Source of the DNA: an uncultured virus (IMG/VR IMGVR_UViG_3300033144_007571)
Taxonomy: Duplodnaviria > Heunggongvirae > Uroviricota > Caudoviricetes
Length of the DNA stretch: 64,000 nt
IMG/VR virus record: IMGVR_UViG_3300033144_007571
Reading direction: 5' to 3' (one strand)
Below, in pieces: positions 1 through 64,000 of this stretch. Both the position numbers and the translations under genes were made by a program. Numbering within the stretch: the first letter of the stretch is position 1; each line of letters begins with the position of its first letter. Below the pieces are notes generated by a model. It ran no database searches and was not told the DNA's origin. It saw only the letters and a program-made list of their open reading frames with translations.

Positions 1-1
1 C

Positions 2-691
2 TTCCATCACGATCTCTGCACCCATACCGGCGCCTGCTTTGGAATCTACTGGAATCCAGTGATGATGATGACCGCAATATCTGTAATGGGTAATTTTCTT
101 GGTATAATCAGGGCCGGACATCGCCATTGCATTCCCCTGAAAACCACCTTCTGAACCTTGTCCAGCAATCCCGCTGGTGGTCCCATGACTGACGTAAAAG
201 TATCTCGGAGAGGTCCCAAGAGTCGACATATTCAAAGTATTCTGAGCGGCATGCCCCCTGATTCCGGCGGTTGTCATCCCAAAACCAAACTCTGGATCGA
301 CCTTGATTTTTGCCGTGGCACCCGTAATGGCGTAGCTATAGCTGGTACTTCCAACACCGATACTCTTGTCGCCAATATCAGGATTGAATTTGTAAGCATC
401 CGTGGTTGTCAAACCACCACCAATTGTGGTCACTTCGCCTTCAACCAGACCATTGAAAATGATTCCGCTGGCCTTGGCTTTGGCGCCGCCATTGAAACCA
501 CTGATCCCAAATGCCATTCCGTTGGGAATGAACTTCACATCACAATCAAGATCTCTTGCACCGGACTTGATTTTAATGTCATACTCACCAATACCGGGAC
601 CGTAATAACCACCAGAAGGCTGGGCCATCGCAACGGCCGACATGAATGTAAAAAGACTAAGAATACAAATCACTGTAAAAAGTTTTTTCAT
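2..691 (-). CDS. Exported Gly-rich protein with signal peptide, partial (runs off the left end)
   Basis: Absent from ORF track. Hand translation from ATG at 691: MKKLFTVICILSLFTFMSAVAMAQPSGGYYGPGI..., open to the window edge; Sec-type signal peptide ending AMA. Confidence 0.8.
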   Translation of the reverse strand, partial: MKKLFTVICILSLFTFMSAVAMAQPSGGYYGPGIGEYDIKIKSGARDLDCDVKFIPNGMAFGISGFNGGAKAKASGIIFNGLVEGEVTTIGGGLTTTDAYKFNPDIGDKSIGVGSTSYSYAITGATAKIKVDPEFGFGMTTAGIRGHAAQNTLNMSTLGTSPRYFYVSHGTTSGIAGQGSEGGFQGNAMAMSGPDYTKKITHYRYCGHHHHWIPVDSKAGAGMGAEIVME

Positions 692-809
692 TTTTTTATC
701 CTTTCGTATGTTTTTCAAAGGTTAACAATTAATTAAATATGATTTTAACCACTAGGGAACCACCCTACGATATACATGGTTATATCACCTCCTTTGGTAA
801 TACTCCTCC

Positions 810-1328
810 TTATCGTACATATTTCAATTGTCCAAGAAAGGCTCTTATGTTTTCATCCTTATCTCGCAATTGAACATGATATGAGGTCTCTGTGGCCTGC
901 TCACTTAATGGGACTACAAACTTGAACTCGTGATAATCTTTTCCATCTTTTTTGTACTTATATTTCATATGTTCAATTTTAAATGGATATTTTTCGCCTG
1001 GTTGTTTGGTTGTGTAAACCTCCCATAGTGAGTAGGGGTACTTGTTGCTGTTTTTTATTCTGGTGATAATGTAAATCATAGTGGTGCTATCATCAATTCT
1101 AATAGTAGAGTCATTGGAATAATATACAGGAACCGTATAAAACTCCTTACCCTGTTTAACATTTTTCAGTTTGATGATGGATGTCTCTATGTACATCCCG
1201 CTCATTCCCATTGGATTTGTTTCCCGAACAATAGGATATGGGCTCCTTTTCGGTAAGCTTTTAATATGAGTTGTTGAGCAACCTGTTGCCCATAGTAACA
1301 TAATAGCGATGAAAATTAACTTTTTCAT
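810..1328 (-). CDS. Putative lipoprotein
   Basis: MKKLIFIAIMLLWATGC lipobox-like signal; GGAGGT SD. Confidence 0.7.
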   Translation of the reverse strand: MKKLIFIAIMLLWATGCSTTHIKSLPKRSPYPIVRETNPMGMSGMYIETSIIKLKNVKQGKEFYTVPVYYSNDSTIRIDDSTTMIYIITRIKNSNKYPYSLWEVYTTKQPGEKYPFKIEHMKYKYKKDGKDYHEFKFVVPLSEQATETSYHVQLRDKDENIRAFLGQLKYVR

Positions 1329-1346
1329 ACCACCTCCAAGGTAACT

Positions 1347-1757
1347 TTATTCCATAATCAAATAGACTTTATAAAGCGTTTTGAATGTTTTGCTTGCGAT
1401 TCCAGTTCCTGCTGAGCTCGAGTTTACCGGAACCAAAACGGATCCTGCCAGCTTTTTTGCATCCTGCTTGGGATCTTTGAGATGCATCAATGCTGTTCGT
1501 GGATCCGATGTGGTGATAATTGCATAAGTCCCTCTTTTCGCGCTTGCTAAAAAAGACTTAAGTTTTGCTTCATCTTGTTTCTGGACAGCCAGGTATTTCG
1601 CTTTTGCCTGACTTATTGATTGTGCTTTTCCAGACGTCCCATCGGCATTGAGCGTAAGTCTCACTGGACTTGCAATCGCTGCCAATTGGAAAGAAATAAA
1701 AATAAACACCAAAAAACTAATGAAACAAATAGTGGTCTTACCGATACTTTTTACCAT
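1347..1757 (-). CDS. Exported/membrane-anchored hypothetical protein
   Basis: N-terminal hydrophobic segment; AGGAGG SD. Confidence 0.7.
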   Translation of the reverse strand: MVKSIGKTTICFISFLVFIFISFQLAAIASPVRLTLNADGTSGKAQSISQAKAKYLAVQKQDEAKLKSFLASAKRGTYAIITTSDPRTALMHLKDPKQDAKKLAGSVLVPVNSSSAGTGIASKTFKTLYKVYLIME

Positions 1758-1812
1758 ATAACCTCCTTTTCTAATTGATTTTAAAAAAATAATAAACTTT
1801 CTTCTATCAGTA

Positions 1813-1826
1813 ATTAATATATATAG
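1813..1826 (-). promoter_or_regulatory. Motif A, CTATATATATTAAT (copy 1)
   Basis: Exact 14-mer found 4 times, always upstream of a minus-strand unit. Confidence 0.65.
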
Positions 1827-1848
1827 TTATAAGGTTTTAAAATGAATA

Positions 1849-2598
1849 TTATTTACCAAGAATGATTTCATCTAAGTTTAATTTTTGGCATTGTGATAAT
1901 ATAAAATCGGTTACTTTCCATGAAGATTTACCAGGAACCTTTACTACATGTAAATATCGTTTTTCATACTTTTTATTATTTGATATAGCCCATATATGAA
2001 AAGCAGTCATTGTTTTAAAACATTTGCTCTTTCTAAAAAAGCAATCTATAAGAAGGAAATAATGGGTATAGTTTTCTTCAGAGGCAGCTACCAACTTCGC
2101 AAGAGTATTCCACTCCGGAGTCGGCGGATATATACTGGTAGCATATTTTCTTATGAAGTCTAGGATTTTAGATGCCATTTCTCCTTTACAAATATTAAGA
2201 AAATCTTTGGGTGTAACTTCTTTATACCTATACATTTCTTTATCAAGAGTAATAAATTCTGAAACCCCGCAGTGGTGATAAATAATGCGTCCGTTGAGAT
2301 AATTTTCCTGTATTCCAGTAGCTAAAATATTCTGAATGTTGACTCTTACGACCTCCATTTCCTTAATCCTTGCCATAATCTTTGCATCTTTAAATTTTAA
2401 ATAATAATGAAATCCTAATGGATAACCAAAATGAACAGGCAAGTCTGCATCCGTACCTTTTGCATCATATGTATTACCCATCTTATATCTACGACTTTGA
2501 TTCTGCATTGTAGTCTTTAAGAGAGAATGGTCTTTTATAAAGATTTTATACCCATGATCATGTTGTTTTGGTTTTTTATCTAGTTCAGATATGCACAT
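1849..2598 (-). CDS. Hypothetical protein
   Basis: 249-aa ORF, AGGAGGTG SD. Confidence 0.7.
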   Translation of the reverse strand: MCISELDKKPKQHDHGYKIFIKDHSLLKTTMQNQSRRYKMGNTYDAKGTDADLPVHFGYPLGFHYYLKFKDAKIMARIKEMEVVRVNIQNILATGIQENYLNGRIIYHHCGVSEFITLDKEMYRYKEVTPKDFLNICKGEMASKILDFIRKYATSIYPPTPEWNTLAKLVAASEENYTHYFLLIDCFFRKSKCFKTMTAFHIWAISNNKKYEKRYLHVVKVPGKSSWKVTDFILSQCQKLNLDEIILGK

Positions 2599-2631
2599 AA
2601 TTTGTTCACCTCCTGTAATTAGTATTTATGA

Positions 2632-2677
2632 AAAAAATTATATATTAGAGCTATCACCTTCTAAAATATAATTTTTT
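2632..2677 (-). terminator. AT-rich inverted repeat, possible terminator
   Basis: AAAAAATTATAT-ATTAGA ... TCTAA-AATATAATTTTTT just downstream of 2687. Confidence 0.4.
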
Positions 2678-2686
2678 GAAATCTGA

Positions 2687-2989
2687 TTATACCACTGGAG
2701 GTTCCTTCAATTTCCTGAAGACTCCTAACCAATGATTCCCTTCATTCCAATATTTGTTGGGGGCATAGTAGGGACTTATTAGATCCCTTGCTTGATTCAT
2801 TAACTCATGGTCAACAGTATCTGAAACTTTAAGTTTCGGATATGCTACCTTGAGCAAGGCCAGATACATTCTGACCTTTTTCACATCTCTGCGCTTTAGA
2901 TGCTTAATCAGTTTTAACCGAATAGTCATCGCCAGACCGAAAGGTGAAAGTGAACGAAGCGTGGTTATATACACTAGAGTTGAAGACAT
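2687..2989 (-). CDS. Hypothetical protein (start revised to MSSTLVY)
   Basis: GGAGGT SD before ATG at 2989. Confidence 0.65.
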   Translation of the reverse strand: MSSTLVYITTLRSLSPFGLAMTIRLKLIKHLKRRDVKKVRMYLALLKVAYPKLKVSDTVDHELMNQARDLISPYYAPNKYWNEGNHWLGVFRKLKEPPVV

Positions 2990-3032
2990 ATAACACCTCC
3001 TAAAGTGAAGTGAATAACTCTTTAATTCATAC

Positions 3033-3046
3033 ATTAATATATATAG
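3033..3046 (-). promoter_or_regulatory. Motif A (copy 2)
   Basis: Exact CTATATATATTAAT. Confidence 0.65.
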
Positions 3047-3078
3047 TATTAGGAGGGAAAATGAAAAATAGTTGGGGA

Positions 3079-3594
3079 TTATTTAATGACGAAACGGCGG
3101 ACTTGTGCGATAAGTCTTCCTATATCCATAAAGTCGCCAGGGCAGGTAAGGTCTTCATTGGAAGAGACCTCGTTGTGGAATTTAATTCTTTTTGGAGAGA
3201 TCCCATATAGTTTCATCATGGGATTTAAAACGCGGTATGCCATGATCTGATACATACGCATTTCAGGTACTTTAAAATCGTATGATCCTAGAGCTGCAAC
3301 ATGAAGAGCTCTATTATTTATGTTATCTTCAATATCATCCCAGGTACATAAGTACGGTGTTGGTCTTGTTATAAATGGTACATAATCTTCTTTAACTTGC
3401 TCTATAACATAATGATAATTGATGTCTCCTTGTTTCTTTTCTAACACTCCTTTAAATAAAGCAGGTAATTGATATTTGGCATTGTCAATACGAGCTGAAG
3501 GAATATCATACATTTCGACCGTATGGTGTATAATAATCCATTTAACGCTTTGACGTCTTAACTTAAGTAGTGAAGGTCTTAAAGGTATTTTCAT
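3079..3594 (-). CDS. N-acetylmuramoyl-L-alanine amidase (Amidase_2-like)
   Basis: IIIHHT, INYHYVI, FHNEV...TCPG zinc-amidase motifs. Confidence 0.75.
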   Translation of the reverse strand: MKIPLRPSLLKLRRQSVKWIIIHHTVEMYDIPSARIDNAKYQLPALFKGVLEKKQGDINYHYVIEQVKEDYVPFITRPTPYLCTWDDIEDNINNRALHVAALGSYDFKVPEMRMYQIMAYRVLNPMMKLYGISPKRIKFHNEVSSNEDLTCPGDFMDIGRLIAQVRRFVIK

Positions 3595-3607
3595 ATTTTT
3601 AATATCC

Positions 3608-3835
3608 TCAATTAACTTTGTGAGTTGGGAAACCAGTTACTACAACTCCAATATTACAACCTGTAACAGAATCTCCAATTCTTGCCTTTCCCAAGCTATT
3701 AGTTAGAACATTTGGGCTTGCAGTAACAATTATTCCCGGATGCCCACAAGCGCCTATTGTTGCAGAAATTAATGTTGCTTGAGAACTATTACCTGATATA
3801 GAGTTTGGCCAACCAGATATAATAAAACCAGTCAT
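3608..3835 (-). CDS. PAAR-like spike-tip protein, N-terminus apparently missing
   Basis: CGHPGIIVTAS...KARIGDSVTGC; near gp5-like gene; frame extends upstream as CHPPIPCVP to a TGA. Confidence 0.7.
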   Translation of the reverse strand: MTGFIISGWPNSISGNSSQATLISATIGACGHPGIIVTASPNVLTNSLGKARIGDSVTGCNIGVVVTGFPTHKVN

Positions 3836-4338
3836 TGGTACACATGGAATAGGTGGATGACATCATCTATTTTGTCTCTATTATTTGTCAGAATGCTTGA
3901 TGCATCATTGAGTACAGCTATCTGTGGATTTAAGCCATAAGTTGCTCCACTTGTTAATGCTCTTGTTAGATAGTCATATCCAAACGCCCAATCGTTTATC
4001 CATTCTATAATAGAAGCATCACCATCCCAACCCACTCCTAAGTATTCATATACAGGGAGAGCTGTTGAATCAACAAGTGCCCAATCAGTAATATTTATTA
4101 CATTATAGTCTGGGCCTAGAACTAAAGTTGATCCGGGAAATGATGTAGGGATTTTAACATTTACTAAATATATTATCAATGAGGATGAATCTACATCCAT
4201 TACCCCTTCTCTGATAGCTGTAGCTTCCTCTTGAAGGCCATCCGCCTGGTCATTAATAGTTGCTATATTTGAATCTAATGTATCAACCTGACCCGGAGCC
4301 GCATTAACCATCGCATTGAGTATATCTTTTGCAGCCAT
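3832..4338 (-). CDS. Putative baseplate/virion protein
   Basis: Acidic ORF coupled within the baseplate operon. Confidence 0.55.
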   Translation of the reverse strand: MAAKDILNAMVNAAPGQVDTLDSNIATINDQADGLQEEATAIREGVMDVDSSSLIIYLVNVKIPTSFPGSTLVLGPDYNVINITDWALVDSTALPVYEYLGVGWDGDASIIEWINDWAFGYDYLTRALTSGATYGLNPQIAVLNDASSILTNNRDKIDDVIHLFHVYQ

Positions 4339-5131
4339 TAAAATACTATGCTCCCTAATCTCTTAAAGTTTTTAGCACTGTTTACAAAGTTATCTATAGA
4401 AGTTTGTGCTGATCCTTTTATAATATTGATGTTAGTATTAACGCCAAGTATCTTAGTAATTTCTTCTGAAGTTAAACCAGCATCTGAAAATAAAGTTCTG
4501 AAAATAAAGTGTCTTTATCTAATTTTCCATAATTTGGGGCTAATGGATCATCAACAATCCAAAGATCATTATAGAGAGTTTCTACATCGGTTGATAGGAT
4601 TATCACCTGAGCTGTAAATTCTCCATTACATAAAAACTCTAAGCAATTTATTATTTGATCTATACTGGCTAGAGCTGCGGATATAGCTCTGCCTCCAGGA
4701 AGAACATTTCCATATAATTCATCTAAAATACTAAGAAGTTTTCCAAGTAAAAATTCTGGAATACTAATATAACCATTAACGAATCCAGAAATGGCTTCTA
4801 TCATTGATCTGATGAAAGCAGTTGTTAATGAAATTGGATTGTTTAAAGTATCGCTCCCACTTAGATATAAACAATTGTTAATAATGTCAAGAATACGTTG
4901 AATATCATCTAAAGAATCTCCTGGTAATATAGTAGCAGTATCAGCATATAGATCTCCTAGTGCAGCATCAATAACAGATTGTGGAGAGGCGACATACCCT
5001 CTGAGAGCTGCTTGAATAGCACTTATTGTCGAGATAACAAAACTTTTCGCTTGAAGCCCAGGCGAAAAAAGTCCACCTGTGTCATATCCCATTTTTTCAC
5101 ATACCGATCTTTCTATACTTGAAAACGCCAT
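4338..5131 (-). pseudogene. Putative virion protein frameshifted by a 14-bp tandem duplication (track ORF 4472..5131)
   Basis: TCTGAAAATAAAGT occurs twice (4483-4510); removing one copy gives 259 aa ending in a TAATG overlap with the next gene. Confidence 0.7.
4483..4510. repeat. Perfect 14-bp tandem duplication
   Basis: tctgaaaataaagt x2. Confidence 0.95.
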
Positions 5132-6081
5132 TATGTATCCCTTTCTCCTTTTGGTGTTGCAGCTACAGCACTATCTGCACCACCAGCTGGTTGCGCTGTT
5201 CCTGATTGTTCATATTTAATTCCACCAGCATCGTGATTTATAGTTGTACCAGCTATTCTATGTATATTATCAGTAGCGCTTATTAGATGATCCTTTTGAG
5301 TCTTTTCATTTATGTTACCACCTGCTGATTGATTGAGATCCTGTCCTGATTTAAGATTAATCTTTCCAGAAGTTGCTTCAATGTTAATATCACCAATATT
5401 AGATTTTACATTAATATCTTCTTCTGCAGTTAAATAAACACTACCATTTGTTTTGATTTGTATATCTCCTTCAAATTCAATTTGTAATTGTTGTTCATCA
5501 ATATCTACATGAATAAAATCTCCTTTGTAGGTTCTGATAAGAACTTTTTGTTTTGCCTCTCGTTCATCAAGCAAAATAGTTGTCATGTTCTCGCCAATTG
5601 TATATACAGAATCAGTATTACCAGTTGGAGGAGTATTTAATTTTCTTTTCTTTCCTGTTAGTTCAACTCTTTCATCATCTGGATCATCGGATACAACGAT
5701 TGCTCTTCCTACATGACTTTTTAAGATAGTCCACTTGTTTTCATAATTAGTACCAACTTGATTTTCAGGGAGAACTTTAGTATTTTCTAAGTCCAAAGCT
5801 CCAAAATAATATGGACGATTAATATTACCACCTTCAAAGAAAATAAAAACCCATGATCCAATAGATGGTATATAAGAGGTTCCAGAATAATAATTTGTAG
5901 TTTCATTTTCTAAATTTCTTCCACCAATAGGATTGTTTGCTGGACGAGCCCATATTCCTTTGTCTTGATTTACAACTGGCATCATATCTGGAATCCATAC
6001 TAATACTCTTCCAAATTTCTCTCTATCTTTATTGTTTACAACCTTCGCTCTAAACATTCCAAATGCTACTGCCTTATCCAT
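5131..6081 (-). CDS. Baseplate central spike, gp5/VgrG-like
   Basis: FRAKVVNNKDREKFGRVLVWIP OB-fold start, VFIFFEGGNINRPYYFG, C-terminal beta-helix-like repeats. Confidence 0.85.
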   Translation of the reverse strand: MDKAVAFGMFRAKVVNNKDREKFGRVLVWIPDMMPVVNQDKGIWARPANNPIGGRNLENETTNYYSGTSYIPSIGSWVFIFFEGGNINRPYYFGALDLENTKVLPENQVGTNYENKWTILKSHVGRAIVVSDDPDDERVELTGKKRKLNTPPTGNTDSVYTIGENMTTILLDEREAKQKVLIRTYKGDFIHVDIDEQQLQIEFEGDIQIKTNGSVYLTAEEDINVKSNIGDINIEATSGKINLKSGQDLNQSAGGNINEKTQKDHLISATDNIHRIAGTTINHDAGGIKYEQSGTAQPAGGADSAVAATPKGERDT

Positions 6082-6986
6082 TATATCCTCTTAAACAAAA
6101 CTTTTGATATTTCAATTATGTTGTTAAATGATCGTTCATCATATTTATAAATGTACGCAGGTACAACTGTTGTCCCTCTCATTTCAGCAGTTGTAATGAT
6201 AGATATAAATCGTGATAAGTCTTCTAATCCTGGAATAAAGTTTAAAGTATATTTGTTATATATTTTTGCTGTAAATAGATGCTTATTGATATTAGGAAAC
6301 ACTTTTAAATCTGATAAAGACTTTATAAAATCATCAATGCTCATAAAGTTATATCGTATTAATTGTTCTTCATACTCTCTATAATTAAAATCAGAAGCAG
6401 CCGATGCACGTTTAAATCCAGTCATTCCTGTAATACCAAAAAATGATGATAACACATATACGTTTGTAAGAAACTTTAATTTTGGTATTTCAGATGTAAA
6501 ACTTCCCAGGAGACCATATTCTTTTCCAAATGCTCTCATAAATACACTATGTAAAAAGTTAGAAATTACAACTGAATACCTCACATCAACTTTGATTTTT
6601 CCAGTAACTAAGTTTGAAAATGTCATACCGTATATTAGAGCAGCATAAAGATCAATTGGTCCTGGTTTGGTAGACATAATATCATCTACACCAAAAGCAC
6701 TCAAATTGATTATGATCCCTTTCGTTGGAACATTATATGAAACTGGTAGGTTGTATGATGGAAGGATAACAACCTGTATTTGTTTTCTAGATTCTAATCC
6801 TGATATTAACTTAAATACTTTATTTTTCGTGTAGTGACTTATTCTGTTTTTCATTAACTCTAGAACAACAAATAATTTTCTCGGACCATTTTCAATTTCA
6901 ACTCTTTTGATTTCGGAAGAAGATAAATGTAGTATATTATCAACTCCCCTAAGTAGTTCAAATTTAGATTTTACAATCATTACCAA
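6081..6986 (-). CDS. Hypothetical protein in baseplate operon
   Basis: 301 aa, translationally coupled. Confidence 0.6.
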   Translation of the reverse strand: MVMIVKSKFELLRGVDNILHLSSSEIKRVEIENGPRKLFVVLELMKNRISHYTKNKVFKLISGLESRKQIQVVILPSYNLPVSYNVPTKGIIINLSAFGVDDIMSTKPGPIDLYAALIYGMTFSNLVTGKIKVDVRYSVVISNFLHSVFMRAFGKEYGLLGSFTSEIPKLKFLTNVYVLSSFFGITGMTGFKRASAASDFNYREYEEQLIRYNFMSIDDFIKSLSDLKVFPNINKHLFTAKIYNKYTLNFIPGLEDLSRFISIITTAEMRGTTVVPAYIYKYDERSFNNIIEISKVLFKRI

Positions 6987-7375
6987 TTTACCTCAGTTAG
7001 ATCTTCTATATCTTGTATAGAAAATTTGTCTTTAAGCATTTCAATTATAGAAGACATTGATGGGACTACGACCAACTCTAAATTTTGAAACTCTTCATTT
7101 GATCTAACCCCATTTACATATAATAAAACCTGAGCTAATTGAACCGTCCCATATTCATCAAAGCTTAGATAGTCGGGTCTCATAGCATACTTTCGTTCAA
7201 AAGGTTTTTGAGTAGAATTTTTTAATAAATAAAATAGGTGTTTATCTAAGGTTGCTAATGTTGGTGATGGAAACGTATAAATATCATTTTCTGTTTTATA
7301 TCTAGCTCCTAAAAAATTAATATCTATTGCTAATTTTTCTCTTTGTCTTGCTTCTTTGTCTATCGTTATTGTCAT
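6980..7375 (-). CDS. Baseplate wedge gp53-like (LysM-like) protein
   Basis: YAMRPDYLSFDEYGT...LLYVNG pattern. Confidence 0.7.
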   Translation of the reverse strand: MTITIDKEARQREKLAIDINFLGARYKTENDIYTFPSPTLATLDKHLFYLLKNSTQKPFERKYAMRPDYLSFDEYGTVQLAQVLLYVNGVRSNEEFQNLELVVVPSMSSIIEMLKDKFSIQDIEDLTEVNW

Positions 7376-8055
7376 TAGGTCTCCATATAATAATCTTTAG
7401 CAACATCTTGCTGCGCTTTCTGATATGCTTCTCCTTTAGTTTTATTATATATTTTTACTGCGATGGCCATAACAAAAAGTACTATTCCAACAGCAAGAGC
7501 TGCTAAACCAAATCCACCAACCAAACTTGCTATTTTCAATAGGATAGCACCAAAATTTGCAGAAGCTACCCATTTACCTAACGAAGAAAATATAATCCAT
7601 AGTAAGGCAGAGATTGTAGCTATTTTAATATTTTTACCAGCCGCTCCACTTAAAAGTTTATCGAGTTTTAATTCTTCCATTTCTATCTCTGGAATTTCAA
7701 TATCAATATCTTCGACTGTTTTAATAGTATCATTTAAATTTTCTGTTGCTGTTGTTGCAGCTGCCATTAGTTGAATTTCCTCATCTGAAATTATATTATT
7801 ATACTTTCTACGTAGCATAGAGTATTTTCTATCATACCCTTTTAATTTTTTTCTTGCAAAAGATACGAGAGTATTTGTTTTTATACTTGGCACAAATTTA
7901 AGAGCATTATCTATATTTTTTATATTTTTGCTTTTAAGAGCACGTTGAAGTTTATCTCCTTGAGAAGTATTAGTAATCCTACTAAGCACATTTGCTATAT
8001 TTTCTTGTAAGTAAATTTCATTTAATCTGTTATCAATAGAAAGATTTCTATTCAT
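7375..8055 (-). CDS. Putative head protein with 2 C-terminal TM helices (paralog family)
   Basis: LNEIYLQE N-terminus, basic helical core, hydrophobic C-terminus. Confidence 0.6.
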   Translation of the reverse strand: MNRNLSIDNRLNEIYLQENIANVLSRITNTSQGDKLQRALKSKNIKNIDNALKFVPSIKTNTLVSFARKKLKGYDRKYSMLRRKYNNIISDEEIQLMAAATTATENLNDTIKTVEDIDIEIPEIEMEELKLDKLLSGAAGKNIKIATISALLWIIFSSLGKWVASANFGAILLKIASLVGGFGLAALAVGIVLFVMAIAVKIYNKTKGEAYQKAQQDVAKDYYMET

Positions 8056-8057
8056 AT

Positions 8058-8636
8058 TTACCTCGGAAATGAATTAACTACTAATTTTAAAATTGAAAGG
8101 GTTATTCCAACAACAATCATACCTGCTGAAACCATAGCTCCATATTCTGTTGCTGTATATGCTGGTCCTAAAACAAACATAAATGGAATCAAAACTATAC
8201 TAAGAAGACCCAAAATAAGAGAAAGTGAAAATCCACTCATTGCTAGTCCTCCAGCATTTTTATACATATAATCCCATAATTTGGCAGCTTGTTTGGTTAG
8301 GTATTCTGCTGTTGAAGGAAAATGTGATGCTAAAGATCTCAAAGAAGCATATGAAGTTGCAAAAACTTTTTGCAACTTTGTTTTATCACCTTTCATTTGT
8401 TTAGTTGCTTCCATATAATATTTTTTAAAAACTCTATCTTTTTTAACTCCAACATCTTTTATTTTATCTATGTCCATAAGCGGAACATCTCTCAATGCTT
8501 GCATTAGTTGAACTTTATTTTTACTTTTTGCCGCTTTTTGTAATTTATTAACGTCAACTTTTTTAGCAACTGCTGCAAGATCTTCTGCTATATACATAAG
8601 ATCTAACTGCTCATTTAAATACTCTACACGGATCAT
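8058..8636 (-). CDS. Paralog-family membrane protein (RVEYLNEQLD type)
   Basis: N-terminus shared with 9486..10070 and 10086..10643; 2 TM helices. Confidence 0.7.
   Translation of the reverse strand: MIRVEYLNEQLDLMYIAEDLAAVAKKVDVNKLQKAAKSKNKVQLMQALRDVPLMDIDKIKDVGVKKDRVFKKYYMEATKQMKGDKTKLQKVFATSYASLRSLASHFPSTAEYLTKQAAKLWDYMYKNAGGLAMSGFSLSLILGLLSIVLIPFMFVLGPAYTATEYGAMVSAGMIVVGITLSILKLVVNSFPR
8608..8630. repeat. 23-bp exact repeat at 5' end of three paralogs (also 10042-10064, 10615-10637)
   Basis: tgctcatttaaatactctacacg in all three. Confidence 0.9.
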
Positions 8637-8640
8637 TTTA

Positions 8641-9486
8641 TTATTTTCCTCCTAAGTAGTTCTCAATGTATGAAGACAAGGGACCAGTCATAACAAGTAC
8701 ATTATACATACTATGAATAAGAACTCCAGTCATATAAGCAATAATAACTTTATTAGCTTTAGATCTAATAGCATCATCTGGTTTAGATGTCTCTATTATT
8801 TTCTTTTGTATAAACGTGGTTAAAAAATGCATTGTCAAACCAGCTATTCTTACAATAATTATTCTTGGAAGAGATACCCCCATTGCTACTGCTTTTATGG
8901 CGTACATTAACATTTCGAGTCCATAAACAATACCTGTTCCTACATAAGGCATTTTCAAATGAATAAAAATAGTTTTGGAAGCTTCTTCAACCAGCGGGGC
9001 GACAATAGAAGCTCCTAATCTTACTGCAGTCATATATGGAAAATGAGCTATTAGAGTATGTATTATTAAACTATTAACAAGAAGTACCAAAACCATCATT
9101 ATAATACCTATTATTATTTTTTTACTTATATCAAGACCTTTCCATGCTACTTTGGCTGCTTCTATTCTTTTTTTAACAGCTGCTTTAATATCATCTCCTA
9201 TAAGTTCTCCAGCTTTTTCCACAGAAATCTTTTGTGTGTGCATCTTTTTAATTTTGATATTATATTTTTTTGCTAGTTCTCTGCCGTCTTTTTTCACTTC
9301 AGATGCTTTAATTTTATATTTCACTAGAGTAGTAGAAATTTTAGCTTCAGTTGCCTTTACATATGAAACTAATTTATCTACTATAACTGCTTCTGATAGA
9401 TATTCAAATTGTGATAAGTTATTAATTCTCTCTATATCATTTAAATAGCACAAATATGAATCTAAAGATGGAGATGCTATATTCAT
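8641..9486 (-). CDS. PrsW-like intramembrane glutamic protease with N-terminal soluble domain (start revised)
   Basis: APLVEEASK, YGLE, TMHFLT, LIHSMYN match the EExxK / E / H / HxxxN motifs of PrsW/CPBP proteases. Confidence 0.7.
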   Translation of the reverse strand: MNIASPSLDSYLCYLNDIERINNLSQFEYLSEAVIVDKLVSYVKATEAKISTTLVKYKIKASEVKKDGRELAKKYNIKIKKMHTQKISVEKAGELIGDDIKAAVKKRIEAAKVAWKGLDISKKIIIGIIMMVLVLLVNSLIIHTLIAHFPYMTAVRLGASIVAPLVEEASKTIFIHLKMPYVGTGIVYGLEMLMYAIKAVAMGVSLPRIIIVRIAGLTMHFLTTFIQKKIIETSKPDDAIRSKANKVIIAYMTGVLIHSMYNVLVMTGPLSSYIENYLGGK

Positions 9487-10070
9487 TATTGTCTCCTTAC
9501 ATCCACATGAGCTTTTGTTACCATCATTATGCACCATGCTATAGCAAAAACTGGTATGAGAGCTTTAATAGCAGGCATAGCAAGTGATAGTGGTGATACA
9601 AGTATTGGTACTAACACCATTGTCATTATAGTTGCTAAAGCAGATATTAAAATTATAGCAATGATAATACCACCAACTTCTTTGCTGGTCTTGCTAGCTA
9701 TGATATTCCACAGTCTTTTAGCTATTTTATTTAATCTTTCTCTAACTTTGGGATGTTGTTCTGCTACAGATTTAATAGATGAATAAGATAATGCTAGTAT
9801 TTTCTTTGATTTTGTTTCATCGCTTTTTATAATATTACTTGCTTGTTTATAGTATTTTTTAAAATTTTCATCTTTTTTCATAGAAGCATTTTTTATTTCA
9901 TCAAATGATACCTGAGGAATATCTTTTAGGGCTTGTAATATTTTAAACTTACTTTTAGATTTTGCTGCCGCTTTTAATTTCTCCACATCTAGTTTTTTAA
10001 TAGCAGTTTTAATATCTTCTGTTAGATATATAAAATCTAATTGCTCATTTAAATACTCTACACGAGTCAT
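9486..10070 (-). CDS. Paralog-family membrane protein
   Basis: MTRVEYLNEQLDFIYLTED; 2 TM helices. Confidence 0.7.
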   Translation of the reverse strand: MTRVEYLNEQLDFIYLTEDIKTAIKKLDVEKLKAAAKSKSKFKILQALKDIPQVSFDEIKNASMKKDENFKKYYKQASNIIKSDETKSKKILALSYSSIKSVAEQHPKVRERLNKIAKRLWNIIASKTSKEVGGIIIAIILISALATIMTMVLVPILVSPLSLAMPAIKALIPVFAIAWCIMMVTKAHVDVRRQ

Positions 10071-10085
10071 TTTTTTATCTCCATT

Positions 10086-10643
10086 TTAATATCCAGGTTG
10101 TCGAAGAGTCCTTGAAGTTACCCACAGTACTCCAAGGAGTAAAATAACCATACGTTTAATGCCCCACACTGATGTTAGTGGTTCTGGTGCTAAAAGGGAG
10201 GATATAAAAATTATAGAAGGTACAATGATCCCTAGAATTACAACAATCCCAACTGCTGTTTTACCAGGATTCTTTTTCATGTACTCCCATAATTTGGCAG
10301 CTTGTTTGGCTAGGTAACTTCCTCCTTTAGGAATTAGTCCTGCTAAAGATTTAAGAGCTGCATAAGCCGATGCCATAGTTTTTTGTTTAGGGAGATCATC
10401 TCCTTTCATTAGATTTTTGGCATCATTATAATGTTTCTTAAACTCACTACTTTTCACCATATTTTTTATTTCATCTGGACTTTTTTGTGGTGCCCCTTTT
10501 AGAGCTTGATCTAATTGTTGCTTATTTTTAGAAGATGCAGCTTTTTTTAATTTCTCTATATTATCTTGTTTCATTACAGTTTTAACATCTTCTATTAGAT
10601 ACATAAGATCTAATTGCTCATTTAAATACTCTACACGCATCAT
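10086..10643 (-). CDS. Paralog-family membrane protein (start revised to MMRVEYLNEQ)
   Basis: GGAGG SD; identity with paralogs begins here. Confidence 0.7.
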   Translation of the reverse strand: MMRVEYLNEQLDLMYLIEDVKTVMKQDNIEKLKKAASSKNKQQLDQALKGAPQKSPDEIKNMVKSSEFKKHYNDAKNLMKGDDLPKQKTMASAYAALKSLAGLIPKGGSYLAKQAAKLWEYMKKNPGKTAVGIVVILGIIVPSIIFISSLLAPEPLTSVWGIKRMVILLLGVLWVTSRTLRQPGY

Positions 10644-10644
10644 T

Positions 10645-11241
10645 TTATAATCCTCCCTCTGCTGCAACCGGGTAATTATCTCTACTCCAGGTACAACTTG
10701 TCTCATTAATTGCAAGTCTATCTGTAATTTTTTCAAGTTCTATCTCATCTAAATATCGGGAATATGTAGTAATAAAACTGTTATATTCTCCTCTAACTAG
10801 ACTAATAGGAATTGTTAAGCTTCCATTGTGAAACTTTTCATGCATACTTTTCAGCAGAGTTATATAACCAACTTTATTTAAAAAATGTAACTCAATAGCT
10901 TCTCTGCCAATATCAAATGTACAGAATTCATCTCCTTTGTCCATTTTCTTATTAACTAGAGCTGTTACTAAAGTGTATAATGATGGGACATGATGATGAA
11001 CTTCTATGGTTACTTCATCCATTGTTTCATGAGTTATCATACAACTATTTATTTGTAGAACATCAATTATGTATTGTCTCCATAATTTATACTCTTGACA
11101 TCTCCTTATCATTGCTTCACAATTTCTAACAAATTTTTTATAAGAAGTTTCACTATCAAAATTCTTTATTCTTAAAGCTAAATTAAACGGATAGTTATCA
11201 CTATATAGTTCTAGATTTTTTACATTGGATTCTACTTTCAT
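10645..11241 (-). CDS. HNH-like conserved phage protein
   Basis: CMIT...IEVHHH...LLKSMHEKFH. Confidence 0.5.
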   Translation of the reverse strand: MKVESNVKNLELYSDNYPFNLALRIKNFDSETSYKKFVRNCEAMIRRCQEYKLWRQYIIDVLQINSCMITHETMDEVTIEVHHHVPSLYTLVTALVNKKMDKGDEFCTFDIGREAIELHFLNKVGYITLLKSMHEKFHNGSLTIPISLVRGEYNSFITTYSRYLDEIELEKITDRLAINETSCTWSRDNYPVAAEGGL

Positions 11242-11242
11242 T

Positions 11243-12901
11243 TTATGACTCCTTTGAAACCCAAACTAAAAATATCAGTAATATAGCAATCACTATTCCA
11301 ACCTTTACTGGTGTTGGTGTTGCTGCTAAAGCTCTTTTGAGAAAAGCCCATCCCGATCCAATAAGTTTAGTAGTACCAATAGCTATATTTGCTGTTTGTG
11401 CTATTGCCACTATTGCAGACATCATTAACAATTGTGCTGCAGATTTTATCCCTTCTTCGATAGTATATTTTCTAATACTTCCTATATACATTTTTAAATT
11501 ACGTTTTGTTTGAAAATCAGGATCAGATGGATTTTGAGTAACAGCTCCCATAGCTAATATACATGCAGAATACTTAGTAAGGTTATCACTAAAATCAGTT
11601 GAATTTTTTATAACTCTTTTTGATAGTTCGAAATTACTATTAAATTGTGCTGAATATTTTCTACAAAAATTTAAAACTTTTGGAACAGGAACCTTAGGAA
11701 CATCTTTTAAAGCGGTCTGCAGTTTTTCAGGATCATTAGTTGAAATTGCTGCTGTTGCTTTTTTAAGTGTTTTACCCAAAGTAACTGGATTGGTCATTTT
11801 TTTTGCAAACGTATCAATTTCTTGTTCTAATAAGTAATCGAATTTTTCCTCTGCTAATTTTTTTACAGGCGAATATTGATATATTTTATTTTGAGCTAAA
11901 GATTCTCCAAATACTCTTTTTTTGTTTGTACTCATACGGAAAATAGGAGAAGACGATCTACGAACATCTTCTAAGTCTTCATAGACTTTATTATGTGATG
12001 CACCAAGTGATGAAAATAAATAACTATACATAACCGTTGAGCATACACCACCAAACTCTTTCATACAGAATGTAGCTCGTTTATTAACATCATCAGCAAG
12101 AATGAAAGAAGACCATCCTAATTTATGTAATCTATTTACTGTTCTTGGACTTGAAAATATATCTGCTTGCTCTAACTCCATTTGATTGAATACAACAATC
12201 AGATTATTTTTATACATAGAAGAAGCCCAAAGAATATCAGTTTTTGGATCTCCAGTTAATACTCTATCTTTCAACATTGGTATTCTTATTTTTCTTGCAA
12301 CCCTAAACATAATTCTGATCATCATTCTGGAATACTTTTTAGTCAAATAGTCCGCAGATTTGGATGCTCTATCTTTTAATAAATGATTTATAAGATTTTC
12401 TGGAGATTTGACTGGGAAGGGAATAGCTTTTATACCAAGAATTTGAAGTCCACTTTTGGCAGTTGAGACTTCAACCCATGTTGGTTCTAGGGATAGAGCG
12501 TTATAATCTCCAGGAACTATCACACTTGAACCTCGTTTTGGGTCTGATAATTGTTTGCCTAATGCTTTTGTTGCTGCTTGTCTACCAGTAGGTTGTTCCC
12601 CAGCAGTTTTTGTTGGACCAGTTGGTTCGCCCATTTGAAATTGCATTTTACCTTGTGGACCTGGAGTAACACCTGCCTGTTCACTAAATGGATTGGCTTC
12701 CTCTTTAATTCTTAACTTACCAGAAGCTAGTTGCATTGTTGCTCCTGCCAGTTCAACGGACTTATTAAACAAAGCATTAGCTGATCTCAGAATTGAGTCC
12801 ATACCATATATGATAGTATATTTTTCTACAGCCTTCATAATTCCAGGGAGGACATTTGCTGAAACGCTTCCTGAAGTTAATATAGGAACGATTAAAATCA
12901 T
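11243..12901 (-). CDS. Putative virion protein; C-terminal part resembles the TM paralog family
   Basis: Internal FDYLLEQE followed by a LQTALKDVPKV core and a hydrophobic C-terminus. Confidence 0.55.
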   Translation of the reverse strand: MILIVPILTSGSVSANVLPGIMKAVEKYTIIYGMDSILRSANALFNKSVELAGATMQLASGKLRIKEEANPFSEQAGVTPGPQGKMQFQMGEPTGPTKTAGEQPTGRQAATKALGKQLSDPKRGSSVIVPGDYNALSLEPTWVEVSTAKSGLQILGIKAIPFPVKSPENLINHLLKDRASKSADYLTKKYSRMMIRIMFRVARKIRIPMLKDRVLTGDPKTDILWASSMYKNNLIVVFNQMELEQADIFSSPRTVNRLHKLGWSSFILADDVNKRATFCMKEFGGVCSTVMYSYLFSSLGASHNKVYEDLEDVRRSSSPIFRMSTNKKRVFGESLAQNKIYQYSPVKKLAEEKFDYLLEQEIDTFAKKMTNPVTLGKTLKKATAAISTNDPEKLQTALKDVPKVPVPKVLNFCRKYSAQFNSNFELSKRVIKNSTDFSDNLTKYSACILAMGAVTQNPSDPDFQTKRNLKMYIGSIRKYTIEEGIKSAAQLLMMSAIVAIAQTANIAIGTTKLIGSGWAFLKRALAATPTPVKVGIVIAILLIFLVWVSKES

Positions 12902-12913
12902 TGGAGTATCTCC

Positions 12914-13846
12914 TTATAATAAAAAGACAGGTTCATTGTCTTTTTTCTTTTCAACTTGTTTTTCATATGGAGGTATAATTGTTTTATATCCATCTTTTTG
13001 ACAGTAATTTTTATAGGGGCAATATTTACAGTGTTCGTTTGTAGCTCCTATAGTTTCTGGAACTTGATTTGCTTCAAGAGCTGTTAGCAAAATTGGTGCT
13101 CTTTCTAGAAATGATTTTGCTATTTTTTCATTTGTTGGTAGTTCAAAGACTCTGATTTTTTTCAGATTTCTTAAAACATATGTTATTGAAATTGTATCAA
13201 TGGGATAATCATATTCATTAATTAAAATCTCTGAATAAATTACTCCCTGATGGTAATGATCCTTTATATATTTATTTTTAAATTTATCTGGATCAATACT
13301 TTTTATTTCATGTAAAGTTGTTGATGTCAAAGCATCAACCCGACCTTTAACTTTATACTTTTCACTAACTATTGTTTTTTCGACCTCTGTAAAATCATAT
13401 AAATCTTGAAATATATCGTGAATTTTGTTTCCAACTTTTTGTATTAAATACAAATAAGAAAAATGATATTGTTTCTTTAGATCGGTTTGGTATCTTTTTC
13501 TAGAGTAATAATTTTGTCTTATACAATTATAAAGCTCACTACATGAAATGTAAGGTCGTTCATAGCTTTGTCGTGTTTTGTGCTCTTCAATTAGCTTTGA
13601 TCTCATAAGAGATTCGAATCTATCTACATCAAAAGCTTTTGTTATGATATGTTTATTAAAATTTACTTGAGGAAGGTCATTAAAATCTTCGATCTTAGCT
13701 TCCTCAAGAAATTTTTTAGTGTCTGATGTTACTTGTTTAGTTACATCCTTTTTTTGCTTAGGTTTTCTAGTTGCACGTTTTTCATTTATATTTTGATTTT
13801 CTAAATACTCTACAAGTTTCGTATATTCATTTGTTATATTCGCCAT
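12914..13846 (-). CDS. PD-(D/E)XK Cas4-like exonuclease
   Basis: CIRQNYY, GNKIH, GRVDAL, EIKS, QGVIY, CKYCPYKNYC. Confidence 0.85.
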   Translation of the reverse strand: MANITNEYTKLVEYLENQNINEKRATRKPKQKKDVTKQVTSDTKKFLEEAKIEDFNDLPQVNFNKHIITKAFDVDRFESLMRSKLIEEHKTRQSYERPYISCSELYNCIRQNYYSRKRYQTDLKKQYHFSYLYLIQKVGNKIHDIFQDLYDFTEVEKTIVSEKYKVKGRVDALTSTTLHEIKSIDPDKFKNKYIKDHYHQGVIYSEILINEYDYPIDTISITYVLRNLKKIRVFELPTNEKIAKSFLERAPILLTALEANQVPETIGATNEHCKYCPYKNYCQKDGYKTIIPPYEKQVEKKKDNEPVFLL

Positions 13847-13894
13847 ATGTTAAATCTTTCGTGCCAAAATTATAGCACATAGATATATTCACCT

Positions 13895-14479
13895 TTACTT
13901 GGATTTTTCATCTTCTGTAAAAAGATCATCATCTTCGTAAAGAAGTTGAATCGCGCTTTCTACTAGATTATCTCGAAGAATTTTATAAGAATCTTCGATG
14001 ATTCGTCCTTCCCATTCATTCAGTTTTTCAGGTTCTTTAGCTTCAGATAAACATTTAACAAGAAGCATATTATCTACAGCTAGACCAAAAGCTTTTTCTC
14101 TAATTTTTGATTCAACTAATTTTGGAATGTCAACATTTTTATCTCTCTCTAATTCTGTTTTAAGAGATTCTTTAATATTGTCTCTTGCTTTTTCAGATAT
14201 CACGATTTTTTGTGATTGTTCTCTAGCAACCTTTGCTGAGCTTCTAGCATTTTTTAGTAAATCAGCCGAATTAATTTTTTCTTCAATTACTTTTGGAGTA
14301 TAATCTACTAGCTTTAGCATCTCAATGTAAACTGACAATAAAGCACCCTTAACTGATAGAAATTCTTCTACAACCAATGGGCAGCAAGTTTCTACCTTAT
14401 TTACTGGTTTTCCAAATAGAACATAGTCAATTCCATAGAAATTTTCCAGTACCCCAATTTTTGACTCTTTTGATAACAT
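13895..14479 (-). CDS. Hypothetical protein
   Basis: 194 aa, AAGGAGG SD. Confidence 0.6.
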   Translation of the reverse strand: MLSKESKIGVLENFYGIDYVLFGKPVNKVETCCPLVVEEFLSVKGALLSVYIEMLKLVDYTPKVIEEKINSADLLKNARSSAKVAREQSQKIVISEKARDNIKESLKTELERDKNVDIPKLVESKIREKAFGLAVDNMLLVKCLSEAKEPEKLNEWEGRIIEDSYKILRDNLVESAIQLLYEDDDLFTEDEKSK

Positions 14480-14496
14480 TTTTTTATTCCTCCTTA

Positions 14497-14784
14497 TTAA
14501 TACGAAAAATCTGAGTTTTCGTCTTCAAGAACTTCTAGTACAACTCTCCTTGAATCATTTGGGAATTGTGTATTTTTGGCAGCTAAGCAAACAACCTTGA
14601 TAGATTCAATTGTTCGTCCATGCTTTCCAATAATTTTTCCACAGTCCGTTTTTTCAACTTTAATTTGAACAATAACAGTTTTGGTTGATACAGATGCAAA
14701 TACTTCTACTTCATCTGGATTGTCGACCAATGGTTTGATTACAACTTCAATATAGTTTTTCAAATAGCTTGACATTCCATTCAT
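14497..14784 (-). CDS. khpA: KH-domain RNA-binding protein, KhpA-like
   Basis: PLVDNPDEVEV...DCGKIIGKHGRTIESI (KH GxxG loop). Confidence 0.85.
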   Translation of the reverse strand: MNGMSSYLKNYIEVVIKPLVDNPDEVEVFASVSTKTVIVQIKVEKTDCGKIIGKHGRTIESIKVVCLAAKNTQFPNDSRRVVLEVLEDENSDFSY

Positions 14785-14822
14785 TGTTTAAATTCTCCTT
14801 TTCAAATAATTAACTCTTTTAG

Positions 14823-14837
14823 TTTATATTTTGTTCT
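14823..14837 (-). promoter_or_regulatory. Motif B, AGAACAAAATATAAA
   Basis: Recurrent intergenic RGAACAWA-nn-ATAAA. Confidence 0.55.
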
Positions 14838-14866
14838 AATTATTTTTAAGTATTAGAAATTATTCT

Positions 14867-16114
14867 TTATAAAATTGTATTGTATTTTTCTACTATATCT
14901 ATTTGAATTGCCTCTTTAACATTCTTATCAAAATGTGTTCTAAACTCTTCATTTTCATTATAAAGAGTCAGCGCATCCTTTGTCCTAAACCTTTTATCTG
15001 GATAAGATACTAGATGACACCATGAAGCAGAGTTCAATCTTTTTGTTTCTTTCAAAAAATTGTAATTGGTCCAGAAATTTGAAAAACCAGTAACAAATGA
15101 ACCAACTAACTCAATTAGCACGTTTGGTTGAAATAGTTTATTTTTGACACACTTCAATGTTACTATGATTCCTTCAAAGCCATATTTTTCTGCCTCTTTA
15201 TCTTTAATTGCAGTTTTTATTTTCATATCAAGTAATTGGAATGCATTGTATTTTAAAACATTTCCTCCTGGCATTACCTTTGAAGCGCTCATAAATTTTA
15301 AGTCTGGAGCTGGAGAATATTGCCCCATTTGTATGTTATCTCTTAATTGATTTACAGCAACTAAACATATATTATTCTGAGCTAATTTAGCTAAATATTT
15401 GGGGATAAGTAGCGAAAGTAATCTCGCTTTATAACCAATAACTGTGTTTGGATCATCTGCCTCCCTCTCTTTTTGAGACAGAGTGTTTGCAATACTATCC
15501 CAAATAACCATAGAGGGTATATCTAATATTTTCTTTTCTCTTTTAAATACAGATAGTCCTTCAAGTAATTGAAATACTTTTTCAACTGTAACGTCGTCAT
15601 ACATTTTTGTAGCTGCTAAATTAACTCCCAAGTTTTTCAATCGAATGGGAGTTGTTGCTTCCTCTGAATCAAGGAAACATCCAATTAATCCTGCTCTTTC
15701 CTTTATCTCTTTAAATTGTCTTTGAGCGTTACCTAAAGACTGAATTGCAAGCATTGTCTTACCACTTCCCGGTTGACCAATAATTATATTCAATGCCCCA
15801 ATTGCGAACCCTCCACCAAGAATAGCATCAAGAATATCTATTCCTGTAGAGACTGTTTCTTTTGTCCCTGTGGCTTCAACTATATCTGCAGCTGTCTCAA
15901 GAAAGGATCCAAATTCAGCTAGCAGCTCCTTAGTTTTTTCTTTATCTTCTGTAATTAAATCATCTCTTGCTTTTCTATTACTTTTATCAACTATTTCTGT
16001 CAAAACCTCATTTACTTGTTCTGGTTCTACCTTAAGTTTAACACTTTCAAAAGCTTCTTTGACATCAATTTCTGGCATTTCTATTACGTTATTTTCAGTT
16101 ACTTCATCATTCAT
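14867..16114 (-). CDS. uvsX: RecA/UvsX-like recombinase
   Basis: STGIDILDAILGGG, GQPGSGKT, LDSE, IWDSIA, VNQLR, PGGNVLKY, VKNK. Confidence 0.9.
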   Translation of the reverse strand: MNDEVTENNVIEMPEIDVKEAFESVKLKVEPEQVNEVLTEIVDKSNRKARDDLITEDKEKTKELLAEFGSFLETAADIVEATGTKETVSTGIDILDAILGGGFAIGALNIIIGQPGSGKTMLAIQSLGNAQRQFKEIKERAGLIGCFLDSEEATTPIRLKNLGVNLAATKMYDDVTVEKVFQLLEGLSVFKREKKILDIPSMVIWDSIANTLSQKEREADDPNTVIGYKARLLSLLIPKYLAKLAQNNICLVAVNQLRDNIQMGQYSPAPDLKFMSASKVMPGGNVLKYNAFQLLDMKIKTAIKDKEAEKYGFEGIIVTLKCVKNKLFQPNVLIELVGSFVTGFSNFWTNYNFLKETKRLNSASWCHLVSYPDKRFRTKDALTLYNENEEFRTHFDKNVKEAIQIDIVEKYNTIL

Positions 16115-16560
16115 TTCCTAGCAACCCCCTTTCTGTCAGTTTTTTTCATTGCTTCTAGTTCTTCTGGTATGATTTCTTTTTCTTTTCTATTCTGGACATG
16201 TTTATCTTTTTCCCTCTGAAATGTAGAGACTTTTGCAGCAAACTTTCTTATATCTAAAAATTTCTCTAATTCTTCTGATGGGTCATCACTTGCACCTATT
16301 TTTCTTCTTATTTCAATTTCATCTTTTACACTCTTAGCTATCTCTTTTCTCATATCAAGAAGAGTACTAAATAAAGCTGTTATAGCTTTTACTTTTTCTT
16401 CAAAGAATCTTGCCATCCTCGCATCGAGAGTTTTGGGAATCAATGTATTAACTGATTCTTTTAGCTCTTCTAAGTCTTTTATCATTGACTTTATTGCTGC
16501 TCTATGATCAACATACTCTTCTAATAACTCTTTAAACCTTTCATCAATTATATCTGACAT
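16111..16560 (-). CDS. Coiled-coil hypothetical protein coupled to uvsX
   Basis: Heptad-rich; ATGA overlap. Confidence 0.6.
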   Translation of the reverse strand: MSDIIDERFKELLEEYVDHRAAIKSMIKDLEELKESVNTLIPKTLDARMARFFEEKVKAITALFSTLLDMRKEIAKSVKDEIEIRRKIGASDDPSEELEKFLDIRKFAAKVSTFQREKDKHVQNRKEKEIIPEELEAMKKTDRKGVARK

Positions 16561-16571
16561 ATCATTTACCT

Positions 16572-16586
16572 TTTATTGTTTGTTCT
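16572..16586 (-). promoter_or_regulatory. Motif B, AGAACAAACAATAAA
   Basis: Recurrent intergenic motif. Confidence 0.55.
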
Positions 16587-16904
16587 TTATTTCCACTCTA
16601 CAACTGTTACTTCACTATCCCAATCAATATCTGAATAAAATTCTCTAAGTCCATTTAACATATCTGTTTGAGTTTCAAATCCGTCTGCATTAAATTGCCA
16701 AGGCCAGACTTGATCTAGAGTTCTATGAGAAACTGCTGTGATTTTTTTCATTGTTGCCCAATTTAATAAATGACATCCAATAAGAACCGGACCATTTGTA
16801 TAGTCTCTATACCCTTCACGAATAGTAATATTTTTCCTTCCTGATAATACATCTTCTTTTGCTTCTTCCCCTGCTATTAAAATAGCTTGTAATGCTCTTT
16901 TCAT
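16587..16904 (-). CDS. ASCH-domain protein (start revised)
   Basis: VLSGRKNITIR, ADGF, VTVVEW. Confidence 0.75.
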   Translation of the reverse strand: MKRALQAILIAGEEAKEDVLSGRKNITIREGYRDYTNGPVLIGCHLLNWATMKKITAVSHRTLDQVWPWQFNADGFETQTDMLNGLREFYSDIDWDSEVTVVEWK

Positions 16905-16914
16905 TTTTTCCTCC

Positions 16915-18720
16915 TTATATTTCACATGATCCTATTGCACAATCTATATCACCTTCTTCAAGTGTTGTTTCGACTTTTTTGTTTGTTTTGAGATGTTCTT
17001 TTGCTTCTTTATCTGTTATTTTATTTAGAATTTGACCAGACCTTGTACCATCTCTATATACAGTTACACCTTTTAAGTCATGAATATATTCAAGAAGTAA
17101 GCCACTAAGTTCATCATATGATGTATCTTTTGGTAAATTAATAGTTTTACTTACAGATGCATCACAATACTTTTGACAAGCAACTTGCATTTCAAAATGA
17201 TCTTTTGGCATTAGATCAAACGTATCGACTAACCAATCAGGCACCTCTTCACCTTTCATAATAATATCCCTATAAAGGGAGTGTATATAAACTCTTTCAC
17301 CAACTCGATCTTTTCTTATCATAGCTTTTGCATATAATGGTTCAATGGCGCTCATATATCTAGTTAGTAGAGATATTGTACCTGTGGGAGCTAAGGCCAT
17401 AAGTGTGCAATTTCTTGTACCATACTTTTTAATATCCATTCTTAATTGAGCTGGAAGCTTTCGTATAAATGATGCTCTTCCATATTCAATTGAATTGAAT
17501 TTAGGAAATGCTCCCTTTTCGATTGCGAGTTCTACAGAAGCTTGATATGCTGAATCTCTTATATGTCTCATTAAATTTTCAGTTTCAGCAACAGCTTTTT
17601 CAGAACCATATCGAGCTTTTTTAGCAAATAGATATTCAGCTAATCCTATAACTCCAATCCCTATTCGTCTTGATTGATGGACTTTAATGTCAATTTCTTT
17701 TAATACATATTTATTTACTTCTATAACATTATCTAAAAATCGTACAGCAAGTTTTATTATATAATCAAGTTTCTTCCAATTTGTATTGACTGTACCTGTG
17801 ATGTAATTAGGTAGCACAATAGAACCAAGATCACATGCTTCATACGGAGATAATGTTGTTTCTCCACATGGGTTTGATCCTGTCACTGGTGAAAAGTAAT
17901 ATGAATTATTTTTTGCAAAATTAGACCAATTGATTAAACCTGGTTCAGCACAATCAATCATATTTTTAACAATTGTATTCCATATATCTCTGGCCTTAAC
18001 TTTTCCGTAGTCCTTCTGCATAAATTTGAATTTCCAATTATTATCTGCTTCAACTGCTTCTAGAAATTCATCATCAACTGAAACTGAAATATTAAAATGA
18101 TTAAGAATACCAACATCAACTTTATCTTTTACAAATTGACGAATTTCTTCTGGAGTGCCTTTTTTTAACCATTTAGATATATTAGGTCTTAATAATTTAG
18201 CATTCATAAAATCAATTATTTCTGGATGTGAAACATCTACATGAGCAATTGCTGCAGCTCTTCTTGATCCACCGCTTTCAATTGTATGTGATACTGAATC
18301 ATGTGCCTCAATAAAACTTACAAGTCCAGATGATACCCCGCCTTTGCCCATAATAGGATCATCTTTTGGTCTTAGAGGAGAGAAATTAACTCCAACACCA
18401 CCACCCTCCGACCAAAGAACAAGAGCATCTTTTAGACACTGACCTATTTCTTCTATTGAATCTCCTATAGGTAAATGATAACAATTGAAAAGAGACCCTC
18501 TTGCTCTTCCTGAATTTCTTAAAATTCTTCCTCCTGGTAAGAAATCCATATTATAAATCATGTCTAAAAATTGTTCTTCTATTTTTTCTCTATTATTTAC
18601 TTCAGCAGCTGCTACAGTGTTAGCTACTCTAGTAGCACATCCTTCCCAGTCTTCTCCATCCATGAAGTATCTATTAGTTGCTATCTGTAACGCATTAGGT
18701 GATAACTCAACTTTTTTCAT
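16915..18720 (-). CDS. nrdJ: Class II (adenosylcobalamin-dependent) ribonucleotide reductase
   Basis: FLPGGRIL, NCY, GGGVG, NPCGE, CDLGS, APTGTIS, SKTIN, KGVTVYRDG, C-terminal CxxxxC; no Tyr-Tyr pair. Confidence 0.9.
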   Translation of the reverse strand: MKKVELSPNALQIATNRYFMDGEDWEGCATRVANTVAAAEVNNREKIEEQFLDMIYNMDFLPGGRILRNSGRARGSLFNCYHLPIGDSIEEIGQCLKDALVLWSEGGGVGVNFSPLRPKDDPIMGKGGVSSGLVSFIEAHDSVSHTIESGGSRRAAAIAHVDVSHPEIIDFMNAKLLRPNISKWLKKGTPEEIRQFVKDKVDVGILNHFNISVSVDDEFLEAVEADNNWKFKFMQKDYGKVKARDIWNTIVKNMIDCAEPGLINWSNFAKNNSYYFSPVTGSNPCGETTLSPYEACDLGSIVLPNYITGTVNTNWKKLDYIIKLAVRFLDNVIEVNKYVLKEIDIKVHQSRRIGIGVIGLAEYLFAKKARYGSEKAVAETENLMRHIRDSAYQASVELAIEKGAFPKFNSIEYGRASFIRKLPAQLRMDIKKYGTRNCTLMALAPTGTISLLTRYMSAIEPLYAKAMIRKDRVGERVYIHSLYRDIIMKGEEVPDWLVDTFDLMPKDHFEMQVACQKYCDASVSKTINLPKDTSYDELSGLLLEYIHDLKGVTVYRDGTRSGQILNKITDKEAKEHLKTNKKVETTLEEGDIDCAIGSCEI

Positions 18721-18733
18721 AAATATTGTCTCC

Positions 18734-19609
18734 TTAATAATCTGTAGTTATTGTAAGATGAAATGGAATATTTTTTTTTCGTAACCATAACCATCCATCA
18801 ACATCTGAAATATTCCATCCTGTCAATTCACATAGTTTTTCACAAGTCAAAATAGTTGCTGCTCTGATTTCACATTCTTCTCTGGAATGTTTTTGAATAA
18901 GGATTGAATTGGATATTTTTTCTTGTAACTCTACGGAATATACAATACATCCATAGTGAGCTAACATTTTTGGGACTTTATAATCGGCAGGTACATGAAG
19001 ATTCTGCATAGCATTTTTAAACCATCCAAAATTTCTGTATAGTTGTAGGAAAAATAGTGAAGCTCTTTTTAGAAACATATCAGATCCGTATCCTGGGAAT
19101 ACACAAACTAAAAATTGAAAATGCCTTTCAAAATCTTCATCCGTATGGTTTTCTATAATATCTTTTACGAAAGACTCACCCACTTTTATAAGTTCTCTCA
19201 AATGGTTTGCTCTTTCTTCTAGCATTGGAAATCTATAATAAGATAAAGCTGATATGAATTCTTCGATACACATAGCAAAGGTAAAAATAGATGGATAACC
19301 AGGTTCTCTATATTGTTCAAATGATAGATCAAGCACCTCAAACATTGATGTAGATGAAGCTCCGTTAGGTCTTATATCATGGCGTCCGTACCAATAGCAA
19401 TAGTTAATAGAGTTTCCGATTAGTTCTAACAGGCATGTTTTATAAATATCATTAGATTCTTTGGGGGGAAATTTAGTTGGTCCTTCTTCTTTCATTCTTG
19501 CAGCTAGGAGTTTAGTTTGCCAATTGTCAGTTACTACCTCCTTAGTAATTGTCATAAATCTTTCAGCAATTTCAAATACACTTTCTACTAAATTCATATA
19601 TTCCTCCAT
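18734..19609 (-). CDS. Queuosine salvage protein (DUF2419/QNG1-like hydrolase)
   Basis: NSINYCYW, PMLEER, FLKRASL, PADYKVPKML, EECEIRAATI, VDGWLW, PFHLTITTDY. Confidence 0.85.
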   Translation of the reverse strand: MEEYMNLVESVFEIAERFMTITKEVVTDNWQTKLLAARMKEEGPTKFPPKESNDIYKTCLLELIGNSINYCYWYGRHDIRPNGASSTSMFEVLDLSFEQYREPGYPSIFTFAMCIEEFISALSYYRFPMLEERANHLRELIKVGESFVKDIIENHTDEDFERHFQFLVCVFPGYGSDMFLKRASLFFLQLYRNFGWFKNAMQNLHVPADYKVPKMLAHYGCIVYSVELQEKISNSILIQKHSREECEIRAATILTCEKLCELTGWNISDVDGWLWLRKKNIPFHLTITTDY

Positions 19610-19613
19610 TCAT

Positions 19614-19631
19614 TTTATAATTATTTGTTCT
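19614..19631 (-). promoter_or_regulatory. Motif B variant, AGAACAAATAATTATAAA
   Basis: Immediately upstream of 19609. Confidence 0.45.
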
Positions 19632-19650
19632 AAATTCACAAGTAAATGAC

Positions 19651-20055
19651 TTAAATTCCTACTAGGTCTTCTATTTCTTCTTCGCCTTCTTCTTCAGCTT
19701 TTTCATACGATTCATCAAATTTTTCAACTAAAGTTTCAAATTCTCCAGCATGCACTTTTTCTTCATGAGCAACACTCATCATTACTTTTCTTATACTATC
19801 TTGAGAAGCGAGTTCAGCAAAACGCTCATATAAATTTGCTGCATCAAGCTCAGCAATAATACTAAGACGGATCATAGTGATATCTTTCTGCGGACCAGGC
19901 TCCATTGCTTCAATCTCTCCTTGTTTAATGAAAAGTTCTGATATTTTTTCTTTCGTTTTTTCAAGGAGCACCTGTGGTTCAGACTCTTTTATTTTAAATT
20001 TCTTTGGTCTTAAATCAGTAGTTTTTAAATTATTTATATATTGCTCTTTATCCAT
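19651..20055 (-). CDS. Ferritin/rubrerythrin-like di-iron protein
   Basis: IIAELDAANLYE...AHEEKVHAGEF. Confidence 0.8.
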   Translation of the reverse strand: MDKEQYINNLKTTDLRPKKFKIKESEPQVLLEKTKEKISELFIKQGEIEAMEPGPQKDITMIRLSIIAELDAANLYERFAELASQDSIRKVMMSVAHEEKVHAGEFETLVEKFDESYEKAEEEGEEEIEDLVGI

Positions 20056-20057
20056 TT

Positions 20058-20567
20058 TTAATATACTCCAAGTTCTTTTAGAATAACGTCTAATTTTAAT
20101 TGTTTCATTTGCATCATAATAAACTCTGAAATTGTGGGGGTATGTGGTTGACGTCTTAAATACATTTTGGCTTCAGATGGAGTTCTATCACGTTTCTTAT
20201 GATTACATGGTTGACATGAAGTAACACAATTTTCAAATGTTGATTTACCACCCTTTGAAACTGGAATGACGTGATCAATATCCAGCTTTATTTTACCGGA
20301 AGCACCACAATACATACATGTAAATCTATCTCTCACACGAACATTTCTTTTACTAAAGGGAACCTTATTTTTATATATCATTCTAATTATTTTTAGAAGC
20401 TTCATAACTAAAGGGATTCTAAAAACTTTTCCTCCAGCGCTATGGACTACTTCATCAGAATATTTTAAAACCTCAGTATCCCCTTTAAATAGAATACATA
20501 TAGCTCTTTGCCAATTAACGATATTAAGATATGTGTAATCTCCATTTAAAATGATACAGTTTTCCAT
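20058..20567 (-). CDS. HNH endonuclease
   Basis: RDRFTCMYC, DIDHVIPVSKGG, ENCVTSCQPCNHKK. Confidence 0.9.
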   Translation of the reverse strand: MENCIILNGDYTYLNIVNWQRAICILFKGDTEVLKYSDEVVHSAGGKVFRIPLVMKLLKIIRMIYKNKVPFSKRNVRVRDRFTCMYCGASGKIKLDIDHVIPVSKGGKSTFENCVTSCQPCNHKKRDRTPSEAKMYLRRQPHTPTISEFIMMQMKQLKLDVILKELGVY

Positions 20568-20579
20568 TTACTTCTCCTT

Positions 20580-21110
20580 TCAAGACCATATTCTAGTTAT
20601 TCTTTTCTTATTCCAGTTAAACACCTTGAAATCAAATTGTTTAAATTCTTTTTCAAAATATTTTCCTGTTATTACTACAATGCGCTCACCTGTTAATATT
20701 CTTGAAAACTCTTTTAATCTGTTGAGCGTCATTTCGTGTATATTTTTATTTCTGTCAATATTATGAAACTTATTAAAACTTGCTCTGCATACTATTAAGT
20801 TAAATTCGTTATCATCAAATGGAAGTTTTTTTATTCCATCATATATTTTAACATAAGGTTTAACACCCAAAGCTCTTCTAAATTCTTGAAATATACTGAA
20901 TCTACTGACGGCTTCTGTGTCTAGTCCCATAATGTTATAACCAAAGTCAATGCCTATTCTTACAGACCAACCTGCCCCGCATCCAAAGTCTAGTATTTTA
21001 TATTTCTTTATATCATCAAAGTACTTAAAAAATACGGACCAATTCTTTCTTTGGTTTTCTTCTTTAAAAGATTTATTATAGTATGGTATATTAAAGACCG
21101 GTAATAACAT
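20580..21110 (-). CDS. Class I SAM-dependent methyltransferase
   Basis: ILDFGCGAG, LPFDDNEFNLI. Confidence 0.8.
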   Translation of the reverse strand: MLLPVFNIPYYNKSFKEENQRKNWSVFFKYFDDIKKYKILDFGCGAGWSVRIGIDFGYNIMGLDTEAVSRFSIFQEFRRALGVKPYVKIYDGIKKLPFDDNEFNLIVCRASFNKFHNIDRNKNIHEMTLNRLKEFSRILTGERIVVITGKYFEKEFKQFDFKVFNWNKKRITRIWS

Positions 21111-21114
21111 TTAG

Positions 21115-21777
21115 TTATCCTTTTTGAATATACTTTAAATATTCATTCAAAAAACCCTTAGTATATAGTTTGCCTTTATATATAACTTTTGGCATTGCCC
21201 ATGGTAATGGTTTCTTTTGTTGTGCGTCTGCTTGTTCATCGTCAATTTCAACATCTTCGCTTCCAATACCCGATTTCATTCCAGTTTTATCAGAATATAT
21301 TCCAATAATATCTTTATAACCAGGATCGAATTTTCCTTTTTTAAATAAAACTTCATTTAATTTGGCTGTACCTTTAAATAGCATATAACCTTGTTTTTTA
21401 TAATCCTTGACTCCTTTTTTACCTCTCATGATAGCAACATTAATCATATGATAAATACCCTTTACTTTTCTTCCTTTAAATTCAATAACTATGTGAGCTG
21501 GAGAATATTTAGTAATGATACATGAACCATCATCCCATTTTTCTAGTTTGCCTGCACCGTATCCCTTTTCAATAGTACCCAAAAAAAGAGCCTCTTTTGG
21601 AGTATGATCATGTGTTCTAACAGCTAATACTTTTGTCCCGGTTGCAGTTGGAACTCCTTTTCTTACAGCAAATGATGCCCAGTTTTTTGATTTTGGCATT
21701 TTAAATCTTAGATCGTAATGTAGTCTAGCTTTGTTTGCATCGTGCTTAATTATTATAAATTTTGAGGTAACTTTCAT
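21115..21777 (-). CDS. Stand-alone LigD 3'-phosphoesterase domain with C-terminal extension
   Basis: KHDANKARLHYDLRF, SFAVRKG, LAVRTHDH, YGAGKLEKWDDG. Confidence 0.85.
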   Translation of the reverse strand: MKVTSKFIIIKHDANKARLHYDLRFKMPKSKNWASFAVRKGVPTATGTKVLAVRTHDHTPKEALFLGTIEKGYGAGKLEKWDDGSCIITKYSPAHIVIEFKGRKVKGIYHMINVAIMRGKKGVKDYKKQGYMLFKGTAKLNEVLFKKGKFDPGYKDIIGIYSDKTGMKSGIGSEDVEIDDEQADAQQKKPLPWAMPKVIYKGKLYTKGFLNEYLKYIQKG

Positions 21778-21779
21778 TT

Positions 21780-22568
21780 TTATTCCTCTTTACCACCTGC
21801 TTTCCATGCTAATATGGTCCTATATGTAAAACGTATAAAAATCGCTAATACAAACAAAATTATTGGTAATTGATAAGCAGTACTAGCCGTACCATATGTA
21901 ATAAGTGCACCCTTTGAAGTGTATATAGCTGCTAAAATAATCCAAGATATGACAGCTACTAATTTAAGACCTGTAGAAAATCTCTTTATTGGGGTGCCTT
22001 CTTCTGCTTTGTCTATCTCTTTTTTCAGATCTTTTAATGTTGTTTCCTTTTGTTCTACAAACTTATATATAACTACAGGAGCCCACTCTATAAGAATATA
22101 CACCAAAAATGTTGCCAGTGCAGTTATTATGGCCGTATATCCGAATCCAGAAACAATACCAAAATCTTTCAGAAATGTCATACTGACAGAACTTAAGCCC
22201 GGGAGTTGAGCAAGACGACTAGCAAGTATAACTATAGGAACTACAAGATAATACCATTTTTCCCCTTTGTATATAGCGCTCTTGCCGGATAAGATATTAT
22301 CAACTATCGATCTTGCTTTTCTAAATTCAGGGGTCTTCTCGGCTTCTTTGTAAGTCTTTTTAATATTATTATTTTGAACTTTTAACCCCTTAATTTTATT
22401 AGCAACATTCTTTACAATATCACCTATCCCCTCTAAAAGATATTCATTATTAGCATTTAAATCTTCCATTATTAATATTTCATTTAGGATGTTTTGCTCT
22501 TTTGTAATCTTTTTTTCTGTATGAAACTTTGGTACAGTCTCAATTAAACAATCTTTATAACTTGTCAT
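21780..22568 (-). CDS. Multi-TM protein with YLLE-type N-terminal region (start revised)
   Basis: ILNEILIMED...EYLLEG; about 4 hydrophobic helices. Confidence 0.55.
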   Translation of the reverse strand: MTSYKDCLIETVPKFHTEKKITKEQNILNEILIMEDLNANNEYLLEGIGDIVKNVANKIKGLKVQNNNIKKTYKEAEKTPEFRKARSIVDNILSGKSAIYKGEKWYYLVVPIVILASRLAQLPGLSSVSMTFLKDFGIVSGFGYTAIITALATFLVYILIEWAPVVIYKFVEQKETTLKDLKKEIDKAEEGTPIKRFSTGLKLVAVISWIILAAIYTSKGALITYGTASTAYQLPIILFVLAIFIRFTYRTILAWKAGGKEE

Positions 22569-23157
22569 TTTTTCCTCCAATAGCGACGACAGTTCCTACT
22601 CTATGTGGTGGTAAAGATGGCCCTGCATCTTTTAGGTCTGGATATGGATCATCTCCTGACCCATCATAGCTTCCAAGTAATTCATCTCTTGCTCTATCAA
22701 TTCTTTGCTGACATACTCTGTTTGATCCACAAAGAGCTCGAGCCATTCTTAAACATACTAGTCGTTTCTTTGGGCAGTCATATTGAAGACAGTGTTTAAT
22801 ATAATCATTTTCTTCATATTCAGAGAGCATATATTTAATAGCTAAATTGTCAAGATGTTCCCCAACATTTCTATACTTTCGGGACATTGCCATAGCTTTC
22901 TTTTGAGTCTTGCCTTTGCCTCTCCAATATGTACTACCATGAGCTTCATCTTTTAAAGCAGCACAATACCCTTCTGGGTTGTCAACTTTGCCACTCATTT
23001 TCTTTACACATTTATCAAAAAATCCTTTCTCTTTTGGAGTTTTATCTCCTACATCCTTAGCAATAGTTCTTCCTGTTTTTTTAACGCTTTTTTTAGTCCA
23101 CCCTTTGGGCATTTTTTCAAAGCCTGCGTCGCGTAAGTAGTTTTCATATAGTTTCAT
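22555..23157 (-). CDS. Putative virion (head) protein
   Basis: Basic; FFDKCVKKM...EGYCAALKD Cys motif; internal MLSE. Confidence 0.5.
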   Translation of the reverse strand: MKLYENYLRDAGFEKMPKGWTKKSVKKTGRTIAKDVGDKTPKEKGFFDKCVKKMSGKVDNPEGYCAALKDEAHGSTYWRGKGKTQKKAMAMSRKYRNVGEHLDNLAIKYMLSEYEENDYIKHCLQYDCPKKRLVCLRMARALCGSNRVCQQRIDRARDELLGSYDGSGDDPYPDLKDAGPSLPPHRVGTVVAIGGKNDKL

Positions 23158-23178
23158 TTTTTAACTCCTATATGTTTT

Positions 23179-23502
23179 TTATTTTGTTTTACCTGTTGTT
23201 GATCCGCTTTTCTGCTTATCCTTAAACATATCTGATATACCTTTACCAGACAAAGCTCTACTACGAACTCTTGGTCCGAATTTCTTCCGGATCAGGTCTC
23301 TAAATTTATAAAACTTGTCTCTATATTTTACCATTTTCTTATATAAAGGATCATTTGTTTCTTTGGCATATTTAGTTGAAAGAGCTCCTATTGCTCTATC
23401 AATTTTAGTTTGCCTTGTAACTCTTGTGATAGTAGTTCTTTTTGCTTTGTATCCTGCTTCTGTTACTTGAATTTTTTCTAGATATTTATCCAATTTGCTC
23501 AT
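23179..23502 (-). CDS. Basic hypothetical protein, probably virion-internal
   Basis: LDKYLEKIQVTEA start; very K/R-rich. Confidence 0.55.
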   Translation of the reverse strand: MSKLDKYLEKIQVTEAGYKAKRTTITRVTRQTKIDRAIGALSTKYAKETNDPLYKKMVKYRDKFYKFRDLIRKKFGPRVRSRALSGKGISDMFKDKQKSGSTTGKTK

Positions 23503-23524
23503 TTTGAAAGTCCTCCATTATATC

Positions 23525-24178
23525 TTATCCTCTTGCCGCCATAGCACTTGCAAAAAGAACGCCGCCTAACAACATAAGAAAAAGACCCCACAAAATTCCA
23601 CCGAATAAAAGGGTTCCAACACCTACTACAAACGATATTAAACCAAAAAGAACAAGAAAAAATATGACGCCGGCTTCCCCCAAAGTTTCTTGTTCTATAG
23701 TTACTTTCTTTTTAGAATTTTTTTCCACATATTTATCAATAAAAGATAAACACTTTTTCGTCATGTTTTCTGAATTAGGAACGCCTCCTGTTGCAGTAGC
23801 AACTACAGTAGCTAAGTTTTTTGTCATACTATCAGATAAATTAGAGTATTTTTTCTTTAAGTGTGTTCTAGCAATTTTATATGAAGAATCAAAATTAGGA
23901 ACAAGTTTTTTCGCAATCAAAAATCCTTTAGTTGGGTCCATCTTAGGTATCGGAGAAAATACACTTTTAACAGCTTTAATATCAACTTTCTCTAGTGGGG
24001 GTTTTAACCTTTTTAAAATAGACTTCGCTTTATCTATTGACATCTTTCTAGCAAATGATTTCAAATCTTCAGTTAAAAAATCAAATTCCTCAAGAAGTTG
24101 AATGTCTTCGGTGACTATTTGATTTTTAGGTAATTTGGTAGCTAAATGCTCTTTTAATACCTGTTTATAATTTTTCAT
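23525..24178 (-). CDS. Paralog-family membrane protein
   Basis: FDFLTEDLK; 2 C-terminal TM helices. Confidence 0.6.
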   Translation of the reverse strand: MKNYKQVLKEHLATKLPKNQIVTEDIQLLEEFDFLTEDLKSFARKMSIDKAKSILKRLKPPLEKVDIKAVKSVFSPIPKMDPTKGFLIAKKLVPNFDSSYKIARTHLKKKYSNLSDSMTKNLATVVATATGGVPNSENMTKKCLSFIDKYVEKNSKKKVTIEQETLGEAGVIFFLVLFGLISFVVGVGTLLFGGILWGLFLMLLGGVLFASAMAARG

Positions 24179-24629
24179 TTTTAAAATCCTCCAACGCCAT
24201 CCTAGCTAACCCGTATGCATCAGCAAGATCAGAATTATCAAATTCAACACCCCATCTTTTAAATACATTCAGGAGTATTAAATCTTTCTTACACTGACCT
24301 TTTCCTGTGATGAATTTTTTTAGCTCGTTAGGAGTAATTATTTTATATTTAATATCATTTTGGAACAAAAAAATACGAGTGACATAATGAACTGCACTCA
24401 TTTGGGCTTTTGCCTGCCCCTGTGAACCATAACTTAATCCTTCAAGATATACAATATCATCTGGATTTACTAAACTGCTTATATAATCTCTTAATTTAAT
24501 TAATCTTTCTTCATCTGAGTTTCTTTTTGTAGTTACGATTACTTCTTGTTTAATGATTTCTGCATCTTCATCAAGAATTATGAGACCATTATTTGTATAA
24601 GCAAAATCGAGGCCAAAAAAATAAGACAT
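24165..24629 (-). CDS. ruvC: RuvC-like Holliday junction resolvase (start revised)
   Basis: FGLDFAYTNNG, VYLEG, PNELKKFITGKG, DLADAY. Confidence 0.85.
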   Translation of the reverse strand: MSYFFGLDFAYTNNGLIILDEDAEIIKQEVIVTTKRNSDEERLIKLRDYISSLVNPDDIVYLEGLSYGSQGQAKAQMSAVHYVTRIFLFQNDIKYKIITPNELKKFITGKGQCKKDLILLNVFKRWGVEFDNSDLADAYGLARMALEDFKNEKL

Positions 24630-24633
24630 TTTA

Positions 24634-24849
24634 TTATTCCTTTTCGACAAGATTCGATACTTTTATTTTCTTGATAAAGAATGAACCATCTCCATCAAAG
24701 AAAAATCTTTTTCGATATTCTGACATATCTGGATCTACTACTACTTCAAATGAGTGACCGATATTAGCTGTAGGTTTAATATATTCTAAAAAGTTTTCTA
24801 ATGAATCATCTTGATCTCTAACCAAAATTGTTATTAATTTAAAAGCCAT
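24634..24849 (-). CDS. Hypothetical protein
   Basis: 71-aa ORF with SD. Confidence 0.55.
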   Translation of the reverse strand: MAFKLITILVRDQDDSLENFLEYIKPTANIGHSFEVVVDPDMSEYRKRFFFDGDGSFFIKKIKVSNLVEKE

Positions 24850-24864
24850 TGATTTTATTCCCCT

Positions 24865-25587
24865 TTACCCATGTACAATTCGTATATTAGGAACGAACAA
24901 TCTTTCAAGTTTTTCTTTTACTTCTCTTTTTAACTCCTTTCCTTCTTCAAAAATACCACTTTCTAAAGGCACATCTCCAAATGGAGTTTTCAAATTTCCG
25001 TCACCATATCTCTTTCTAATCCGACCTAATGCCATCATAACATCTGCTAGAGCAAACTCTTCATACAAGACATATAAATCGTTTGGAATCTCGCTTAAAT
25101 CTTCGCATTGTTGGCGTTCATATTCAACTGTAACTACCCTTGCCTCACTTGGAAACAATGGAGAGATTCTAACAATGTTTGGGTGATGAAATTCAAACGT
25201 ATAATCCCATGACGAAAACATCTTTGTAGTCATAGCACTATTAACTCTCAGTGCAAAATCTGGTAATTCCCCCTCGGTAAATATTCCAAATGGAGGATGA
25301 CCAAGAGCGTAAAGATTCCCCTGGTCGAAATATATATCTATTATGTTTAATATTTCACGACCTTCTGGTTCATTAATATAATACTCATTCCCTCTTCCGG
25401 GAACTTGATTCGCTGTAAGTTGTGTATTCAATGCCATTTTAGCTGTATCTGGTACCCAATATGACCATTCTTTAAGAGAAAATTTTGTAGTGTATTCTAA
25501 AATGTCTTCGTCAGTCCATTCCAAATTCATGAAAGGAAACCCAAGGTTTCTTTTGATATAATCTAATAGTTGTGATTGATCTAACAT
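24865..25587 (-). CDS. Neck/head-completion protein, T4 gp13-like
   Basis: LLDYIKRNLGFP...LE start; ALADVMMALGRIRKRY; C-terminal GKELKREV. Confidence 0.65.
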   Translation of the reverse strand: MLDQSQLLDYIKRNLGFPFMNLEWTDEDILEYTTKFSLKEWSYWVPDTAKMALNTQLTANQVPGRGNEYYINEPEGREILNIIDIYFDQGNLYALGHPPFGIFTEGELPDFALRVNSAMTTKMFSSWDYTFEFHHPNIVRISPLFPSEARVVTVEYERQQCEDLSEIPNDLYVLYEEFALADVMMALGRIRKRYGDGNLKTPFGDVPLESGIFEEGKELKREVKEKLERLFVPNIRIVHG

Positions 25588-25597
25588 AATAATTTCC

Positions 25598-26728
25598 TCA
25601 TATGTATAAAAAGTCTATTGAACTTTCTTCTAAATATACCCCATTGATCTCAAGAGCTTTCTTCATTGATTCTAGTGGATATATATCTCTATCTTCAGAT
25701 AAGATTTTTTCAATCCCTTTTCTCTTATCAATCATTTCTGTTTTAAGAGGATTATCTAATGCTCTTGAAATTAATTCAAAGGATACTAATTTTAAATTGT
25801 TTGATATTACTTGGTTAGTAGTTTCTTCTTTAACTACCTTTTTCAAATGTTTGTTCCCAATATTTTCTGGAATCTCGTCAAACAATGGGAGGTTATGTTC
25901 TACTTTATTAAAGATTCTTTCCATATTTCCAGTCATAGAGACTAACTGATCAAATATTTCTATAAATCTTACTGGCCCAACTCCCTTAATCCCTTCAACA
26001 TCATCACCTGGATCACCAATAACAGCCATAGCTAATGGTAGAAATTCATCAGGCATTGCTGTTTCTTTTCTTAAAAATAAGGACATTATATTTCCAGCTT
26101 TGATTATTTTTTTAACCTTGGCTGATTTAGAAAAAATGTAAGAGTGCTCTCCAGCACATTGGTGGAGATCATGATCGTTTGAATAGATAACATTAGCTAC
26201 TCTTTCATTTAAAGGAACCATCTTCCTTGTGACTAAATAATATGGAATGAAATCCGCTTCCAAATTTTGCATTCTTATAACTTTCAAACCAGGCATTTTA
26301 TTACAAGCTTTTTCGATCAATTTAAAATTAGCTTGTAGTATCGAGAAAAATCTTTCTCTATCAGCTCTATCTAGTCCATATAAATCATCAATTCTTCTTG
26401 ATATTTTATATTTTTTACTAATATTTTTATGATAGTAAGAGTGACCAGACTCTAAGAAAATTATAAAGTTTAAATCAATCCCTCTTTTCATACCATACAT
26501 TTTATGAAATGATAGAAAAGCAATTAGAGATGAGAATATTGAAGTATCTAAGTATTTTAAATTTTTTGAGTTTTCAAGTATATTAACAATTGCATGCTCC
26601 ATGTAAGTAGTCTGCAATGTATTTTTCAAATCAATAAAAATATTCAACGTATTGTAATTGTTGATCGCAATTATTTCGTCTAAAATTGAATATGTGGGGT
26701 AGTAGCTCAATAAACTGGATGGGTGCAT
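25598..26728 (-). CDS. 5'-3' exonuclease/flap endonuclease (T4 RNase H-like)
   Basis: LEADFI, SNDHDLHQ, IGDPGDDVEGIKGVGP. Confidence 0.85.
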   Translation of the reverse strand: MHPSSLLSYYPTYSILDEIIAINNYNTLNIFIDLKNTLQTTYMEHAIVNILENSKNLKYLDTSIFSSLIAFLSFHKMYGMKRGIDLNFIIFLESGHSYYHKNISKKYKISRRIDDLYGLDRADRERFFSILQANFKLIEKACNKMPGLKVIRMQNLEADFIPYYLVTRKMVPLNERVANVIYSNDHDLHQCAGEHSYIFSKSAKVKKIIKAGNIMSLFLRKETAMPDEFLPLAMAVIGDPGDDVEGIKGVGPVRFIEIFDQLVSMTGNMERIFNKVEHNLPLFDEIPENIGNKHLKKVVKEETTNQVISNNLKLVSFELISRALDNPLKTEMIDKRKGIEKILSEDRDIYPLESMKKALEINGVYLEESSIDFLYI

Positions 26729-26731
26729 TAA

Positions 26732-27091
26732 TTATTCTCCTTGAATAAACTGCGGTGGATTTTCTACTTCTTCTATTTCAAACCAATCTTTCCAATTTTT
26801 ATATTTTGGATTATATGAATCTGCTCTAAAAGTAACACCAACTGAGTTATAATATGCTGTTACAGGCCATAATCCTCTAAACGGACCTATATCTATTCTG
26901 TAAGCGTCATAAGAAGTTTTAAAATATGTTTCAATATGATGCATCCATATTAAACACTCCTTCACTAGTTTTTCATTTAACTCAATATAAAACTCAATGT
27001 CATAACCATCACTAAAATTTAAAATAGACATATCATCTATTTCGATACTTATCAATTTCATCGTTAATTCGTATGACAGTTTAACCTTCAT
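26732..27091 (-). CDS. Hypothetical protein
   Basis: 119-aa coupled ORF. Confidence 0.55.
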   Translation of the reverse strand: MKVKLSYELTMKLISIEIDDMSILNFSDGYDIEFYIELNEKLVKECLIWMHHIETYFKTSYDAYRIDIGPFRGLWPVTAYYNSVGVTFRADSYNPKYKNWKDWFEIEEVENPPQFIQGE

Positions 27092-27863
27092 CTACCTTTA
27101 CCAGTGATGATCTTGTAAGTACTTTAATATCAAGGCTTCCTAAAGTTGATGAAAATGAATTTAAAGTAATATCTTGACCTTGCTCTTTATACATTTTAAA
27201 TAGAACATTAGTCTCATAATCAATACTGAATGGAATCGTGGATAAATTTGCTGAACTCTTTTCAAGACTTACATTAGCTACAAGTCCTTGAACGAAATTT
27301 GCAAACTGATCTTTAGCTTGAGTTGCAGCACTAATAGATGCTTGCTCTCCATCAAAATTAACCTGAATTGCCAGAGTATTAAATGTTTGGGTAATAACTC
27401 TAACTCTTTCAGCCATCATGGTTTGTATTGTATAATCCAGAATTAAATCTTCCTCGTTCATTGTGAAAATACTTTCTAACTCTTCTACGCTCATAAATTT
27501 ATTGTCAATAAAATCAAGAGTTGGTGCTAAAACTTTTATAGATGTTATTCCATCTGAGAAAATATAACAAGTTTGACCATCTTGATTTATTGTTACTGTT
27601 ACTTCATCTTGCCCTTGAAATATTTTCAAGAGTTCTAATTTCTTTTTAATATCTGTTAGTGCCATGTCTACACCTGGAAGAATTGACGATAAATCAATTT
27701 CAAAAACTGATGTTTTATCATCACTCCTTTGTCTAACCAGACCATCTCGGATATCTATATCTGTACAAATATCCTTAAGATTTGTTATAAAGCTTAAAAA
27801 ATCGCTATACTCCGGTGTTTCTAATGTTACTACTGTTTGGTTTGTTACTTCTTCTGTTTCCAT
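27081..27863 (-). CDS. Putative sliding clamp (gp45/PCNA-like)
   Basis: 260 aa, acidic, alpha/beta pattern, near clamp loader. Confidence 0.55.
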   Translation of the reverse strand: METEEVTNQTVVTLETPEYSDFLSFITNLKDICTDIDIRDGLVRQRSDDKTSVFEIDLSSILPGVDMALTDIKKKLELLKIFQGQDEVTVTINQDGQTCYIFSDGITSIKVLAPTLDFIDNKFMSVEELESIFTMNEEDLILDYTIQTMMAERVRVITQTFNTLAIQVNFDGEQASISAATQAKDQFANFVQGLVANVSLEKSSANLSTIPFSIDYETNVLFKMYKEQGQDITLNSFSSTLGSLDIKVLTRSSLVKVDEG

Positions 27864-27883
27864 TCACAATTCTCCTATAGTTT

Positions 27884-28062
27884 TTATTTTGTACCCATTA
27901 TATTAGTAATCCAATCGACTGCTCCATGACCTTTACACTTTGAACATAACCATCTACAGTTGTTATAATGAGTGAGGGATGTTAGTCCTTCCCCTTACAT
28001 CTGTTGCATATCACCCAACCATCTTTTAAATATTTTTTAAGTCTTTTAAGGTTGGCGGCCAT
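27884..28062 (-). pseudogene. DnaJ-type zinc-finger small protein needing a -1 shift at GGGG (27991-27994)
   Basis: Frame 1 MAANLKRLKKYLKDGWVICNRCKG; -1 frame EGLTSLTHYNNCRWLCSKCKGHGAVDWITNIMGTK*. Confidence 0.65.
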
Positions 28063-28235
28063 CCTTCTACTCTCTGTAGTTCTTTTCTATTCCACATTTC
28101 TTTTGCAGCTTTATAAATCTGTCTTGAACCCATTTCAGTAGTCCTTTCACCATATTTGTTCCTTATTAATGTTAAAAGAACTGGGTTTTTTGAACTAGCT
28201 AATTTCACAATCCATTTTTTTCGTGTTCCTCTCAT
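28026..28235 (-). CDS. Hypothetical basic protein
   Basis: GGAGGAG SD. Confidence 0.6.
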   Translation of the reverse strand: MRGTRKKWIVKLASSKNPVLLTLIRNKYGERTTEMGSRQIYKAAKEMWNRKELQRVEGWPPTLKDLKNI

Positions 28236-28393
28236 TCTTTCTCCTCCAGTTTTTTGATAGATTCCAAACGATTTTCACGAAAATATTCTCTAGCTTTTTT
28301 TAGTAAGTCTACTGTTGTATTATTTTCTTTATCTGTTTCTTCATTTATTTTTTTGACCAGATAATCATCAAAAGTTTTCTTTTCTTTGCTCAT
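28232..28393 (-). CDS. Small hypothetical protein (53 aa, not in track)
   Basis: MSKEKKTFDDYL...; ATGA overlaps at both ends. Confidence 0.6.
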   Translation of the reverse strand: MSKEKKTFDDYLVKKINEETDKENNTTVDLLKKAREYFRENRLESIKKLEEKE

Positions 28394-28782
28394 TCTTTTC
28401 CCTCCAGTTTTTTCACTATAGTTATATAAATAAATTTATCCTCCTTGACTTCTTCTGAGTTTGCATAATCTAAAGTTATAAAACATCTCTCCAAATTTTC
28501 AATAACCTCCATAACTCTTTCTGCAACATTTTTTGCTCCCGTTTCTTCTGGAGTATTTATTGGTATTGAAAAAATAATCAACACTGAATCAGTTTCTTCA
28601 AATTGATAATTAAATGAGCATACATTATTTCCTAATACCCTATACATTTGATCTTTTGTTGCTGCTTTACAAAACAAATTATAGTAATCTAAATTTGTAA
28701 TTTCTCCTTCATACTTCAAACCAGAATCTGGTGTAGATTCATAAATTTCTTTTATTTTTTTCATAAACATTTCCATTAGCAT
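28390..28782 (-). CDS. Hypothetical protein
   Basis: 130 aa. Confidence 0.6.
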   Translation of the reverse strand: MLMEMFMKKIKEIYESTPDSGLKYEGEITNLDYYNLFCKAATKDQMYRVLGNNVCSFNYQFEETDSVLIIFSIPINTPEETGAKNVAERVMEVIENLERCFITLDYANSEEVKEDKFIYITIVKKLEGKE

Positions 28783-28789
28783 CTTCCTC

Positions 28790-29770
28790 TCATATAACGA
28801 ATTTTATTGGAGTAACGGGTGTACAATTAAAGTCTTTCCCACTTTTATTATAAAAAACATCCAAAGAATTAATAACATGCTTATTATACTTTTTCAGTTT
28901 TGAATATTCGCTTCTATCAATTCCTCTATCAGATAATATAATAATATCAGGTCTAAAAATTTGTTCATGAAAAACTAAACTATGAACCAATGATTGATAT
29001 TTTGATGATAAAACTGAAGCATATAGTCTTACATCTGTATTTAAATTTAATGAGTCAAATAAATGTGTTGTAAATATATCAAATATTCCTTCTGCTAAAA
29101 CAATTTTATTTGAATTGGGGTTTCCGTTTAATTTATAATAATCAATAAAATTTGAATATGACATTTTCATTTTAAAAAATTTAAAAGTTGAAGAATGATC
29201 TGTATTTCTCAACATTAAAGTAGTGCCATTCTCAGTTAAAAAACCAACAAAATTAGCATGTAGATAGTCTCTTATTCTAAATAATGTTTCATCAATGGGA
29301 ATATCATTTAATTCGATAAATTGATTAATATCATACACAAGACCCTTTATCTTATTTGTAGTTAAACTTGCAAATTTAAGTCTTTTCCTTATATAGAACT
29401 CTTTTGCAGCAAATAGAACTGGATTTAATGGAGGCAATTTTACTTGTTGTTTTCCAGTTTCTTTATCAACAAATACTGCTTTCTTTTTTGCATACTCCTG
29501 AACTTGTGCTCTATCAATAAAAGCATCTGAAATATCATGTCCTTCAATTTTTTGAAGTAGCTTTTTTAAAGTTCCTCCTCGTTCACATCCTGCATGAAAG
29601 CAATGAAAAATAGGAGCATCCAAAGCAATATACAAATGATAATGCTTTTTATCTTGTTGATATTCACACCAACAACAAGGGGCGATTATATTCTTGCTGG
29701 TTATTTTTATATTATCTCCTAAATTTTCCTTGAGATAATTCAAAAAATTATCTTGATATATCCCTATCAT
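28790..29770 (-). CDS. DNA primase-like protein (Zn finger + TOPRIM), partly degenerate
   Basis: PCCWC...FHCFHAGC, IVLAEGIFD, ILSDRG, KDFN. Confidence 0.7.
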   Translation of the reverse strand: MIGIYQDNFLNYLKENLGDNIKITSKNIIAPCCWCEYQQDKKHYHLYIALDAPIFHCFHAGCERGGTLKKLLQKIEGHDISDAFIDRAQVQEYAKKKAVFVDKETGKQQVKLPPLNPVLFAAKEFYIRKRLKFASLTTNKIKGLVYDINQFIELNDIPIDETLFRIRDYLHANFVGFLTENGTTLMLRNTDHSSTFKFFKMKMSYSNFIDYYKLNGNPNSNKIVLAEGIFDIFTTHLFDSLNLNTDVRLYASVLSSKYQSLVHSLVFHEQIFRPDIIILSDRGIDRSEYSKLKKYNKHVINSLDVFYNKSGKDFNCTPVTPIKFVI

Positions 29771-30089
29771 TTTTTTCTCCTAAATCTGATCCCATAGCAT
29801 GAGATATCCAGTCTATTATTCCATGGTCATTACATAAACCACAACCAATCCCATTACACGTTCTACAAATATAGTCTTCTCCAATTTTGTCAAATCCAAC
29901 AAATCCTACTGCATAACAGGTATCACAAAAATCGTCCATATTATATCTGTTTGTAAGACCCGATCCATTACAATATTTACATACTTTGATTCCTGTTTTT
30001 TCAAATTCATTTGGAAATTTTATCTGAAAATTTTTAATTGTTATATGAAGTCTATTAGCATTGATATGTTGATTATATCCTAATTCCAT
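29748..30089 (-). CDS. DnaJ-like zinc-finger protein
   Basis: Four CxxCxG(xG)-type motifs; IDWISHAMG end. Confidence 0.7.
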   Translation of the reverse strand: MELGYNQHINANRLHITIKNFQIKFPNEFEKTGIKVCKYCNGSGLTNRYNMDDFCDTCYAVGFVGFDKIGEDYICRTCNGIGCGLCNDHGIIDWISHAMGSDLGEKNDRDISR

Positions 30090-31072
30090 TAAGACCTTGC
30101 CTTCATAAAATCCATAAGCGCTTTTATGATCTCAAAAACCATACCCATAAAATGCATATGAGGTATTAAACAATTTTGGTGTTTATTTGATTCTCTATTG
30201 ATTATAATTTTTGCAGGAGCTGGAATTTTTGGATTAAAAAATAGATTTGTATAAATACTTCTGTATTCCAGATCCTGATTTGCTGAGAGTAGTTCAATTA
30301 AAGAGTTAACTGATCTACCAATATGTTGAGTTTCTTTTTTTTCAATAAAACTTATTATTTCTATTATGGTTGAAGTTATTATCTTTTCTTTTGTAATTAT
30401 ATCTTTCTTATTAAATTTTAATTTTTTATCCCACGAAGATTTTTGTAGATTATTAACTATTTGTCTAACATCTGGATATAATTGATCAATAATGAAATTA
30501 ATATCCTTTTCATCATATGTTATTTTTTCATTATCTAAGATGCTCTTACAATAGTTCAATACGAATTCTTTAGAAATTTGACTAAAAGTATATGGAGTAA
30601 ACCTACTTTGAACTGGACCTGGTATTCTTGAAAGGTAGTTACAAGTAAATATAAATCTTCCATATTTTACATGATATTTTTCAATGATTCCTCTATATGA
30701 ATTAAAAGAATCATGTGTTAGATGATCTGCCTCATCAATAAAAACTATTTTATATTTATCTCCAGATGGTGGATATTTAAGAAATGGTTCTACAACTGAA
30801 TCAACAAAATTAATGCTTTTTGTTTTCTTTGCAGATCCATTTGCCATTAACATATTATCTTTTCTGTTGAACAATACTCCATTTTTTGAACATAGTATTT
30901 TCGCTAATGTAGTTTTTCCACCACCTTGAGGACCTGAAAATAACAAATTAGGAATCGAGCATTTTTCAATCATCTTTTTGAAATCAAATTTGTATTGCTC
31001 AGGTAACACTAAATTATCAAGGGTTGTTGGTCTATACTTTTCGATCCATAATGAATCTAACAATTCGCTCAT
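30089..31072 (-). CDS. Clamp loader AAA+ subunit (gp44/RFC small subunit-like)
   Basis: LWIEKYRP, GPQGGGKTT, FIDEAD, FIFTCNY, QSRF. Confidence 0.9.
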   Translation of the reverse strand: MSELLDSLWIEKYRPTTLDNLVLPEQYKFDFKKMIEKCSIPNLLFSGPQGGGKTTLAKILCSKNGVLFNRKDNMLMANGSAKKTKSINFVDSVVEPFLKYPPSGDKYKIVFIDEADHLTHDSFNSYRGIIEKYHVKYGRFIFTCNYLSRIPGPVQSRFTPYTFSQISKEFVLNYCKSILDNEKITYDEKDINFIIDQLYPDVRQIVNNLQKSSWDKKLKFNKKDIITKEKIITSTIIEIISFIEKKETQHIGRSVNSLIELLSANQDLEYRSIYTNLFFNPKIPAPAKIIINRESNKHQNCLIPHMHFMGMVFEIIKALMDFMKARS

Positions 31073-31085
31073 TTACACTTCTCCT

Positions 31086-31469
31086 TTAACACTGATAACA
31101 TTCCTCCTTTAATAGTATACTTACAAATGATTGTTGTTGCTTAATGTTATCTACGACCTGTTTTTCCACTACTTTAAATGCTTCATCACCACTTATTACC
31201 TGTCTATCAGAATCGTATGCAAATGATTCCATTATATCTATTTGTACTATGCTTTCTATTTCATTGAATATAAGAGTATGATTTGCTACATATTCTGGTT
31301 TTGTTGCTGCATGAAAAGAAACTGACAAAGTTTTCTCTTTTGTATTGACAAATAATGTAAAAGCATCAGTCATCAAAACATGTGAGTCTTTATCTAAAGA
31401 ATATTGATCATACACACTAATTCCATATTCGTATAATTTATTGAGAACTTCGTCTATTAATTTGTCCAT
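31086..31469 (-). CDS. Hypothetical protein (start revised to MDKLIDE)
   Basis: GGAGGT SD and Motif B upstream. Confidence 0.6.
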   Translation of the reverse strand: MDKLIDEVLNKLYEYGISVYDQYSLDKDSHVLMTDAFTLFVNTKEKTLSVSFHAATKPEYVANHTLIFNEIESIVQIDIMESFAYDSDRQVISGDEAFKVVEKQVVDNIKQQQSFVSILLKEECYQC

Positions 31470-31490
31470 CTGATTGAACCTCCAAATGAA

Positions 31491-31505
31491 TTTATAATAT
31501 GTTCT
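31491..31505 (-). promoter_or_regulatory. Motif B, AGAACATATTATAAA
   Basis: Recurrent motif just after a terminator. Confidence 0.55.
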
Positions 31506-31528
31506 CAATATAATTTTTTTATGCTAGT

Positions 31529-31570
31529 AAAAAAAATATGTGAGGATAGATGAACTCCCCACATATTTCT
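31529..31570 (-). terminator. Intrinsic terminator
   Basis: AAATATGTGGGGA...TCCTCACATATTTTTTTT stem plus U-tract after 31570. Confidence 0.75.
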
Positions 31571-31872
31571 TAGTGTAACGAATTTCCAACATATACGACT
31601 GTACTTGGATCGGGTTTAAATCCAAAAGGATGGTATAAATTACAATGTGGACAAGCTAGTAATTTATCTCCACGATCTTTCGATGCAGGATGTGGATCGG
31701 CCCATATAACCCCATCTTTATCCACATATAAATATAGACATCCTGGAGCTATAACTGTAATGGCATTTATAGGGTCTACTAATACCACTTCAGAAAGAGA
31801 AAATATTTCTGGGCACATATCACACTTTAACCTTTGATTTGGATTCGCTTCTACAGCATCTGCGTATTTCAT
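31570..31872 (-). CDS. Zn-ribbon hypothetical protein
   Basis: CDMC...CPHC; AGGAGGTG SD. Confidence 0.6.
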   Translation of the reverse strand: MKYADAVEANPNQRLKCDMCPEIFSLSEVVLVDPINAITVIAPGCLYLYVDKDGVIWADPHPASKDRGDKLLACPHCNLYHPFGFKPDPSTVVYVGNSLH

Positions 31873-31892
31873 AATTCACCTCCTTTAATTAA

Positions 31893-32318
31893 TTATTTGT
31901 TTTCCATCTTCCTTCTTGATGCTTTTTGAGGATTAACTTTTCCATAACGATTTTTTGTGAATAACGCTTTAGGGCATAGGCCGGTTAACCATTTTTGATC
32001 TGGGTGTGTAAATAACTCACAGATATCAATTTTATCTTCAATAATTCTTTTAATATTTCCACAGTCTTCACACTCCTTAACGACCTTCTTATGATCAATA
32101 GAACTTGTGGGGCATTCTCCTACTCTCCATTGCCTTTCTGGATTGAGATAAACTTTACATACATCAGAGATTAGTTCTTGTTCACCATTAATTATAAAAG
32201 CTTTTTCCATTTTGTTACATACAGCACACTGCTGGACAATAGACTTGCGAATGTTTAAGAGTTTCATAGTTCTTTTGTCTCTAGTTCTGTTTAGTTCTGT
32301 TACAGTTAGTTCGGTCAA
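31893..32318 (-). CDS. PxxKW-family cysteine-rich protein with duplicated module
   Basis: IVQQCAVC...CKVYLNPERQWRVGEC; VVKECEDC...CELFTHPDQKWLTGLC; KVNPQKASRRK tail. Confidence 0.7.
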   Translation of the reverse strand: MTELTVTELNRTRDKRTMKLLNIRKSIVQQCAVCNKMEKAFIINGEQELISDVCKVYLNPERQWRVGECPTSSIDHKKVVKECEDCGNIKRIIEDKIDICELFTHPDQKWLTGLCPKALFTKNRYGKVNPQKASRRKMENK

Positions 32319-32332
32319 TTTTTATCCTCCGA

Positions 32333-32581
32333 TTATAATTTTATATGCATAAATCCAGGTCCAGAAGCTTGTTCAATTAATTTATCCAATTCAGCATTGC
32401 ACTTTTTACAATTAAAGAAGTTGGTGGCATCTGGATTATGTACTTCAGCTGGATCATTACCACATTTAATGCACATTCCTCCATTATCTTTCAGTTTCTC
32501 TTGAGCTGCTTTTGATTTATTCTTTAGATCTTCAATCATAGTTGTAAAATCGGTCCTTTTAATTTTTACAGGTTCACTCAT
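32333..32581 (-). CDS. Zn-ribbon hypothetical protein
   Basis: CIKC...CKKC. Confidence 0.6.
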   Translation of the reverse strand: MSEPVKIKRTDFTTMIEDLKNKSKAAQEKLKDNGGMCIKCGNDPAEVHNPDATNFFNCKKCNAELDKLIEQASGPGFMHIKL

Positions 32582-32583
32582 AA

Positions 32584-32934
32584 TTAACCTCCAAGAATAA
32601 TTTGAAAAACACGTTCTGAATTATATGGAAATATGATATTAGTAAATGGAAGTAAATCAAAATACCAGAGTATGATAAGGGTAATTGCTGGTATTATAAG
32701 TACAGCTTCTGGTGGAATCCAGGTTGGTATCTTCACATCATGATTTATAAGGAATAGAAAAAACCACATTAAACCAGCTCCTATAACTAATGATAATACC
32801 AAATCAATCCCTGCGCTTGCCCCTGCATATGCTAACATTATTGCTTCATTCATCGGCATCATTATATATATTAGAATAGCGCAAGCGATTGCTAACATTA
32901 CTATAACAATAGTGTCCTTTATTTTTTTTTTCAT
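32584..32934 (-). CDS. Membrane protein (3 TM)
   Basis: Hydrophobic segments. Confidence 0.6.
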   Translation of the reverse strand: MKKKIKDTIVIVMLAIACAILIYIMMPMNEAIMLAYAGASAGIDLVLSLVIGAGLMWFFLFLINHDVKIPTWIPPEAVLIIPAITLIILWYFDLLPFTNIIFPYNSERVFQIILGG

Positions 32935-33272
32935 TTGTCATCCTCGGTTTCTTCTTTTGATTTTTCTGGTGTTTTTTCATTGTTTAATACATGAAGATCA
33001 GCTTTCTTTTTTGGTGGTTCTGTTTCAGAATCTTTTTCAATTGTTTTTTGTTCTACTACAACATAAAGATACTGATCTGTCCTTGCAAAGTTATCCCATA
33101 ATTTTGAAAAGAAAGTTGGTTTTCTAACTAGTATGGCAGTAGTTAGAGATAGTATTTCAGCTTGTTCATAAGTTAAAAGTCCTTTTTTATTTAGATATTG
33201 GATGTATACATTTTTTGCCGTTGTTAAAGCCTCTTCAAACTCATCCGTTGATAGCGTATATACTGCTGGCAT
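32931..33272 (-). CDS. Hypothetical protein (start revised to MPAVYTL)
   Basis: AAGGAGG SD. Confidence 0.6.
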   Translation of the reverse strand: MPAVYTLSTDEFEEALTTAKNVYIQYLNKKGLLTYEQAEILSLTTAILVRKPTFFSKLWDNFARTDQYLYVVVEQKTIEKDSETEPPKKKADLHVLNNEKTPEKSKEETEDDK

Positions 33273-33295
33273 ATTTGATCCTCCTTTTATTCTTT

Positions 33296-33442
33296 TTAAC
33301 AAAATTTGACAACTAATCCTAAAAGAATAATTACTAATGCTGGCATTCCTATACCTATAACTGGAACCCATATACCACTACCACCAGTATACCATTCTTC
33401 ACCACACTTTTCACATTTTGCTTGACAACTTATACATTCCAT
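33296..33442 (-). CDS. Small Cys-rich membrane protein (48 aa, not in track)
   Basis: MECISCQAKCEKCGEEWYTGGSGIWVPVIGIGMPALVIILLGLVVKFC. Confidence 0.55.
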   Translation of the reverse strand: MECISCQAKCEKCGEEWYTGGSGIWVPVIGIGMPALVIILLGLVVKFC

Positions 33443-33448
33443 TTTATC

Positions 33449-34714
33449 TTACCCCCAATAATCGCTTATTACAAATAATTTACGTCGTGCTCTAGTTATG
33501 GCAGTATATAACCAGCGAGCATAATACTGGTCATCCCATCGTTTGGTTCGTTGTTCAAAAACAACAACCTTATCCCATTCAGATCCCTGTGATTTGTGAA
33601 CGCTCATAACGTAACCAAAATCAAAGAAGTCAAGAGCACTCATATCATGTTTTCTAACCGATTTAAGAGCATCTTTCAACTCCTTACCCTCATCATACAT
33701 TGTATATTGAACTTGGCCAAAACATCTGTTATGAACAAAGCATTCGTATGGATCGGGTTCACCATCAACTTGAACTGTCATTCTATAGATATCCTTGTCA
33801 AATGGCATACTCCAAAGTAGAGTCCCTATTTGACCATTCATTAATTTGAGGGTATGATTATTTTTTAAACATACAATCCTTTCTCCCGGATATGGTTCAT
33901 GTGTATTGTGTCCTAATCTTTTTCGTATCTGATCATTTAGATTTGCCCTTGTGGTATTAAAACCACATAAAGCGACTAAATGTTGATCGAAAACAACATT
34001 TTCCCATATTTGTTTACAATCTTTATGGTTCCAAGAGATTTTGAATACATCTTTTGAAAATAATTTGTTCGGCGGAATATATCCATAATCTCTTACAAAT
34101 CTTGATAACCATATGATCGGAGAATTTTCAGATTGTCGTTGAATTGTAGTTAATTTAAATTCGGGATCATGCATTAAATTAAATGCTCCATGCCCATTAT
34201 TTATTGGAGGTAATTGACCGTGATCCCCAACAGCAATTGTGCTTTTTCCGAATTTTAATAAGTCTTTCCATATCTCATGTGATACCATAGAAGCTTCATC
34301 AATAATAAAAATATCTTGATATACATCATCTGCATGTTTTAGCTTCCACCCAACAACCACATGAGTTTTTAGCTTTTTATTCCATTGTGTAACGACTGCA
34401 TATATAAGACCATGTATAGTTCCAACATAATCTTCTGGTTCAATACTACCTGAGTGTTCTAATTTCTGTTTTAAAACAGATGATGCTTTTCCTGTGAAGG
34501 TTAGAAATGCAACTCTTATCTTAGGAAAATGTTTTTTTATTTCCTGTCTTAAAACTGATATTAGAGTTGTTTTTCCAGTGCCTGCATATCCACCAATAGT
34601 AGTTGAAAAAAGATTGGAGTGATGCTTCCAGTAGTATGTCTTATAACCACATTGGTGGAGAAGGTCAAGAATAGCATCCTTGACCTTCTCTTGATCTTTC
34701 GTTAGTTCAATCAT
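33449..34714 (-). CDS. dda: Dda/RecD-like SF1B DNA helicase (start revised to MIELTKDQ)
   Basis: GGYAGTGKTT, TFTGKA, GTIH, IIDEASMV, VGDHGQLPP, SVHKSQGSEW, LYTAITRA. Confidence 0.9.
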   Translation of the reverse strand: MIELTKDQEKVKDAILDLLHQCGYKTYYWKHHSNLFSTTIGGYAGTGKTTLISVLRQEIKKHFPKIRVAFLTFTGKASSVLKQKLEHSGSIEPEDYVGTIHGLIYAVVTQWNKKLKTHVVVGWKLKHADDVYQDIFIIDEASMVSHEIWKDLLKFGKSTIAVGDHGQLPPINNGHGAFNLMHDPEFKLTTIQRQSENSPIIWLSRFVRDYGYIPPNKLFSKDVFKISWNHKDCKQIWENVVFDQHLVALCGFNTTRANLNDQIRKRLGHNTHEPYPGERIVCLKNNHTLKLMNGQIGTLLWSMPFDKDIYRMTVQVDGEPDPYECFVHNRCFGQVQYTMYDEGKELKDALKSVRKHDMSALDFFDFGYVMSVHKSQGSEWDKVVVFEQRTKRWDDQYYARWLYTAITRARRKLFVISDYWG

Positions 34715-34887
34715 TAATTCATTTTCCCTTCTTCTTTTTTTTCCATATTCTTGAGGGTAGTATCCCAAGATCCTTTGTTGTATCCCTGTAAATGACCAAC
34801 TTTAAATCCAGATTTATAACAGATAACCCCGGAGACTATGATCAATGCCAATGCAACAATAACGATAATTGTGATAATAGTTCCCAT
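34714..34887 (-). CDS. Small single-TM protein (57 aa, not in track)
   Basis: MGTIITIIVIVALALIIVSGVICYKSGF...; TAATG overlap with dda. Confidence 0.55.
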   Translation of the reverse strand: MGTIITIIVIVALALIIVSGVICYKSGFKVGHLQGYNKGSWDTTLKNMEKKEEGKMN

Positions 34888-34920
34888 TATAGCATATCTC
34901 CTTTCACGATTTTTTTGATC

Positions 34921-35679
34921 CTACTTCACTTTCATTTTGCTTGATTTTTTAGACAATGAGTCTTTGACTTTCGTTTGCCGAAATATTGTGAATTTCCCAG
35001 CAGCAGCAAGGACTTTGTTGACATATGCCGAGTCCTTATTCACATATTTGAAAAGACCCTTTTTTATAGATCCTTTTTCTTCAGTTATATGAATTTTTAA
35101 GACTCTAATTCCAGCGTCAATATTAATGTCAACTTCATATAAGTCCCTTTTGCTTTTTAGTTTTAATTTGGGAACCCATTCTGGCATTACCTGCATAAGA
35201 CCAATTGCTCCAGCTTTAGATTGAGCTGTAGGATTAAACCAAGACTCTATCTCCATGATTCCCAAAACAAGTTCAAGGGGTATTTCATGTTTTATGGACA
35301 GTTCAATAATTGAATCAGCAATTGCGCCCGCCACCACACTTGATACCTTTATATAATGTTCCCTGATATAATTGATGATGTCCCTTTCAACTCTTGCTCT
35401 ATCGAGTTGTTTTTCTGCTTCAAATAGTCTTTCTTGAGTATTAATAAGTCCTTTTGCTTCATTATATGCGGACTCAAGTTCTGCATATGATGCTGATTTA
35501 AGTGTTATTTCTTTTGACAAATAGGAGTTCTCTATGTTGAGTACATTATAATGCTCAATCCCAAAAAGACCTGCTACCAAAAGAACAACTATAACCAGAC
35601 ATAGACTAACTGTTAAATACCAAACGGGGGTTCTTTTTTTTGTTTCTTCCATGTTATCATTGTTTTCATTTTCATTCAT
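34921..35679 (-). CDS. Membrane-anchored lytic transglycosylase (SLT domain)
   Basis: N-terminal TM plus coiled coil; MEIESWFNP, SKAGAIGLMQVMP. Confidence 0.85.
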   Translation of the reverse strand: MNENENNDNMEETKKRTPVWYLTVSLCLVIVVLLVAGLFGIEHYNVLNIENSYLSKEITLKSASYAELESAYNEAKGLINTQERLFEAEKQLDRARVERDIINYIREHYIKVSSVVAGAIADSIIELSIKHEIPLELVLGIMEIESWFNPTAQSKAGAIGLMQVMPEWVPKLKLKSKRDLYEVDINIDAGIRVLKIHITEEKGSIKKGLFKYVNKDSAYVNKVLAAAGKFTIFRQTKVKDSLSKKSSKMKVK

Positions 35680-35683
35680 GGTA

Positions 35684-35827
35684 TCATCTCCTTTGTTTAA
35701 GATTGTTATATTTTACTATCAATTTATTTAACATCTTATCACTCCAATGATATGCCTCAATAAGAAACCATATAAGCATAAATGGTAGTGTACCAATCAC
35801 TGTACATAATTCTTGAATTTTAATCAT
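35684..35827 (-). CDS. Small membrane protein (47 aa, not in track)
   Basis: AAGGAGGTG SD; MIKIQELCTVIGTLPFMLIWFLIEAYHW... Confidence 0.55.
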   Translation of the reverse strand: MIKIQELCTVIGTLPFMLIWFLIEAYHWSDKMLNKLIVKYNNLKQRR

Positions 35828-35868
35828 AGTCACCTCCTTGAAATAATAATAATTTTCTTATCTCATAA

Positions 35869-35882
35869 ATTAATATATATAG
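35869..35882 (-). promoter_or_regulatory. Motif A (copy 3), at the strand switch
   Basis: Exact CTATATATATTAAT. Confidence 0.65.
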
Positions 35883-35917
35883 TAAAAAAATACTTATAGA
35901 TAATTTTATATATAATA

Positions 35918-35932
35918 GGAACAAAAAATAAA
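35918..35932 (+). promoter_or_regulatory. Motif B, GGAACAAAAAATAAA, divergent from Motif A
   Basis: Upstream of 35955. Confidence 0.55.
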
Positions 35933-35954
35933 CTTTATATATTGGAGGTATTAT

Positions 35955-36443
35955 ATGAAAGGAATAGATAATCAAGATAATGTCAGTGAAAGTCAAGATC
36001 TTCATACAGGAATAGACAACCAAGGAATAGTAGTTGAAGGAGCAAATAATTTAGGTATGCCCAATCAAAATCAAATGGGTGGAAACCCAATGACTGGTGG
36101 TTCAATGGATAGGGATATAATAAACCAAAATACCTTAAACCAAATGTCAAATGCACCACCAAGTTCGAGTATCATTTCAACTACATTTGGAGCATGCGAT
36201 CAGTGTGGAACATCACATCCTCCATTAAAACCAGGAGAAACTTGTCCAAATGCTTCTATACAAACTCAGTCATCAAATACTCCAGTTAAAATTACAGATC
36301 AACAGTTTAATACATTTTTAGTTAATATGAAGAATATTTTAGTCAGTCAATTGGATCAACTAGAGGTAACAAATTCACAAGAGATATTCAATCATCTCAC
36401 ATTAAAAATAATGGAAGCATTGGAGGAACTGAAGAAAAAATGA
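35955..36443 (+). CDS. Hypothetical protein with CxxCxxxHPP...CP motif
   Basis: GGAGGT SD; low-complexity N-terminus. Confidence 0.65.
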   Translation: MKGIDNQDNVSESQDLHTGIDNQGIVVEGANNLGMPNQNQMGGNPMTGGSMDRDIINQNTLNQMSNAPPSSSIISTTFGACDQCGTSHPPLKPGETCPNASIQTQSSNTPVKITDQQFNTFLVNMKNILVSQLDQLEVTNSQEIFNHLTLKIMEALEELKKK

Positions 36444-36979
36444 GGTATAATTGTGAATCGTTAAATATGATATGTAAAGAAATTAAAATAACTATAGAAG
36501 AGCTTTTAAAGAGATCTGAAACTTTGGTTATTTACACAACTATGAATCTCTATTCTAAAGAAGGTAATAGCGTTGGAAGAGTAATAAAAGAACATACAGA
36601 TTGTATTTATAAACTAGGAGAATTAGTTCACTCTAGTAGCGGAAGTACTTCTGGTAATTTGTATAAGTTTAATTCTGCGGAACCAAGTAAGGTTGAAATA
36701 TATATTTTGAATGAAGAAGAAACTGATAAGCAAAAATCTAGTAGAAGGTTATCAGAAGAAGGATATAACTACTTTAATGAGAAGTTGTATAGTTTAATTA
36801 AAGATGATCCACCTCAAATGATTCAAGCTTTGAATTTCGTGCGTAAACTTATAAGGCAAGGGAAAGGTTTAGAAAAATCTATCACAATTGCTGCAAAACA
36901 CTATAAAGTTGATCATGTTTTATTAGCTAGTAGAAATGGATCTAGAGTTGTACTTTTTAGATGGGCAAAGAAAAAGTGA
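36440..36979 (+). CDS. Hypothetical protein
   Basis: ATGA-coupled ORF. Confidence 0.6.
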   Translation: MRYNCESLNMICKEIKITIEELLKRSETLVIYTTMNLYSKEGNSVGRVIKEHTDCIYKLGELVHSSSGSTSGNLYKFNSAEPSKVEIYILNEEETDKQKSSRRLSEEGYNYFNEKLYSLIKDDPPQMIQALNFVRKLIRQGKGLEKSITIAAKHYKVDHVLLASRNGSRVVLFRWAKKK

Positions 36980-37047
36980 TACTTATTATATAAGTAGTTT
37001 CTATACTTATAATATAATCATACTTATATAATAATATATAATAAGTA
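36980..37047. repeat. Clustered TACTTAT direct/inverted repeats, candidate origin
   Basis: TACTTAT at 36980, 37004, 37021; ATAAGTA at 36990, 37041. Confidence 0.6.
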
Positions 37048-37101
37048 GGAACTACAGATATTTTATCTCTTAGAAATCTAACAAAAACACATCTAAGTAA
37101 A

Positions 37102-37209
37102 TCATTTTGAAGGGCACATATAAAAAGACTTACTTGCCCTGGCGGGCGTAAGTCTATATGCCCTAACTACTCAGTAGAACTAACTAGAGTTGTTAGTGAT
37201 TTCAAATGA
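37102..37209. other. Branched secondary-structure element
   Basis: Hairpins 37111-37164 and 37163-37196 closed by TCATTTTGAA/TTCAAATGA. Confidence 0.55.
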
Positions 37210-37223
37210 GAACAAACAAATAG
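37209..37223 (+). promoter_or_regulatory. Motif B variant, AGAACAAACAAATAG
   Basis: Upstream of 37251. Confidence 0.45.
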
Positions 37224-37250
37224 AGTGAAAATTCAAAGGAGAATAACTAC

Positions 37251-39149
37251 ATGTTTGATGAAGAAGTAAAATGGTTTAGTCAGACTTTATTGACTTATAA
37301 AGACAACCAATATGGTTCAGATGGATATTTAAGAATAGCTATTTCCACTAATACAAAAGATTATAAAACATTCAACCCACCCAATTTCAGTATTTCAATT
37401 AGTAATAGTTATCTAAAAGCTTATAATATAAATCATCCTCAGGCAATTGACTTGTTAAAAGCATTTGAATTATCTCTTCAAAATATGAATGGAGAGGAAT
37501 TAGAAATACAACGAAAGAGTTCGAAAAATGTAGTATTACATTTCAAAATAGTTCCAAAAGACCAATTAGTTGTAATTCAAATAATTTCAAATGAAACAGA
37601 TTTTACTAAGGTTCTAATCCCATTCAACCTAGTGTTCGAGTCTTTTGCTAGAAGTCTTAGGTATTTTGTAGAGAATTATTTCAAACTTTGTTCAGACTTA
37701 TTTATGAAAAGTATTAATTCTAATTTATATATTACAGCAGATCAGTTACCAGGACTAATAAAGGGGATTTCGTCACAGATAATTTCTGGATATAATCTAG
37801 ATAGTGGGGCACAGATGAGCGCTCCAGCACCGGTAACCGAAAAGACAATTGATGATTTAGACTCATTTTTGGGAGAAGATATGAAAAACATTAAAGTCCC
37901 TGAAATAGAGCAGGAGAAAGCTCAAGAAGTCAAACCGATTGAAATTGATAGTAAGTTTGTAACCCGAGTTATTGATAATGATCTGTATAATTTAGAGCTC
38001 ATGTTGAATAATGCTTCTTTGTCTAGCATGTCATATATAACTATAGCAGACGAAATAAAAAATAGACTTGATATTAAAAGAGATCAATTTACAATGTTAC
38101 CTGAGTTACTAGAAGATGAAATGAAATCTCTTGGTTATATATCTAGATTATTTTACTTAATGACATACCATAATAATATGGTTAATGAAGTCCCAATTCC
38201 TAGTAGTATTCCTGTATTTAAATATGAAAAGACTGTTCCTGGAGATGTTATAGATATAGCTCTTGATTTATTTTTATTTGGAGGTTATGTCAGAATATTA
38301 AGAAGAAGACTTGAAGATAAAATCTCAAATATTGTAGATAATAAATCATTGTTTTATTTACAATATAGATGTTTTTTAGATCCGATTATATTTAGTTTTA
38401 TTGAGAATGTCCCATCAGAACCATTAGAGTCAACAATTATATCAAGATACAGATATTATAATGAGCAATTAAAAATATTCCATAGATATACGACTTTATT
38501 GACTGATAATGGTTGTCCATTGATTACAGAGAACGATATATCTCATTATGTACGAGAAGTTCAAGATAAAGTAATTGGGAAAGCACCCTATATATTACAA
38601 CTACATCAATCGTTTGATTTAAGATTACCAACTAAGAATCAGTTTAGTTTAGAACAAATTGTAAATGAGGCGATACATCTCGAGTTGGCAGAAAAAGAAG
38701 GCAAAGACTTAAAAGATAAATTTATTTTGGAAAAAATAAAAGAACAATTTCCAATTTCTGATGAAGTATTATCCTTCTTTTTAAAGAAAAAAACAAAAAC
38801 AACACAGCCAAAAGTAGTTAAAGAAAGCAACCTCTCAAGATTCGTTAAATTTTTTGAGAGCGATGTACCTGAGGCATGTAGAGATGACTTTAAAGAATTT
38901 ATTAAAAAGACAGGCAATAAAAACTTCAATTTTTCAGAGTGTAGTTTCTCTTTAGAAGAATTTGATGAGAATATTATAAAAGGATTATACAACTGGAAAC
39001 CAGAAGATGATGTAAAAATTAGTCAGAATTATACATACTTTTTTGAGAGATTTGAAAATGAGATAATGACGAAAGAGTCTATTCTTTCTTCTGCAACAAA
39101 ACAAGTAGAAGATATGGGAGGATGGGATATTTTGTCAGAAGGAGTTTAA
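37251..39149 (+). CDS. Large hypothetical protein
   Basis: 632 aa, AAGGAG SD; no motif recognised. Confidence 0.7.
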   Translation: MFDEEVKWFSQTLLTYKDNQYGSDGYLRIAISTNTKDYKTFNPPNFSISISNSYLKAYNINHPQAIDLLKAFELSLQNMNGEELEIQRKSSKNVVLHFKIVPKDQLVVIQIISNETDFTKVLIPFNLVFESFARSLRYFVENYFKLCSDLFMKSINSNLYITADQLPGLIKGISSQIISGYNLDSGAQMSAPAPVTEKTIDDLDSFLGEDMKNIKVPEIEQEKAQEVKPIEIDSKFVTRVIDNDLYNLELMLNNASLSSMSYITIADEIKNRLDIKRDQFTMLPELLEDEMKSLGYISRLFYLMTYHNNMVNEVPIPSSIPVFKYEKTVPGDVIDIALDLFLFGGYVRILRRRLEDKISNIVDNKSLFYLQYRCFLDPIIFSFIENVPSEPLESTIISRYRYYNEQLKIFHRYTTLLTDNGCPLITENDISHYVREVQDKVIGKAPYILQLHQSFDLRLPTKNQFSLEQIVNEAIHLELAEKEGKDLKDKFILEKIKEQFPISDEVLSFFLKKKTKTTQPKVVKESNLSRFVKFFESDVPEACRDDFKEFIKKTGNKNFNFSECSFSLEEFDENIIKGLYNWKPEDDVKISQNYTYFFERFENEIMTKESILSSATKQVEDMGGWDILSEGV

Positions 39150-39153
39150 TTGA

Positions 39154-39774
39154 ATGGGACTGAAGTTAGGGAAATCATTTAATAGAAGTTATAACATGAG
39201 ATTGAGTTTTTTAAATGGGTATTATGATATTGGAGTATTCTTCAATAAAAAGTCAACATTTCTGTTATTTAGTGTCGATCAAGAACTAAAAAATGTTGAC
39301 TTGAGTGGTATTAAAGTGAATATGTTTAAGAATTTAGAATCATCTAAGTTCTGCGAAACATTTTTAGAACTACATAATTTTAGAAAAAATACTCTTGATA
39401 TTATCAATCAATTTAAATGTATAAAACCAGAATATTATCATGAAGTTTCTTTTATTGCCAACGAAACTTTAAATCTGTCAAAAGTCGAATTAAATGATAG
39501 TAGAGTTTTATATGACTCATTAAATATTTATGCGTTTACTTTAAATTCGTTTATTGATGAATTTATTTTTATCATAACCGAACGACAAAATATTATTAAG
39601 AAATTAAACAGAAAAATAGTAAGAACAAGCGGACTTCAAATATCTACAACAAGATCTATAAAGATGCTAAATGACTATCATATTGAAAGTTTAACTGCGG
39701 GTAAAGCGGGAACTGAAATGAGGTTTCCGTCAAATGAGGTAATAAGGTTAGATGATGACCTTAATGGAGATTAA
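39154..39774 (+). CDS. Hypothetical protein
   Basis: 206 aa. Confidence 0.6.
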   Translation: MGLKLGKSFNRSYNMRLSFLNGYYDIGVFFNKKSTFLLFSVDQELKNVDLSGIKVNMFKNLESSKFCETFLELHNFRKNTLDIINQFKCIKPEYYHEVSFIANETLNLSKVELNDSRVLYDSLNIYAFTLNSFIDEFIFIITERQNIIKKLNRKIVRTSGLQISTTRSIKMLNDYHIESLTAGKAGTEMRFPSNEVIRLDDDLNGD

Positions 39775-39777
39775 TAA

Positions 39778-41070
39778 ATGTCACAAGAAGGTACTCCAGT
39801 AGAATATGAGGGAAGACGAGATATATACTGTTTTATACATAACGTATATGCAAATTTTTTTAAAGATGCATTAGATTATTTTTCGTTATGTTTATATCCT
39901 AGATTTGAGTATAGAGTAGTAGCAACATATGATAAAGCAGTTGAGTATCTTACAAAGAAGGGTCAGTTTGGAAGAGAAACTGATATGCCTCTATTTCCTG
40001 CTTTAATATTAAATCCATCGGGAGATTTTGAATTAGCAGATACAATAGCAAGTGGACATCAGTTATGGAGATTTCCATTCTTAGCTCCTGGTTTTGCTAA
40101 GTATCTATGGGATCCTATTTATAAAGATGCAAATACAGAAATTAATGTAGGGTTTATTAGAATACAAGGTGATATTGAACTACTAATGTTGTTAAATAGC
40201 TTTTACGAATATTGTGATTTAAGAATGATGTTTCTTCAAATTTTTGGTGGATTTGATAGATGGATTTATCCTAGATATTTTAAGACTTTTATTATTTTAC
40301 CAGAAGAACTTGTAAATTATAGATATGTTAATGAATATACTGGGTTGAGATATAAACTTGATTGGGATTCAGCAGGAGCTTATGAGTATTTAGTTAAAAC
40401 TACAGCTAGAAATGAATTAGTTGTTCCAGCAGTTATAAAACCAATTTTTAAACTGACCAGTTTTAATGATCCAAGTGCTAGATATGGTGGAACAGAAAAA
40501 CTTGCAGACTGGAGACTTGGAGCAACAGTTAGATATGAACTTGAAGTCCCAAGTTGGTTGATTTTAAAATCAGATTATTTGGTTGAAAATATAAATATTA
40601 GTTTACAATCTGGTTCTTCATATTCAGAATATGATTCTTCTGAAGTACCAATTAATAGACAATTATGGCAAGTTCGATATGATTGGGGATATGATGAAAC
40701 AAGTACAACAGAAAATGCTATAATTAATCAAGGTATTCGATATTCTGGTCTAGAAGCTCAAGAAGTGCTAGAGGGAATTGATACAACTTGTGTAAGCGTA
40801 TTTGAAGGAGAATATCTTTTTAACACCAGATATTATCATGTTGTTACTCAATCAGATTTGGATTCAACAGCTGATCTTAATATAACACTTCCTGAAACAA
40901 TTACTGATTTAAAAGCTTTGATTGTCAGTAGTAAGTATGGAGAATTAAATTATGGCACTCAATATGAAGTTATAAATTCAGGAAATACTTTGCGTATAAT
41001 AACTGACCACGTTCAATTAGAATTAGATATGGTATTGGGGTTGTACGTTTATAAGAGGACGGGAATATGA
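39778..41070 (+). CDS. Putative tail completion/terminator-like structural protein
   Basis: PLFPALILNP and beta-rich acidic composition; weak resemblance only. Confidence 0.4.
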   Translation: MSQEGTPVEYEGRRDIYCFIHNVYANFFKDALDYFSLCLYPRFEYRVVATYDKAVEYLTKKGQFGRETDMPLFPALILNPSGDFELADTIASGHQLWRFPFLAPGFAKYLWDPIYKDANTEINVGFIRIQGDIELLMLLNSFYEYCDLRMMFLQIFGGFDRWIYPRYFKTFIILPEELVNYRYVNEYTGLRYKLDWDSAGAYEYLVKTTARNELVVPAVIKPIFKLTSFNDPSARYGGTEKLADWRLGATVRYELEVPSWLILKSDYLVENINISLQSGSSYSEYDSSEVPINRQLWQVRYDWGYDETSTTENAIINQGIRYSGLEAQEVLEGIDTTCVSVFEGEYLFNTRYYHVVTQSDLDSTADLNITLPETITDLKALIVSSKYGELNYGTQYEVINSGNTLRIITDHVQLELDMVLGLYVYKRTGI

Positions 41071-41687
41071 AATACATCGACTTTTTAAATAAATTGCTTG
41101 AGAAGGAAGAAAGAGATACAAGTTTAGGAGCTGTAGCTATAATTAGAACTAAGGATAAAGAAGAGGTTGATGAAGCTATAATAATAAATTCAGAAAAAAA
41201 TGTGAAAGTTCATATGAATGTGGGAGCTGGAGTTATTATTAGAGAAGATGAGAATCTTAGAAAACAAGTCCTTCTAATACAAAGAGCATCAGATGATCAC
41301 TGGCCTTTATATTGGGAGTTTCCAAGAGGAAAATGTGATAAACCAATAGGAGAAGATATTCATAAATGCACTAAAAGAGAAGTTAAAGAAGAAACCGGAT
41401 TAGATGTTATACCTCTCGTTTTAATTGATATTATAGAATATATGGCTGATAAGGGAACGAGAAAATCAAAATGTTATAACTTTTTATGTAAGATGAAAAA
41501 TCCAGATCAAAAGATTAAACTATCAAAAGAACATGCTGATTATAAATGGGTAGGAGAAGTTGGTGAAGCTGAAATGTTAGTGTTACCAGATCAGAAAAAA
41601 ACAATTGAAAAAGTTTTAAATACAGATCGTTCAATTGTTTCATATCCTGAAAATGAATTTACAAAAAATAATGAAGTACCTGAATAA
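41067..41687 (+). CDS. NUDIX hydrolase
   Basis: WEFPRGKCD...CTKREVKEETGL. Confidence 0.9.
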   Translation: MKYIDFLNKLLEKEERDTSLGAVAIIRTKDKEEVDEAIIINSEKNVKVHMNVGAGVIIREDENLRKQVLLIQRASDDHWPLYWEFPRGKCDKPIGEDIHKCTKREVKEETGLDVIPLVLIDIIEYMADKGTRKSKCYNFLCKMKNPDQKIKLSKEHADYKWVGEVGEAEMLVLPDQKKTIEKVLNTDRSIVSYPENEFTKNNEVPE

Positions 41688-41701
41688 GTGAAGGGAATTA
41701 T

Positions 41702-42265
41702 ATGGTAATTTTAAGGATTAAAGAAAAAGGTTATATGATAGAAATTCCTGGAGTTTCTCCATTTAGAACTCCAGCTGATGTTAATATAACACATATTAGT
41801 ATTCCTCTTGCTGTTTCTGTTTTAAATTCTCAGGGGATTGAAAAATTTGAAATAATATCTGATACACCAGGAAAAGAACAAGTATTTACTGAAAAAGATT
41901 TTAAAGAACCTGATGCTATTACTAGTAAAATGAATGGTAGATTGAAAAAACTTGAAGGTATGATTAAAAAATTATTGAAAAAAGAAGCTAGTGATTTAAC
42001 ATCAAATCAAGAACAAATTACTGATAAACTAAAAAAATTGGAAGTATTGTCCACTGCTATACTTGAAAGTTCTGAGCGTATGTCATCTCATGAAGGAGAC
42101 CCGAATATCGAGGAATTAGATACATTAGATACATTTATTCCAGATATTGATATTAAGGGAAGTAAAATGAAGGGAAAATCAGGAAAGAAAGTCTTTAAGA
42201 AAGATAAAGAAGATACTGATGAAAATGCTAATTTATTGGCTAGTTTAACAGGAGGAAAAAAATAA
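41702..42265 (+). CDS. Hypothetical protein upstream of actin-like gene
   Basis: 187 aa with coiled coil; coupled to next gene. Confidence 0.6.
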   Translation: MVILRIKEKGYMIEIPGVSPFRTPADVNITHISIPLAVSVLNSQGIEKFEIISDTPGKEQVFTEKDFKEPDAITSKMNGRLKKLEGMIKKLLKKEASDLTSNQEQITDKLKKLEVLSTAILESSERMSSHEGDPNIEELDTLDTFIPDIDIKGSKMKGKSGKKVFKKDKEDTDENANLLASLTGGKK

Positions 42266-43306
42266 ATGTCAGATGTGAAAGAAGAAAAAAAGAAAAAGAA
42301 CAGACCTATTTGTATTGGTTTAGATGTAGGAACTATGCACTTATGTTGTGCAAGATCTGATTCCGAAGATGTTAAAATTACAAGAAATGTATTCTTACCA
42401 CTTGATAAAGATGATATTCAAATAACTGAACTTAGTGAAATTAGTTATGTTGAAAGCGTTGATGGAGATTTATTTATTGTCGGGTCTGATGCTTTTAAAT
42501 ATGCTAATATTTTCGGTCAGACAATTTCAAGACCAATGGAAAGAGGTTTAATTTCTCCAAAAGAAATTGCTGCAATTGATGTTTTAACTCTAATGATTAA
42601 GGATTTAATTGGAGATGTTAAAGGTCAGGATGCATATTGTTCATATTCTATTCCAGCAGAATCAATTGATGTAGGTAGATCTATAACATATCATGAAAAT
42701 GTATTTGCTAGGATATTGGGAAGTCTGGGAATTAATTATATTTCTGTTAATGAAGCAATGGCAATTATATATTCTGAATGTGCTAAAGAGAAATTTAGTG
42801 GAATTGGAATTAGTTTTGGTGCAGGTATGGCAAATGTCGCAATATCATATAAAGGAATTGAAGCATTGACATTTTCAACAGCTAGAGCTGGGGATTGGGT
42901 TGATCATAACACTGCTGAATCATTGGGGATGGTATCAAACAGAGTCACCAGTGTTAAAGAAAAATATATGAAATTTTCTGGTGAGGTTGAAGTTAAAAAT
43001 AAAAAGACAAAAAGAGTTCTTGAAGCTCTTTTCTATTATCATAAGGCATTGATTGAATATACTGTCAAGGAGATTATTAAGGAGTTTGATAAGAAGGTTG
43101 ATATTGAGGTAGACGAAGCAATTCCAATTGTAATTTCTGGCGGAACAAGTATACCAGAAGGTTTTGTTAAACTTTTTAATGATGTTATCATGACTTATGA
43201 TTTGCCATTTGAACTTTCTGAAATCAGGAGAGCTCGTAATCCATTAACTGCAGTTGCAAATGGATTGTTAATTAGAACTAAATCAGATGTTAAAGGGATG
43301 AAATAA
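42266..43306 (+). CDS. Actin-like ATPase (MreB/ParM/MamK superfamily)
   Basis: IGLDVGT (phosphate 1), RPMERG, VNEAMA (connect 1), ISFGAGM (phosphate 2), ISGGTS (adenosine), AVANG (connect 2). Confidence 0.85.
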   Translation: MSDVKEEKKKKNRPICIGLDVGTMHLCCARSDSEDVKITRNVFLPLDKDDIQITELSEISYVESVDGDLFIVGSDAFKYANIFGQTISRPMERGLISPKEIAAIDVLTLMIKDLIGDVKGQDAYCSYSIPAESIDVGRSITYHENVFARILGSLGINYISVNEAMAIIYSECAKEKFSGIGISFGAGMANVAISYKGIEALTFSTARAGDWVDHNTAESLGMVSNRVTSVKEKYMKFSGEVEVKNKKTKRVLEALFYYHKALIEYTVKEIIKEFDKKVDIEVDEAIPIVISGGTSIPEGFVKLFNDVIMTYDLPFELSEIRRARNPLTAVANGLLIRTKSDVKGMK

Positions 43307-44109
43307 TGCCAAAACAAACATTTATTACAAAAAGGGCACCTCGCCCTTATTTAAGTCCACCACATTTAAAAATTACACCACCAGACGGCGGAGGATATCC
43401 GCCTGATGATGATGATGAAAAAGAAATTAAACCACAAGAGGGTAAAAAAATGTTAGATAAAATATTAAATAGAATTTCAGAAAATGAAGAAGAACCAATA
43501 GGTACTGAGGTTAAAGAAGTTCCAAAATGTAAAAAAGGAATGCACTGGTGACCTCGTAGAAAAAAATGTGTTTCCGGGGAGAAACCAAAAATGGAAAATA
43601 AAACAATTGATGAAGCAAACAACTTACTTGATCAAACGCTGGAGGAAGTAAAGGATTCTCAAAATCCTGAATATCAAGCTGCTTTAAAATTGGCTGATGG
43701 TATTTTGGAAAATATTGGAGCTAATCATCCTTATGATCATCCCAAGAGCCTTCGAGTAACGACAAATCTAGATGGAACTACAGATGAATTTGCCGATGAG
43801 GAAGAAATGGAGGAGGATCCAGCAGCTCGAGATCACCCAGATAAGGAAACAAATTCTCTTAATAATGTTCCTAATCAAGATGCGGAATCAGAATTGGATG
43901 CTATGAAGATGGATATTGGCGAAGCATATCATACAATCATAAGATATAATATTAAGAAAATAAAAGAAAATGCTGAATATAAAAAGTTCTTTCAGAGTAT
44001 GTTAGCAAAATATGGAGTGAAATCTCCAAGTGAACTTTCAGGTGATAAAAAGAAAGCATTTTTTAATACTATAGATAAAGGGTGGAAAGCTAAAAAAGAA
44101 TCTGACTAA
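43306..44109 (+). CDS. Putative head protein with in-frame UGA (candidate selenoprotein); joins track ORFs 43306..43551 and 43591..44109
   Basis: CKKGMHW-TGA-PRRKKCV stays in frame into MENKT; C-terminal YKKFFQSMLAKYGVKSPSELSGDKKKAFFNTIDKGW domain. Confidence 0.65.
43570..43585 (+). promoter_or_regulatory. SECIS-like hairpin
   Basis: GTTTC-CGGGGA-GAAAC, starting 18 nt after the UGA. Confidence 0.45.
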
Positions 44110-44131
44110 ATAAATTGAAAGGAAGTCAAAT

Positions 44132-45433
44132 ATGCTTGAACAAATGAATTCGGGAAATATGTGGAAGGATGATGTATCGAAAAGGCAATTTAAGAAAATA
44201 TCTCCAACTGAGATGAGATATTTAGGCCTTACATTGGATAATGTGAATCCCGTTGATACTTTAGAAGAACTAAGAGAATCTCCTCCAAATATTATTATCG
44301 CTGAAGCCTCTAGAAATGTGAAGTTTGTGCAAAATTGGTTCAAGGAACAGGAATTAAGAAAAAAAGTTAAATATGTAATGGGTCTAGGAGTTTTTCAACA
44401 ACTACATTTCGACAGTAAAAGCGGAAAAAATAAATTATTGAAACCATCAAAAATTAAGTTTAATAATATATATAGACCATATATTGGACAAGACGTTGAT
44501 AATGCAACCATCCTTGTTTTTAGAACAGGAGGAATTGGAGACCTTCTGTTCATCCAACCTAATTTGAGATATCTCAAAGAAAAATATCCCACATGTACTA
44601 TCTGGTTTGCATGTGGTCCGCAATATCAACCAATGGTTAAAAATTGGAGTTGTGTAGATAAGGTATTAGATCTTCCTTTTACATTTAGTAGATTAAGAGA
44701 TTCTGATTATCATATGCTATTTGAAGGGGTTATAGAGAGATGTAAAGAAGCAGAAACGAGTAATGCTTATAATTTATTTTCTCACTGGCTTGGACTTGAT
44801 TTACCTGATAATATACTTCTTCCAAGACAAAAACCAATAGAAGAATTAGTTGACAAATGTAAAGAGATTTTAGATAAATGGAAAATTGATAACTTTATCC
44901 TTATGCAATTAAGAGCTAGTTCTCTGATTAGAACTCCAAGACATCAGTTTTGGGCAAAAATTATAAATGAGCTTAATAGAAGGGGAAGAAATGTTATATT
45001 AACCGACAATCCTAGACAGGCAGAAAATATAGACAAGTTTATAGGAGAGCTTGAGCATAAAAATACTTTTAATTTTTGTAAATATTCAGAGTCAATTGCA
45101 TATACAATTGCTTTAGCGAGTTTGACTGATGGGGGTTTGGCTACAGACTCTGCTTTGGGACATATTGCAGCTTCTTTAGATGTTCCATTTGTAGGAATTT
45201 ATGGTCCTTTTCCTGGTTATATTAGATTAAAAACTTATCCGAAAGCAATGTGGATTGATGCAAGAAGACATTGTGCTCCCTGTTTTATTCATGGTCATAA
45301 ACCATGCCCTCAAGCTGCTTCAGATGGATATAGTCCATGTTATGACGATTTAATTAATTCTGATGAAAAACTAAAAAATTTAATTGATAAGGTAGAGGAT
45401 TATATTTATGTACAAAGTATTCCTAACAGTTAG
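44132..45433 (+). CDS. GT9 (heptosyltransferase-like) glycosyltransferase
   Basis: FRTGGIGDLL, LKEKYP, TDSALGHIAASLDVPFVGIYGP, CAPC. Confidence 0.85.
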   Translation: MLEQMNSGNMWKDDVSKRQFKKISPTEMRYLGLTLDNVNPVDTLEELRESPPNIIIAEASRNVKFVQNWFKEQELRKKVKYVMGLGVFQQLHFDSKSGKNKLLKPSKIKFNNIYRPYIGQDVDNATILVFRTGGIGDLLFIQPNLRYLKEKYPTCTIWFACGPQYQPMVKNWSCVDKVLDLPFTFSRLRDSDYHMLFEGVIERCKEAETSNAYNLFSHWLGLDLPDNILLPRQKPIEELVDKCKEILDKWKIDNFILMQLRASSLIRTPRHQFWAKIINELNRRGRNVILTDNPRQAENIDKFIGELEHKNTFNFCKYSESIAYTIALASLTDGGLATDSALGHIAASLDVPFVGIYGPFPGYIRLKTYPKAMWIDARRHCAPCFIHGHKPCPQAASDGYSPCYDDLINSDEKLKNLIDKVEDYIYVQSIPNS

Positions 45434-46235
45434 AAATCGCCTTGAAATAACAAAGATGTGTATAGAAGCATTAAAGAGACATTCGTCAATGCCGTATGAT
45501 CTATATGTTTATAATAATGCTACTAATTATATAGTTAAAGAACACTTCAAATATTTTGGTGATTTATATGAAAAGGGGGAAGTTGCTCAAGTAACTTTCA
45601 CTACTCCAAAATCTACATTTAATGCTTTTAGTAAAGCATCTGCATGTAATTTCTTTGGTAAACAACATGAGGAAGATCCAAACAAGGATAAATATGATTT
45701 TTTATTGTTTATTGACAATGATATTATACTTACTCCTGAGTTTGACAAGAAACTTAAAGTGTCCTGGCACTATGTTAAAAAGAATAAATTAGACCATATA
45801 AAAGTTATAGGGCAGATACCTGGTGGAATTAAGAATCGGGAACAAACATTAAAATTCGCCGGAATGATGGGAAGAGTTGGTCGTCTTGGAGGATCTGGAC
45901 TTTGGTCAGTAAAACCGTCATTCTTTTCAGATGTTGGATACCTTAATTTAAAATCTCTAGTAGGTCAGGATAAAAAACATGACCAAATGTACTGGGTATT
46001 ATTAGGAAAAGCTACTAGAGGCAAACCATATATTATGGGGATAAATCAAAAACTAGGAATTCACTGTGGAAGAATAGCAGGATCAGTCTGTAATAAATTA
46101 ACAAGAACTAGAAATAAAAAAGAGAAAACAGAGGTTATTAAGTTTAAGGAAAAAGAAGTAAAGATTTCAAAATATAATTTCGATGAATTTTATAAAATGA
46201 TTTTGGATGATAAATCGTTAGTAAAAGATTGGTAA
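45408..46235 (+). CDS. GT2-like (GT-A) glycosyltransferase
   Basis: LTVRNRLEITKMCIEAL, VYNNAT, FIDNDI. Confidence 0.75.
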   Translation: MYKVFLTVRNRLEITKMCIEALKRHSSMPYDLYVYNNATNYIVKEHFKYFGDLYEKGEVAQVTFTTPKSTFNAFSKASACNFFGKQHEEDPNKDKYDFLLFIDNDIILTPEFDKKLKVSWHYVKKNKLDHIKVIGQIPGGIKNREQTLKFAGMMGRVGRLGGSGLWSVKPSFFSDVGYLNLKSLVGQDKKHDQMYWVLLGKATRGKPYIMGINQKLGIHCGRIAGSVCNKLTRTRNKKEKTEVIKFKEKEVKISKYNFDEFYKMILDDKSLVKDW

Positions 46236-46238
46236 ATT

Positions 46239-47177
46239 ATGAGCAAGAAAAAAGATGCAGTTTTATTTGGTCCCTTTGTGGGTGAATTTTACTGGGAATG
46301 TGGTCGGTTTGCTCCAATGTTATCATATATGCTTTATAAACAATATAAAAATAAGGAAGTGGATTATGTAGTTTATACTAGAGAAGAGAGATTTGATTTA
46401 TATGGAAAGCATGCTAATATTTTAGTCCCATTAAAAATACCCGGAGATTATTCAGAATATATGCCAGAATGTTTTAGATTACCTGGTTTTCCGAAAACAG
46501 AATATAATTCTTTGGCAAGAAAATTTAGGAAAAAATATGAAGAAAGATATAATATAATCAAACACATTTTTCCAGATATAAGAAAACCAGCATTTTTAAA
46601 TAAGAATCAATATTCACAAAGTATAATGCATTATAAATATAAACCAAGGAAAGCTAATTATGAGTTGGTTGATGAATTTCTTCCTAAAGATGGAAAACCT
46701 TTTGTTGTATTAGCACCTAGATTCAGAAAAGGATTCAAAAGAAATTGGAAAAGATGGCAAGATTTCTATGACCTTTTGGGAAGAGATGTTGGTTTAATGA
46801 GAAGATATAATTTTATTGTTTGTGGAAAAGATGGAGAATATAAACCTGATAGACAAGATCGTTTTTTAGATATGACTAAAATACAAATAAATGGTAATGC
46901 ATCGTTGGCTGGTATTTTGTTAGCAATTTTAGAAAAAGCACATTTTACATTTGGTTCACAATCAGCAATTCCGAATATGTCATTGTTATATGGGGTTGAG
47001 GTTTTTGAGTTTGGTTGTCAAAAAAGTTTACATACTAAAACTTACAATGTTAAAAACACTCCCATAACTTTTATTGAAAATAAAAAATATGATTTAGATC
47101 CGAAAAGAGCGTTAAATGAAATGAAGCGCTTATTAGAGAGAAAAAGGAGAAAAGAAAATGGAAAGAGCAGTAAATGA
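46239..47177 (+). CDS. GT-B-like putative glycosyltransferase
   Basis: GPFVGEFYWE start; GSQSAIPNMSLLYGV; paralog of 47384. Confidence 0.6.
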   Translation: MSKKKDAVLFGPFVGEFYWECGRFAPMLSYMLYKQYKNKEVDYVVYTREERFDLYGKHANILVPLKIPGDYSEYMPECFRLPGFPKTEYNSLARKFRKKYEERYNIIKHIFPDIRKPAFLNKNQYSQSIMHYKYKPRKANYELVDEFLPKDGKPFVVLAPRFRKGFKRNWKRWQDFYDLLGRDVGLMRRYNFIVCGKDGEYKPDRQDRFLDMTKIQINGNASLAGILLAILEKAHFTFGSQSAIPNMSLLYGVEVFEFGCQKSLHTKTYNVKNTPITFIENKKYDLDPKRALNEMKRLLERKRRKENGKSSK

Positions 47178-47382
47178 TTGGATTAAAGCTAATAGCGGTG
47201 AAATATCGTCCATTCAAAGAATTTTAATTGAGCAATCGTATGCTGGGCAAGATGGTGTATTTAATTATATGAAAATTCATAATATACTTGGAGGATGTAT
47301 TATTGAAATCACCAAATTACAAACACAAGTAAATGAATTGAAAATAGCCTTAGCAGAAAAACAAGAAAAGAAAGGAAGCTAG
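47158..47382 (+). CDS. Small coiled-coil protein
   Basis: AGGAG SD. Confidence 0.55.
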   Translation: MERAVNDWIKANSGEISSIQRILIEQSYAGQDGVFNYMKIHNILGGCIIEITKLQTQVNELKIALAEKQEKKGS

Positions 47383-47383
47383 A

Positions 47384-48163
47384 GTGAAAGAATCAGCATA
47401 TTTGTTTGGTCCATTCATAGGAGAACTGTATTGGGAATTATATAGATTTGCCCCCTATGCAATGCATATGAAAAAAACACATCCAGAAGAATCTCTTATT
47501 GTTTTTACAAGACCTTCTCGGTTTGACTTATATGGAAGATATGCTGATGTTCTTGTGCCATTAAAGCTTAATGGAGATATTGTAGAAAAACAAGAATGTT
47601 TTAAATTAAATGGAGTATCATTAGAAGACTATAAATTTATAGCTCATTTTTTAAAATCCAAATATAAAAAAAAGTATAATATAGTAGGACATTTCTATCC
47701 AAATATTTTGTGGAGATATAATGTTAAATGGCAGTTTCCTAGACATTTGATGAATTATGATTTTCTTCCTAGAAAGGGTAATGAAATAATTGTAAATTCT
47801 CTATATGGGGATTCTACTGCCCTTATTCTTATTGATAAGAAAGATTCTACTACAATAGATAATTTAGAATATGAGCTTATATCTATAGATGTTTTTTCAT
47901 CAATTATAAGAAAACATACAAAAACAAAAGATTCAGTTTCTCTTATTGGTTGTTTAATTGAACTAATACGAAAGGTAAAATTTGTAGTGGGAGATATGGA
48001 TTCAACTACTTCTAAATTGGCTCTACTTTTGAAAAAACCTTTAATTTCTGTTAATGAAACCATGGATTATGATTCTATATCATTATTAAATCCTTTTGAT
48101 ACCCCTGTTATAAATTGTAAAAACTTAAAGGAAGGAGTTGAGATATATGAGAATAACATTTGA
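47384..48163 (+). CDS. GT-B-like putative glycosyltransferase (paralog of 46239)
   Basis: GPFIGELYWE, RFDLYG, LVPLK, ECF shared. Confidence 0.6.
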   Translation: MKESAYLFGPFIGELYWELYRFAPYAMHMKKTHPEESLIVFTRPSRFDLYGRYADVLVPLKLNGDIVEKQECFKLNGVSLEDYKFIAHFLKSKYKKKYNIVGHFYPNILWRYNVKWQFPRHLMNYDFLPRKGNEIIVNSLYGDSTALILIDKKDSTTIDNLEYELISIDVFSSIIRKHTKTKDSVSLIGCLIELIRKVKFVVGDMDSTTSKLALLLKKPLISVNETMDYDSISLLNPFDTPVINCKNLKEGVEIYENNI

Positions 48164-49142
48164 TCTTAGAAGAGTGGGATTGGGAAATAATGGAGGATCA
48201 TCAACTTTAGTGAAGTCTGGAAATACTTTAGTTGATATGGGGCATGAAGTTATATTTGTTGATAGTATGAAAAATAAGTATAAATGGACTCCATTAAAAG
48301 CTAAACATATGGTAAGGCAGGATAATAAAAATTTACCTGATGCAGATGTTATAATTGCTTCTGGTTATAAGTCTGTATCGAGGACAATGAAATCACCATC
48401 TGGATGTGGAATTAAATCTCATTGGATTAGAGCATGGGAATATTGGCAATATTCTGAGAAAGACATAATTGATAGAGTTTTAAAACCTGATACTGTTAAA
48501 CTAGTTAATAGTATTTGTCTTCAAGATAAATTAAAAAAATATGGAGTTGATTCACATATTATCAGACCAGGATATGATTTTGATCAACTATATCCAATTC
48601 CTAATTATAGAAAAAAGGGAAGAGTTGTTATCGGTGGTTTATATCGTGCTGGCACTCACGGAAGAAGAAAACGAACACAATGGTTATTTGAGGCTGCTAA
48701 TCATTTAAAAAGAAAGAACTCAAATGTAGAATTTTGGTTATTTGGGTCTGAAGCTGATCCTGGGAACTCGATTATTGATATATATCTTAGAAGTCCTTCA
48801 ATGGAAGATAAAAATAAATTTTATAATAGTGTTGATATATGGATGGCCCCTACTCAATCAGAAGGTTTACACTTACCTCCAGCAGAAGCTATGATGACTG
48901 GGTGCCCTGTTGTTTCAACCAATGCTGAACTGTCTGGAACTCAAGATTATGTGTTGGATAGTCGTACTGGTCTTGTATCAAAAAATGACATCTCCTCATT
49001 TATAAACTGCATCGAATGGTTGATTGCTAATAGTAAGATGAGACGAATTATGGGAAAAGCTGCTATAAAAAAGATTCATGAATTAGGTGATAGAAAAGTA
49101 AATATGCAAAAATTGGTTGATCTTTTTACGGAGTTAAAATGA
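48147..49142 (+). CDS. GT4-family glycosyltransferase (start revised)
   Basis: SEGLHLPPAEAMMTGCPVV. Confidence 0.85.
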   Translation: MRITFDLRRVGLGNNGGSSTLVKSGNTLVDMGHEVIFVDSMKNKYKWTPLKAKHMVRQDNKNLPDADVIIASGYKSVSRTMKSPSGCGIKSHWIRAWEYWQYSEKDIIDRVLKPDTVKLVNSICLQDKLKKYGVDSHIIRPGYDFDQLYPIPNYRKKGRVVIGGLYRAGTHGRRKRTQWLFEAANHLKRKNSNVEFWLFGSEADPGNSIIDIYLRSPSMEDKNKFYNSVDIWMAPTQSEGLHLPPAEAMMTGCPVVSTNAELSGTQDYVLDSRTGLVSKNDISSFINCIEWLIANSKMRRIMGKAAIKKIHELGDRKVNMQKLVDLFTELK

Positions 49143-49957
49143 AAATATATACAGTTAAAGAGATATTAAATAAGCTAGAAAATTGTATTGAATACAAAAA
49201 ATCATTTTCACATATTCGTTTTGGAGATGGTGGTGTTAAATTTTTACATTCTATATTATATGGAGATATAGATCAATTAAAAATTATAGTTAAAAAGGAA
49301 GGTCTCCCTAGATCTGAAATTGTAAAAATATTTGAATTGTGGGGATATTTTGCTAGGCGTGCTGATTTTATTGATACTCCAGAGGTATATTTTACTGGAG
49401 AGTTTTGGCCAAGATTAAGAAAACCAACGAAGGGGATAACAGATAAAACTGCAGCTAGATTAATGATGTGGAAAGAATTATATAACTCTTCTGAATTTGA
49501 TAATGAAAATTATTGTAATCCTGAGTCGAACTATTTAATGATTTTAAGAAGGGAGGGAAAAAGAAATCTATTGGATGTGATGAAGGGAAGGAAAATTTGT
49601 CTTATAACAGTTTTTCCAGAAATCAAGGAAGTTCTAAGGGGTTATGATATTGATATACTAAAAATTGCTGGTCATTTCGAGAATCAGTATGATAAATCAT
49701 TTGAAAATATTGTTAGTATAATAAAAAAGACAGCAAGTCAATATGATTTATGGTTAGTAGCTGCTGGAGAACTTGGAAGAATATATTCAGGTATTATAAA
49801 AGAATGTGGTGGGCGAACAATAGATATTGGGTTTGTTATTGAATTTTTTCTTGGTCAACCTTTGCATCCACGATTGAAATTGTTTATGGAGAGGAGTATG
49901 AATCCATTAGAGTTAGTATTAACTAATGAAGGAAAAAAATATGATAAATATATTTAG
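49139..49957 (+). CDS. GT-D fold (DUF1792-like) glycosyltransferase
   Basis: SHIRFGDG, LVAAGELG, TIDIG. Confidence 0.7.
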   Translation: MKIYTVKEILNKLENCIEYKKSFSHIRFGDGGVKFLHSILYGDIDQLKIIVKKEGLPRSEIVKIFELWGYFARRADFIDTPEVYFTGEFWPRLRKPTKGITDKTAARLMMWKELYNSSEFDNENYCNPESNYLMILRREGKRNLLDVMKGRKICLITVFPEIKEVLRGYDIDILKIAGHFENQYDKSFENIVSIIKKTASQYDLWLVAAGELGRIYSGIIKECGGRTIDIGFVIEFFLGQPLHPRLKLFMERSMNPLELVLTNEGKKYDKYI

Positions 49958-49969
49958 GAGACTAAAACC

Positions 49970-50881
49970 TTGAAGCTCATAATTCCAGTTGAGTCTATCT
50001 TTCAGAAGAAGGGCGGCTTGATTATATATGATCCTGACCACAATAAAATCTTGAAGCAATACGTTCATGATAAAAAATGGGAGTTTCATAGAGTTGGATG
50101 GAGGGGTGGTGTATTATATGGAGAGTGTTTTATAGCAACAGATTGGACTGATCTCCATTATTTTGATATTAAGAATTGGAAGTATATGAGAACATTCAAG
50201 AAAAATACATTTAATGATTTACACTATTTAGAAATATATAATGATAAATTATTTGTTGTAAACACAGGTCTTGATGCTATTGAAGTTTTTAAAAATCCAT
50301 TAAGACCTGTGTTTGAAAAGATTGAATTTATATTTAAAAAGAATAAAATGTTTAAAAATAGAAAGATAGATTTACATAAGGATTACAATAAAAGACTGAA
50401 AATAAAACCCCATTCTTGTCATCCAAATTGTATATCATTTCAAAATAAAAAGATATTTGTCAATTGTTTTGGAAAGGAACAAAAGCGTGGCACTGGAGAA
50501 GTGATAGAGCTAAATTCTGGAAAAAAGGTTCTTTCAAGATCATATGATTGTCATGATGGCATCTTTTATAAAGGAGATTATTTTTTAACATGGACACGAC
50601 ATGCAACTGTTATTCAAGTTAGGGATTTAGCAAATAAAAAATTTCCTTTTAAAAGTCCAGGTGAAATGATACGAATTAAAGCAAGAGGGTGGTGGAGAGG
50701 AATGACTATTGCAAATGATAAAATATATGTTTTTGCTAGCGATGGTTATAAGAAATCAAAAAGAACTACTAGGATTAGAATAATAGATTTAAAAACTAAA
50801 GAAGTTAAGGGTTGGAGAATACCAGTCAAAGATGGTGTGCACTGGGATACAATTTATCAACCAAATATTTTGGAGTACTAA
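49970..50881 (+). CDS. Beta-propeller protein in glycan cluster
   Basis: NDLHYL, VVNTGLD, CHPNCI, CHDG, GWWRGM repeats. Confidence 0.6.
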   Translation: MKLIIPVESIFQKKGGLIIYDPDHNKILKQYVHDKKWEFHRVGWRGGVLYGECFIATDWTDLHYFDIKNWKYMRTFKKNTFNDLHYLEIYNDKLFVVNTGLDAIEVFKNPLRPVFEKIEFIFKKNKMFKNRKIDLHKDYNKRLKIKPHSCHPNCISFQNKKIFVNCFGKEQKRGTGEVIELNSGKKVLSRSYDCHDGIFYKGDYFLTWTRHATVIQVRDLANKKFPFKSPGEMIRIKARGWWRGMTIANDKIYVFASDGYKKSKRTTRIRIIDLKTKEVKGWRIPVKDGVHWDTIYQPNILEY

Positions 50882-50883
50882 AC

Positions 50884-51639
50884 ATGAAATTTCCTGATTT
50901 TGTTATTATAGGGGCAGCTAAATGTGGGACCACAGCGTTGTGGATGAATCTTGATAAACATCCGGAAATAAATATGGGGCGAAAGGGATATAGTTCAATT
51001 GAGGTGCATTTTTGGGGATATAAGTTTTGGAGTAAGGGGTTTGATTGGTATAAAAATTTGTTTGATGGACCAATATGTGGAGAAAAGAGTGTTGATTATT
51101 GGATTAGTCGAAAGTCTTTAAGACTAATGAAGCAGCACATTCCAAATGTAAAATTAATTTTATGTGTTAGGAATCCAGTCGACCGGGCATATTCTAATTA
51201 TCAAATGCACCAGAGAGCAAACAAAGTTGGAAAATTTACATTTGAGCTATTTAAAAGACAATACGCAAGAAAGGGAAAATATGATAATCATATTCAGAAT
51301 AATATTTTGAATTTTTTTGATAAGGATCAATTATATGTTTGTGTAGCAGATCATATGAAAAACAATACTACAGAAGAGATGAGAAAATTATTTAAGTTTT
51401 TGGGAGCTAAGGATTTAATACTACCAACAAAAGAAGTTCCTGGTGATAGAACTAAGAGAGCTCCAACTTTGGGACAAGATATTGATTTAAATAGAAAACA
51501 GAAGTTTTTTAGAGTATGGACTAAGGGACAAAATACATTAACTGGGTCAATGAGAAAAAGGTTATTAGAATTTTATAAACCTCATAATAAAAAGCTCTTT
51601 GATTATTTGGGTTATGAAATAAAGGAGTGGAAAAAATAG
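50884..51639 (+). CDS. PAPS-dependent sulfotransferase, heparan-sulfate-ST-like (start revised)
   Basis: PDFVIIGAAKCGTT (5'-PSB), GEKS, RNPVDRAYS (3'-PB), FYKPHN. Confidence 0.9.
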   Translation: MKFPDFVIIGAAKCGTTALWMNLDKHPEINMGRKGYSSIEVHFWGYKFWSKGFDWYKNLFDGPICGEKSVDYWISRKSLRLMKQHIPNVKLILCVRNPVDRAYSNYQMHQRANKVGKFTFELFKRQYARKGKYDNHIQNNILNFFDKDQLYVCVADHMKNNTTEEMRKLFKFLGAKDLILPTKEVPGDRTKRAPTLGQDIDLNRKQKFFRVWTKGQNTLTGSMRKRLLEFYKPHNKKLFDYLGYEIKEWKK

Positions 51640-52427
51640 TGCTAATACATACATATTTTACAGATGGTTTTTACAGATTTGGAAAGATTTTTATCGAATC
51701 TTTTAAGGTATTTCATGGTGAAGAGATGCCAATGGTCATCACAACAAGAAACCTGAATCGTCAGCAATTAAGGGAGTTAAAATCTCTTTATAAAAATTTA
51801 ACCATTCTTAACAAAAAGATTAACATGGAGAATATTAGTAAAAGAACTGGAAAAAGTGTTGAAACTTTAAAAAAGCTCAAGCACGAAATTGAGTTTCATC
51901 ATGTTAGATGGAAGAAGGGAAATGTAATATGGAAACAATATATTTCTGTAGAGGATAGATATAGAACTTCGATAACAGAAGCAATGCATTATAAGGGAGA
52001 TGAAGAATTTATGATGCATATAGATGCTGACAGTTATATAAGAAAGAGTTTAGATCCTATCTTTAAAATTATTAAAGAAAATGATATAACTCTTATTTTT
52101 AGATTAGATAGACCAAAGATTAATAGAAAGATTTTTGGATCACTGGTGGGATTTAAATTAGGAAAAAGAGCTGATTTATTTATGAGAAAATGGATTAAGC
52201 ATATTGATGCTAAGAGTTTAAAAGATAAACCAATCGGATATGGTCAAACCTCTTGTTATTTAGCATATGATGAGCTAAAAGATATTGGAATAGAATGGGG
52301 AACAATTCCAAAGAAATGGGTTAAATCTAATTTAAATGAACAATCTCTTATTTGGTCAGGTAATAGTTCTAGAGGTAAAACAATGACTTTAAATATTTTT
52401 GAGAAGGACTTCAGGAGGAAAAAATGA
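51627..52427 (+). CDS. GT-A nucleotide-diphospho-sugar transferase
   Basis: HIDADSYI DxD motif; YGQTSCY; paralog of 53685. Confidence 0.65.
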   Translation: MEKIVLIHTYFTDGFYRFGKIFIESFKVFHGEEMPMVITTRNLNRQQLRELKSLYKNLTILNKKINMENISKRTGKSVETLKKLKHEIEFHHVRWKKGNVIWKQYISVEDRYRTSITEAMHYKGDEEFMMHIDADSYIRKSLDPIFKIIKENDITLIFRLDRPKINRKIFGSLVGFKLGKRADLFMRKWIKHIDAKSLKDKPIGYGQTSCYLAYDELKDIGIEWGTIPKKWVKSNLNEQSLIWSGNSSRGKTMTLNIFEKDFRRKK

Positions 52428-53140
52428 TAATACATAATAAATATATCTTTGTTCATTTAACAAAAACTGGAGGAACCTTTGTAAGAGAATTTTTAAAGAA
52501 ATATATTCAAGGGCATATAATACAACTTCAAGGAAAATCAATACAAAAGCATGGTCCTTTATCTGATATTTCAGATTCTGTTCTTGAGAGTAGACCTACA
52601 TTTGGGTTTATTCGTAACCCATTGGATTTCTATATTTCTCTATGGGCAGCAAATATAACAAAAAGAGCAACTAAACATAGACCTGACAGAAAAAAGTGGT
52701 TTAAAGATGTCGAAGTGAAAAAGGATCCAAATAAGTTTATTAATTTTCTGATAAACAAAGCAACTTCTAATGTGAATTATTTTGATTTTCCATTGATGCA
52801 TAAACTTGATATTGGAGTATTAACATATAGATATTTATATTTATACTATAATCATGATATATTTAAGGAACCAAATTGGGTAAAAAAACATAAAAAATAT
52901 AAGTTGGTTGATCATGTTCTTTTGTTTGAAGATGGGTTGGCAAAGTCTTTGGATAACCTATTTGAACATCATATTTTTCCTCTTAATAAGATACAGAAAA
53001 AAGCGCTTTATAAATACCCACAGAGGAATAAATCTAAACATAGTTATTTTATGGATTATTATGATAAGAAAACTATTGAGCTTGTTCAACATAAAGATAG
53101 ATTTATATTCTATCGACATTATCGTGACTTATTAGATTGA
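52424..53140 (+). CDS. Sulfotransferase (Sulfotransfer_2-like)
   Basis: IFVHLTKTGGT, FIRNPLDFYIS, NKSKH..FMDYYD. Confidence 0.85.
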   Translation: MIIHNKYIFVHLTKTGGTFVREFLKKYIQGHIIQLQGKSIQKHGPLSDISDSVLESRPTFGFIRNPLDFYISLWAANITKRATKHRPDRKKWFKDVEVKKDPNKFINFLINKATSNVNYFDFPLMHKLDIGVLTYRYLYLYYNHDIFKEPNWVKKHKKYKLVDHVLLFEDGLAKSLDNLFEHHIFPLNKIQKKALYKYPQRNKSKHSYFMDYYDKKTIELVQHKDRFIFYRHYRDLLD

Positions 53141-53151
53141 ATGGAGGAAAG

Positions 53152-53688
53152 ATGGTAAAAGAAGAAGAGAAGCGGTGGACTTATATGGTAAGACTATTAA
53201 GTAATTTTCCCCATGAAATAGGTGCAGAAATTGGAGTATGGAGAGGAACTTTTACATTGAATCTGTTGCGTGGATTACCAGGAATAAAGACGTATCATTG
53301 TGTAGATATATGGAAACATTATGATGGCCATACAGAAACTTTAAATCCACAAGGAAAAATGGCGAGATCCGATATGAATAAAGTGTTTCTAGAGTTTAAA
53401 CGAAAGGCGAAACCTTTTATAGATAAACTTATTATACATAGAATGAAAAGTATTGAAGCAGCAGATCATGTTGCAGATGATAGTTTAGATTGGGTGTTTA
53501 TAGACGCTAATCATGCATATGAATATGCATTAGAGGATATAAAGGTATGGACTCCAAAAGTCAAAAAGGGTGGTATAGTATCAGGTCATGATTATGGGAA
53601 TGATAGATTTGGAGTAACACAAGCAGTTAATGAATCTTTTGATGATTTTAAGTTAGGTAGTAATTATGTATGGTGGTTAATAAAATGA
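53152..53688 (+). CDS. SAM-dependent O-methyltransferase (Methyltransf_24-like; start revised)
   Basis: GAEIGVWRG, VFIDANHAYE, GGIVSGHDY. Confidence 0.85.
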   Translation: MVKEEEKRWTYMVRLLSNFPHEIGAEIGVWRGTFTLNLLRGLPGIKTYHCVDIWKHYDGHTETLNPQGKMARSDMNKVFLEFKRKAKPFIDKLIIHRMKSIEAADHVADDSLDWVFIDANHAYEYALEDIKVWTPKVKKGGIVSGHDYGNDRFGVTQAVNESFDDFKLGSNYVWWLIK

Positions 53689-54494
53689 TAATACATTCTA
53701 CTTTTACAAATGGATATTATGAATTTTCTAAGTTGTTTTTGCGCTCTTTCAAAACTTCTAATGGAGAAAACTTAAAAATAGTTTTTACAACATTTGATTT
53801 AACTTCTGATGAAATGACTGAACTGAAGAGAATTTATTCTAATCTTATAATTCATAATAAAAAGTTTAATTATAAAGAGATATGTAAAGAGTTGAATATA
53901 ACAGTCAAACAAGCAAAAGATTTACAGTATAAAGTAGAGCATGAACATGCAAGGAAAAATACATCCAGACCAAAGTGGAAAATGCATGTTGCTGCGGAGA
54001 ACCGAGTGAAAATAGATATACCATTCATTATGAAAAAATATGAATCAGAGGAATTGATAGCACATTTTGATATAGATATGTATTTCAAAAAATCGTTAGA
54101 TTCTATGTTTAAGATAATGGAAGAAAATGATTTTACAATTATGTATAGGCCTTCCATGAAAAAAGACTGGCGAAAAGTTTGGATGTGTGCTATGGGAATT
54201 AAAACCAATAATATTCATGCTTCTAATTTTATAAGTGAGTGGGGAAAAGAGCTTGATAAAATACCTTTAAGAAATAAACCGTTTGCTTATGGGCAGACTT
54301 CTTGTTATAATGCATATGTTAGATTTTTAAAGGAATCTAAGATAAAATTTGGGAATATACCAGAAAAATATATTGTGGCTGGTTTTGATGGGACAGAAGA
54401 TGCTCTTATTGTTTCTGGAAATAAATCTGCAGTTGGAAAAGATAGATATGTAAGGAGATTTAATGCAGATTTGAAAAAGAGGATTTTAAAATGA
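53685..54494 (+). CDS. GT-A nucleotide-diphospho-sugar transferase (start revised)
   Basis: HFDIDMYF, YGQTSCY. Confidence 0.65.
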   Translation: MIIHSTFTNGYYEFSKLFLRSFKTSNGENLKIVFTTFDLTSDEMTELKRIYSNLIIHNKKFNYKEICKELNITVKQAKDLQYKVEHEHARKNTSRPKWKMHVAAENRVKIDIPFIMKKYESEELIAHFDIDMYFKKSLDSMFKIMEENDFTIMYRPSMKKDWRKVWMCAMGIKTNNIHASNFISEWGKELDKIPLRNKPFAYGQTSCYNAYVRFLKESKIKFGNIPEKYIVAGFDGTEDALIVSGNKSAVGKDRYVRRFNADLKKRILK

Positions 54495-55114
54495 AAAATA
54501 AAAAAAAGAAATTTGGTGGAGTTTGGAGATTAGAAGAAGAGGTTCCTTGGTTGACAAAAAAATCAGTTGAGTTCATACAAAAAAATATAACTAAACATCA
54601 TAATGTTTTAGAGTTTGGTTCTGGCGCAAGCACTATATTTTTTGCTAGAAATTGTAATAAAGTTATTTCTTTTGAAAGTGGAGGATATAGTGTGAGAGTA
54701 AATAATTTGAATAGATCATTACTCTGGTATCAAAGACTTATAGAAAAGATGGAAAAATTTAAAATTAAAAACGTGGAACTATATTTGATACAGGGATATC
54801 CTGCATCCTCTATAGTTTATGATCATATATTAAACTCTTTACCAAATGATTTTTTTAATTGGGTTTTAGTAGACGGAAGTAACAGAAATTTATGTATAGA
54901 AAGAGGTATAGAGAAACTAGTTATAGGAGGGTATTTAATTATAGATAATTATGATCATCTTCCTGAAAAGAAATTTCTAACTGATATGAAATTATATATG
55001 AAGAACGAATATTGTATAGAAACAATGGATAAATTATTAGATGGTTGGGAGAGATTCAAATTTGATCAGAAAGATTGGCCAGGTTTGGGTACAATTATAT
55101 TTAAAAAACCATAA
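54491..55114 (+). CDS. SAM-dependent methyltransferase
   Basis: PWLT, VLEFGSGAST, VLVDGSNR, GGYLIIDN. Confidence 0.8.
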   Translation: MKNKKKKFGGVWRLEEEVPWLTKKSVEFIQKNITKHHNVLEFGSGASTIFFARNCNKVISFESGGYSVRVNNLNRSLLWYQRLIEKMEKFKIKNVELYLIQGYPASSIVYDHILNSLPNDFFNWVLVDGSNRNLCIERGIEKLVIGGYLIIDNYDHLPEKKFLTDMKLYMKNEYCIETMDKLLDGWERFKFDQKDWPGLGTIIFKKP

Positions 55115-55123
55115 GGAATAAAA

Positions 55124-55651
55124 ATGGCAATTAGAAAGATAACTATTAAATACATACAAGAAATGATAGATCTTGTTGGATTTAAAATGAAGAACCTTAG
55201 AATGTGTGAACTAGGAAATCAACTCATTATGGATAATTATGTACCCTTTAAAGTTGCGAAGAAATATTATGAATCACTTGGTGTTATACATACTTCAATT
55301 GATTGGAATGGTGAAGATGGAGCATTACCTCTTGATCTCAATAATCCTATTTCTATTGGTAAGTTTGATGTAATTACAAGCGTTGGTTTTATTGAGCATG
55401 TTAAAAACGAAGAACAATTAAATGAAAATATACATAACTTAACTGTTGATGGTGGTATTATTATTCATATTGCCCCAAAGGTGGGAAGTTATAAAAAACA
55501 TAAATGTCATAGATGGTATGTTGAAGACTTTTTTTATGATCTTGCTAAAGAAAGAAACTATGAAATATTAGATATGGGAATTATTAATCCAAAGAATATG
55601 AAAAGTTTTGATTGTATTAGATGTACTTTAAAGAAACTGGGGGAAAAATGA
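55124..55651 (+). CDS. SAM-dependent methyltransferase
   Basis: MCELGNQ, SIDWNG, FDVITSVGFIEHV. Confidence 0.75.
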   Translation: MAIRKITIKYIQEMIDLVGFKMKNLRMCELGNQLIMDNYVPFKVAKKYYESLGVIHTSIDWNGEDGALPLDLNNPISIGKFDVITSVGFIEHVKNEEQLNENIHNLTVDGGIIIHIAPKVGSYKKHKCHRWYVEDFFYDLAKERNYEILDMGIINPKNMKSFDCIRCTLKKLGEK

Positions 55652-56586
55652 AATATTTAATAACTGGCGGCTCGGGTTTTATTGGAACAAATTTAATTTT
55701 AAAGCTTTTAGAATTAGGCCACGAAGTAACTACTATAGATAAAGAAGACTTAAATGATGCTGTGCGTGGAGGTGTGATACATCTATTTGCTGATGTTAGT
55801 AAAGATGACTTAACTCCATGGTATGAGAAACAAGATGTAGTTATTCATTTAGCAGCACAAAGCGGAGTAGTACCTTCTATTGAAGATCCAGAGTATAATT
55901 TTCATAACAATGTTTTAGGGACTTTTAACTGTTTGGAATCTACAAGAAAAGCTGGAGTAACAAGATTTGTATTCGCATCTTCGGGTGGAACTGTTGTTGG
56001 AGATTGTGATCCTCCTCTACATGAAGAGTTAGTTCCCAAACCTAGAACTCCATACGGTTGTAGTAAATTATGTGGAGAAGCATATTGTATGGCATATTCT
56101 GCTACATATGGAATAGATGCTGTAGCTTTAAGGTTTTCTAATGTATATGGTCCTCATTCATTAGCTAAAACTCACAACTTAATTCCTTCGTTTATAATGA
56201 ACGCTATTGAAGATAAAGTATGTACAATTTATGGAGATGGATCATTTAAAAAAGATTATATTTATGTTGAGGATTTGATTCAAGGTATCATACTGGCTTC
56301 TATATCTGAAGGGGTAGCAGGAGAAGTTATTCAAATTGCTACTGGTGCTGGAAATGATGTAAAAACAATTTTTGATATTATAGAAACATTAGCAGCGAAT
56401 ATTTGTAAGAGAAAATTAAAAGTTGAATATGGCGAAAGTAGATCTGGAGATATTAACTATGATTACTGTGATATTAGTAAAGCTGAACGAATTCTTAAGT
56501 ATTCTCCTAAGCATAATGTATATGATGGGATTGTGAAAACTTTTGAATGGTATACAAAAAATTATGGAGGAAATAAGAATGGATAA
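55648..56586 (+). CDS. NAD-dependent nucleotide-sugar epimerase/dehydratase (start revised)
   Basis: ITGGSGFIG, HLAA, FASS, YGCSK, RFSNVYGP. Confidence 0.9.
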   Translation: MKYLITGGSGFIGTNLILKLLELGHEVTTIDKEDLNDAVRGGVIHLFADVSKDDLTPWYEKQDVVIHLAAQSGVVPSIEDPEYNFHNNVLGTFNCLESTRKAGVTRFVFASSGGTVVGDCDPPLHEELVPKPRTPYGCSKLCGEAYCMAYSATYGIDAVALRFSNVYGPHSLAKTHNLIPSFIMNAIEDKVCTIYGDGSFKKDYIYVEDLIQGIILASISEGVAGEVIQIATGAGNDVKTIFDIIETLAANICKRKLKVEYGESRSGDINYDYCDISKAERILKYSPKHNVYDGIVKTFEWYTKNYGGNKNG

Positions 56587-57781
56587 TATAATTGTTTTTG
56601 GGGGAGATGGTTTTTGTGGATGGCCAACTAGTTTGGGACTTTCTGCTCTCGGTTATAATATAACTATTGTTGATAACTTAGTTCGTAGAAAAACAGATAT
56701 TGAATTGGCATGTGATTCTCTTACTCCAATAAAATCTATTTATAAAAGACTTGAAACATGGAAAAGAATAACAGGCAAAACAATCCATTTTGAATATATT
56801 GATGTAGCAGATCATTATCATCGAGTTTTAACATTAATACAAGATCTCAAACCGAAAGCTATAGTTCATTTTGCTGAGCAACGAGCTGCACCTTATTCAA
56901 TGAAATCTCCTTTTCATAAACGATATACTGTAAATAATAATGTTAATGCTACTAATAATATTTTATGTGCTATTGTTGAGTCTGGTATTGATGTTCATAT
57001 GGTTCATTTAGGAACAACTGGATACTATGGATACTCTTCAGTAGGAATGAAAATTCCTGAAGGGTATTTAAAAGTTAGAGTTGATGTTGAAGGAGTTGAA
57101 AAAGAATTAGAAATTATGTATCCTCCACACCCTGGTTCAATTTATCATATGACGAAATGTCAAGATGCTATTATGTTTTATTACTACAATAAAAATGATG
57201 GAGTACGCATTACAGATTTACATCAAGGAATTGTTTGGGGTACTGAAACAGATGAGACAAAAATAGATGATAATCTTATTAACAGGTTTGATTATGATGG
57301 AGATTATGGAACAGTTTTAAACAGATTTTTAATGCAAGCTGCTGTTGGTCATCCATTGACAGTTCACGGTACAGGAGGACAAACTCGAGCATTTATACAT
57401 ATAAAAGATACTGTTAAGTGTGTAAAGATGGCAATAGAAAATCCCCCTGAAAAAGAGGACAAAGTTAAAATATTTAATCAGACTTCAGAATGTTTAAATA
57501 TAAAAGATTTGGCATTGAAAATACAATCAATGACTAGATCTCAAGTTAGATATTATAAAAATCCAAGAAATGAAGATCCAAAAAATGATCTTGAATTTGT
57601 GAATGAGGGGTTTAAAAGTTTGGGGTGGAATCCAATTATGTTGGATGATGGTCTTATGATTGAAATAAATCAGATTGCAAAAAAATATAGTGGTAGATGT
57701 GATAAATCGAAGATTATTGCTACATCTGTTTGGAAAGAAGGAATGGATGTTGATAGAGTAGGTAGTGAGGTTGAGGTTTAA
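56579..57781 (+). CDS. sqdB: UDP-sulfoquinovose synthase (start revised)
   Basis: GGDGFCGWPT, HFAEQRAAPYSMKS, PGSIYHMTK, TDLHQGIVWG, NRFDYDGDYGTVLNRF, GTGGQTRAFIHI. Confidence 0.92.
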   Translation: MDNIIVFGGDGFCGWPTSLGLSALGYNITIVDNLVRRKTDIELACDSLTPIKSIYKRLETWKRITGKTIHFEYIDVADHYHRVLTLIQDLKPKAIVHFAEQRAAPYSMKSPFHKRYTVNNNVNATNNILCAIVESGIDVHMVHLGTTGYYGYSSVGMKIPEGYLKVRVDVEGVEKELEIMYPPHPGSIYHMTKCQDAIMFYYYNKNDGVRITDLHQGIVWGTETDETKIDDNLINRFDYDGDYGTVLNRFLMQAAVGHPLTVHGTGGQTRAFIHIKDTVKCVKMAIENPPEKEDKVKIFNQTSECLNIKDLALKIQSMTRSQVRYYKNPRNEDPKNDLEFVNEGFKSLGWNPIMLDDGLMIEINQIAKKYSGRCDKSKIIATSVWKEGMDVDRVGSEVEV

Positions 57782-58485
57782 TGAAAATTTTAGTTATTGG
57801 TTTTCCTAGAAGTGGAACGACTCTAATGTATAGGACAATCAGAAGACATCCACAAATGGATAAAATGTTATTTGAAACAAATATGATGAAATTAATAGGA
57901 ACTCAAAGAGAAAGTAGATTAAATTTAGTATTCCCAAAAGGAAAAAATATTGGAGAAAAAGTTATTTATGAAAGAGAGATAATGGGAAAGAAACGTAGTA
58001 ATGCTCCAACCCCATTTGAATATTGTAAGAGATGGAATAAAATGTTTAAGAAAGAAGCCAGAATCATTCAAATTATAAGACACCCTTATGATGTTTGGAA
58101 CTCTCTTTTAATAAAAAAATATGTACGAAGAGATATAAAATATGCTATCATTAAAATGGAGGAAAGATACTTTAATTTTGTCCCTACTTATTTTACTGCG
58201 ATTGATAGATTCAAAAATTGTTTGACTATCAAATATGAAGATATAGTATCAAACCCAGAGATTGTTATTCCAAAAATTTATAAGCATTGTGGATTGGACC
58301 CAAAACACTTCCCTAAAGAAGAAATGAGATCATCAAGACTTTTTGCTTATAAAAGAAAGGGATTTAGAATTAATGAACCAAGATTGAGAGGTCAAAGAAA
58401 TAAATTTGTGAAAATAATGAATAAGAATATTGATGAGTGTTTAGAAATACTTAATCAGTTTCCTGGTCCGGAGTATGAGAAGTGA
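57781..58485 (+). CDS. Sulfotransferase (Sulfotransfer_3-like)
   Basis: IGFPRSGTT, IIRHPYDVWNS, IKYEDIV. Confidence 0.85.
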   Translation: MKILVIGFPRSGTTLMYRTIRRHPQMDKMLFETNMMKLIGTQRESRLNLVFPKGKNIGEKVIYEREIMGKKRSNAPTPFEYCKRWNKMFKKEARIIQIIRHPYDVWNSLLIKKYVRRDIKYAIIKMEERYFNFVPTYFTAIDRFKNCLTIKYEDIVSNPEIVIPKIYKHCGLDPKHFPKEEMRSSRLFAYKRKGFRINEPRLRGQRNKFVKIMNKNIDECLEILNQFPGPEYEK

Positions 58486-59171
58486 GAGTTATAAATACTA
58501 TAGAAAAAGGACCGTGGTATCGGTATGATTTTTCTGAAAAAAGTGATCATCTAATTATTGGTTTTGGAAGTATTAGAATGTTTAATCGTCAAAAGAAAAG
58601 GGGTTTTGAATGGGATAATTTGTTAAAATATAAATTTGGTCATTTAAAGTTCAATAGTCTATTTGTTGGAGATGTAAATAACTCTTGGTGGCATACAGAT
58701 TATGAAGGGTTGCCAGGATATGGTCCTCTTGTTCTAAGAGATTTTCTTTTAAGAAAGATAAAAGAGTCGGGTGCAACGAAAACTTTATGTTTGGGTGTGT
58801 CAATGGGAGGTTATGGAGCAATACTTTTTGGGTGTTTAACTGGAGCAACACAAACTATGTCATTTTCACCACAGACCAACTTGTCGGAAGGAAGAAGAAG
58901 GAGGTCTTTAAGTAGAAAATTTGATGGTTTTGATGTTGATGAAAGGTTCACGGATTTACAAAGAGTACTTTTAGAACAAAATAATAATAAAACTATTTAT
59001 AAAATATGGTATGGAAGTCTAAATGGAAATGACAAGAATGCTGCAAATAGAATTTCTAAAGATAAGAACGTTTTCATATATCCTGTTAAGACTAGGAAAC
59101 ACAATCCAATAAAGCTTGTTTTAAAGTCAGGTGTTTTTAAGAAAGAAATAGAGAGTTTTATTAGGGGGTAA
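58482..59171 (+). CDS. Alpha/beta-hydrolase-fold protein
   Basis: GVSMGGYGA nucleophile elbow, FSPQT. Confidence 0.75.
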   Translation: MRVINTIEKGPWYRYDFSEKSDHLIIGFGSIRMFNRQKKRGFEWDNLLKYKFGHLKFNSLFVGDVNNSWWHTDYEGLPGYGPLVLRDFLLRKIKESGATKTLCLGVSMGGYGAILFGCLTGATQTMSFSPQTNLSEGRRRRSLSRKFDGFDVDERFTDLQRVLLEQNNNKTIYKIWYGSLNGNDKNAANRISKDKNVFIYPVKTRKHNPIKLVLKSGVFKKEIESFIRG

Positions 59172-59173
59172 CT

Positions 59174-59494
59174 ATGGGGTGTACAGAGAATAAAGGAATA
59201 TGGAGATGTGATGATTGGGTCGACGCATGGGATTTATCTAAATTTTATGGATGTACTGAATCTCCTAATATTGTAATTGATTTTGATAATATTGATTGTG
59301 ATGGAGGAACAACCCTAGCAGAAGTAAATCGAAATGGTGAAAGATTTTGGACTAGAGTTATTGATTGTCCTAGATGTGAAGTAATTGTAGCAATTGTAAT
59401 ATGTGATTTGGTTTTTGACCATCCATTTTCAAAGGGAGATAGAGTACAATATGAACTAAGGAATGTTTATAATATTAGAACAATTGGAGAATAA
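59174..59494 (+). CDS. Cys/Asp-rich hypothetical protein
   Basis: 106 aa. Confidence 0.55.
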   Translation: MGCTENKGIWRCDDWVDAWDLSKFYGCTESPNIVIDFDNIDCDGGTTLAEVNRNGERFWTRVIDCPRCEVIVAIVICDLVFDHPFSKGDRVQYELRNVYNIRTIGE

Positions 59495-59497
59495 AAA

Positions 59498-59872
59498 ATG
59501 GTATATTGGTTCACGGGAAAATCTAGTTCAGGAAAAACTGTATATGCTAAAAGACTTAAAAGAGAATTTGAAATGTCTGGTAAAACAGTTCTTCTTTTGG
59601 ATGGAGATGAGGTAAGAGATATATTTAAAAATGATAAGTATGAGGACGACGCAAGAGAGGCTCATATTATGAGGATTGCTGGGTTTGCTTCAATCGCAGA
59701 GAAACAAGGAATCACAGTTATAATTTCATTAGTATCTCCAAAAAAAGAGTGGAGAATGAAGGCAAGAAAAATGTTTGAAAAATCAATGCTTATTTATATG
59801 CCAGGTGGCTTCTTATGGGAGGGATCTACATATGAGGAACCTGACCATGAGGAAATGATGTGTGAGGGGTAA
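59498..59872 (+). CDS. cysC: Adenylylsulfate (APS) kinase, shortened
   Basis: WFTGKSSSGKT, LLDGDEVR, IISLVSP, YEEP. Confidence 0.8.
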   Translation: MVYWFTGKSSSGKTVYAKRLKREFEMSGKTVLLLDGDEVRDIFKNDKYEDDAREAHIMRIAGFASIAEKQGITVIISLVSPKKEWRMKARKMFEKSMLIYMPGGFLWEGSTYEEPDHEEMMCEG

Positions 59873-59876
59873 TAAC

Positions 59877-60152
59877 ATGGAAGAAAATAATACAGATACA
59901 AATTTACCACAACCAAATATGACAGTTAGATGGACTAATCGTAGAAGAATGGCATGGACAGCATTAGTTTCTATGATACTTGTTACAATATTGATTCTTT
60001 TTACAGATCTGGTACCTGATACTCGTTTAAAAATTCTTAGTGAAGTTATAACGTGGTTTTATTTTTGTTCAGTTTCTGTTGTTGGAGCATATATGGGGCT
60101 TACAACATATGCGAGTGTGAAGGGTCTAAGGGAGGAAAAATATCGTGCTTGA
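59877..60152 (+). CDS. 2-TM protein, possible holin (start revised)
   Basis: RRRMAWTAL plus two TM helices, VVGAYMG. Confidence 0.5.
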   Translation: MEENNTDTNLPQPNMTVRWTNRRRMAWTALVSMILVTILILFTDLVPDTRLKILSEVITWFYFCSVSVVGAYMGLTTYASVKGLREEKYRA

Positions 60153-60681
60153 CTCATATTTAGATTATATACAGGAAGGTTATATAATTAGTGACAAGAC
60201 TGTATCGGTAAACTTAGATGAGTTCGAGAATGGAACGAAAAATAAACTTCTTATTGTAGGGGTCTTAGGATCAGGTAAGACATCATTAGCAGAGTATATA
60301 GCAAAGAAATATAATGTACCCCTTATAAGTGATGCGTCAGATATAATAATAAAATCATTAAAAGATTCTAAAAGAAATATAATAGAAGGATCCCAAATTG
60401 CACGGTTATATAAAGATAATCCTAGCTACAGAAAATTTATACTTAATGAACCAATGATCATAATAGGAATGTCAGCAATAAGAGCTGGTTTAAGGGCTGA
60501 TAAACGAGATGGAACAACTATTACTGGTGCAAAGAATTGGAAAGATATACATCACTTTGTTAGAGTAAATATTAAAAAAACTCAAGGATATCTTAACTTT
60601 TTAAGAGAAGATGTTATGAAAATTCCTAGTGCTAAAATAAAAGAATATAAGATCCCTAAATTTAAAACAGTTCGATATTAA
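60145..60681 (+). CDS. P-loop nucleoside/nucleotide kinase-like protein
   Basis: IVGVLGSGKTS, IIEG; LDSYLDYIQEG leader. Confidence 0.7.
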   Translation: MLDSYLDYIQEGYIISDKTVSVNLDEFENGTKNKLLIVGVLGSGKTSLAEYIAKKYNVPLISDASDIIIKSLKDSKRNIIEGSQIARLYKDNPSYRKFILNEPMIIIGMSAIRAGLRADKRDGTTITGAKNWKDIHHFVRVNIKKTQGYLNFLREDVMKIPSAKIKEYKIPKFKTVRY

Positions 60682-60693
60682 ATGGAGACTAAT

Positions 60694-60852
60694 ATGGAAA
60701 TTTTAAAAGTAACAGAGAATAAAGATGGAAGCGCAGAAGTAAATATGAATCTAACTACAGAAGAAAATAGACTATTAATAGAATATGCAGTTAATGATCT
60801 TCTGAGGAAATGCTGCATTAAAGGGATGGAGAAAGAAAATGTCAAGACCTGA
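60694..60852 (+). CDS. Small hypothetical protein (52 aa, not in track)
   Basis: GGAG SD; MEILKVTENKDGSAEVNMNL... Confidence 0.55.
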   Translation: MEILKVTENKDGSAEVNMNLTTEENRLLIEYAVNDLLRKCCIKGMEKENVKT

Positions 60853-61534
60853 AAATCCAGAAACAATTGTAATAAAAAATAAGTATTACCCAAAGGGTGT
60901 TAGGGAAATTGACGTTTGGAATTATTATCAGAAAGTTAAATCAAAAATGCTAAATGAAACAAAAAATAGAGATTTAATGTTTATGATTATGGTAGATGTC
61001 AATAAACCCATTATTAGAAGAAAACTTTACGATAAATTTATTAGATTAACTCCACAAAATTATGATACACTTATTACAGGTAGAACAGTTGCTATTTATT
61101 CTGCTATGGGAGCAACGGAAAGTATAGGAATCATAGATATTGACATTAATCCATCTGATGGAATCCGATGGGCAAATCAAGCAGCATTTGATGTATATGA
61201 CTATGTAATGGATAGTGTTCCTCTTATTCGTAGCGCTTCTATTCGGTTTACAGGAAAAACTTCATATCATATTATATGTGATTTTCAAAGGAAAATGAAA
61301 ATTGATGTTATTCGATTTCTGCTTAAAAAATTTTTAGGTGATTCAAAGTTAACAAATAAATATACAATACAATCTAAGAGAAGAGCAGGAGTTCCGAATT
61401 TAGATCTTGCTCCAAATAAATTTAGGGGAAATTATATAACACTCCATTCTCTTTCTATATTAGGACTACAATGTATGGACGTTCCATATAATAAAATATT
61501 AAGATTTGATCCAAATTATGCTAGGATTAAATAG
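60839..61534 (+). CDS. LigD-polymerase-like AEP primase/polymerase
   Basis: IDVWNYYQKV, IIDID (motif I), FTGKTSYHI (motif II), NLD (motif III). Confidence 0.75.
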   Translation: MSRPENPETIVIKNKYYPKGVREIDVWNYYQKVKSKMLNETKNRDLMFMIMVDVNKPIIRRKLYDKFIRLTPQNYDTLITGRTVAIYSAMGATESIGIIDIDINPSDGIRWANQAAFDVYDYVMDSVPLIRSASIRFTGKTSYHIICDFQRKMKIDVIRFLLKKFLGDSKLTNKYTIQSKRRAGVPNLDLAPNKFRGNYITLHSLSILGLQCMDVPYNKILRFDPNYARIK

Positions 61535-61545
61535 GAGTAAAAATA

Positions 61546-62400
61546 ATGGATATTAGAGAACCAGATGTTATGCATTTTAATTTAAATTATATGAAAGACC
61601 CAACAGATAGAAGAGATTTTGCATTTACAAAATCGTTATCAAAGAAAAAATTAAAAAGAGCTTTACGAAGAGCTCCAAGAAGGTTAGATCATTCTTTAAA
61701 TATGAGTCCTGTGAAAAATCAAGGTCGGTTAGGGTCTTGTGTTGGATTTGCTGCTTCTGCAATGAAAGAATGGCAAGAGCAAGTTGAGCATTTGAAGGAA
61801 GTGGAAAAAGGGAAGAAAAATCATAGAGACGACAAATATTATGATCTTTCTGAAGCATGGATATATTGGATGTGTAAGAAAATTGATCCCTGGCCAAATT
61901 CTGAGGGAACTTCAATTAGATGCGCTATGAAAGTCCTTAGAAAATTGGGTGTCCCTTGTGAGAAAGCATGGCCATACAGTGATAGAGTTTATGGTCATCC
62001 AAAAAAATGGGCAAGGCTCGTTGCTCGTTGGTCACTGATTCATAGTTATTGGAGAGTGAATAATTTAAAGGAGCTTCGACTAGCTCTTTTAAAAGGTCCA
62101 GTTGTTATTGGAATTGGGTGTTATGAAGAGATATTCAATGTTGGAAAAAATGGAGTTGTTAAAGATCCCGCTAATCCTAATTATTGTTATGGAGGGCATG
62201 CTATTTGTGCTGTAGGATATGATAATAAAAGAAAAAGAATTAAGTTTAAAAATAGTTGGGGAAAATCCTGGGGTCAAGATGGGTATGGCTATTTAAGCTA
62301 CAGATATATAAAAAAATATATGTGGGATGCTTGGACTTGTAAAGATTTGAGTGTGACAAAAAAGATGCTGAAAAGAACTAAAAAATTGATTGGAGTATAA
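61546..62400 (+). CDS. Papain-like C1 cysteine peptidase
   Basis: KNQGRLGSCVGFA, GGHAICAVGY, FKNSWG..WGQDGY. Confidence 0.9.
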   Translation: MDIREPDVMHFNLNYMKDPTDRRDFAFTKSLSKKKLKRALRRAPRRLDHSLNMSPVKNQGRLGSCVGFAASAMKEWQEQVEHLKEVEKGKKNHRDDKYYDLSEAWIYWMCKKIDPWPNSEGTSIRCAMKVLRKLGVPCEKAWPYSDRVYGHPKKWARLVARWSLIHSYWRVNNLKELRLALLKGPVVIGIGCYEEIFNVGKNGVVKDPANPNYCYGGHAICAVGYDNKRKRIKFKNSWGKSWGQDGYGYLSYRYIKKYMWDAWTCKDLSVTKKMLKRTKKLIGV

Positions 62401-62581
62401 ATGGATATAATAAAGGTATGTTTTAAGCTAATTGGACTAACATTTAAACTGATATTTTTAATGTTTATGCGCGATTTCTTTTCTCTTTGTATCCAAATAT
62501 ATGATGCGTTTTATCGGATTTTTCAAATAAAAAGGACATAAAGGAACAAAAAAATAATAGGATATTAAGAAGATTGTTATT

Positions 62582-62612
62582 AAAAAAAGATCCTTTGTAA
62601 TGGATCCCTTTT
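62582..62612 (-). terminator. Intrinsic terminator
   Basis: GGGATCC-ATTACAAA-GGATC-TTTTTTT. Confidence 0.7.
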
Positions 62613-62651
62613 GCATAGATTCTGTTCCCAAGCTCTATGCTGCTCGGAGGC

Positions 62652-62804
62652 TTACTCGGCCGGGTCAGGATCTGAAATCCAAGTCCAAAGACGAGGTTCC
62701 CGTTCCTGCTGTCGTTTTTCACAACAGGTGGCTGGACTATTAGGATCAACCACTTTGTCGCAAAATTGACACCGGGTTACGAATTGATTGTTAGAGTATG
62801 TCAT
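62652..62804 (-). CDS. Small Cys-rich protein (50 aa, not in track)
   Basis: AAGGAGGA SD; MTYSNNQFVTRCQFCDKVVDPNSPATCCEKRQQEREPRLWTWISDPDPAE. Confidence 0.65.
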   Translation of the reverse strand: MTYSNNQFVTRCQFCDKVVDPNSPATCCEKRQQEREPRLWTWISDPDPAE

Positions 62805-62859
62805 ATTTTATATCCTCCTTAGGTTTAGGTTAATATATGTATGAAGTCCTATGAAAACT

Positions 62860-63145
62860 GCTCATTTGTTCAGGGATCCCCTAACCTGAGTTGACTATTT
62901 CTCTGGGAATTATTTGGGTGTTCCTTTTGGCATAGTCTTGCCTCACCATCCTTTAACGCGGATTGGTTTTCGGCCACGTTGCTGTAGACTTCCATATCTA
63001 CACAGTGTGACACCCTGTTAATTGTGGGAACCTTAACGTACCTCCCACTGGACGCCCTATGAACTACACAAGGAAACTAACCGCACCGACATAGGGTTCA
63101 GTGTTTTGGTTAGCTAAAGGATTTATCAATAATCCCTTTATTCAT
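62860..63145 (-). ncRNA. Putative large structured RNA or 5' leader with pseudoknot
   Basis: GC-richer noncoding stretch with 8 or more helices; several G-U pairs form only on the minus strand. Confidence 0.6.
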
Positions 63146-63149
63146 ATTA

Positions 63150-63163
63150 ATTAATATATATAG
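63150..63163 (-). promoter_or_regulatory. Motif A (copy 4), directly upstream of the structured RNA
   Basis: Exact CTATATATATTAAT. Confidence 0.65.
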
Positions 63164-63177
63164 AATGGAGTTTTATA

Positions 63178-64000
63178 ATGAGAAATTTTTGGTTATTTAG
63201 ATCTAATATAAAACATTTAGAATATTATCATGAGTATAAAACTTTACAAGAATTTGAAATGAATTGTCATGATTATTATATGTTGCTACCATTATGGTTA
63301 TTGAAAAATGGCTATTTTGATAAAGTTATCATTTGGAGATTATCTAAAGGTACCCACCCTGATATAAAATTCGACATTGATGGAAAATATTATATTCAGA
63401 GATGGGTTCGAAATTTTAAAGATACATTTGATTATCCTAAACCAGAAATCTCATTTTTTAGAGGAGGTTTTAGCGAATATGATGCTGTTACAAAACAGAA
63501 TCCAAAACACTATGGACTCAAGTTATATCTTGGAGCCGGAAGAAGAATAATACCGCAGTGGGGTGGGAATTATGATGTGTATTTAATGGAAGATGAAAGA
63601 GATTTTATAAGAGGACAAAAATGTGGTCCATTTTATAAAACAGCTTCTCCTTATATTTTTCATCCAATCCCAGATTCGAAGATTAAATATGATATTTGTT
63701 GGCCAGCAAATTTTGAACAGATAAGACATAAAGGACATGAGTTCTTTATTAAAATTGTATCTTCTAGTTCTTTTCTAAAAAAATTAAAAATAGTTCATTG
63801 TGGTAACAAACCAGGTGTTGGAAAAAAATTATGTGAAAAATATAATGTAGATAATATAAAATTTATGGGACCAGTTGATAGACCTATTTTAAATAAAATT
63901 CTTAATCAAAGTAAATTTGGCCTGAATGTTAGTAATTTACAAGATGGATGCCCAAGAGTTTCTACTGAAGTTTTAATGTCCGGAACACCCTTAATACTTA
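63178..64000 (+). CDS. GT-B (GT4-like) glycosyltransferase, partial (runs off the right end)
   Basis: Not in track; MRNFWLFRSN...; ends DGCPRVSTEVLMSGTPLIL. Confidence 0.75.
   Translation, partial: MRNFWLFRSNIKHLEYYHEYKTLQEFEMNCHDYYMLLPLWLLKNGYFDKVIIWRLSKGTHPDIKFDIDGKYYIQRWVRNFKDTFDYPKPEISFFRGGFSEYDAVTKQNPKHYGLKLYLGAGRRIIPQWGGNYDVYLMEDERDFIRGQKCGPFYKTASPYIFHPIPDSKIKYDICWPANFEQIRHKGHEFFIKIVSSSSFLKKLKIVHCGNKPGVGKKLCEKYNVDNIKFMGPVDRPILNKILNQSKFGLNVSNLQDGCPRVSTEVLMSGTPLIL

Follow-up and report, generated by a model that had tools for sequence, protein, structure and literature searches.

A probable selenocysteine codon within a cysteine module of a large-phage gene

In a stretch of 64,000 nucleotides from an uncultured Caudoviricetes virus (IMG/VR record IMGVR_UViG_3300033144_007571; the whole analysed stretch is called the window below), two plus-strand ORFs share one reading frame and are separated by a single TGA codon, which raises the question of whether this TGA ends a short protein or is read as an amino acid within a longer one. 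The first ORF (43306-43551) encodes 81 amino acids, the last of which are C-K-K-G-M-H-W, and the second (43591-44109) encodes 172; between them lie the TGA (43549-51) and 13 sense codons that read P-R-R-K-K-C-V-S-G-E-K-P-K, and read-through gives 267 residues. This layout had been described in the initial annotation of the locus, and its coordinates and translation agree with ours. The same annotation proposed that the UGA encodes selenocysteine (Sec) at a Cys-motif position, directed by a hairpin and decoded by the host, in a 267-aa protein, a proposal that is well supported by the comparisons described here. It is likely that the two ORFs form one large-phage gene, in which UGA codon 82 would be read as selenocysteine by the machinery of the host. 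This reading draws its support from several observations: the codon is conserved and alternates with Cys, in-frame coding continues beyond it, a hairpin accompanies the TGA in eight lineages, and TGA is an ordinary stop codon elsewhere. The start of the gene overlaps the stop of an actin-like gene upstream, and nowhere else on the coding strands of the window does a TGA join two open stretches of at least 60 codons. Its features are as follows.

43306..44109, plus strand: whole recoded gene, 267 codons followed by TAA, with one in-frame TGA as codon 82
43528..43572, plus strand: Cys/Sec module C75-K-K-G-M-H-W-U82-P-R-R-K-K-C88-V, a predicted beta-hairpin with strands at residues 79-82 and 87-90
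43549..43551, plus strand: in-frame TGA, proposed selenocysteine codon, in the context TGG-TGA-C; this is the middle Cys of the module in Cys forms
43567..43587, plus strand: SECIS-like hairpin with the core GUUUC-CGGGGA-GAAAC at 43570-85 and two further base pairs across a bulged U
43576..43593, plus strand: GGGGAG (43576-81) and ATG 43591, where ribosomes might bind and initiate internally to give a separate C-terminal product of 172 aa
43972..44100, plus strand: C-terminal helical domain (YKKFFQSMLAKYGVKSPSELSGDKKKAFFNTIDKGWKAKKE), widespread in phages, matched by the phrog_28651 profile

Alternation between TGA and Cys codons, which had been named as the pattern to look for among homologs, is found among the relatives of the gene. 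The syntenic locus L083, which comes from another metagenome and is 76% identical in nucleotides and 61% in amino acids, carries TGA at the same codon within the same layout, and the nearer relatives L081 and L082 (85% nucleotide identity) carry TGT at this codon within an uninterrupted 213-aa ORF. Fused homologs also include P0005 (338 aa) and P0003 (213 aa, in which codon 82 is Cys), and the N-terminal ORFs P0015 and P0161 (70% and 56% identical), which are known as protein sequences only, end exactly at ...GM[HR]W. Both flanks of the TGA are evidently under purifying selection, with pN/pS values between the window and L083 of 0.41 upstream of the TGA and 0.34 downstream. The 13 codons from the TGA to the ATG are 92% identical in nucleotides between these two loci, as compared to 74-78% in the flanks; they differ by two synonymous changes and one non-synonymous change (pN/pS 0.15) and match the family consensus P-x3-K-C-V. 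No sequencing run contained the window (the best share was 0.13), and mapping of four runs recovered fragments of relatives only, with no listed call at 43549-51. The one long record, X6 (1521 nt), carries an N-terminal deletion of the L082 type. Searches of IMG/VR with protein patterns of P0001 and with a close-clade DNA pattern returned no close relatives, and an IMG/VR alignment query with the window protein returned only the common C-terminal domain.

The residues around the TGA form a compact module with the consensus C-x2-G-x2-W-[C/U]-P-x3-K-C-[IV], which occurs once in the window and in which the TGA replaces the middle Cys. The motif C-x2-G-x2-W-C-x5-C-[IV] was found in all fetched relatives that span it (13 of 13), each of which has Cys at the position of the window's TGA in at least one module copy; in some copies (P0005, P0068 and L207) the middle position is occupied by Asp or has no residue. 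AlphaFold2 gives pLDDT values of 89-90 over residues 71-90, which include the module, and the C-terminal domain is predicted to adopt a helical fold with pLDDT above 90. The latter domain matches phrog_28651 (E = 5.5e-08, residues 128-170 of the 172-aa ORF) and has at least 382 relatives in IMG/VR. No Pfam family matched the module in the window protein or in nine module proteins at E up to 5, and a Foldseek search of the predicted structure against the PDB returned nothing at E up to 0.001; EGF-like and furin-like Cys hairpins and the AcrIE3 helix bundle appeared only as weak Foldseek rows (E of 4.7 or more) and were set aside. The suggestion that the protein is "probably head-associated" found no structural or family evidence in the profile and Foldseek searches. 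Within the module, Sec could have a redox or a metal- or ligand-binding role.

The module also occurs with TGA in other phage lineages. A scan of IMG/VR with the module pattern returned 52 loci, each of which was classified: the family-like loci comprise 13 with TGA and 20 with Cys, the other 19 are chance or unclear matches, and about four in ten module copies from the scan have UGA instead of Cys. In 16 IMG/VR loci, TGA occupies the middle Cys position of the module, and the TGA modules represent eight lineages (that of the window and seven more) on differing protein architectures. L097 and L245 are TGA lineages within the helical-domain family of the window, L219 and L228 carry the module with TGA on Cupin_2 proteins (E = 8e-15 and 5e-15, respectively), and L220 carries it on a DUF5661 protein (E = 1.9e-17); further protein types bear it as well. 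In other lineages, a Cupin_2 or C-terminal domain follows in frame downstream of the TGA. A Shine-Dalgarno sequence and ATG precede the TGA by 12 codons in L097 and by 21 codons in L219, so a true stop would leave a half-module peptide of 12-21 amino acids, and in L096 and L220 just 10-16 codons follow the TGA, over which the module consensus is kept. No TGA form was present among 15 pattern matches in cellular genome contigs, which were rejected as GC-rich out-of-frame matches plus two Cys-rich MAG proteins.

The candidate recoding signal is a hairpin whose core begins 18 nt after the TGA and whose loop starts at +23. It has a 6-nt loop and a 5-bp stem (7 bp with the bulged U), and its sequence is identical in L083. 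The initial annotation had placed this hairpin, GTTTC-CGGGGA-GAAAC, correctly at 18 nt downstream, but its description of G in both of the first two loop positions holds for position 2 only. In Zhang and Gladyshev's bSECIS model, which PMC13188914 quotes, the loop is 3-9 nt, the stem is 4-16 bp, the element lies 16-37 nt from the UGA, and G is present in the first two loop positions, mostly as N-G-[G|U]-N; the review also gives an energy limit of -7.5 kcal/mol and states that a subset of real elements fail the model. The window hairpin agrees with the loop size, stem length, spacing and N-G-[G|U] loop of this model, whereas the minimum free energy (MFE) of its +10..+48 region, -5.1 kcal/mol, falls short of -7.5, a value reached or surpassed by five of the eight TGA lineages. 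At -2.0 kcal/mol (core) and -3.1 (extended), the hairpin itself is weaker than any other in the set, 42 of 300 shuffled sequences fold as well, and the 71-nt segment 43540-43610 folds into a different shape (-10.7, z = -0.37). Taken alone, the window hairpin is no better than chance.

The loop begins 21 to 28 nt after the UGA in all eight TGA lineages, with the L228 hairpin read by eye from the sequence, as the scripts placed another at +37/+38 first. The loops (CGGGGA, CGGCG, CGGGU, CGUUG, CGGUG, CGUGA, CGGGUA/CGGGAC and AGGGU) are of the N-G-[G/U] type in all eight, including that of the window. Because MAFFT aligned the hairpins by sequence and not by structure, the stems were compared by script; their sequences differ between TGA lineages, and L097 and L245 are related by a double change from C-G to U-A. 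With lineage definitions and loci that were the analyst's choice, the best hairpin is stronger in TGA lineages (n = 8) than in Cys lineages (n = 7; Mann-Whitney, one-sided p = 0.0019), and the unconstrained MFE of +10..+48 is also better in the TGA lineages (p = 0.0019). Within the window's clade, the Cys form L082 is nearly equal to the TGA forms in this region (-4.9 as compared to -5.1 and -3.9), and part of the hairpin potential is supplied by the conserved P-x-G codons, which are present in Cys forms too.

Could the TGA instead be a genuine, conserved stop, with an 81-aa protein and a 172-aa protein made from ATG 43591, and with a shared frame that reflects descent from a once-fused gene? 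Several features would fit this account: GGGGAG lies 9 nt before the ATG, gene callers predict two separate pieces and split the family in the same way (P0002, P0004, P0015, P0160 and P0161), the Met is kept across the family, and the window hairpin is energetically ordinary. The initial annotation had cautioned that GGAG in the hairpin may be a Shine-Dalgarno sequence, and GGGGAG does precede this ATG, so that separate translation of the C-terminal 172 amino acids is possible; however, the hairpins of the other TGA lineages are not followed by a start codon, and the hairpin tracks the TGA rather than the start. The GGGGAG and ATG sequence is also present in the uninterrupted Cys form L082, and fused relatives are among those that keep the Met. 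A stop would moreover have to fall exactly on the conserved Cys in eight lineages, and no part of the gene is better conserved than the 13 codons that would then go untranslated, which still match the module consensus. It would reduce the upstream pieces of L097 and L219 to half-modules, would leave the remainder of L097 without a good start (the first ATG to follow lies 27 codons further along and has a 3-nt spacer), and would not account for the consensus retained after the TGA in L096 and L220. We therefore regard a genuine stop as unlikely. Slightly less probable still is read-through without Sec, in which near-cognate tRNAs (Trp, Cys or Arg) leak at a weak UGA-C to give short and long products, as in the programmed read-through that produces the coat extension of phage Qbeta. 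All TGA forms share the context UGG-UGA-CC; UGA-C terminates weakly in E. coli, and the window appears to avoid it as a true stop (TGAC at 1 of 19 TGA stops). The W-x-P context is conserved in Cys forms too, however, and is thus a protein motif and not a recoding signal; leakage also leaves unexplained why the site is constantly a Cys codon and why a hairpin with a SelB-type loop is found 21-28 nt downstream with TGA and not with Cys.

Two further explanations are highly improbable, and to the same degree. One is an artefact of sequencing or assembly, or else decay of the gene through a recent nonsense mutation; a single base change from TGT to TGA would suffice. The data already contradict this account. 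The TGA cannot be a read error, because it recurs in an identical context in the independent contig L083; its recurrence at the module position in IMG/VR, the selection on both of its sides and the nesting of the Cys form L082 among stop forms argue against decay as well. The other is that the phages, or the hosts they infect, use genetic code 4 or 25 and read TGA as a sense codon throughout. The genomes are AT-rich, with about 31% GC, and an excerpt of PMC9523058 describes stop-codon recoding in phages. For the window this explanation is already contradicted: TGA terminates 19 of its 80 genes of at least 100 aa (TAA terminates 56 and TAG 5), and an in-frame TGA of this kind occurs once in 64 kb. 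In related loci, ORFs cover 0.63-0.94 of the sequence under code 11 and reading TGA as sense adds 0.00-0.15, and the L219 gene with its in-frame TGA is itself terminated by TGA.

With selenocysteine as the preferred reading, the course of translation can be sketched. A ribosome would meet the UGA inside the small cysteine module (C-x6-U-x5-C), and the hairpin directly after the third Cys codon, with a G-rich loop that starts at +23 from the UGA, would recruit host SelB carrying Sec-tRNA(Sec), such that Sec is inserted and termination does not occur. The inserted residue would thus be Sec, with host SelA, SelB, SelC and SelD presumably performing the insertion. The predicted protein has 267 amino acids and carries Sec in place of the middle Cys, beside an invariant Trp on the predicted beta-hairpin; a selenium-dependent switch between long and short forms, the alternative raised in the initial annotation, has no support here and is a speculative possibility. 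The module, of approximately 20 codons, holds the UGA, the 18-nt spacer and the hairpin together, so the recoding signal can travel with it, and such a portable signal fits the presence of the TGA module at the N-terminus, in the middle or at the C-terminus of unrelated phage proteins. On balance, we favor the view that phages, jumbo phages included, encode selenoproteins of their own and that this module of about 20 residues is a portable 'selenocysteine cassette' grafted onto unrelated proteins. Neither the window nor the related phage records searched (five for tRNA-Sec and five for SelB and SelD, six different records in all) gave a tRNA-Sec over the cut-off, a SelB or a SelD; the matches to the tRNA-Sec model were ordinary Leu, Ser and Trp tRNAs below the cut-off, and the window itself contains no tRNA genes. 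The initial annotation had pointed to a Desulfobacterota host, for which searches of cultured phages and cellular genomes gave no clue: the 632-aa protein of the window had no match among cultured phages, its UvsX-like protein is only about 27% identical to theirs, and matches to its actin-like gene come from just two huge phages, both uncultured.

Catalogues of Sec use cover bacteria, archaea and eukaryotes, along with a few animal viruses. A full-text literature search found no report of a phage selenoprotein; the text of a 2026 review of the prokaryotic selenoproteome (PMC13188914) makes no mention of phage or virus, and an excerpt of PMC9402790 indicates that the selenoprotein families it examined contain few or no viral sequences. 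If the Sec reading is correct, phages exploit a rare and host-specific recoding system, and full-length expression depends on the host Sec machinery and on selenium supply. Only Sec-competent hosts could then express the protein, so that it would provide a new marker for host prediction, and gene callers would be expected to split or truncate such genes systematically. The locus would also offer a compact natural UGA-plus-SECIS unit (about 45 nt in 15 codons) of interest for the engineering of Sec insertion, and a new kind of Sec site that departs from the usual redox motifs, namely C-x6-U-x5-C beside an invariant Trp.

Several known systems resemble this one in part. The bacterial SECIS element lies within the ORF and is read by SelB, the prototype being that of E. 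coli fdhF, and most known selenoproteins carry Sec in a CxxU or UxxC redox motif. As in bacterial selenoprotein genes, the UGA here is in frame where homologs have Cys, a stem-loop lies downstream inside the coding sequence, and an ordinary TGA can end the same gene. Unlike them, these genes are in phages and the examined phage records lack Sec machinery, the hairpins are short (5-8 bp) with that of the window far weaker than -7.5 kcal/mol, and Sec is located in a C-x6-U-x5-C hairpin module on unrelated proteins with no CxxU motif. Among viruses of eukaryotes, known selenoproteins include the glutathione peroxidases of molluscum contagiosum and fowlpox viruses. These are likewise viral genes that rely on Sec insertion by the host, as we infer for the phage gene, but they are enzymes taken over from the host and carry SECIS elements of the eukaryotic kind, whereas the phage signal is of the bacterial type and the module protein has no cellular counterpart with TGA in cellular genome contigs. 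Excerpts of PMC8310308 and PMC12386605 state, respectively, that UGA is redefined as Sec by a few viruses and that bacteria can recode UGA. Phage stop reassignment (TAG to Gln or TGA to Trp) similarly reads a stop codon as sense, but recoding here is site-specific, with one codon per genome, always at the Cys position, and TGA remains a stop.

The module was also compared with small cysteine domains. The 2-cysteine adaptor domain of large DNA viruses (PF08793) presumably resembles it, and was rejected as its identity since it was not among the Pfam matches for any of the nine module proteins at E up to 5. Membership of the window protein in the peritrophin-A chitin-binding domain family CBM_14 (PF01607) was likewise set aside, with zero matches even at E up to 5. 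By sequence pattern alone, the C-terminal hairpin of CBM_14, C-P-x-G-x-x-[FW]-x6-C, matches the module, although only one third of the domain is matched and the middle Cys/Sec has no place in CBM_14. The one protein that scores is L207, a three-module Cys/Asp protein that matches profile positions 27-48 of 53 (E = 1.5e-08).

The initial annotation had described two ORFs in one frame, separated by a single TGA and a short sense stretch with a hairpin downstream, and each of these features was recovered at its position:

Window 43306-43551 (+): first ORF, 81 aa
Window 43549-43551 (+): in-frame TGA (codon 82), which with 13 sense codons fills the gap
Window 43570-43585 (+): hairpin GTTTC-CGGGGA-GAAAC
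Window 43591-44109 (+): second ORF, 172 aa
Window 43306-44109 (+): recoded gene, read-through product of 267 residues

Fused relatives were sought among 5.8 billion proteins. The protein P0003 (213 aa, 78% identical) reads uninterrupted through ...KCQEGMYW-C-PRRKKCISGEKPKMENK... over the ORF junction, and P0005 (338 aa, 41% identical) is likewise fused. An exhaustive profile-free search yielded 1077 relatives (E up to 0.001), of which 16 were retrieved; 13 cover the junction region, and all 13 contain at least one copy of C-x2-G-x2-[WF]-C-x5-C-[IV], with a cysteine at the position of the window's TGA. Three contigs were matched in a single metagenome scan, and they display the TGA/TGY alternation that the initial annotation had proposed to look for: L081 and L082, which encode P0003, carry TGT, and L083, from a different metagenome, has TGA there, with the next 30 nt identical to the window's. 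L083 is also syntenic with the window (NUDIX, a 182-aa gene, the actin-like gene, the recoded gene and a Glyco_transf_9-like gene). Two N-terminal ORFs available as protein sequence only, P0015 and P0161 (70% and 56% identical), terminate precisely at ...GM[HR]W. Judged from these sequences, the two window ORFs are one gene with a TGA on a conserved cysteine.

The surrounding module, C-x2-G-x2-W-[C/U]-P-x3-K-C-[IV], recurs in other phages. In IMG/VR, a DNA pattern for the TGA form of the module gave at least two clear cases (L097 and L179), and a tighter pattern accepting TGA, TGC or TGT returned at least 52 loci, whose frames were classed by our own reading. Among the 52 listed, the family-like loci comprise 13 with TGA and 20 with Cys; the other 19 are chance or unclear, among them a 7-plus-6-codon match in six copies and GC-rich matches out of frame. 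These collection scans are not exhaustive, as L179 fits the tighter pattern and is unlisted, while its identical copies L219, L232 and L235 are listed. Removal of duplicates leaves, among the matches listed and as delimited by us, eight TGA lineages.

Lineages with an in-frame TGA: members; position of the module in the protein; stem-loop
1. Window clade (window, L083); interior in the window; GUUUC-CGGGGA-GAAAC in both
2. L096; 10-16 residues from the C-terminus; UAUCC-CGGCG-GGAUA
3. L097; N-terminal; UCCCUG-CGGGU-CAGGGA
4. L113; N-terminal; UGCGUAC-CGUUG-GUGCGUA
5. L123; interior; UCC-CGGUG-GGA (our reading of the sequence)
6. Cupin clade (L219, identical to L179, L232 and L235; L228); N-terminal; UGUAUC-CGUGA-GAUGCA in L219, UGCAUC-CGUGA-GAUGUA in L228 (our reading; both scripts ranked another hairpin, at +37/+38, first)
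7. DUF5661 clade (L220, L248); 10-16 residues from the C-terminus; CCCUC-CGGGUA-GAGGG in L220
8. L245; N-terminal; UUCCUG-AGGGU-CAGGAA

Two of these, L097 and L245, are members of the same family as the window protein and share its C-terminal domain. In the cupin and DUF5661 proteins, an extra small domain, I-K-x-K-I-K-E-F-F-K-x-N-P-N-P-S-D...G-I-D-P-H-K-F-E-E-H-I-Y, accompanies the module (L228 898-1584 (-); L220 1471-1998 (-); also L096), and judged by sequence these proteins resemble mini-domain mosaics.

A stem-loop is present in all eight TGA lineages, starting at the third Cys codon or directly downstream of it, and its loop starts 21-28 nt past the UGA. The loops have N-G-[G/U] in common, while the stems differ in sequence and encoded peptide; a C-G pair of the L097 stem is U-A in L245, and the L219 and L228 stems are separated by two changes, each on one side of a pair and each compatible with pairing. 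The model of the bacterial Sec insertion signal (bSECIS) specifies a stem of 4-16 bp carrying a loop of 3-9 nt, G within the first two positions of the loop (mostly N-G-[G/U]-N), a distance of 16-37 nt from the UGA and an MFE <= -7.5 kcal/mol (PMC13188914). Alone, the window hairpin is ordinary: folding of 43540-43610 gives z = -0.37, and its -2.0 kcal/mol was equalled by 42 of 300 shuffles. As a control, the best simple hairpin within the a-priori bSECIS spacing was scored, giving -2.0 to -9.0 kcal/mol in the eight TGA lineages versus +1.4 to -3.7 in seven Cys lineages (Mann-Whitney one-sided p = 0.0019, for lineages defined by us). Unconstrained folds of +10..+48 gave -4.5 to -9.8 versus -0.25 to -5.0 (p = 0.0019). 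The weakest TGA lineage is the window clade, whose Cys sister folds equally well, and C- and G-runs from the conserved P-x-G codons are present in both classes.

Sec recoding of the UGA is the best explanation, and we regard it as probable. That the TGA is an artefact is extremely improbable, because a read error or decaying gene is ruled out by the selection data. The window and L083 share 76% DNA identity, with pN/pS of 0.41 ahead of the TGA (33 codons) and 0.34 across the second ORF (172 codons). Moreover, L082, a Cys form, is nearer to the window (85% nt) than L083 is, which places the Cys form within the group of stop forms; the simplest history would be a TGA-to-TGT change in the L082 lineage. 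A change of code is scarcely credible, as TGA terminates 19 of the 80 window genes (at least 100 aa, coding strands; TAA 56, TAG 5), and a second coding-strand ORF pair joined by TGA was not found in the window. Related loci have an ORF cover of 0.63-0.94 under code 11, and reading TGA as sense adds only 0.00-0.15. The window's in-frame TGA and all TGA modules are TGA-C, a context that is nearly avoided by genuine terminators (1 of 19 in the window).

A conserved stop with re-initiation is unlikely. With the TGA as a stop, the 13 codons from there to the ATG would go untranslated, yet they are the most conserved section between the window and L083 (92% identity; one Arg codon has two synonymous changes, and there is a single K-to-E replacement). 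L097 has a GAGGA site and ATG 12 codons upstream of the TGA, with the following ATG 27 codons on, and L219 has an AGGAGG site and ATG 21 codons upstream, so a genuine stop would leave half-module peptides of 12-21 residues. In L219 a Cupin_2 domain follows the TGA in frame (8e-15), and the true terminator of the gene is also TGA. Read-through with a residue other than Sec is quite unlikely.

Many fused relatives share ...FFKE[DE]xxM... after the module (P0017, P0051, P0054, P0068, P0069, P0083, P0130 and P0014), which resembles an in-frame ribosome-binding site and start codon like the window's GGGGAG-ATG (43576-43593); internal initiation may be a general family feature.

With respect to Sec machinery, the window contains no tRNA and no Sec-related Pfam match. 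No tRNA-Sec scored above cut-off in five related phage records (one complete, 277 kb), the best matches being Leu and Ser tRNAs, and neither SelB, the factor that would recognise the hairpin, nor SelD was found in five records (four of the same and that of L097), each of which holds exactly one module. Sec insertion, if it occurs, must therefore rely on factors of the host. Two cupin-clade jumbo phages carry a 104-nt tRNA-like gene (L259 1501-1604, which is G003 27312-27415; similar match at G001 80243-80346) adjoining tRNA-Trp and tRNA-Cys and uncalled by ARAGORN. Its best Rfam match is tRNA-Sec (29.8 bits, under the 47-bit cut-off). The acceptor stem is 7 bp, the variable arm is long, and the anticodon-like stem is 9 bp with a 7-nt loop, UAUUAUU, that is without a UCA anticodon.

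No Pfam family spans the module. An AlphaFold2 model of the window protein (34 sequences, mean pLDDT 70) places residues 71-90 in a β-hairpin (pLDDT 89-90; strands M79-U82 and K87-S90) and the last 45 residues in a helical domain (pLDDT >90); Foldseek returned no significant match to it in the PDB, and nothing supports the head-associated location initially suggested. A 334-aa phage protein (L207 895-1896 (-)) has three module copies, two with Asp for the middle Cys, thus making the first and third Cys the constant pair. It is the only sequence here with a match to the chitin-binding CBM_14 profile (1.5e-08), in the C-terminal third of that profile; the window protein has no match. The middle Cys/Sec, beside an invariant Trp, is the position that varies and is presumably functional, and we infer that it might form a selenylsulfide or contact a metal or ligand.

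Compared with bacterial selenoprotein genes, the recoded gene looks mechanistically ordinary; unusual are its phage genome setting, its compactness, the C-x6-U-x5-C Sec site and the recurrence of module and signal on unrelated proteins. Full-text literature searches of partial coverage, which leave absence unproven, returned no phage selenoprotein or selenocysteine; the terms phage, virus and viral are absent from a 2026 review (PMC13188914), and in a marine survey selenoprotein families are reported to contain few or no viral sequences (PMC9402790).

The window has ~31% GC and dense coding under the standard bacterial code. Profile matches include a UvsX-like recombinase (1e-49), a clamp loader (3e-57), a Dda-like helicase (5e-79), an SLT lysin and an amidase, with weak matches to baseplate genes. 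Neighbouring and accessory genes are:

Window 18734-19609 (-): queuosine-salvage protein
Window 19651-20055 (-): rubrerythrin-like protein
Window 21115-21777 (-): LigD 3'-phosphoesterase domain
Window 42266-43306 (+): actin-like ATPase, Volactin family (PF25216, E = 2.5e-72)
Window 44132-59872 (+): long glycan-modification cluster
Window 61546-62400 (+): papain-family C1 peptidase

The cluster, downstream of the recoded gene, encodes Glyco_transf_9-like (family 9), GT1 and GT-D-like glycosyltransferases, two sulfotransferases, an APS kinase, two NAD-dependent epimerases/dehydratases and several methyltransferases. The Volactin-family gene lies directly upstream, its stop overlapping the start of the recoded gene, and has a syntenic 346-aa copy in L083; among deposited phages only the uncultured huge phages LR745208 and LR756511 match it, at 32-38% identity.
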